Source: Hormiphora californensis (Eukaryota; Animalia; Ctenophora). Taken from it: a DNA stretch of 64,000 bases. Positions 1-64,000 of the stretch are shown here, piece after piece. The DNA lies in assembly GCA_020137815.1 (NCBI GenBank), contig CM035357.1:4464001-4528000 (forward strand), written 5' to 3'. The stretch's first letter is position 1; each line of letters opens with the position of its first letter. The notes beneath the pieces were generated by a model. It was not told where the DNA came from. It was given only the letters and a program-made list of their open reading frames with translations, and did not search any database. Both the position numbers and the translations under genes were made by a program.

Positions 1-15836
<15,836 letters not shown>

Positions 15837-16498
15837 GACTGATATATATTATTGGGATAGAGATACCATATATGGGGAAATAGAGGCTGGCATACACAGG
15901 GTGTAAAACTACAAGAAGTGTTGTTTATATAAGACAACCTAATAATGGGAATTAGTATAACTTATACATAATTATATAAACATTAACCCTCTAGCAGGGA
16001 GAGAGAGTGTGGGTAGAGTGTATATGACGATTTACATCGTGTTTTTTCTGTGTACGTAGGAGACGTGCAATGTGAATTAAGATGAAAAAGACGTGTTTTT
16101 CTGCGTGTTTATTACGCAGACCGAGTGCAAAATGAGGAAAAAAGAGTTTATGTGAGTGAGAGAAAACGAAAGAGAGAGAAAGAGACAGAGTGAGAATATA
16201 GCTCGGGTGACGTGTCAGTGTATCTCATATCACCACAGAGTCGCCTTTCGGGCCGATGAGGATTGTTTTTCAGTACAGAATTAACAAGTGGTTGTATGTG
16301 TGTGAGAGTGTGTGTGGGGTGAGTAATAAAATTATTGTTTCTATTCTCCGGGGAGAGTGTTGCCATTGTTTTTCTCTTTTGCACTAAAAAACCACCGAGT
16401 TTAATTTGTTGGGTGTGGACTAAGATGAAGATATGGGTCGAGTTTCATCCCCAATAAATCATCATCATCATCATGGCAGATGATCCTTTGGGATGACC

Positions 16499-16567
16499 AT
16501 GTTCATCAAATTCCCTGTCCCGCGGACAGTGTCGGACACTGTCCCGGACAGGGAATTTGATGAACAC
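16499..16567. repeat. Short palindrome, probably the end of a non-autonomous element
   Basis: gttcatcaaattccctgtcc-cgcggacagtgtcggacactgtcc-cggacagggaatttgatgaac. Confidence 0.6.
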
Positions 16568-17254
16568 GGACCCGGAAATTGGCGGAAAATAGTTCTCTGT
16601 CCGCGCCGCAGTTTTGCGTGTGATACGCGCGAGACAAGTTAAACAAGTGTCATCGCGCGTTACCCGAAGCAACACCCACAATTGTGACCGAGATTGGGCC
16701 ACATAAAATCAGAGAACGGAAACAGGCGGGGGCGTTTTTATTTATTTCCAGCCAACAAAGTCATCGAAAACGGAAAACACATTTATTATGTGGGGGAATA
16801 TGAAATATATAGCGGGGGTTTCACATAAAATGCTCTTCACACACAAAATAGTACACACTTTAAACTTTAAACGTCACACCGTTGTTCGAACCCGGTGGGG
16901 TCGAGCAAGGCAATCACTCAGTAAATCAGAAATGTCCGAAAATCCTCCAAGATCTTGGGCGAGTTTCTTCGACGCATTTTACTGATATCTGAGATGGGAC
17001 AGCAGCTGGTCTTTCAGATATAGGGGGTCGATGGTCTAGTTGTACTGAAAAAATAAACGGTGTTACATGGAATTTGGGGTTTGGTTTCATTTCTATCTTT
17101 ATTTTATTGAGTTTTCTTTGACGCATATTATGTGTGACTACTGAATACACGTACTGACTGCACCACAGCTTGATTTACTCTTATTATTGAACCACCCAAC
17201 AGCTTCATTAGAAAAGCGATGTCATTTGGAATTGTAAATCCAAATAGGAGCTGC

Positions 17255-23059
<5,805 letters not shown>

Positions 23060-23359
23060 AGCTAAATTAGGATTTATACGTTTTGTTGGTAAATCATTTC
23101 GTTTAGAAAACCTTTTTAATTTGAGAAAGATATTATAATAATCGCAATGAAGAGAGATCATTGGTTACAGAGAGATTATATATCCTATATGTCGCTCGAC
23201 CCTGTTTCAACAAAACAAAAAATATCTCTAAACTCACAAGTTATAATATGATCATTTTGTCGTAAATATATTTAGTCAGGTTAGGTTGCAAATGTCTTCT
23301 GAGAAACATGGTTAAAGATCAAGTTTGAGAAAGAGAGACAGAGAGAGACAGAGAGAGAG

Positions 23360-23390
<31 letters not shown>

Positions 23391-24275
23391 TACAGAGAGA
23401 GGGGGCTCTCTCACACTCTCACGTCTAACATAATTTTCATCTCATTTTCGAGGATTTGGGATATGTTCCTTGGAATTGTTCCTGAACAGATTTCATCATT
23501 GACATTGAATTGTTCATACACACTGTGCCATGGCCAGGCGACTTAAATATTTTTGTACTTATGGCGAGCAAACCAGGTCTCACAAACAATGTAAGTTGCT
23601 TGCATTATATTTTCGGTGTTTTCGTCCTACTTCAATTAAAACCCAATATATTTTGGCTCTTTTCCTGTCCTGTTTCATTTTAATATCCTGGCACTATAGA
23701 AAGTATAGAAAGCAATTATTAGATATGAAACTGAAGTTGGAACTGGAACATTTCCAACAACTTTATTTCACATATTGCTCCATCGATAAATTCCATTTGT
23801 GAGGAAGGGTGCGCCCCTTTCTTTTAAAGAAATGAAGCAACGTGTTCTCAAAATGCATTAAAAAGCTCTATTTTCTTGTAAGCTTTATTTCCATTATCTC
23901 ATTCTTCAAACTAACTTGTTGCTAAACTCATTAAAGTAGTTGGTAGTTCATATATAAGCAAGTATGGACAAAAGGTGGTGAATATAAAGGGTACTCAGTC
24001 GGTATCTGGTGGTACCAGCTACCTTTCTAGTTGCTCCTTCATTCATCAAAGTAGTCGGATGATCCTTTCTAGAATACAGAAATTATATTTTCCTTTACAG
24101 TCTAAATAAAATAAGATTTTGAAGGTCTTGTTTACTGAAGCCCACTCAAAATAAAACGACAGCTTGGCTCTCCCTGCATTATCAAATACCAGAATATACT
24201 TTTCATGTTAGAGAGATATGTTAGAGAGATTAGAGATAATATTGTTAGATTGATATGTTAGAGAGATTAGAGATA

Positions 24276-24447
24276 CAGTCGGACCCCGATTTAACAGCCC
24301 CCGATTTAACGGCACCCCGATTTAACGGCAGGATAATCTTCCCCCGATATAGGAAACTAACAGCTCTTGACCCCGATTTAGCGGACACCCCGATTTAACG
24401 GACAAAACCCTTTCCCCTGAGGGTGCCGTTAAATCGGGGTCCGAATG
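24276..24447. mobile_element. Tc1/pogo-type MITE; related fragments at ~11600-11730 and ~22850-22890
   Basis: TA|CAGTCGGACCCCGATTTAAC ... GTTAAATCGGGGTCCGAATG|TA, with internal ccccgatttaac repeats. Confidence 0.8.
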
Positions 24448-25427
24448 TAATATTGTTAGATTGATATGTTAGAGAGATTAGAGATAATATTGTTAGATTG
24501 ATATGTTAGAGAGATATTGTTGTAGAGATAATATATGCTGTAATATAAGACATAATAAGACATAAAGCCATACGCCGCAGTAATATATCCACCATGCGTC
24601 TCGCGTCAACCTATTTTACAATCCTGAATTCTTTTCTACATGGAGATCAAGAAAAACTCTCCTCTGCAGCTCTGTAGGCAATGAGTTGTTTCCTCTGTGA
24701 CATTTTGTTGTTTCTTTGTTTCTCTACGCAATTTATATTCGTATTTTAAATAGGTTGAGAAACTTTTAGTTGCGATTTTATTTGTGCTTTGCGTTGTAGC
24801 TGAAGGTGCTGCAGTGAGAGAGAAACAGGGATAATGCAGGTGAGATGAGAGTTTGTTAGTTTGGGAGAGAGAAAGAGGGAGAAAGAGGAGAATGAAAGAG
24901 GGAGAGGGTCGTGGCTGACGATTAAACAAATGCACAGTAAAAAGAGGCGCCTGATCTCTGTACATACTATTGCTCATAGAAGATCTAAGTGGGGCAAGAG
25001 ACGCATTATAGCCACCCACTTCCATATTAGTTTCAGCAATTCGGTCTTCGTAAATATATAGAGGGAGAGAGAGGGAGAGAAAGAGAGAGAGAGAGAAAAT
25101 AGCCCGAGGACTGGGCTGAGAGTAGAGTCCGAGTGATAGTAGAGGAGATAAAGATAAAGTGGCGGCGCCTGTAAGTTAGAGAGATTTAAAGACATAGTTA
25201 GAAAGAAAGAGATAGTGACTCACTATTAGTGAGAGTGAGAGAGAGTGAGAGAGAGAGTGTGAGTGAGAGAGTAAGAAAGAGAGAGAGAGTGGGAGAGAGT
25301 GAGAGAGTAAGGGATAGTGAGAGAGAGGGAGAGAGGGCTGGAGATAGCGGCCGCCGCAGTATGGAGGAGAGAAGTGCTACTCTTCAACCTGAACAGATGT
25401 GTTATTGAGCACCTGCACATATAATGT

Positions 25428-25473
<46 letters not shown>

Positions 25474-25747
25474 CCCCCCCACTCAATAAATTATTAGCCT
25501 CCTTCGTGGCATTTTTTGTGCTCAGTTTTACTATAAAGGGACAATTAAGGTTACAATTAACCCTCTTTGTTGCTGTGGCCGTCTTTCAACTGACAACATT
25601 ATTCAGACTTCATTATGTTTGAATAAGGTTGTCAGTGCATATATTATGCTTTTAGTACTCGAACTATGCGATGGCAGCGAACATTTTACTATCCGACACG
25701 CCAAGAAGACGAATTCGAACATCTATTATTATGAAACCCCCTTACTA

Positions 25748-26166
25748 CTGTAAAACCATTAATTTTCGTGAGATTTTAATTTTCGCTCTTTATTTTTGGC
25801 TGGAAAATCCGCGAAAATTAATTCCGCGAAAATATTTTGGACAATTTTTTCACATAAAACTCGTGCAAATCATTTCAGGATGACACATTTTTTCACTTTT
25901 AGTACTAAGTCAGCGACAATCGGTTAATTGATTGGCTATATCTTAGAGCCAATCAGCAATGAGAAAATGCTCACACTTCATTGGTCTACGCCAAGCAGGT
26001 CTGGTATCTCATGGCAATGATGACTACACTCTTGGCGTAATTAGACAATAGACTAGGACCGTGAAATGGGGGTGGCAGTGGGATAAGCGAAAATTAAAAC
26101 CGCGAAAATAGTCAATTTTGATCGAATCGCGAAAATTAATGGTCGCGAAAATATCTGGTTTTACAG
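25748..26166. mobile_element. TA-flanked MITE (TACTGTAAAA type); partial copies at ~19730-19800 and ~45853-46035
   Basis: TA|CTGTAAAACCA...TTTTCG ... CGCGAAAATATCTGGTTTTACAG|TA. Confidence 0.75.
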
Positions 26167-27786
26167 TATATCAATGTCTATAGTTTATACCTATTTGAAC
26201 ACGTTTTTGTTCACGCCCTTATTGCGTCCTTAGCAGCTTGTTAAGATTGTATAAATAGTATTCTAGAGCTAGTATATTTTAAATGAATATATCAAATCAT
26301 GCGTCTTCTATCTCTCTCTCCCTCCCCCTCTCCCTGATCCATTTTTTCTATTTCTGTGAAAAAAAAACACAATGAACTCGTTCACATCCCCCCATCACCC
26401 ATGATAGATGTTTTATTCAGTGTTAGTGTCAGTTACTGTTCACTGTTCACTACTCACTTTCTTTGCCCTTGTCAGTGACGGTTCAAGACTTCCTTTGTCT
26501 AGGTACACCTGTGTCGTCTAGTCAGCTGTAAAATTAGCTCTAATATTATACTCCAGTGTATATAGGTACAATATATCATGGGGAGGGGGCAACTGCCATG
26601 CTAGTTTGATTCTTGAGGAACTATATAATTCTAGATAACCACAGTCTACCTAAATTAGCTATGCAATACATGAATGCATATTATGCGGAACCCGGTCCAG
26701 GGTCCTCTAGTCTTCATACCCCCCTGCGTCCTTTGTCCATTTACACTATTCTCACTTCTCGACCTAATTTATTTCATCAATTGAATTGCTCGTTCTATTA
26801 TTAATATTTCTCCTATCTACTTTTTCTAGATCACTAGCTGGTATATATTACCTAATTGTACTGTTCATTGTTCATATATAATTATTGTTGAATGTTGTTC
26901 TCAGTTAAAGGCCACCTGAGACAGTCTGAACAAGGTCATTATCTATCATAATTTTCAGTGTACCCTTATTAGTCAAGCATTGTTCAGACTTTCTTCTGAT
27001 CAATGTAACTTGTCTTGTTCAGACAAGTTCCTTTCACTCCTAGTTGTCATTTCTAATTCACTGCTGACACTAGTCTTATTTTATCGGATTGGGCGACAAC
27101 TTCCAAAAACCCGACTTTATATGATCAGAGCCCCGCTCTACGCCGTTCTAGAATTATACCAAGAGCTGTCAATAGTGTCATTTTGTTAGACTATCATTAG
27201 AGAGTATTAGAGAGTATTGTTAGATTATCATAAGAGAGATCGCCTTGTGCTATACTACTATTTATCAGCTATTCTAGCACGACTCTTTTTATAGTGTCAT
27301 GTTATTACTGGCCTCTTCCAGGCTGGATGAGCGTGATTTTAGCACTATAATACCTTCCATGTCTTTCCTCTCTAACGCAAACTCTCCCATCCGCCAATCA
27401 CCTCCCCCTCTCTCTCTCTCCCAATTACATGTCTCTTACTACCAATCCTTGGTAGACCGGTGCACTACTGACCCCTCAATCCCTTGATATATATAAACGC
27501 TAACCATATCCCCTCAATCACTAGTTCTCGACAGTTCTCCCCAGTGCACTACTGACCCCCTCCCCCATCCCCATATTTATAAACCCTAACCCCCTCTCCC
27601 CCTCCCTAGCTATGAGCACCTCCTCTCCAGACAGCACAATGTCAGACCACATCATCATTGTCCCCTCCTCCCTCTCTAGTCTCTTCCTCCTTACTACTGA
27701 CCCCCTGCTAACCCCCTCTATCCCCCCTAGTTATGAGCACTCTGCACTACTGACCCCCTACTAACCCCCTTTATCCCTCCCTAGCT

Positions 27787-28907
27787 ATGAGCACCTCCTC
27801 TCCAGACAGCAGCACAATGTCAGACCACATCATCATGGTCCCCTCCTCCCTCTCATCTTCGCCCCTCTGGGACAGCTTGTTGGGCATCGCTCTAATCTGT
27901 TGTGCAGTCCTGGGTATTCCGGGGAATTTCCTGGCATCCCGGTATTTCATCTCCCGACATCGCCGGAACATTGGTAGTATCTTGTACATAACCATCAGCT
28001 ACACCGATCTATGCACATCATTCTCCCATCTCCCCATTGTCTTTTGTCTGTTTAACAACCGCAGACCGGTCTTCTTCGGTAGCCAGGGGTTGTGTGTCTT
28101 CTGGGCACTGTTCTTTAAGTATCTTCAGCGGTTTTCTATCTTCCTGGTCATGATATTGAGTGTGACACGGTGTCTGGCCATCACAATACCCTTTATAAAG
28201 CTCAACCGGCTGGCCCTGCTCGTATCCATTGGTTTCTACGCCGCACTTCTAATCACGGTAGACCTCTTCAAGCTTCGTCCAGATTCCTACAAATTCGTTT
28301 CCATTGGTCCATTTTGTACGGATAGTCCGCTGCAACAGGAAAGTGAGGACATCCCGGGGAACTACACCAGTTGGGTGACCATCACAAAGACGCTGACGAC
28401 GTTAGAGCTTGGAGTTCCTTCTGTCATCACATTCTTCAGCTTCGCAATTACCATCGCAAAGTTATCTCAGAATTGTAATAGCTTCATCCAGAAACAACGG
28501 AATAAAAGGGCTAGCGTTACCGCTGCGATCTTCACAGTGGTGTTTCTCCTGTGTAACCTGCCATTCTTCACCCTAATGGTACTGAACACGGTCACCAGAG
28601 CGGTAGGGGTACAAATATCCCGAGCCATTCTTCACATCACCGTTCATGGTGGAATACAGCTTCCTGGTCGCCAAGATAGTGCTAACTGTGCCTGAATGCA
28701 ACCATTAACCCGATAGTGTATTACCACCGTATCAGGGATTTCAGGAGGTGGATCTTGGAGGTGGCTGCTACGCATGCTCCTTTGGAGACGGGAGATGAGG
28801 AGGATGAGGATGAGGATGAGGAGAGGGATGAGAGGTGTGGACGAGGTCCTGATTGGATTCATCTCCAGGTGCTGAAACCTGAAACCTCTCCCAGCAGTGT
28901 CGTCTGA
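27787..28907 (+). CDS. Rhodopsin-class (family A) GPCR, single coding exon, with two apparent +1 frameshifts near 28610 and 28691 (pseudogene or homopolymer errors)
   Basis: TM1 GIPGN, TM2 SYTDL, TM3 LSVTRC (DRY-like), TM6 FLLCNLP. The shifted frames give YKYPEPFFTSPFMVEYSFLVAKIVLTV and then LNATINPIVYYHRIRDFR (NPxxY). Confidence 0.85.
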
Positions 28908-29187
28908 TGTGGGACTTTGTGTGTGGGATGGAGTGTCGGCAATGTATGGGACTGATGTCAAGTGGGATTGTGTGGTGATAGGACTTGATCGGTGTGTTAC
29001 ATATAATGCAACTTGATGACAAGTGACGGCACGACATTTTTCATTTTAATGTGTAGTAGTGTGTGCAATCCTGTGACATTTTGTGCGTCGGAGGTAATTG
29101 GGGATTCGTCCGTCTAGTCGAGCATATATTAAAGTAGGTCAATATCTCCAGGGAGAGAGAGGGAGAGAGAGAAGGAAGAGAGAGAGT

Positions 29188-29220
<33 letters not shown>

Positions 29221-32200
29221 AGAGAGAGAGAGAGAGAAAGAGTGAGAGAGAGGGGGGAGAGAGCACGAATTTGGATTCTGACTGATCTGAACAATAGTGT
29301 CAGAGTGATACAGATCATATCTTAGTTAGCGACGATGCATGAATTTTCCTCCTCTCTCATATATTTATATAATATCTGCTTCCATTGATCGTGGAGATGA
29401 CTGATTTATTATTTGGGGATGACTGTATTACAGATTGGCAAAAAGTTGTACGTGTGCAGTGCAGGGTATGTCGCCGGTGGGACGATTATTGAGAGACACA
29501 CCTGCCTATAATTAGGTAGCGGCCTCGAGCAGTGAGCACCCTCAATCTTTCTTTCTCTCTCACTCTATCTTTCTTACTCTCACCTTTTTATCTCTTTCTC
29601 CATCTCTCTCACTTACTATCACTATCACTCTCACTCCCTCTCTCACTCACTATCACTCTCACTCTTTCTCTCTCGCTCACTATCACTCTTACCTTTCTAC
29701 TTTATCTTTAACACAGTATGACTCTCCATCATATAGCTTTTAAATCTCTCATGACCGGCAGGGGATGAGTTTTTATACAGCATAATATACTACAGTAAAA
29801 TATTACTGTCTGCATATAATTGAGGAAGATGAAAAAGATGAAATTTTGTCTTTTAAATTGTGCTTTACAGAGGAAATGTAAATTGTGCTTTTAAAATATG
29901 TGTTTCCAGAGGAAATTTTATTTTTTTGCTGTTGTTTCAACCTGGCTTTTTTACTGAAATACCAGAATGAGCCATCATACAACTAACTAATTTCATACAA
30001 GGATGAAAATAAATGGGCTATCATGACAGCTTCCGTAGCTCTGACCTAAAATGAGACTATGATGTTACTAAAACACTAATTCTGCATGAGATAATATAAT
30101 GTATAAGTTTTGACGCAATGGTGTTAGCATAAGCCTTCACTCACTATTTTAGGTAACTCATCCCACAAAAACTATGCTCCATGGATTATGAAGTGGCACC
30201 GCATTTCAGAGTGTGGGGTCCTGACTCGTTCTGACCACCCTGAACCAGACCTGTCAACAAACTGTTTTTCTAGATTAAACCACCACTTTAAGTTCCGTGT
30301 ACTTTTGAAGTGTGCGTGAACAGGTCTATGGATCTCCATAATGATCAATAATATCTCTATTATAAGTTGGAGTTGGACGTCTTCGAAGTACTCGTGAGTG
30401 TGTCTTTAGGAGGGACGGCCTGGGCCAGATGGCCCAGCAAGTCCCTGATTGTCAGGAGACAGGTGCATAAGCCTCGGTCAGGGCAGGGTCCAGGGACTGC
30501 AAGCCCCGATGGGGGTTGAGGAAGCGAAGCCCCCCCCCCTGCCAGCGTTAAAATCAGGGTGTTTGGTGAGTGCTGACAAACGGTTTTTTAGGGTTAGGGC
30601 TAAAGTAGGGTTAGGGTTGGGGTTAGGCCTTCACATTTCCTACCAGATAAACTTTGAATTAGCCAAAACGGTTGAGTGGTTTGGGCTATGGCGGTTAGAG
30701 CCATTTTATTGGCAAATGCTGTTGGCCCCCGATAGGGGCCAGTAGTTTATCCAGCGCTCCCTTGCCAGAGCGAAAATGCTTCCTACACAGGATTCCTTTC
30801 AGCGCTTTTCAACCCGCACAGTAAGCATTGCTTTATCCTGCGCTGCCAGCAGGGGTGCGATTATAATCTGGGTGCCTTTCAGACTGTTTACAGGTGTGCG
30901 CTACCAAAAGAGTACACTTAGACTGACTTTTTCAAACGGCTATAGCCATGCACCCACATGGCCAATTTGAGTAAACTAAACGGTAACTGATAGAGAATCG
31001 ATAGCCCTAACCGATAACCCCAAACCAAACCTTAACCAGACCCTAACGGATAGCCCTAACCCGTCGCACGTGCTAAAACTACGAATTGTTAGCAATGAAA
31101 GGCACCCAGATTTTAACGTTTTCCTGCCAGCAGCGTTTACCAAGCGATGTCCCTGATTTTAAAGGCGTGATTATAATCTGGGTGCCTTGCAGTGTGTTTA
31201 CAGGTGCGTGCTGCCAAAAAAGTACACCTACAACCACTTAGACCGACTTTTTTCAAACGGCTATAGCCGCACAACCACATTGTCGATTTGAGTAAACTAA
31301 ACGGTATCTGATAGAGAATTGATGGTCCTAACCGATAACCCCAAACAAAACCCTAACCCGACCCTAACAACAGCCCTTACCCGTTGTTAGCAATGGAAGG
31401 CACCCAGATTTTAACGTTTTCCGATTTTAACTTTGCCCAAAAAAATCTTGGCAAACGTTAGCCTATGCTGCAGTCCCCAATGGAACTTGGAAGTCGTGGG
31501 AAACGCACGCACTAGAGGTCTGCAGCAGCGCATGCCAATGGCAACAGGCAAACGCTGCTGGCCCCCGGGATAAGGCACTTTCCCACGGTGGAAAATTTTC
31601 CCATGGGGCGTGGGAAATACCGTAAAAATTTCCACTTTTCAAAACAAAATAAAGTCCATTTTTATTCAACTGTTCACCCTCCAACTCGTGCGCGTCTAAA
31701 CTCTAAAGATTGTCAGGAACAAAATTTAGCACACGCAAATGGAATTAAGTGGAATTAAGTGAGCGCCCCCCGTTCGCATTATTAAAAATCGGACCGATTT
31801 TTAATAATGCGAACCGGGGGCGCGCAAAAAACTTTCCCACGCACCGTGGGAAAGTTTTTTTCCGATTGTTTCGATCATATCTCTGGCTCCTGATAAGATA
31901 AAGACCTGATCTTGGTTGCATTGAAAAGGTCTTAAAATTATCTTTCCGATACTTTTGGGAACAAGTCTTAATATTGTCAAGAACAGAATTTAGCATGCGC
32001 AAATGCCAAATGGAATTAAGTGGAATTAAGGTGCGCGCCGGGCGCGATTATAATCTGGGTGCCTTGCAGCGTCTTTACAGGTGCGCGCTGCCAAAAGAGT
32101 ACACTTAGACAGACTTTTTTCAAACGGCTATAGCCACGCAACCACATGACCAATTTGAGTAAACTAAACGGTAACTGATAGAGAATCGATAGCCCTAACC

Positions 32201-32808
32201 GATAACCCCAAACCAAACCCTAACCAGACCCTAACAGATAGCCCTAACCCGTCGCGCGCGCTAAAACTACGAATTGTTAGCAATGAAAGGCACCCAGATT
32301 TTAATGTTTTCCGTGCGCGCCCCCCGTTCACATTATAGTCGAATTTTTTATTTAAGCGACAGGCCGCCTGTCTGGCGCCGCGACCCATCTGAGCGCACTG
32401 TCATCAATTTGAGAATCAAATGGGGTATGTCGCCGCCATACAGCAGGCCGCCACGCACACAATTGGTTAATTGGTCATATCTCCGGTTCCTGATAAGATA
32501 AAGACTTGATTCTGGTTGCGTTGGAAAAATTTTATCTTTCCAATGGCACCAAGAAAAAGTCGCTAGCTTATCAGGAACCGGAAATCGATTTCAAGTGCTG
32601 CATTTTCATGCGCAGCGGCCTGTCGCTTAAATAAAAAATTGGACTTTATTAAAAATCGGACTTTAAAGTCAAATTTTTAATAAAGTGAACCGCTTGCGCG
32701 CGAAATGGTTTTCCCACGCACCGTGGGAAAGTTTTTTTCCGGTTGTTTCGATCATATCTCTGGCTCCTGCTAAGATAAAGACTTGATCCTGGTCGCGTTA
32801 GAAAGAGA

Positions 32809-32945
32809 TTATTATTATTATTATTATTAAATCTTGTATACATAATACATAACGCTTCTTTCTTGTAAGCTATACGGAATTAACTACTGAAAAGATTCAC
32901 TGCTGATTAGATTCTATGCTCTTGATTTCTCTAAACTTAGTGATA

Positions 32946-32976
<31 letters not shown>

Positions 32977-35349
32977 TATATTATATTAGTGCTGTAGTAA
33001 TATAATAGTTGTAACAGATAATGATTAATACAGTTAATAAATTAAGTAATGTAATAAGTTAATTAATTAATGTAATAAGTTAATAAGATAACAATAGTAA
33101 TAATGGTTAATTAAGCTATGTAATGTAGTAGAGAAAAGCTACATTACTAGGCTAAAGTAAAAATAGTGAAAAAGATTATTTTCACGGAATCACACGTAAT
33201 TCAAATTTTAAGACGAGTATTTAAGATAAGTAGAAAACTTAAGACTAATTTAGGACTAATTTAAGACTTAATTAAGACTAATTCAAGACTAATTTAAGAA
33301 TATTTAGAGACTAATTTATGACAATGAAGCTTGGATAACTAATTTACCTACTAAATAAAGTATAAACTTACGATAGCTGCTACGTTACGTCAATAGATTA
33401 TCATCAAATGTAGAATTCTCTAATATATGTGCTACTAGCATTCTGAACTTGCGTTTCACGTTTTTGTCTTGACAAAATATTAAGGGGATACGGTAGTTTA
33501 ATTCGTAGATGGCTAAAGAACTGAGCTCCTGTCTTAGAGCAGACACTGCCCCTGCAGATACACATTCAAATAGTTTGTGGTAAGATGAGTCGGGCAACAA
33601 CCCACACTCTAGGCATGTCGGAACGGACACCGTGCTGTCATGCTGCAGATACCGGAACGCAAAGTTCTGAAAACGTAGATTATGACCGTGAGTGAAGTCG
33701 ATAATCGCCGTAGATTCTCCTCTACTGAGAGCTCGATGGAGAAGAGGGGTGAGAACAACTTCCCTTGTGTTGACCAGTCTTCTCAAGTCCTCCACCGTGT
33801 GACTAGGTTCCAGCGTATATTCATCGGTTTTGAAAAGGTGTTCCATTTGTTGTTTGACGGTATCATCCCACAGTTTGTATCCGTAGTCGTCTATTTCTCC
33901 TTTGGTGTACAATAGCTGATCTCGCTCATAGTTTATCAAGTCACATCTTCTGAGAAAGCTCCTTCTTCTCGTAGCTGCCGGAACATTAGCATCTGTACTC
34001 TCCTGATCCTGGTCCTCCACCCATCGGAGATAGCATTTGGTCATGGTTAGATGATGTGCGAACTTATGGTACGGTTCCGAGTCAATTTGTAGAAGTTTGG
34101 CACTGATGCTATCCTCAGCTAGCAACCCTTTCAGCACAAATTTGATCGTCAGAATCCTCAAGGTGACTGCAAGAGGTGGTACTGTTGTGAGAAGGTCTCC
34201 TATCATGTTTGGGACATGAAACTGACTTCCCAGGATTTTCAGCTTGGCTCGAGCCATGAGGTCTTTAAAGCTTGATATCCGGTCTTCCAGCCAGAGAGGG
34301 GCCGCGTATAGTAGCTTCGTAAGCACCACTGTTTTGAAAAGTAAAGCCAACGAAGTACTATTCAGTCCATCCGTTCTAGTTGTGGATGTCGAGAGTCTAC
34401 TCCATGCAAACCAGCATTTCTTTAAGGTAAAGGACGCATGTTGTTGAAAGTTCAGGTCTTTGTCTAGGTAAACGCCCAAAACCTTGCTGGAATCTGCATA
34501 TAAAATTTCTTCATTGCCGAGGTAGAATTTTGGAAGTACTGTCGGTGGTTCTGATCTTTTAGGACGTACAACAAGGATTTCAGTCTTGTCTTTTCCACAG
34601 TTCACCACCAGCCGCCAAGTCCTACACCATTCGTGGATGTATTGTAGTACTCTTTGCATAGATGATTCACATTCTTTGTCTGTACCAGTGATAACTACAG
34701 TTCCATCGTCTGCAAATTTGAATGTTTCAGTGTGGTGACGAATATCAGTTGGTAAGTTTCAGTAGTCAGAAGATCTCCGATGTAAAGGATAAATAGGAGA
34801 GGCGAAAGTACTGCTCCTTGTGGTAATCCTGTGGTTCCACAGATTCTGGCTCGTCCCACCTTTCCGTTTATCTTCAAACTGACCAATCGGTTGCTAAGCA
34901 TAGAATGGAGTAACTTCAGGATTCTGCCATGTACTCCTAAGCGATGGATTTTGTAGATGAGGAGAGGAATCGGCACACTGTCAAAGGCCTTCTCGAAATC
35001 TATCAGCAAAAGATAGGCGGTTGCCTTTCTCCTACGGTTTTCATGTAGAGTTGCCAGCATTCGGTATAGATATCGAGTACAGCTCCGGTTTGGTAGAAAT
35101 CCTTCCTGTTCATCTTCGAGCAACGTTTCGCTATAGCAATGGTCCCTCATTCTTCGGTCTAACACCCTCTCAAAAAGTTTACCGATGTACATACTGATGG
35201 TGATAGGGCGGAAAGACCCCGGTTTGAGATATGAGCTCTTTCCTGCTTTCTTGATGAAGGAAACCGTTGATGCTCTCCAGGGCCATACTGAACACTTCAA
35301 ACACAAATCGAATAACTCGGCTAGAAAGTTTACTGCCCGACCTCCCATA
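32809..35349 (-). mobile_element. 5'-truncated non-LTR retrotransposon (APE-RT LINE type; clade not determined)
   Basis: 11-bp TSD TTAGAAAGAGA (32798-32808, 35350-35360), (TAA)n 3' tail, AT-rich 3' UTR, RT ORF. Confidence 0.9.
33385..35349 (-). pseudogene. LINE ORF2 reverse transcriptase plus C-terminal Cys/His region; frameshift near 34757
   Basis: FRPITI, QEGFLPNRS, IDFEKAFD, GLPQGAVLSPLLF; FADD lies in the next frame, followed by LGVYLDKDLNF and CLECG...HKLFEC. Confidence 0.9.
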
Positions 35350-36879
35350 TTAGAAAGAGAAAAACTGTATCTTTCTAATGCGACCAATGAAAAGTCTCTA
35401 TCTTATCAGGAACCGGATTTAGCACGCGCAAAAACTTTCCGCGCACTGTGATTTTAAATAACTGTCGTTTTTTAGAGGTTTCAAATTTCTTTAAATGACC
35501 ATAAGTCCGGTTCCTGATGAGATAGAGACTTGAAATTTGGAGGTTACGAAGATCTTGCTAAGTCCTTCCGAACCTCCAAATTTCAAGTCTCTATCTTATC
35601 AGGAATCGGAGATATGACAAATTTTGTTATTTCAGGGGTGTATGGCGGTGCATGAGTGCACGATGAAATTTTCTACAAAAACATGAAAAAAAGAAAAAAA
35701 ATGAAAAAGAAAAAAAGAACAATTTTTAAAAAATGAAAAATGTAACGCGCGAAGGGTGGTCTGGACCATATTGGTCAATAGCGCTGCCACATTAGCTTTT
35801 TCCCCGCGCGCATTCGTTTTTGAAATTGAAAATCGGCTCATTTTTTCACTTTTTTTGACGATTTTTTCACTTTTTGGCAAGTTCTCCCATTTTCTTCTCT
35901 TCTTTCGTCCAAAAAGTGGGTCCTGGACCCAAGGGACCCAGCCTTGCTTCGCCCCTGGTGCACTCATGCACCGCCATAGGGGTGCGACAGTTTCAAAAAA
36001 TCCGACTTTAAAGTCGGATTTTTTGAAACTGTCACCCCCCTTTTCGTGCGCGGAATGTTTTTGCGCGTCACATCACATGTTAACGTGTGGTGTGCGCGTC
36101 AAAATTGATAAATTTCACATGCGCGGTCATTTTGGGGTTGGCAAACGTTGCTGGCGCAACCTTATCCTGTTCTGCGCCACGCGCAGCGCGGGATAAGGCA
36201 GCGCTTTTCAAATTTTGGGGTGACAGTTTCAAAAAATCCGACTTTATGAAGTCGGATTTTTTGAAACTGTCACCCCCCTGAAATAACAAAATTTGCCATA
36301 TCTCCGGTTCCTGATAAGATAGAGACTTGAAATTTGGAGGTTCGGAAGAACTTAGCAAGATCTTCGTAACCTCCAAATTTCAAGTCTCTATCTCGTCAGG
36401 AACCGGATTTATGGTCATTTACGAAATTTGAAAATACCCAGGGGGGTGACAGTTTCAAAAAATCCGACTTTACTCGGATTTTTTGAAACTGTCACCCCCC
36501 TTAAATAAAAAAAATTTGTCATTTCTCCGGTTCCTGATAAGATAGAGACTTGAAATTTGGAGGTTCGCAAGAACTTAGCAAGATCTTCGTAACTTCCAAA
36601 TTTCAAGTCTCTATCTCATCAGGAACCGGACTTATGGTCATTTAAAGAAATTTGAAAACTCTAGGGGGGTGACAGTTTCAAAAAATCTTGGCAAACGTTG
36701 CTGGCCCCCGATAGGGGCCAGTAGTCTATCCCGCGCACCCTTGCCGAAAACCGCTTGTCAGAGCCCATTACTGACGGCGCGCGCAGAATTCATTTCACCA
36801 TTAGACCTATCCCGCGCGCTACACAAAGCATGTTCGTGAACTGAGACAGAGTCCCATTTTGTGACAATTACATAATAAT

Positions 36880-37710
36880 ATATGGGTAGATTATGTGGGT
36901 GTGGGGGAGCGGGGGTTGTATGGTAGAAGGGGAAAACTGTTTAGAATAAGGCTGACTTACTGCGAAAAGAAGCAGATGGATATGGAGCGGAGATGGTTCA
37001 GATAGAGAAACAGCCCTCACCGAGAGTGCCCCAGGGCTTTTCTTCACTTCAGTAATCAGTAATCGTGTCCACATGATGAATTCGAGTCACTGGAAGTTAC
37101 TTTTAGATTGATAAATACACCACCAATTCAGAGTATCAAACTTTCAGCTGTTCTATCGGAATCCTGGGAGAGGTAAAGAAGGGTTAGTACAAATGAGAGA
37201 GACTAAATTGATACTACACTTTACTCGGGGGAGTCTGCACTTTAGACTCCGAGGAAGATGAAGGAGAGGAAGATGAATGGGGATAGTAGATACGGACAAG
37301 TTATGGAGGAGAGGAATATTAAGGGGAGGATCAAGGGGAGGTTAAAGAGGAGTAGAGATAGAGAGGGGTATAATGAAGGAGGAAAGACCGTCCCTCTCTT
37401 TCTCTTGTTTGTGTGGGTAGATTATGAGGGTGGGGAGCCGGGAGGTTGTATGGCAAGAGGGGAGGATGTTTTGGAATTTCACTTACTTTAGCGAAAAGAG
37501 GCAGATTGATACGGAATGGAGATGGTTCAGATAGAGAGAGCCCTCACCGAGATTTCCCCAGGGCTTATTCTTCATTTATTTCAGTAATCAGTAATAGTAT
37601 CTACATGATCAATGATGCATCACCGGGAGTTCCTTTTAGATTGATGAATACACCATCAATTTACAGTGTCACATTTTCAGCCGTTCTATCTGATTCCTGG
37701 GGAAGAAGGG
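36880..37710. repeat. Diverged ~290-bp direct duplication (~36880-37175 and ~37413-37710)
   Basis: Shared anchors tgggtagattatg...gcgaaaag...gatggttcagatagaga...ccctcaccgag...ttcagtaatcagtaat...gttctatc...tcctggg. Confidence 0.7.
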
Positions 37711-38603
37711 TTTTTAAAAACAATAGAGACTTTGGACTCCAATTCACTTCGATCCATCAGATGGACATTCTTATGTAGCAGTGGAACCGTGAACCGTCAC
37801 GACATCCCTTGCAGTCAGCAGTTGCACCTCTGGGGACATCTCCCAAAGACGTCCCACCGCAAGAGACGAAATATACTGCCGGAAAAGTGACTCAGTGACA
37901 ACTCTGACACACTTTCTTGGCGTAGCATGACCTCCCGGTTGGTGCATCTGTCCTAAAACTCACCGTAGAACTTGATTAAGCTAAATATTAACGGATCGGA
38001 GCAATTGATCGGTCTTTGCCCTCATGAAGTACATAACACGGAAGGAAGTAAGTACTCTATTCAAATAAACTCATAACAATTTTCTTTGGGTCTCGGATGG
38101 GAGGTCTTTCCTTTTACGTTCTACATTCCTCTACTGTGCTACATTCCTATCATTACTACATTCCTATTTTGACTACATCCCCTATAACTACATCATCATC
38201 TGAAGTCCTTTCCTCCAACATATGAGTAGAGTAGGGGTCTGATATCATGTCAAGAGTGTCGAGTTTTTTGAGTATATTTTCTGGTTGTATTGTGACAGTG
38301 TGTGTTGAGTTTCTTTCCTTTCTGGCTAGAGTAGAGTCATAGGTTCTTTGAGCGAGCGAGTGAGCCAGCCTGAACAATGTTCAGTGAACATCACGGAGGG
38401 TATTACGTTCTCGAAGACATCAAGACGATAAACATACATGGACTTTATACGAGTGTGTTTGGAGAATAGACTCTAGAGTTTCTAAGTTGGGCAGCTCTTA
38501 ATTTTTATCTTCTCTATCCTAGTTACCTTAAAATTACTTTAAATTAGAACCTAAATACTTACGTCTAGTACAGTTATCTATCTTACAGCTTATTATAATT
38601 AGC

Positions 38604-39281
38604 TTAAAGTGAGAGTGGCGCGCCGTGTTTTCTCGCGGAACTTGGTGGGTGGGCGGGGGCTGCCGCCGGGGCCGTTGGTGCGGTGTCGGGGGTTTCCGAT
38701 TCTTTCTCGTTCATTGGTTGTGGCGTGGTATGTTCGTTGTTTGAACTTTTGTGGGATTGCTCTACGGAGGAGTCTGTGCGTTGTGGGTTGGGGTGGATGC
38801 TTGCGTCGTGTTCGGCGTCGGGGAGTGGTCGGGGTGCCGGGTTTTGGTGTCTCTGCCTTGTCTGTGGCGCGGGATGTCGGCGGTGGTCGGGGGCGACTGG
38901 AGTGGGAGAGGGAGAGTTTGTTATTTTTGGGTGGCGCGCACAAACAACTAGCACCCGAAAATGGCAAGCTCTCTTTCTCCCGTTTTGGTCGTTTTTGATT
39001 GTTGTCGGTGTCTCGCGTCGCGGATAGGGTGGAGGCGCCGGAATTTGGTGCACCGGCTATTTTTTGGCGCTGGGCGCGGTGCGGGCGTCCATTTCGATCC
39101 GCAGGGCGCGGATTTTTCTGGGGAGCGGTTTTGTAGGGGTTTGAATAGTGAGCGTATTGCGTCGTGACTGGTGGGCGGGACGGAGTTGGGGATTTTCGGT
39201 GCCGTGCCGGTGGTCCTGGTGGTACTCCCCGTTCATCCGCTGACTTTTGTGGGAGAGCACGGCGCGCCACTCTTACTTTAA
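38604..39281 (+). other. TTAA-flanked foldback element forming a 330-bp G.U-rich hairpin on the + strand only (candidate long hairpin RNA)
   Basis: Position i pairs with 77885-i from 38604 to 38933; loop 38934-38951. Termini TTAA|AGTGAGAGTGG are shared with the MITE at 61017. Confidence 0.85.
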
Positions 39282-40030
39282 ATTTTAAACCCAACCGCAT
39301 TAATTAACTTATTCTGACTGGCCATTGCACTGGCCTCCTGCCTTTTTATTTTTTACCGCTCCAATTAATTAATTTATTAACAGCTTTGTATTTAACCTAT
39401 CTGACTGACCTCTGGTCTCTTGCTTTTTATTTTTCTACCTCGTTATTCGTTAATTTATTACCAGCTTCTTTAGAATTTTCCATAGGCCATTTATTAGATC
39501 ATAACCTTATATAGCAATTAATATGGTTAGTGTGTATTACCTTATCGGTTATCCTGTTACAGTTACTTTATCCATTAACTAATTACTTAGCTATTCGCCT
39601 CCTTTTTAGATCACTAGCCTTTTACTTGAATTAATTATTAAACTATACTACTTACTTAGTATTTACACTATGTACTTATTAATCAACAGTTAATTATCTA
39701 ACTAGTTATTATCTAACTAGTTAATTATCAATTATCTAACTAGTTAATTTCTCAATTATCTAACTACTTAATCACTCATCGAATTAATTACGCTATTTCT
39801 TAATTAGATATTTTATAACCCTTATTTTCTACATACATTTATATATATTATATCGAATGACTGCCGACGGTTTTTTAAGGCCTTTAGGATCTTATAATCC
39901 TATAAGAGCCGCTTTAGAAGGCTTGTTAGTGGTGGGTGCGTTGCTTCAATCGACTGATTGAAACGGCGTCCTCCTAGCACTAACAATGCATAGGCCCAAA
40001 AGCGGGATATAAATTATAATTGTATTTGTA

Positions 40031-41300
40031 CTGTGTGATTTTAAATGACTGAGACTGGTATATTGCGAATTGCGTGAAAACTATGGCATCTTTCGACTTC
40101 AAATTTTGGGACATGATAAAACTAGGTTGTAGCAATTTTCTCCTAGTTTTACAGCAAATTTCAATGTTCCTGAATGAATCTATTGCCCAAAAACCTCCTC
40201 CAACTTTACACAGTCATATCTCTGGAGTCTAATGAGATAGAGAGTTCACATTTTTAGGAGAGACAGATAAGACGATTTCGAATGTTTTGTCTGCTTTACG
40301 AGTTGCTACATTTTACCATTTGTTCACAGGAACTGTTTAAAGTGATGTAACACGCTCTAATTAGGCCAAATTTAGGTCATTTTACCCCTCAAAGATCACA
40401 TTTCCAGCTGCATCTAGTGGGCTAATGAGGCCTTGAACACGCATACGTCACGTGTTACTGTAGAGCTACAGCTCTCCTTTTCCATCTTGAACCAGCAGAC
40501 ATGATCATGGTGTCTGGAAGTGGTAACAAGCTGTAGAAAACCAGACAGACTAGATGCTCTCTACTTCAACGTATCACTCTCTCCCTTTCTCGTTATAAGG
40601 TCACGTGACTGGAATTGGGATCTCGACATGATCACAATGTCTACAAAGCGTTCTCTCTCTCACACACACACACACACACTCTCTCTCTCTCTCTCTCTCC
40701 CATGTCGAGATCCCAATTCCAGTCACGTGACCTTATAACGAGAAAGGGAGAGAGTGATACGTTGAAGTAGAGAGCATCTAGTCTGTCTGGTTTTCTACAG
40801 CTTGTTACCACTTCCAGACACCATGATCATGTCTGCTGGTTCAAGATGGAAAAGGAGAGCTGTAGCTCTACAGTAACACGTGACGTATGCGTGTTCAAGG
40901 CCTCATTAGCCCACTAGATGCAGCTGGAAATGTGATCTTTGAGGGGTAAAATGACCTAAATTTGGCCTAATTAGAGCGTGTTACATCACTTTAAACAGTT
41001 CCTGTGAACAAATGGTAAAATGTAGCAACTCGTAAAGCAGACAAAACATTCGAAATCGTCTTATCTGTCTCTCCTAAAAATGTGAACTCTCTATCTCATT
41101 AGACTCCAGAGATATGACTGTGTAAAGTTGGAGGAGGTTTTTGGGCAATAGATTCATTCAGGAACATTGAAATTTGCTGTAAAACTAGGAGAAAATTGCT
41201 ACAACCTAGTTTTATCATGTCCCAAAATTTGAAGTCGAAAGATGCCATAGTTTTCACGCAATTCGCAATATACCAGTCTCAGTCATTTAAAATCACACAG
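40031..41300. mobile_element. 1.27-kb foldback MITE with 600-bp apparently identical arms
   Basis: TA|CTGTGTGATTTTAAATG ... CATTTAAAATCACACAG|TA; arms 40031-40630 and 40701-41300; the spacer holds CT/CA microsatellite. Confidence 0.9.
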
Positions 41301-42148
41301 TATTTGTATTTGGTTTTCGCTAACTGAGAGTCGGCCATATTGGATTTGGGTCGAACCAGTGGAAATCGAATGATATTTTTTCCAGAATCGTTTGAAATTG
41401 GTGCGCGGCTCACTTTAACACATGCGCGTTAGCAATATTAAATAGTGTGCGCGGCTCAACATTTGCGCGTGCAAAAGTGATCGATTTCCAACATTGAAAA
41501 GAGAGTCATCAAATTCATGTCAAATGCTACCAATTCCCAAAATTTGGTGATTGTACGACTTCCGGAACATGGTCAAAATGACTTGGGACAGGATCCTGTA
41601 CATGCGCGGTGTTCCCTCCTTATCCCTGTTCTGCGCCACGCGCAGCGCGGGATAAGGCAGCGCTTTTCAACAAAAAATCCGACTTTAACTCTCGCACAAA
41701 AAAATCTCGCACAAAAACAATCCTCGCACACAATTTTTGGGTGATATGAACCATTCACGTCAAACGCGTTGTAGCGCGCGGAAGAACCTTCTTTATACTC
41801 TGCCGTGCGTCACAGGTGCGCGCAGCTCAGTGGGTGTCTTATTTTTTGTTATTATTTCGCAAGAAGAAAATCAAAACCTTTTTGCAAAATTTAGTTTTCC
41901 CAGTTTCAGTTTTCACTAGCTCACTCGCCAAGGACAAAGGTGCTCTCTGTGCTCTTTTCAAAGAAGCGGGTTTCAACATAGTATCACATCCACAGTCTAA
42001 ATCCCTAGCAGTGGTGCTTCGTCTTTGACCCCTCCCAACTGAAGGAGCGAAAAGCTCTGCTGGCCACCTTGAAACGGGTTCGAACAGATGATCCAGGCGC
42101 TAAATATTACATCAGAAACAATGTGATCCAAGTCGGATAGCGAACTGG

Positions 42149-42201
42149 ACTTTATCTATCGGACTGTTTCTATAATATAGAAACAGTCCGATAGATAAAG
42201 T
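42149..42201. repeat. Perfect palindrome with 26-bp arms
   Basis: actttatctatcggactgtttctata-a-tatagaaacagtccgatagataaagt. Confidence 0.85.
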
Positions 42202-42280
42202 TATATGTTACCCCGCTTTAGGTAACTGCCGATGCTTTTAGCCTCTCGGCCTTGTAGGATATATATTTAATTATATATGT

Positions 42281-43298
42281 CTATGGAGGCGAGACACTGT
42301 GTTGAGACGCGCACCATTGCGACGCGCATTGCGACGCGCATTTTGGCTTAGCGACGCGCATGTGCGCGTCGCAATGCAAAATAGTTAGGAACACTATTGG
42401 TGCGCGGTCGTGCCCACGGAAGGAGTGCTTGGATCATCTTGAAACCGGTTTTAAGTTAACTAATGCATATCCAAAAGTGTCTGTAGCTATTTGGGTGATG
42501 TTCTGACAATCCAATCACGAGTTATGACGAAAAAACAGTCAAAAAAGACGTTTTAAAGTGACAAAAAGGAGGACCTGAACACAGCCCTTATATGAAGGGT
42601 TAGGGCTATGAAACTTCTTGAGTGGACAGAGAATCGTCCAAATTTGCAGTGTCAACTTTGGAATAGTTTCTATCTTTTGTAGTTATCTAATTAGAGCCGT
42701 TCAAACATGTGAGACGATCTGCAAAACAGGGTAATTTGGTACTGTTTCCGTCCCATATTGCTTGCTCTCACCGCTTGTATGCTTTAATCCGCTCTCTAAT
42801 TGGGTAAATCTCGTCAAGTGATCACTTCACAAGCAAAAATACACAGTATCAGAGGCCCCTGCAGCATCTTCTCACATGTTTAAACAGCTGTAATTAGATA
42901 ACTACAAAAGATAGAAACTATTCCAAAGTTGACACTGCAAATTTGGACGATTCTCTGTCCACTCAAGAAGTTTCATAGCCCTAACCCTTCATATAAGGGC
43001 TGTGTTCAGGTCCTCCTTTTTGTCACTTTAAAACGTCTTTTTTGACTGTTTTTTCGTCATAACTCGTGATTGGATTGTCAGAACATCACCCAAATAGCTA
43101 CAGACACTTTTGGATATGCATTAGTTAACTTAAAACCGGTTTCAAGATGATCAAAGCACTCCTTCCGTGGGCACGACCGCGCACCAATAGTGTTCCTAAC
43201 TAAAAATGCGCGTCGCAAAGCCAAAATGCGTGTCGCAATGCGCGTCGCAATGGTGCGCGTCTCAACACAGTGTCTCAACACAGTGTCTCTCCATAGTG
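42281..43298. mobile_element. ~1-kb foldback MITE, possibly Transib-derived
   Basis: ~430-bp inverted arms. The right end reads CACTATGGAG on the minus strand (Transib-like CAC[A/T]ATG), with internal CACTGTG/CACAGTG heptamers; the left end lacks the first two bases. Confidence 0.7.
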
Positions 43299-43685
43299 TA
43301 AGAGCGGGAAGAGTGTCTTAAGAACTCTAATATAAATTGTGATTTTCATTTTCATTTTCATAGGCAACGCTTTGGCGGCGAGACCAAGCACCACTGTTAT
43401 AACATTCCACTCAGCCTTGAGCCTGTTACGAACTGGCTCGGATTTCTTAGTTAAGGAGTAATTTTCAAAAATTTTCAAAAATTCAAATTTTTTTTTTCGC
43501 AATTTCGATTTTCCATTCAATGGAAGCAAGAATGCTTGGATAATGGACATTTTTAAGGGAAGGATGGTTGGGAGAGGGAGGATTGGGCCCCGGGCGCTTG
43601 CCAGCGCTATGATGAATGTTTTTGAAGATTTGGTTGGACGGAGTGTTTGAGAAAAGGTTGATTAGCCATGACAAGGTCAAGAACA

Positions 43686-45625
43686 TTACCCGACTGCAGC
43701 ATATATGAGTGGTATTGTTTTTCTAGGCAGGAGGGAGTCACCTGCTTATAGATTATAAACTTACTCAGTTGTCGGCATTGCATGTCTTCTACGTTGCTAC
43801 TCCAAGCTCTATCACCTTGACAGGTATTTGTAGCATCACCGTCCAGTACATGATTGGGCTTACAAGTGATAGAAATGCTGGTTCCTGTTGGTGAAGCAGC
43901 CCAGGTTCCTTGCGTAGATCCCTCAACAGTGAAGCCAGGACATCCTGAAAAATGTAGCGTTACTAGTCACTAACTGGAAATATACTATTCGGGGAATTAT
44001 ACTTCTTTGAAGCTGAAAGATATAATCATACCCGGCGGTGATCTATAGAAGTCAGAAGCTGTGTCTTCACTGTTAAAACTTATCGAATCCACAATATCAC
44101 CACCCCACTTTTTACTACAAGCCCCACCCCATGCAGTAATGTGTGCGAACACCAACTTGAGCACCTCAACATCATTACATGAGATGGTGAGGGCGGTCTC
44201 CATTTTGGCAATCGTCCATATCTTCTCAACTCCTGCTTCGGGCTGTATTGGCAGATTGCTTGTAGCGCAATTGAATATCCCATACTTATACTTATTACTT
44301 TCGAAGTACAATTTCACCCTCCCACCCATGTTCACCCAGATCATATAATCTCCACTGCTTGGTTGAGAGTTCGTCTTTATCTGCAGAGGTGTTGTCTCCA
44401 GGTCCCAAGGAATTGTTACACCACGCTCTACAGCTGTCCATTCTGAAATGCAATTTATTATACTCAGTTTTATTCAAAAAACTTAAAACTCCTGAATCCT
44501 GATAAATCGAAAAAATACAATTATATTTTCAACCGAAAAATACTGGGTTTGACCGGGAATTGAACCAGGGATCTCCAGAGAGACATGCTCGGAGCTATAA
44601 ACCACTAAGCTACCAAACCCTATGTACTGATCGCATTTCATCGCTCTATATTCAAGCTCCTGCCCTTAGCTAGACACCATGTGATAAAGGGAAGTAATTT
44701 TGATATCTCCTTCTGGTGATCAACACACACACACACACGCCATCTGTACAACAGTTTAATGGGGAATCTCACACATACATATACACGGGCAGAACTCGGT
44801 TAAGGAGAGATTAATTAGTATTCTGAATAATGAGTTCAGAGCAAGAATTAAATAGGGAAGAAAATCGAAAAATACTGGGTTTGACCGGGAATTGAACCAG
44901 GGATCTCCAGAGAGACATGCTCGGAGCTATAAACCACTAAGCTACCAAACCCTATGTACTGATCGCATTTCATCGCTCTATATTCAAGCTCCTGCCCTTA
45001 GCTAGACACCATGTGATAAAGGGAAGTAATTTTGATATCTCCTTCTGGTGATCAACACACACACATACACGGGCAGAACTCGGTTAAGGAGAGATGAATT
45101 AGTATTCTGAATAATGAGTTCAGAGCAAGAATTAAATAGGGAAGAAAATCGAAAAATACTGGGTTTGACCGGGAATTGAACCAGGGATCTCCAGAGAGAC
45201 ATGCTCGGAGCTATAAACCACTAAGCTACCAAACCCTATGTGCCCTACGTAAACCAGTGTCAGGGTTAGTTCTACTGCCCTGGCCCTGTGAGGTAAGGGC
45301 GGCACATAAATAGACATATTATCTCTATTATAATCTCTATTATAATTTCTATTATAATTTTCAAGAAATGGTGCTCCATAGCTTACATATTACCGATCAG
45401 CATATAAAAGATATCTCATTGCGAAGAAATAATGTTATAAAGAAATTGAGAAGACCCAGGCCTTATTCGACACCCTGTCTCACCGCACATGATTGTAATA
45501 TTCTGCTGCCCTCTACTATTTTATGTATACACCTATTACTAACCTGTTGTTGTAGCCGTGGAGGATAAGACACACGCCGTCAGAACAACAACTGATGTGA
45601 TATGCATCCCTCCAAAGACTGACAT
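43686..45625 (-). CDS. Secreted protein: signal peptide, ctenophore-type repeated domain, Sushi/CCP domain; exons 45625-45544, 44442-44032, 43944-43765; last exon uncertain
   Basis: Spliced MSVFGGMHITSVVVLTACVLSSTATTT-EWTAVERGVTIPWDLETTPLQIKTNS...KIWTIAKMETALTISCNDVEVL...KWGGDIVDSISFNSEDTASDFYRSPP-GCPGFTVEGS...ITCKPNHVLDGDATNTCQGDRAWSSNVEDMQC. GT-AG ends and phases are consistent. The first domain resembles one I recall as abundant in ctenophore proteomes (not verified by search). Confidence 0.75.
44545..45236 (-). mobile_element. Three tandem tRNA-derived SINE heads (44545-44620, 44877-44952, 45161-45236) in ~0.3-kb units
   Basis: Minus strand GGGTTTGG-TAGCTTAGTGG (A box)...GGTTCAATTCC (B box)-CGGTCAAACCC. 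Acceptor stem GGGTTTG/CAAACCC but a poor anticodon arm, so a SINE or pseudo-tRNA. Confidence 0.75.
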
Positions 45626-46990
45626 TTAACTGTAAAACTAGTAAAGGGGTAATAATTGTTAATTGATAAAGTTAGATCAAATGACAAGCGATATCTACCT
45701 AGTCCCGGTTACAGTGAATCTATATCTACCAACGTTTGGCCACAACATGCCTAAACTAAGGTTGCACATCACGGGCAGGACTCTAATATATTTTCTGTGC
45801 TCTTTTCAGTGGTAACAAGGAAGGGCATGCCCCTTTTCATCGACGAAACATATACCGTAAAACCATATATATTTCCGCGGGAATTAATTTTCGCGTTTTG
45901 GCCTAGACTGGCTTCTGGTGGTCCCTGACGACTTCACCAGCGTACCAGGATTGAACCACTCTTTCATCAGCGACTCCTGGTACGCTAGTGAAATCGTCAG
46001 GGACAAAGCCAAATCGCGAAAATTAATAGTTTTACGTTATTCATATTGATGAAAAAATGTACTGCCTTTTGAGGGCTGCCTATCCGAGATCTCGAGTTGC
46101 GAAACTCAAACAAAGAACTGAGCTCTCTGGTGTGAACAATGCATGCTATTTGGTGAAAAGAGAGAGCAGGGAGGACTTGTGGAAGAGGCAACACGGTGCT
46201 CTGCGGTAACAGTGTAACAGGCGCAAGCTCTCCAACACGGTGCTTGGTTAGCCAGGGGAGGAGGCGGCCATTACCTGGGGAGGAGGCGTAATGGGCGCTC
46301 CCTCTCTCCAATTCTGTCCGAGTGAATGCTTTCCCATGTTCTATAAAAATTGTCATTGTTCATCGATTATATAGGGAACGCTACAGGCACTCCTCCAACC
46401 TTTGATCAGGCGGGAGACATGGATGAGGGACAGCGCAAAGAAGGCGGGTAACAAGCGCATGGGCTGAAAAGGAGAGGAGAGGAGAGCAAGGGAGAGCAGA
46501 GAGAGAGAGCCCAGTAGAGCGAGAGAGAGGCAGAGAGAGAGAGAGAAGGAGCGGTCCAAGTCAGCGAGGGGATGTTCAGGGCAGAGAGAGTGTAGAAGAG
46601 GAGAGCGGCGTACGCGAGCGCGAGGAGCGGAGCGAGAGCGAGAGCTCCAGCACGAGAGCGTCCCCTGTCAGAAGCAGAGACGTCGCTAGAGCCTCTGAGC
46701 TGAAGTGGGGACGAGACGACGCGGCTCTGGCTAGAGGGAGGGGCGACGAGAACGAGCACGAGAGTAGCGAGGCGAACGATGCGAGAGGAAGCGAGAGGAG
46801 ACGGAGAAAGGAGAGGAGTAAGGAGATGCTAGACGCGAGTGGAGTCGCGGGTCGGGAGTGAGCGCTCGAAAGAGTAGCGTAGCGAGAGCGAGCAGCGGAG
46901 CGGGCGAGGAGCTTGAGAGGATTATCTGCTGCCTGATCGCCTCTCAGCGCTGTACTAGCTCTCGTACTTCGCTCTCTATGCTTCTCATTC

Positions 46991-47033
<43 letters not shown>

Positions 47034-47322
47034 TCTCCCTCTCACTCCCTTACTCCCTATACATAGTTGAAAAGAACTACCCAGAAGTTTATAGCATGTG
47101 TGTTCTGTGTGTTCTGATTCAGAACTTCTGAAACGTGTAAGTTACATAAATCATGAGGTGAACCAAACGAGTACCCTGAAAGAAACTGTGAGAAAAATAA
47201 AGAAAAGTCAGATCTAGAGGTAGATGACTGACTGAGCGGACCAATAGTATTGGTCTGATGCAATATATGCATATTTTTTGGTAATTGATTTGAGTATTAC
47301 AATTGATTTATATGATATTTCC

Positions 47323-48311
47323 GGTAAGTCGGAAGAACGTGTCCGTTTGTCTCATGAGGCGCCTCATGAGACCTCATGAGGCACTCATGAGGCGCCTCAT
47401 GAGGCCTCATGAGACATTTTCAGCTGTTTTAGTGCCTCATGAGGCCTCATGAGACCTCATGAGGCGCCTCATGAGGCACTCATGAGGCCTCATGAGGCCT
47501 CATGAGACATGTGCCTCATCCCGACTTTGTTTTGATGTCTCATGAGGCCTCATGAGCAGTTTTGACATGAGGCATGTCTCATGAGGCCTCATGAGGCATA
47601 TCTCATGACACCTTAGAGTTAGTATAGCCATAGGGTTAAGGCTAGGGTTAGAGTTAGCACCGGGTTTCGGTTCCAGTTAGGGGTACGAGCCTAACCACTA
47701 GGCCTAGGGGTTAACCCCAAACTTTTATGACAATATGATAAACCTAGGTCCAAGGCCTAGGGTTCAATCCTTAACCCAAACACTAATCCTAACCCTAACT
47801 TTAGGTTGGTATTAGGATTAAGGTTAGGGTTAGTGTTAGGGTTAAGGATAGACTTCTAGGCCTACGCCTATTGGTTGGGGTTAACCCCTAGGCTTAGTGG
47901 TTAGGGCTTAGTGGTTAGGTTCGTACACTACTCCTAACTGGAACCGAAACCCGGTCCTAACTCTAACCCTAACCCTAACCCTAATCCTATAGCTATACTA
48001 ACTTTAAGGTATCATGAGATATGCCTCATGAGGCCTCATGAGACATGCCTCATGTCAAAACTGCTCATGAGGCCTCATGAGACATCAAAACAAAGTCGGG
48101 ATGAGGCACATGTCTCATGAGGCCTCATGAGCAGTGTCTCATGAGGCCTCATGAGGCACTAAAACAGCTGAAAATGTCTCATGAGGCCTCATGAGGCGCC
48201 TCATGAGTGCCTCATGAGGTCTCATGAGGCGCCTCATGAGTGCCTCATGAGGTCTCATGAGGCGCCTCATGAGGCCTCATGAGACAAACGGACACGTTCT
48301 TCCGACTTACC
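47323..48311. mobile_element. Merlin-like foldback MITE with CTCATGAG subterminal arrays and a TTAGGG-like core
   Basis: TIR GGTAAGTCGGAAGAACGTGTCCGTTTG; 8-bp TSD ATATTTCC (47315-47322, 48312-48319). Confidence 0.88.
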
Positions 48312-48405
48312 ATATTTCCTATTTTAGAATGAAGATGATCCCAACGTGAAGATGTCAAAATCTTTATCACGTGTGCAGCAGGGTACTCAATTACCCTAAC
48401 AAGTG

Positions 48406-51400
48406 ATGTTTAACATGGCGTCCACTTTCCTTACCCTCTCCCTTCTGTTCACAGGTATAGAGGCTACAACAAAACGATGTGCTGTCGCACCGTACCATTG
48501 TTGCCATGGTGACGAAAGGGGGTTTACAGGATAATGAGGTGATGATAATCACCGTGGTGCGACACCGCGGTGATTATCATCACCTCATTATCCTGTAAAA
48601 CCCCTTTCGTCACCATGGCAACAATGGTACGGTGCGACAGCACATCGTTTTGTTGTAGCCTCTATAATTAGCGGTACGTATACATAATTAGTAACTAATC
48701 ATTAGTAGAGTTGTAAGCCCGGAAAACTACCTAGCATATTGTAGCAACTATAACTTTTCACTTCACTCGATTTTAAATCCCCTAAGTCAGACTTATTATA
48801 TTTATCTCCTCCTGTAAATTAAACTACCCCCAGCCCCGTAAATTAAACTACCCCCAGCCCCCTAAATTAAACTACCCCCAGCCCCCTAAATTAAACTACC
48901 CCCCAGCCCCCTAAATTAAACTACCCCCCAGCCCCCTAAATTAAACTACCCCCCCCCCCCCCAGTCCAAAACTCCCTCTCTCCCACTCTCTATCTCTCAC
49001 ACACACTCTCGTTTGTATGCTGCATTTAGAAAAACAAAAGAAATGCTCTAGACAAGGATCAATATTATGCACCGGGAAGAAAACGATATTAGCAGAGACC
49101 TCTATGGATTTAGAGAGCTACCAACTCCCATACTAGTCTAAAAATCCGAGCACACGTGCTAAAAGTTTTAGCCTAAAACGTTCATCTGGGCAGGGAAAAT
49201 ATAAAGTTGTTCAAGTTGTATAATATAAATTTAATAATGCTCGATCGTTGAGCTTGAGTTGACCCTCTCCCTTTATCTTTATCTCTCTTTTTTCTCTATA
49301 GTCTCTCCATATCTCTCACTCCGTGACTAGCCATCTCTGACGTGTTGGTGCTTAAGGAATGCTTTAATAATTCTTTGCCTTGGATTATCTCTCCATTCTT
49401 TTATGTGTCTCTTACTCAAGCATCGGCGTGCCAAAGCTAATGGCTTAATGTTTTTCATAATGGTTATATCGATCTGAGGCAAAGAAGAGTTAGATGGATA
49501 GAGAGGGAGAGATAGAGAGAGACATCTTTCTAACTACTATCTGTCTATCAGTCTGTCTGTCTTTATGTCTGTCTTTCTGTCTGCCTGTCTATCTGTCCGT
49601 CTGACTGCTCGTGGCAATAATTATTAACTCTGTGCCTGCTATTGCTAAATTATTCATATCCAACAATCGAATAGCAATGATTATCGGGGGGGGGGGGGTG
49701 CCCCAGGGTAGTTTAACATTTGTTTTAGTGACCATCTCCAATTCTGAATTCCGGTTGTAACTGTTGGGGAAGACCTTCCTGAAGGTCGTGGCGGAGTGGG
49801 AATAATCATGTAGACCTAGTACTAGAAGGTTTGAGGGGTCTATGGGGTATCTAATGTGGTGCCACTTTTCACTTCCCATAAATCAGACTTATTATATTTA
49901 TCTCCTCCCGTAAATTAAACTACCCTCCCCTTAATTAAACTACCTCCCCCCCCCCCCCCCCTTGAAGGAGTTAGCTGTGTGGACTATTTAGTGAACAGGA
50001 AAGGCAATGTCACCTACTACTCATCTGGTACCTCACATTTTGTCTCCGGGAATGTAACCTACTTCACCGACGCCCAACAACCATCATTTTACTATACCAA
50101 GGTACCAGGAACCGACCGACATAAGTAAACAACCAATCAGAACTCGTTATTTAGGTCACGTGACTGGTTATCAGCCAATCAGGGACCAGTATTTTACTAT
50201 ATCAAGGTACTTTTTGCCTTGCTCGATCGACCCTCTTTCCGTGCGCTCCACAAATGTAAAGAAGGGTTAGAACATAAAAAAGTTACATAATAAGTTTTTC
50301 AAATTACTGCTTCTTTGTTTGCTTCCCTCAAAGATCGTGTACAAATTATACTACAAAAAAAGTACATAGTACAATTACTTTTTTTCACCTTTTGTTAATG
50401 AAATGTTTACCAATTTCCAATTGACTAACAATGTGTTTTATATCAGGTAGAGGAAACAGGATATTCAATCTATCAGTACAACCTTACCAGCCACAACCAC
50501 CTTCTTATTACAACAGGTTAGTGACTCGACCCCCTCTCCGGTTAGCGGTTACCTTGCTCGACCCTTTCTTGGAGAACAAGTTAGCGGTTACAATAGTGGA
50601 CTGGTTTTGGGTGGTTTGGTAGTCAAGTGGTTTGATGTTGGGTGGGTAGGGTGAAACTCCCGACTGCTGTTTCGGATGAGTTTCAGTTCCGGTACATGAT
50701 GTGTGACCTCACTCTTCGCAGTTCGCCCCCATCTCCCTCCCCATCTCCCCATCTCCCTAGGTCTAGAAGATGTAAGCGGGATGGTTATCACTACTGATAC
50801 AGTGTACCTCCCCTTTACTTCTCTCCCTAGGTTTAGAGGATGTTAGTGGGATGGTTTCACTACTGATACAATGTACCTCCCCTTTACTTCTCTCCCTAGG
50901 TCTAGAGGATGTTAGTGGGATGGTAGTCACTACTGATACAATGTACCTCCCCTTTACTTCTCTCCCTAGGTCTAGAGGATGTTAGTGGGATGGTAGTCAC
51001 TACTGATACAGTGTACCTCCCCTTTACTTCTCTCCCTAGGTCTAGAGGATGTTAGTGGGATGGTAGTCACTACTGATATAGTGTACCTCCCCTTTACTTC
51101 TCTCCCTAGGTCTAGAGGATGTTAGTGGGATGGTAGTCACTACTGACACAGTGTACCTCCCCTTTACTTCTCTCCCTAGGTCTAGAGGATGTTAGCGGGA
51201 TGGTAGTCACTACTGATACAGTGTACCTCCCCTTTACTTCTCTCCCTAGGTCTAGAGGATGTTAGTGGGATGGTTATCACTACTGACACAGTGTACCTCC
51301 CCTTTACTTCTCTCCCTAGGTCTAGAGGATGTTACCGGGATGGTAGTCACTACTGATACAATGTACCTCCCCTTTACTTCTCTCCCTAGGTCTAGAGGAT

Positions 51401-54400
51401 GTTAGCGGGATGGTAGTCACTACTGACACAGTGTACCTCCCCTTTACTTCTCTCCCTAGGTTTAGGGGATGTTATCGGGATGGTTGTCACTACTGATACA
51501 GTGTACCTCCCCTTTACTTCTCTCCCTAGGTCTAGAGGATGTTAGTGGGATGGTTATCACTACTGATACAGTGTACCTCCCCTTTACTTCTCTCCCTAGG
51601 TCTAGAGGATGTTAGTGGGATGGTAGTCACTACTGATACAATGTACCTCCCCTTTACTTCTCTCCCTAGGTCTAGAGGATGTTAGTGGGATGGTAGTCAC
51701 TACTGATACAGTGTACCTCCCCTTTACTTCTCTCCCTAGGTCTAGAGGATGTTAGTGGGATGGTTATCACTACTGATACAGTGTACCTCCCCTTTACTTC
51801 TCTCCCTAGGTTTAGAGGATGTTAGTGGGATGGTAGTCACTACTGATACAATGTACCTCCCCTTTACTTCTCTCCCTAGGTCTAGAGGATGTTAGCGGGA
51901 TGGTTATCACTACTGATACAATGTACCTCCCCTTTACTTCTCTCCCTAGGTCTAGAGGATGTTAGCGGGATGGTTATCACTACTGATACAGTGTACCTCC
52001 CCTTTACTTCTCTCCCTAGGTCTAGAGGATGTTAGTGGGATGGTAGTCACTACTGATACAATGTACCTCCCCTTTACTTCTCTCCCTAGGTCTAGAGGAT
52101 GTTAGCGGGATGGTAGTCACTACTGATACAATGTACCTCCCCTTTACTTCTCTCCCTAGGTCTAGAGGATGTTAGTGGGATGGTAGTCACTACTGATACA
52201 GTGTACCTCCCCTTTACTTCTCTCCCTAGGTCTAGAGGATGTTAGCGGGATGGTAGTCACTACTGATACAGTGTACCTCCCCTTTACTTCTCTCCCTAGG
52301 TCTAGAGGATGTTAGTGGGATGGTAGTCACTACTGATACAGTGTACCTCCCCTTTACTTCTCTCCCTAGGTCTAGAGGATGTTAGTGGGATGGTAGTCAC
52401 TACTGATACAGTGTACCTCCCCTTTACTTCTCTCCCTAGGTCTAGAGGATGTTAGCGGGATGGTAGTCACTACTGATACAGTGTACCTCCCCTTTACTTC
52501 TCTCCCTAGGTCTAGAGGATGTTAGCGGGATGGTAGTCACTACTGATACAGTGTACCTCCCCTTTACTTCTCTCCCTAGGTCTAGAGGATGTTAGTGGGA
52601 TGGTAGTCACTACTGATACAGTGTACCTCCCCTTTACTTCTCTCCCTAGGTCTAGAGGATGTTAGTGGGATGGTAGTCACTACTGATACAGTGTACCTCC
52701 CCTTTACTTCTCTCCCTAGGTCTAGAGGATGTTAGTGGGATGGTAGTCACTACTGATACAGTGTACCTCCCCTTTACTTCTCTCCCTAGGTCTAGAGGAT
52801 GTTAGCTGGGATGGTAGTCACTACTGATACAGTGTACCTCCCCTTTACTTCTCTCCCTAGGTCTAGAGGATGTTAGCGGGATGGTAGTCACTACTGATAC
52901 AGTGTACCTCCCCTTTACTTCTCTCCCTAGGTCTAGAGGATGTTAGCGGGATGGTAGTCACTACTGATACAGTGTACCTCCCCTTTACTTCTCTCCCTAG
53001 GTCTAGAGGATGTTAGTGGGATGGTAGTCACTACTGATACAGTGTACCTCCCCTTTACTTCTCTCCCTAGGTCTAGAGGATGTTAGTGGGATGGTAGTCA
53101 CTACTGATACAGTGTACCTCCCCTTTACTTCTCTCCCTAGGTCTAGAGGATGTTAGTGGGATGGTAGTCACTACTGATACAGTGTACCTCCCCTTTACTT
53201 CTCTCCCTAGGTCTAGAGGATGTTAGTGGGATGGTAGTCACTACTGATACAGTGTACCTCCCCTTTACTTCTCTCCCTAGGTCTAGAGGATGTTAGCGGG
53301 ATGGTAGTCACTACTGATACAGTGTACCTCCCCTTTACTTCTCTCCCTAGGTCTAGAGGATGTTAGTGGGATGGTAGTCACTACTGATACAAGTGTACCT
53401 CCCCTTTACTTCTCTCCCTAGGTCTAGAGGATGTTAGCGGGATGGTAGTCACTACTGATACAAGTGTACCTCCCCTTTACTTCTCTCCCTAGGTCTAGAG
53501 GATGTTAGCGGGATGGTAGTCACTACTGATACAGTGTACCTCCCCTTTACTTCTCTCCCTAGGTCTAGAGGATGTTAGCGGGATGGTAGTCACTACTGAT
53601 ACAGTGTACCTCCCCTTTACTTCTCTCCCTAGGTCTAGAGGATGTTAGTGGGATGGTAGTCACTACTGATACAGTGTACCTCCCCTTTACTTCTCTCCCT
53701 AGGTCTAGAGGATGTTAGTGGGATGGTAGTCACTACTGATACAGTGTACCTCCCCTTTACTTCTCTCCCTAGGTCTAGAGGATGTTAGTGGGATGGTAGT
53801 CACTACTGATACAGTGTACCTCCCCTTTACTTCTCTCCCTAGGTCTAGAGGATGTTAGTGGGATGGTAGTCACTACTGATACAGTGTACCTCCCCTTTAC
53901 TTCTCTCCCTAGGTCTAGAGGATGTTAGCGGGATGGTAGTCACTACTGATACAGTGTACCTCCCCTTTACTTCTCTCCCTAGGTCTAGAGGATGTTAGCG
54001 GGATGGTAGTCACTACTGATACAGTGTACCTCCCCTTTACTTCTCTCCCTAGGTCTAGAGGATGTTAGTGGGATGGTAGTCACTACTGATACAGTGTACC
54101 TCCCCTTTACTTCTCTCCCTAGGTCTAGAGGATGTTAGCGGGATGGTAGTCACTACTGATACAGTGTACCTCCCCTTTACTTCTCTCCCTAGGTCTAGAG
54201 GATGTTAGCGGGATGGTAGTCACTACTGATACAGTGTACCTCCACTTTACTTCTCTCCCTAGGTCTAGAGGATGTTAGCGGGATGGTAGTCACTACTGAT
54301 ACAGTTTACCTCCTTGAGGATGATCGACTGGTAGCTGTTTCAATATCAAACAAACGACGCCTCACCCTCGCCCTGCTTGGTGCGCCCAGCCGTGCTCTTG

Positions 54401-54586
54401 TCATGGATTCTCAAGGGTAAACAAAGAAACTTTCGGTCTCTTTCTTTCTCTCTCCCCCTTTCTTATTCTGACATCCTCGATTCTTCTGACTTTGTGTCAA
54501 GCCGCTTGCCGCCTCTGCAGCTGTGTTAGACGTTACGCGCGGGGGTTTTCTTGTAATGTTGTCCGCGCGCTCACTCTCCCATGCTA

Positions 54587-54663
<77 letters not shown>

Positions 54664-57600
54664 CCTTGAGATGCAGGCCGCGGCTAATGTCTATTATTTT
54701 AGATAGCAATTGTGTCCTACAGACCAGTCAGGGAATCTTCAAGGGTGACCCGGCATACCCCGGGGTAAACCATGAAGCTCAGGAACTGCCTGGAGCATCT
54801 CACATACCACTCCAAGGCAACAGAGCTGCCCTCCTTGGGTGGAGTGTTTTCTCTCTTCCTTTCTCTAATCCGCTCATGACTCATCTCTATCTGACTAGAG
54901 ATACCCCCGGCCGGTATTACACCAACTCCCCAGCTTAGTGCACTGGGCCAAAGTAGGCTGGCTATATACCAAAAGTCCAGGCTGGAGGAGGTCTAATCAC
55001 AACTGGCCCCTCTACCTTCTGTCCACCTAGCCTCTGGACAGGTATAAAAGGTCTAACAAGCTAGGTCAAAACAGGTTAGCTACCACCGACTCTCGGCAAA
55101 ATTCCCACGCCGAGATCGGGTTAAACTCAAGGGGTGATTTCGTAGCCCAACAGGGAGACACTACGCTAACCGGTAGCCTAGCTACCACCGACTCTCGGCA
55201 GAATTCCCACGCCGAGGTCGGGATAAACTCAAGGGGTGTTTCCGTAGCCCAACAGGGAGAAACTACACTAACCAGTAGCCTCGCTACTACCTACGCTTCT
55301 TCAAAAGTCCTTGAGAAGCGTAGGAGATTCCCAAAAGGCGATTACCCCCTAAACGATGAAGGTAACAAACCAACATCATCACTCTCTACCAACAAACAAG
55401 CCTCCACAAAAACCCGATCAACAAACAGAACAAAAGCCTATCTCACTAACATCATCCCAACGCCAAAGAGAACTCAGAACATGCCATCATATACTGCCCC
55501 AGACTTGATGAGGTTAGATACAGACTAAACTACCAATACGTGGTTGAGGAAATCTATAGAGACGAGAACCTTGACTGGAACAAATTCACCCAATTAATAC
55601 ATAAAAGTAAACTCTTCAGTTAACCCTCCACAGTACAAACCACTATCTCACACTATACAAAACAAATTTCTATGAGTGACGCACATAGATACCGAACCCA
55701 CTAAACATTTCACACGCCAGAGTTCCGTTCATTGGGAAGGAACCTGCCCTAACTACCCCATGAACGGCCGGACGCTGCATCTGCATCACGAACAAAAAGT
55801 GATGTTCCATGAACCCACATGGAGTACTGATTACAAATCAGAGGTTGGCAGCGCAAAATCTACAAAGGTGCCATAGTCAATGGAGCGTCCGAATTGTCCT
55901 AGCCAAGGCCACATTTAAAGCGATCAATGCTGAGATGCCACTCACCAAGGATCGCTGGAGATATCCGAGACTGGCACAATGTGAAAACAGTGCTGGTGCG
56001 GTCCTCTTCATGGGACCTGTCAAGGCAGTTATGGGAGACGATTCCACCCTTATCTCCAAAACCATGGACAAGGTAGTGGAGATGAGGTAAAGAAGTGACG
56101 ACACACGGATTTTAGGAAAGTACTTTCGTAGATAAAGTCTACATCATCAGTCCTATAAAAATATGTAATGTTAGAGCACACACTCTCAGAAGATAAAAAT
56201 ATAAATATAAATCGAGGAAAAAATCGAACGGAGCTATCCAAAACAACAAAAGAGAACCACTAACTAACTAAAAAACTAAGCACGCTCGCGAAATCAGGGA
56301 TTCTGAATGAGATGTCAATGTATGCAGAGGGCGCCGCGCACAGCTAAACACAGAAACACGGCGCCAAGGGCCACACAGGTGCGCCACCGCGCGTTACAAC
56401 TCGCACACACTGTCACCTCAAACCAGACATCCCTGTGTCTAAACAATAAGAAACACTATCTCACGACTAAAATTCTGTTGAGTCCGAATAATTTTGTCCG
56501 ATAATTGTCTATTAATTTACTTTCAGCCCTATCCAATCCCACTGCCGATACCTGCTTAACTAAGCCTAATTTAAAAATATTAAGGTCCAAAGCGTCTGTG
56601 TGTTTCTCCCAACAATGTTGTGCCAATGCACTGCCCTGGTGTTCGAGTTCCGAGAATTTAGCACGGTGACCGTTGATTCTCTTATGAAAAGGTTGCATTG
56701 TCTGCCCCACATAGGTATCCTCTTTCCGGTTGCCCTGCGCCCTTGTACAGATTGAGCATTGTGCAACATATATTACATTTTTGCTCTTGCAGTTTAGGTG
56801 GGGGTTCAATTTTAGGCGTTTTCCATTCACCGAGAGACACGGAGATGGTGACATTAGAGGGCAAGTTTTGCAGCCTCTTCCCCCACATTTCTGGTTGAAT
56901 TCCCCCTCCTCCTCCTGAGTTTCCACCTCCATGTTGGACTCACTGAGTTTTCTATTTCTCACTACTGTATTGCCGATTGATTTTAGCTTTCGTAGTGCTA
57001 GAACCACCTTCACGTCACCCGCTACCGCCCGAATGTCTTCCTCCAAGTTCCTCAAGAAGTTTCGGAGATCATCCACCCCTTCAAAGTAGTTGGTGGCGAA
57101 TATCAGTTGGGTAGTGGGGTTCTGTTGTGTTGGGGGTAACTCCTGTTCCAACTGTAGTCTCTCCAGGGCCTTCGGCTGTAGGTTATCAAGGTCCCTTTCC
57201 AGATGTCCGCTCTTGAGTAAGTCCACCCTGAGTTCTTCTAGATCCTGCACTCGCGTGCTCTCTCTAGAGTTCCTCTTAATTACCCTGAGCATTTGACTGA
57301 AGATGACGGATTTAAACACGTGTCTTGGGTGGAACGATTCCGTCCGTAGGTACATCCTTGCGTCTGTCGGTTTCCTATACAACTTGTGTTCCAAGTTCCC
57401 TTCTTCTAGAGATACTGTTACATCTAGGAAGTTAACCGAGTCCCCAAACTGTTGGTCCCCAAAATTTATCCCATAACTTTTAGTGGCCCTATTCAACCTG
57501 GCTATAAAGGTGGTCAGCTGCCTCTCGGTTCCCCTCCAAATCCCAAACACGTCGTCGATGAACCTCCTCCAAATGTAGGCCTCCGGGGGTATCAGGTTCT

Positions 57601-60600
57601 GGCACTCGACAAACAATAACCAATGGAGGAAAATGTCTGCCAGTTGTCGACTGATACAGTTACCCGTAGGAATACCCTCTACTGAAGTATATACTGTGTC
57701 ACCGAATGTAATGAATGACTCCTCCAGTATAACTTCTACAAAACGCCTCACTGCTAGACCTATGACACTACCTCGCCTGTGGGTCATGAGAGCATGGTCC
57801 AATGCTTGTAGTGCCAACTCTTTACGGATGCTGGGATACCTGAGGTTTGATGCACGTGAGTTTCTGAGGAAGTTAGAATGGCGAACTTTTTTCCACCAAC
57901 TGGGAACGGAACACACTACTGAACATCAAGCTCACCCGGATTTGAGAATTCCTTCTAGAAGATCACCTGAGGACTTCCATAACACCGTTGTTGAAGATGT
58001 AAAAAGAAGATTACTGACATTCGTGGACTCACTAGCCCCAAGAAGACCACGGTGCAACTTGGGCTACCTAGAGCTAGAAGGAAAGAAGTGGATCGCTCAA
58101 CAGATCCAGAACCAAATAATCTTCATTACGAAAGCAGACAAGGGCGGGGCAACGTTAATATTGGACTACCCCACAGCCTTGGACTCTGTCAGAAGCAACT
58201 TAGCGAATCCTAATAAGTTTAGGGAATCTGACTTAGCCGTGTCAGATAAAATGGTACAGGTCGGGGCTTTAGTTAGGAGTTTGGTGTTGGAGGAAGAGGG
58301 GGTAGGGCATATCTCCCAGAAGGACAAGACGCTAATAACGGGCCTAAACAAGAACAACCATCTGAAAACCTCCCCAGTGTTAAGGCCTGAGATTCCGTTC
58401 ACATACCCCCTGTTTAAGCTCCATAAACTATCAGAGGAGCAGATCAGGGACAGGGTCACCCCACCGATCCGCCTGGTACATGCAACGAGAAACGGGCCTC
58501 TTTACCGCCTGGAGAAGTGGGTGTCTCCTTTCCTTACAGAACTCAGCCAGGAGTATGTGGGAGAGGAATACATACTAGACACGGATGACCTCCTAGTCCA
58601 GCTCCAGGGCATTGGGATCCAAACTGGTACACGGAGTTTGTTCACCTTGGATGTGGAGGCCCTGTATCCCAGCATCCGTAAAGAGTTGGCACTACAAGCA
58701 TTGGACCATGCTCTCATGACCCACAGGCGAGGTAGTGTCATAGGTCTAGCAGTGAGGCGTTTTGTAGAAGTTATACTGGAGGAGTCATTCATTACATTCG
58801 GTGACACAGTATATACTTCAGTAGAGGGTATTCCTACGGGTAACTGTATCAGTCGACAACTGGCAGACATTTTCCTCCATTGGTTATTGTTTGTCGAGTG
58901 CCAGAACCTGATACCCCCGGAGGCCTACATTTGGAGGAGGTTCATCGACGACGTGTTTGGGATTTGGAGGGGAACCGAGAGGCAGCTGACCACCTTTATA
59001 GCCAGGTTGAATAGGGCCACTAAAAGTTATGGGATAAATTTTGGGGACCAACAGTTTGGGGACTCGGTTAACTTCCTAGATGTAACAGTATCTCTAGAAG
59101 AAGGGAACTTGGAACACAAGTTGTATAGGAAACCGACAGACGCAAGGATGTACCTACGGACGGAATCGTTCCACCCAAGACACGTGTTTAAATCCGTCAT
59201 CTTCAGTCAAATGCTCAGGGTAATTAAGAGGAACTCTAGAGAGAGCACGCGAGTGCAGGATCTAGAAGAACTCAGGGTGGACTTACTCAAGAGCGGACAT
59301 CTGGAAAGGGACCTTGATAACCTACAGCCGAAGGCCCTGGAGAGACTACAGTTGGAACAGGAGTTACCCCCAACACAACAGAACCCCACTACCCAACTGA
59401 TATTCGCCACCAACTACTTTGAAGGGGTGGATGATCTCCGAAACTTCTTGAGGAACTTGGAGGAAGACATTCGGGCGGTAGCGGGTGACGTGAAGGTGGT
59501 TCTAGCACTACGAAAGCTAAAATCAATCGGCAATACAGTAGTGAGAAATAGAAAACTCAGTGAGTCCAACATGGAGGTGGAAACTCAGGAGGAGGAGGGG
59601 GAATTCAACCAGAAATGTGGGGGAAGAGGCTGCAAAACTTGCCCTCTAATGTCACCATCTCCGTGTCTCTCGGTGAATGGAAAACGCCTAAAATTGAACC
59701 CCCACCTAAACTGCAAGAGCAAAAATGTAATATATGTTGCACAATGCTCAATCTGTACAAGGGCGCAGGGCAACCGGAAAGAGGATACCTATGTGGGGCA
59801 GACAATGCAACCTTTTCATAAGAGAATCAACGGTCACCGTGCTAAATTCTCGGAACTCGAACACCAGGGCAGTGCATTGGCACAACATTGTTGGGAGAAA
59901 CACAGAGACGCTATGGACCTTAATATTTTTAAATTAGGCTTAGTTAAGCAGGTATCGGCAGTGGGATTGGATAGGGCTGAAAGTAAATTAATAGACAATT
60001 ATCGGACAAAATTATTCGGACTCAACAGAATTTTAGTCGTGAGATAGTGTTTCTTATTGTTTAGACACAGGGATGTCTGGTTTGAGGTGACAGTGTGTGC
60101 GAGTTGTAACGCGCGGTGGCGCACCTGTGTGGCCCTTGGCGCCGTGTTTCTGTGTTTAGCTGTGCACGGCGCCCTCTGCATACATTGACATCTCATTCAG
60201 AATCCCTGATTTCGCGAGCGTGCTTAGTTTTTTAGTTAGTTAGTGGTTCTCTTTTGTTGTTTTGGATAGCTCCGTTCGATTTTTTCCTCGATTTATATTT
60301 ATATTTTTATCTTCTGAGAGTGTGTGCTCTAACATTACATATTTTTATAGGACTGATGATGTAGACTTTATCTACGAAAGTACTTTCCTAAAATCCGTGT
60401 GTCGTCACTTCTTTACCTCATCTCCACTACCTTGTTTCTACCGAACCCCGGGGTAATGGGCGACCGGATCTAAATTATGATGGCACACCGACTGGGAGGG
60501 AAGCCCCTGCACCCAACCCTTGTCTTCAAAACCATGGACATAAGACGGAGGAAGAAAACTCTCCCGGGGGAAAGAGGAAACTCTGGAACCTGAGCTCCGT

Positions 60601-60687
60601 CCTTCTCGGGCGTGAGGAACTGGCTGCCGGACGGGATAAAATCACAAGTAGAGGATTGGAAGCGGAGGCGCATACAACAACAACAAC

Positions 60688-60742
<55 letters not shown>

Positions 60743-62496
60743 CACGATATTCAAAATGTTGTTGTTGTTACCCTAGGTTGCTGTACTACAGCCAAAGTTC
60801 ACACCCTGTGACAATGTACAATGTGACTGATGGGAGAATGGAGGAGTTACAGACGGGTTATAAAATGTGGTCCACGACACTTGCAATCAGAGATAATGTA
60901 AGTTTTAGGTGAACATGTCTAGAAACTCTTTGATTGGATGGCCATTGGCCACCTTTGATTTATCAATTACTGGAGTCAATTATCAAGAGTCTAAAATGGA
61001 AAACTAGTGTTTTTAAAGTGAGAGTGGACAGAAAGCTATGATCCTGAGAGTAATGGAGGTTATAAGGGACGGCAACCTGAGTAGAATGCTGTTTTGGGCA
61101 TCTCCAACCGACCACAGCTGCCTGAGTTATATTTGGTACTTGCGCCCACGCGACGCAACGTAGGGCGCCAATAAATTTCACATTAACCTGCGCGGCGTCA
61201 AAAAGCCGCACAAAAATGCAAATTAGCTACAAAAAGTTCTAAAATTTTATTTTGAAATTTTTTTTTCGAGTTTTTAGCTGCGTCGCGTGGGCGCAAGTAC
61301 CGAATATAACTCAGGCAGCTGTGATCGGTTGGAGATGCCCAAAACAGCATTCTACTCAGGTTGCCGTCCCTTACAACCTCCATTACTATCAGGATCATAG
61401 CTTTCTGTCCACTCTCACTTTAACACTGTGAATTATACTGTAACTGTAAATTCCAAGTTCTACTGCGATTATGTAACTGTAAATTATACATTTGACACAC
61501 AATCTCGAGTTTATCATCATCACATTTTCAGATATTATACATGTATGACGGGCTATCTTTGGTTCGATTCAACCAGAAATCCCGAGAGGCTATCCTAGAA
61601 AGAGACGTGGGGTCATGGGGAAACATTCATCTTAGTCCTCTACTTGTTCTTTCTATCGCATCGGTAAGTGTAAAACTTTGTTGAGTACCGACCCCTTACT
61701 CAACAAGTCAAACACAGTGGTAAATCTAGTCCGAGATTGTTGATATCTTATTGGCTGGATCTATCACTGAGTCTGCTATTGGGTTATGGGTTATGATGAG
61801 CGGACAACTGCTTTGGTCAGTGTTAATTTCTCTAAAAAGTACTAAAATTCTGGATATATATTCATCAACAAAACCTCATTTAAACCTCAGATCAGAACCT
61901 CCGAGGAGTCTATTGTGGTTTCCCATATCAACACAACGATAGATATCCTTCCTGGACCTGTAGATACCGTTGCTATGGTTACCATGGATGCACAGCAACG
62001 GTGTGATTGGTGTGAGAATCGGTGTGATACTGGGTGTGATGTGTGTTATGGGGGATTGTGTGGTTGTGTCCTGGGACCAGGGAGAAAGAAGGAGGAGAGA
62101 CAATGTGCTAACGGTTAGTTTTGGACCCTTTTGTTTTCTTCAAATGAGAGATGGTGTCCCAATGCAACCTCTCATCCCCTCTGTGCAACCAAATGTGCAA
62201 CCAAATATAGTTTTCAAGATTACAAATAAGCTTTAGGAATACAACGCACTCAGTTTGACCATATTATTGCAGGGAACATCTGCAATATCCAGTATCAATA
62301 TCTAAGAAGTTCTCTTTTCAGACTCCACTGATTACCTAATCTACGGTGAAATGGGTGCTGTGACACTACTGCCTAGTTACCGTGGTAACCATGGTAACCA
62401 TGGTTACCCTTCAACTCTGGCCCAAGGGAATGGAAACTCTCACCTTCTGTCCACTAGATTGTTCAATAATACTGTCTTTTGGCTGGAAATAATAGA
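48406..62496 (+). CDS. Secreted or receptor protein with beta-propeller-EGF-like-propeller architecture (LRP/YWTD-like); exons 48406-48454, 49968-50101, 50447-50516, 54263-54416, 60777-60897, 61532-61663, 61891-62113, 62322-62496; continues beyond
   Basis: Eight GT-AG exons join without a stop: MFNMASTFLTLSLLFTGVSCVDYLV...GLEDVSGMVVTTDTVYLLE...PSRALVMDSQGLLYYSQ...STTLAIRDNILYMYD...CDWCENRCDTGCDVCYGGLCGCVLGPG...QCAN-DSTDYLIY. The family assignment is inferred from blade-like motifs. Confidence 0.75.
48456..48666. mobile_element. 211-bp near-perfect palindromic MITE starting at intron position +2
   Basis: TATAGAGGCTACAACAAAACG ... CGTTTTGTTGTAGCCTCTATA; centre near 48561. Confidence 0.85.
48815..48962. 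repeat. ~23-bp minisatellite taaattaaactacccccagcccc (x6)
   Basis: Seen directly; its upstream flank recurs at 49883-49950. Confidence 0.85.
50752..54312 (+). repeat. 70-bp tandem satellite (~51 copies); unit = 3' splice site plus the first ~50 nt of the downstream exon
   Basis: Unit cctttacttctctccctAG|GTCTAGAGGATGTTAGTGGGATGGTAGTCACTACTGATACAGTGTACCTCC. The last copy runs into the exon GLEDVSGMVVTTDTVYLLEDD. Confidence 0.95.
55077..55281. repeat. Two ~100-bp structured direct repeats
   Basis: gctaccaccgactctcggc...gccgag.tcgg...gtagcccaacagggaga.actac.ctaacc.gtagc occurs twice. Confidence 0.75.
56113..56155 (-). ncRNA. Mirror copy of the hammerhead ribozyme
   Basis: taggaaagtactttcgtagataaagtctacatcatcagtccta is the reverse complement of 60348-60390. 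Confidence 0.85.
56456..57839 (-). pseudogene. Inverted partial copy of the PLE ORF (from YPSIRKE to the stop)
   Basis: Protein matches the + copy except HTDALD versus HRDAMD. Confidence 0.9.
57840..60047 (+). CDS. Penelope-like RT + GIY-YIG endonuclease, open but 5'-truncated
   Basis: KADKG, LDVEALYPSI, GIPTG, RFIDD, FLDV, YRKPTD, Cys-rich linker CGGRGCKTC, VIYVAQCSIC...YVGQT...RINGH. Confidence 0.93.
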   Translation: MRFDAREFLRKLEWRTFFHQLGTEHTTEHQAHPDLRIPSRRSPEDFHNTVVEDVKRRLLTFVDSLAPRRPRCNLGYLELEGKKWIAQQIQNQIIFITKADKGGATLILDYPTALDSVRSNLANPNKFRESDLAVSDKMVQVGALVRSLVLEEEGVGHISQKDKTLITGLNKNNHLKTSPVLRPEIPFTYPLFKLHKLSEEQIRDRVTPPIRLVHATRNGPLYRLEKWVSPFLTELSQEYVGEEYILDTDDLLVQLQGIGIQTGTRSLFTLDVEALYPSIRKELALQALDHALMTHRRGSVIGLAVRRFVEVILEESFITFGDTVYTSVEGIPTGNCISRQLADIFLHWLLFVECQNLIPPEAYIWRRFIDDVFGIWRGTERQLTTFIARLNRATKSYGINFGDQQFGDSVNFLDVTVSLEEGNLEHKLYRKPTDARMYLRTESFHPRHVFKSVIFSQMLRVIKRNSRESTRVQDLEELRVDLLKSGHLERDLDNLQPKALERLQLEQELPPTQQNPTTQLIFATNYFEGVDDLRNFLRNLEEDIRAVAGDVKVVLALRKLKSIGNTVVRNRKLSESNMEVETQEEEGEFNQKCGGRGCKTCPLMSPSPCLSVNGKRLKLNPHLNCKSKNVIYVAQCSICTRAQGNRKEDTYVGQTMQPFHKRINGHRAKFSELEHQGSALAQHCWEKHRDAMDLNIFKLGLVKQVSAVGLDRAESKLIDNYRTKLFGLNRILVVR
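60348..60390 (+). ncRNA. Minimal type-I hammerhead ribozyme in the PLE 3' region
   Basis: Stem I TAGGA/TCCTA, core CTGATGA, stem II GTAGA-cttta-TCTAC, GAAA, short palindromic stem III AGTACT, predicted cleavage after CUU. Confidence 0.85.
61017..61419. mobile_element. TTAA-flanked foldback MITE (Kolobok-like termini)
   Basis: TTAA|AGTGAGAGTGGACAGAAAGC ... GCTTTCTGTCCACTCTCACT|TTAA; ~140-bp near-perfect arms. Confidence 0.85.
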
Positions 62497-62569
62497 GTAA
62501 GTTATTGCATGATGGCCCGTTATAGCGTGCCAATGTACCTGCATGTACACTGTACAGTGTACACACGTG

Positions 62570-63050
62570 TATTCGGGGCCTGGCAAGGCCCCCCGACCCG
62601 AATACAACCCAAACTCAACCCATCCCCCCTAAAACTAAAACAACGGGGCCGAGCCGACAGGACCTTAACACCAGATGAAAAAAAACCATTCGGGGCCTGG
62701 CAAGGCCCCCCGACCCGAATATAACCCAAACTCAACACATCCCCCCCCCCCTAAAACATCCCCCCTAAAATTAAAACAACGGGGCCGAGCCGACAGGCCC
62801 TTAATACCAGATGAAAAAAAACCATAACCATTCGGGGCCTGGTAAGGCCCCCCGACCCGAATATAACCCAAACTCAACCCATCCCCCCTAAAACTAAAAC
62901 AACGGGGCCGAGCCGACAGGCCCTTAATACCAGATGAAAAAAAAACATTCGGGGCCTGGCAAGGCCCCCCGACCCGAAGATAACCCAATCTCAACCCATC
63001 CCCCATAAGACAACGGGGCCAAGCCGACAGGCCCTCTGTAACAGATGCCA
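62570..63050. repeat. ~120-bp tandem repeat (x4) with GC hairpins, probably a transposon subterminal array
   Basis: attcGGGGCCtggcaaGGCCCCccgacccgaa...caacggggccgagccgacaggccc...ccagatgaaaaaaa. Confidence 0.75.
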
Positions 63051-63964
63051 AAAAACCATAAAACCATAAAAACCATAAAAACCATAGATATTTTTAGAGT
63101 GAAAGTTTTGAAGCCCCCTGAAGTAGTAGAGAGGTGTTCTATGGCTCGTTGGAAAGGTCTCGAGGTCCCGCGACGTATTGGGGGTGTGGCGATGGGTGTG
63201 CCCAAACCTATAAGGGGTAGGACGCGAAAAACAGTCAAAATAAGGGGTATACAGAACTCGGCAATTAGAAGGAGTAGAAAGGTGTTCTAGGGTGCGTTCG
63301 AAAGCTCTCGAGGTGCTGAAGTAATTGGAATGTAATTGAAAGTAATTACATGTAATTAAAATGTAATTACATGTAATTAAAGGGTAATTACATGCAATTA
63401 AAGGGTCTAAATGACCCCAAATGATAATTTAAACATATTTTGACATATTTGGAGGCCCTGAGACCAGCGGGTGGCCAAATTTAATCCGGTTTCGGGTCGG
63501 CTGACGTAAAAACTCCGCGTTTTGGTCGAGATAACGTCATACTACTAGTGAAACATTATTATTAGGCTCATCTTACATCTAGATAAACATGCTGACCAAG
63601 TTTGAGATCGATTGGACAAGATTTGCGGTCGCTATGGCGAAAAACGCACTATCGTCATATCTATTTTCATACAGTCTTAGAACTTCAGACCCTTGGAAAT
63701 TGAGTTTCACAAATTCGCAATATAGCTTCTGAAAGTTTAGACGATTATCTTTCATAAGTGTGGTCTCCATTTTTCAATCAGAAGCCGTCTTCAGGGTGTA
63801 AATTGAGCTCAAAGAAATTTGGTCGATTTGAAAAATGTCTTAACTTTATGACAGTTTTTAAGGACGTTCTGGTTGGACCTAGAACATGAAAACCGTCCAA
63901 TAACACAATTCAAACTATTATCTTTCGAATGCAACAAACGAGAAGTGTCTATCTCTTGTAGTTT

Positions 63965-63999
<35 letters not shown>

Positions 64000-64000
64000 G

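Follow-up and report, generated by a model that had tools for sequence, protein, structure and literature searches.

A densely A-to-G-converted palindromic MITE in the ctenophore Hormiphora californensis, likely written by ADAR

We analyzed a stretch of 64,000 nucleotides from the genome of Hormiphora californensis (GenBank assembly GCA_020137815.1, contig CM035357.1, positions 4,464,001 to 4,528,000, forward strand), referred to here as the window. Its coding content includes exons of a HECT ubiquitin ligase that by eye resembles HUWE1 (14080-15836) and, at 27754-28695, a one-exon ctenophore receptor gene of the rhodopsin family, whose nearest named relatives, at 51-52%, are those of Bolinopsis and Mnemiopsis. 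Repeats are varied. A LINE remnant occupies the minus strand at 33385-35402, with a reverse transcriptase domain (RVT_1 in 34698-35402) and an AT-rich tail; three tRNA-Thr(TGT) copies stand in tandem at 44544-45236 on the minus strand, either as a tRNA array or as SINE heads; and a 70-bp satellite runs for about 51 copies at 97% over 50752-54313. The segment at 56068-60435 is by eye a Penelope-like element, with an 822-aa open frame (57579-60047) that has no Pfam hit and inverted arms of 1772 bp. A minimal hammerhead-like core lies in this element at 60353 on the plus strand and at 56150 on the minus strand. Long perfect palindromes are common in the window, as in the foldback at 40029-41302, whose 602-bp arms have zero mismatches and whose flanks carry a direct repeat of 9-10 bp.

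One palindrome differs from these others in its pairing. Its two arms (Table 1) form 330 pairs with zero gaps, every pair of positions summing to 77885, and each of the neighbouring 20 registers contains 143-170 non-pairs; the single-register hairpin and its 18-nt loop thus stand as a sequence-only reading of this DNA had described them. Across all 330 pairs we count 186 Watson-Crick pairs, 138 G.T pairs, 0 A.C mismatches and 6 others, so that A.C is not, as it might have been in a full tally, as common as G.T. The G.T pairs are split between the arms, 73 having G on the left and T on the right and 65 the reverse. The same reading had held that the plus strand would be almost fully paired and the minus strand not, which folding confirms: as RNA the plus strand forms a single rod at -494 kcal/mol (z -37) and the minus strand reaches -182, and as DNA the values are -134 and -75. 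Ten other foldbacks of the window, said earlier to show few or mixed mismatches, indeed hold 21 G.T and 21 A.C in 4317 pairs when pooled, with no strand bias, and a window-wide scan found no second G.T- or A.C-tolerant stem of this kind. The absence of A.C was considered as a mark of edited mismatches and was not used, its p value relative to the other foldbacks being 0.08. No Rfam family scores at the gathering threshold at the hairpin.

Table 1. Parts of the converted element, its host repeat and a sister element (positions in the window)
Feature	Position	Strand	Remark
Host repeat, left part, multi-copy, class unassigned	38300..38603 (nominal start)		Depth about 31x that of the element contigs (run X1), a rough guide only
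Left TTAA target site	38604..38607		From sequence; element-free host copies retain the sequence to this point
Left arm	38604..38933	+	73/98 inferred stem A now G
Palindromic non-coding MITE, AG...CT ends	38608..39277	+	138/202 stem adenines read G
Loop, 18 nt	38934..38951	+	Keeps 7 A (present-day count)
Right arm	38952..39281	+	65/104 inferred stem A now G
Right TTAA	39278..39281		Junction without 11-14 host letters present in element-free copies
Host repeat, right part, AT-rich	39282..39600 (nominal end)		X1 contig, 1 substitution in 252 letters
Unedited sister MITE	61013..61423		TTAA and first 11 letters common; interior different

Judged by its sequence, the hairpin belongs to a multi-copy family of palindromic, Kolobok-type MITEs with TTAA flanks, and this copy lies inside a second repeat. 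TTAA stands on both flanks, the ends have the form 5'-RR/YY-3' (AG...CT) with terminal inverted repeats, and 23 of the first 24 pairs are Watson-Crick. In all four sequencing runs compared below, many contigs at both ends of the element run into unlike sequence beyond 38604 and 39281, which indicates a family with many copies and supports the MITE origin first proposed from the palindrome and its termini. Kolobok non-autonomous elements have a TTAA target, RR...YY ends and inverted repeats (PMC9587614), and the present element shares these traits and the high copy number with them and with the T2-MITEs of Xenopus (PMC9587614, PMC6004289). It departs from the T2-MITEs in its end motif, AGTRA here against AGGRR there (PMC6004289), and no transposase partner is seen for it here. 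A host list given for such elements does not include ctenophores, and the accounts given of them in these two reports do not mention one-strand A-to-G change (PMC9587614, PMC6004289). The sequence-only reading had equated the termini with those of a MITE near 61017-61419. The likeness holds for a 15-nt end and stops there, and this neighbor was rejected as the parent. No parent copy of the converted MITE occurs in the window, and its end motif gave 0 and 0 hits in two scans of metagenome contigs and 0 in viral contigs.

The surrounding repeat has changed little. Against X1 contigs its left flank differs by one substitution and one gap over 294 letters, and its right flank is similarly close (Table 1). 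Element-free copies of this host repeat occur in both organisms sampled, and they carry 11-14 extra letters at the insertion site. As the last 8 letters of the element are identical to the host letters at the junction, these 11-14 letters were likely lost by a short deletion between 8-bp repeats. A flanking target duplication of at least 8 bp was sought round the host repeat and none was found in the zones searched, the ends of the host being nominal; a hammerhead core was likewise sought in the repeat, and the search gave nothing. Its likeness to the tails of the Penelope-like and LINE elements of the window does not rise above shuffles (best 2/60). A 74-aa frame in it matched no protein family, the one match being an unnamed 32-aa piece, and the 32 of 685 pieces listed do not include an unedited donor that shares the host junctions. 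Immediately to the left lies a 77% direct repeat (36883-37204 and 37414-37731). On the other side, close to where the host repeat probably ends, 170 nt at 39850-40020 are structured (fold z -4.5 on the plus strand, -3.8 on the minus strand) and have no Rfam family; a twister-like reading of them was dropped, as Rfam gave no support.

Dissecting the direction of the changes requires relatives, as a G.T pair may descend either from A-T, through A>G, or from G-C, through C>T, and the sequence-only reading had supposed both. Polarization by other copies, which that reading had proposed, was carried out on contigs from four runs (X1, X5, X10 and X14), all presumed DNA, out of 22 listed. Among the places that differ, flanks included, the window has G where the relative has A at 14/18 in X1, 14/19 in X5, 19/66 in X10 and 34/91 in X14; the corresponding counts for T in the window and C in the relative are 0, 1, 5 and 5. 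The contigs compared are at least 80% alike, which biases them toward less changed parts, and as there are equal numbers of wobble G and wobble T, this filter favors neither kind of change. Place by place, the relatives carry A at 37/37 distinct wobble-G places (14 loose contig ends, by eye) and C at 2/16 wobble-T places, namely 39025 and 39241, the latter in one of two runs; some wobbles may thus be C>T. Of the 24 loose ends listed, this tally uses 14, compared with both back-conversions, and 82 further loose ends fall outside it. Of the 10 excluded, 7 lie at the ends of the element or in its flanks, 1 aligns only when shifted, 1 is too short and 1 is presumably adapter-like. Base composition points the same way: resetting all wobbles to A-T gives a GC content of 38.8% and resetting them to G-C gives 79.5%, in a window of about 44%. 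Back-conversion to G-C was rejected on these two grounds. The wobbles thus appear to be nearly all A>G on the plus strand, which indicates as parent a near-perfect, AT-rich palindrome, and the supposition of C>T alongside A>G is not borne out.

The extent of the conversion is considerable. About 68% of the stem adenines (138/202) now read G, and other change amounts to about 1%, with 6 mismatches in 660 stem bases and flanks that are less than 1% off the main contigs of the host. A difference of this order argues for a burst rather than drift.

The distribution of the changes has much in common with ADAR hyper-editing. They are dense and on one strand only, and they are confined to the duplex: A>G outside it is listed at one place (39449) in about 620 flank bases, and the ends of the stem are spared, with 2/11 adenines changed in the outer 25 pairs and 6/17 in the inner 25, compared with 130/173 in the middle (p 0.0002 and p 0.001, respectively). 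Change in both arms on one strand, with the flanks unchanged, points to a folded plus strand as the substrate. Published data show that ADAR disfavors a 5' G in all metazoans examined and has repeats as its main targets (PMC9989829; coral data, PMC5850803), and that Mnemiopsis possesses both ADAR1 and ADAR2 (PMC9989829). In the hairpin, with the outer 25 pairs omitted, adenines after a 5' G are changed at 23/40 and the others at 113/150 (p 0.03), and across four trims this test gives p values of 0.06, 0.03, 0.05 and 0.11. A 3' G has no clear effect (20/25 versus 116/165, p 0.48). Adenines in TAG, CAG and AAG are changed at 16/16, in a triplet test that was picked after the data had been viewed, and a 5' A, favored in published ADAR data (PMC9989829), is not favored here (48/71 changed). 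Sequence context agrees with ADAR, short of proof, the signal being weak and trim-dependent. The spared ends could alternatively result from selection for transposase binding.

A second copy, partly converted, is present in the reads of another organism (X14). A contig of 330 letters, at depth 22, follows 39008-39281 with 45 differences and ceases matching at TTAA, which places it at a different genomic site. Within 39096-39178, on the assumption that its differences there are all listed, it has G at 11/23 places changed in the window and at 3/11 unchanged (p 0.29), and it keeps T at 16/17 wobble-T places. The Watson-Crick pair is restored at 12/23 wobble-G places and at 0/16 wobble-T places (p 0.0004), and at 39171 it has G where other contigs have A. 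We read this copy as the product of its own, lighter conversion, or else as sharing a first round with the copy in the window.

We consider it probable that a fold-back transcript of the MITE was hyper-edited by ADAR and that a reverse transcriptase then wrote the RNA into germline DNA, the G.U pairing being a by-product. The palindrome would have been transcribed on the plus strand and its transcript would have folded back as double-stranded RNA, in which ADAR would have turned about 68% of the paired adenines into inosine. A reverse transcriptase would read inosine as G, and the cDNA would enter germline DNA. Because an edited A-U pair becomes G.U after copying, a near-perfect G.U stem would follow without selection; the editing would erase the DNA palindrome and the RNA stem would survive it, the back-converted form of the plus-strand RNA folding at -578 kcal/mol compared with -494 now. 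A source of reverse transcriptase is near at hand, in the RVT_1 domain of the LINE remnant and perhaps in the 822-aa frame of the Penelope-like element. The route back into DNA is the least certain part of this explanation. Most likely, the MITE travelled within a host-repeat transcript that was retro-copied, or else its cDNA replaced the sequence at the source locus. Among the causes put forward in the sequence-only reading, deaminase editing fixed through reverse transcription thus gains support from the one-way A>G against relatives. A bolder version, which we regard as doubtful, is that the MITE family moves also by way of RNA, a hairpin cDNA with unedited ends being inserted at TTAA by a Kolobok transposase, repeatedly and in two ctenophore species. 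Such a route would fit the sparing of the ends, the TTAA at each side and the lack of edits in the flanks, as well as the partly converted X14 copy, whose match ends at its TTAA at another site.

Deamination of the DNA itself, without reverse transcription, is an unlikely source of the pattern. It could occur through ADAR acting in an RNA:DNA hybrid with a transcript of the family, or through another deaminase acting on an extruded hairpin, and either would be equally expected to leave A>G on one strand. The position of the element between two TTAA sites and a host repeat that shows no retro-copy hallmark in the searches made are also in keeping with it. Deoxyinosine in DNA gets repaired, however, and the ten other foldbacks of the window, some of them longer and perfect, are without strand bias. 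ADAR does edit the DNA strand of hybrids, but fully matched hybrids were edited at less than 5% in vitro (PMC7955049), compared with 68% here.

Gradual change, driven by selection that favors a long RNA duplex rich in G.U pairs (as a hairpin RNA or small-RNA precursor) or by hairpin repair that tolerates G.T, had also been put forward as a cause, and we judge it very improbable. The stable fold of the plus strand is what it would produce, as are the lack of indels and of A.C, the last of these not significant relative to other foldbacks, as noted above. C>T would then be expected too, at 122 G-C pairs, and the relatives show almost only A>G. Both selection and repair would retain C>T equally readily, so this near-exclusive A>G removes the ground for either. 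Furthermore, the background of about 1%, the single-copy depth of interior contigs and the element-free host copies in both organisms leave no time for 138 separate fixations.

About as improbable is an artefact of library or assembly, in which the assembly would have picked up an edited RNA or an error in base calling. The runs that hold the element whole (X1-X4) are from one sample, DNA by guess and possibly the source of the assembly of the window, and at the right junction the contig extends 26 letters into the flank, below the minimum of 31 of the tool. On the other hand, two short-read contigs of X1 (38563-38954 and 38928-39307) match the window letter for letter, at an even depth of 24 and 26, and reach 41 letters into the flank at the left junction. 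The four runs of this sample contain 0.78-0.85 of the words of 38000-39900, and the DNA of another organism has the separate, partly converted copy described above. The locus thus stands up in reads, as far as these go: since X1 may be the source of the assembly, its contigs exclude base-calling error better than they demonstrate inheritance. In X5, from another study of the same organism, contigs indicate presence only, and the gaps in coverage at 38652-38739 and 39092-39135 are not read as absence. Six RNA runs, whose contigs are strandless, contain 0.05-0.37 of the words of 38000-39900, probably from the flanks, and were left out of account.

Deamination that occurs spontaneously on a single strand exposed for long, as happens on the heavy strand of mitochondrial DNA, would account for strand-specific transitions and is hardly credible here, as such exposure yields C>T above A>G and acts mostly on unpaired parts, whereas C>T is nearly absent from the hairpin and the loop keeps 7 of its 18 letters as A.

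Hyper-editing of RNA followed by reverse transcription is a known kind of event, and the earlier statement that no described class has this signature does not hold in that respect; what appears to be new is that A>G marks of such unusual density, which ADAR likely made, are preserved in a DNA transposon. Hairpin RNAs of Drosophila, which are precursors of endo-siRNAs, likewise have a long G.U-rich RNA stem, and they come from transcribed, selected loci; here the wobbles are one-way and apparently from a burst. The closest precedent is that of human L1 in cultured cells, where 3/235 pseudogene insertions had clustered edits, only in inverted Alus (PMC11702581). It has in common with the MITE the clustered, one-way A>G in an inverted-repeat duplex, found in DNA after reverse transcription. 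The L1 case is somatic and experimental, with Alu pairs in mRNA and a known carrier (PMC11702581), whereas the MITE is a DNA-transposon palindrome in animal genomic DNA, with 68% conversion and a carrier that is a candidate. The avian retroviruses RAV-1 and avian leukosis virus are A-to-G hyper-edited, and there too the marks of ADAR pass through reverse transcription (PMC8586724). They are viral genomes that bring their own reverse transcriptase; the MITE is a non-coding class II element. APOBEC-edited LTR retrotransposons also record a deaminase burst fixed in a genomic repeat copy, with G>A on the sense strand, made on cDNA, in vertebrates, in contrast to A>G in a ctenophore (PMC4866542). 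In the genome-wide screen for such editing, DNA transposons served as negative controls, and so did invertebrates (PMC4866542). In the literature searched, mostly open-access main texts, a germline ADAR-edited DNA transposon was not found.

If the proposed history is true, RNA edits, which are normally temporary, have turned into inherited mutations in an animal of an early-branching lineage, and a transposon of the cut-and-paste kind has passed through RNA. The marks would testify to transcription of the palindrome, and to its double-stranded form, in the germline, and, should the MITE family indeed transpose by way of RNA, they would show the path of a DNA transposon through an RNA stage. 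Repeat maskers and screens for G>A editing would overlook such copies. The signature itself, gap-free arms with G.T only and no A.C, is easily searched, and as it needs no parent copy, the rate at which edits pass from RNA to DNA would become countable across genomes. Because editing of this kind removes the DNA palindrome and leaves the RNA stem in place, new loci for hairpin RNAs may also readily arise by it.
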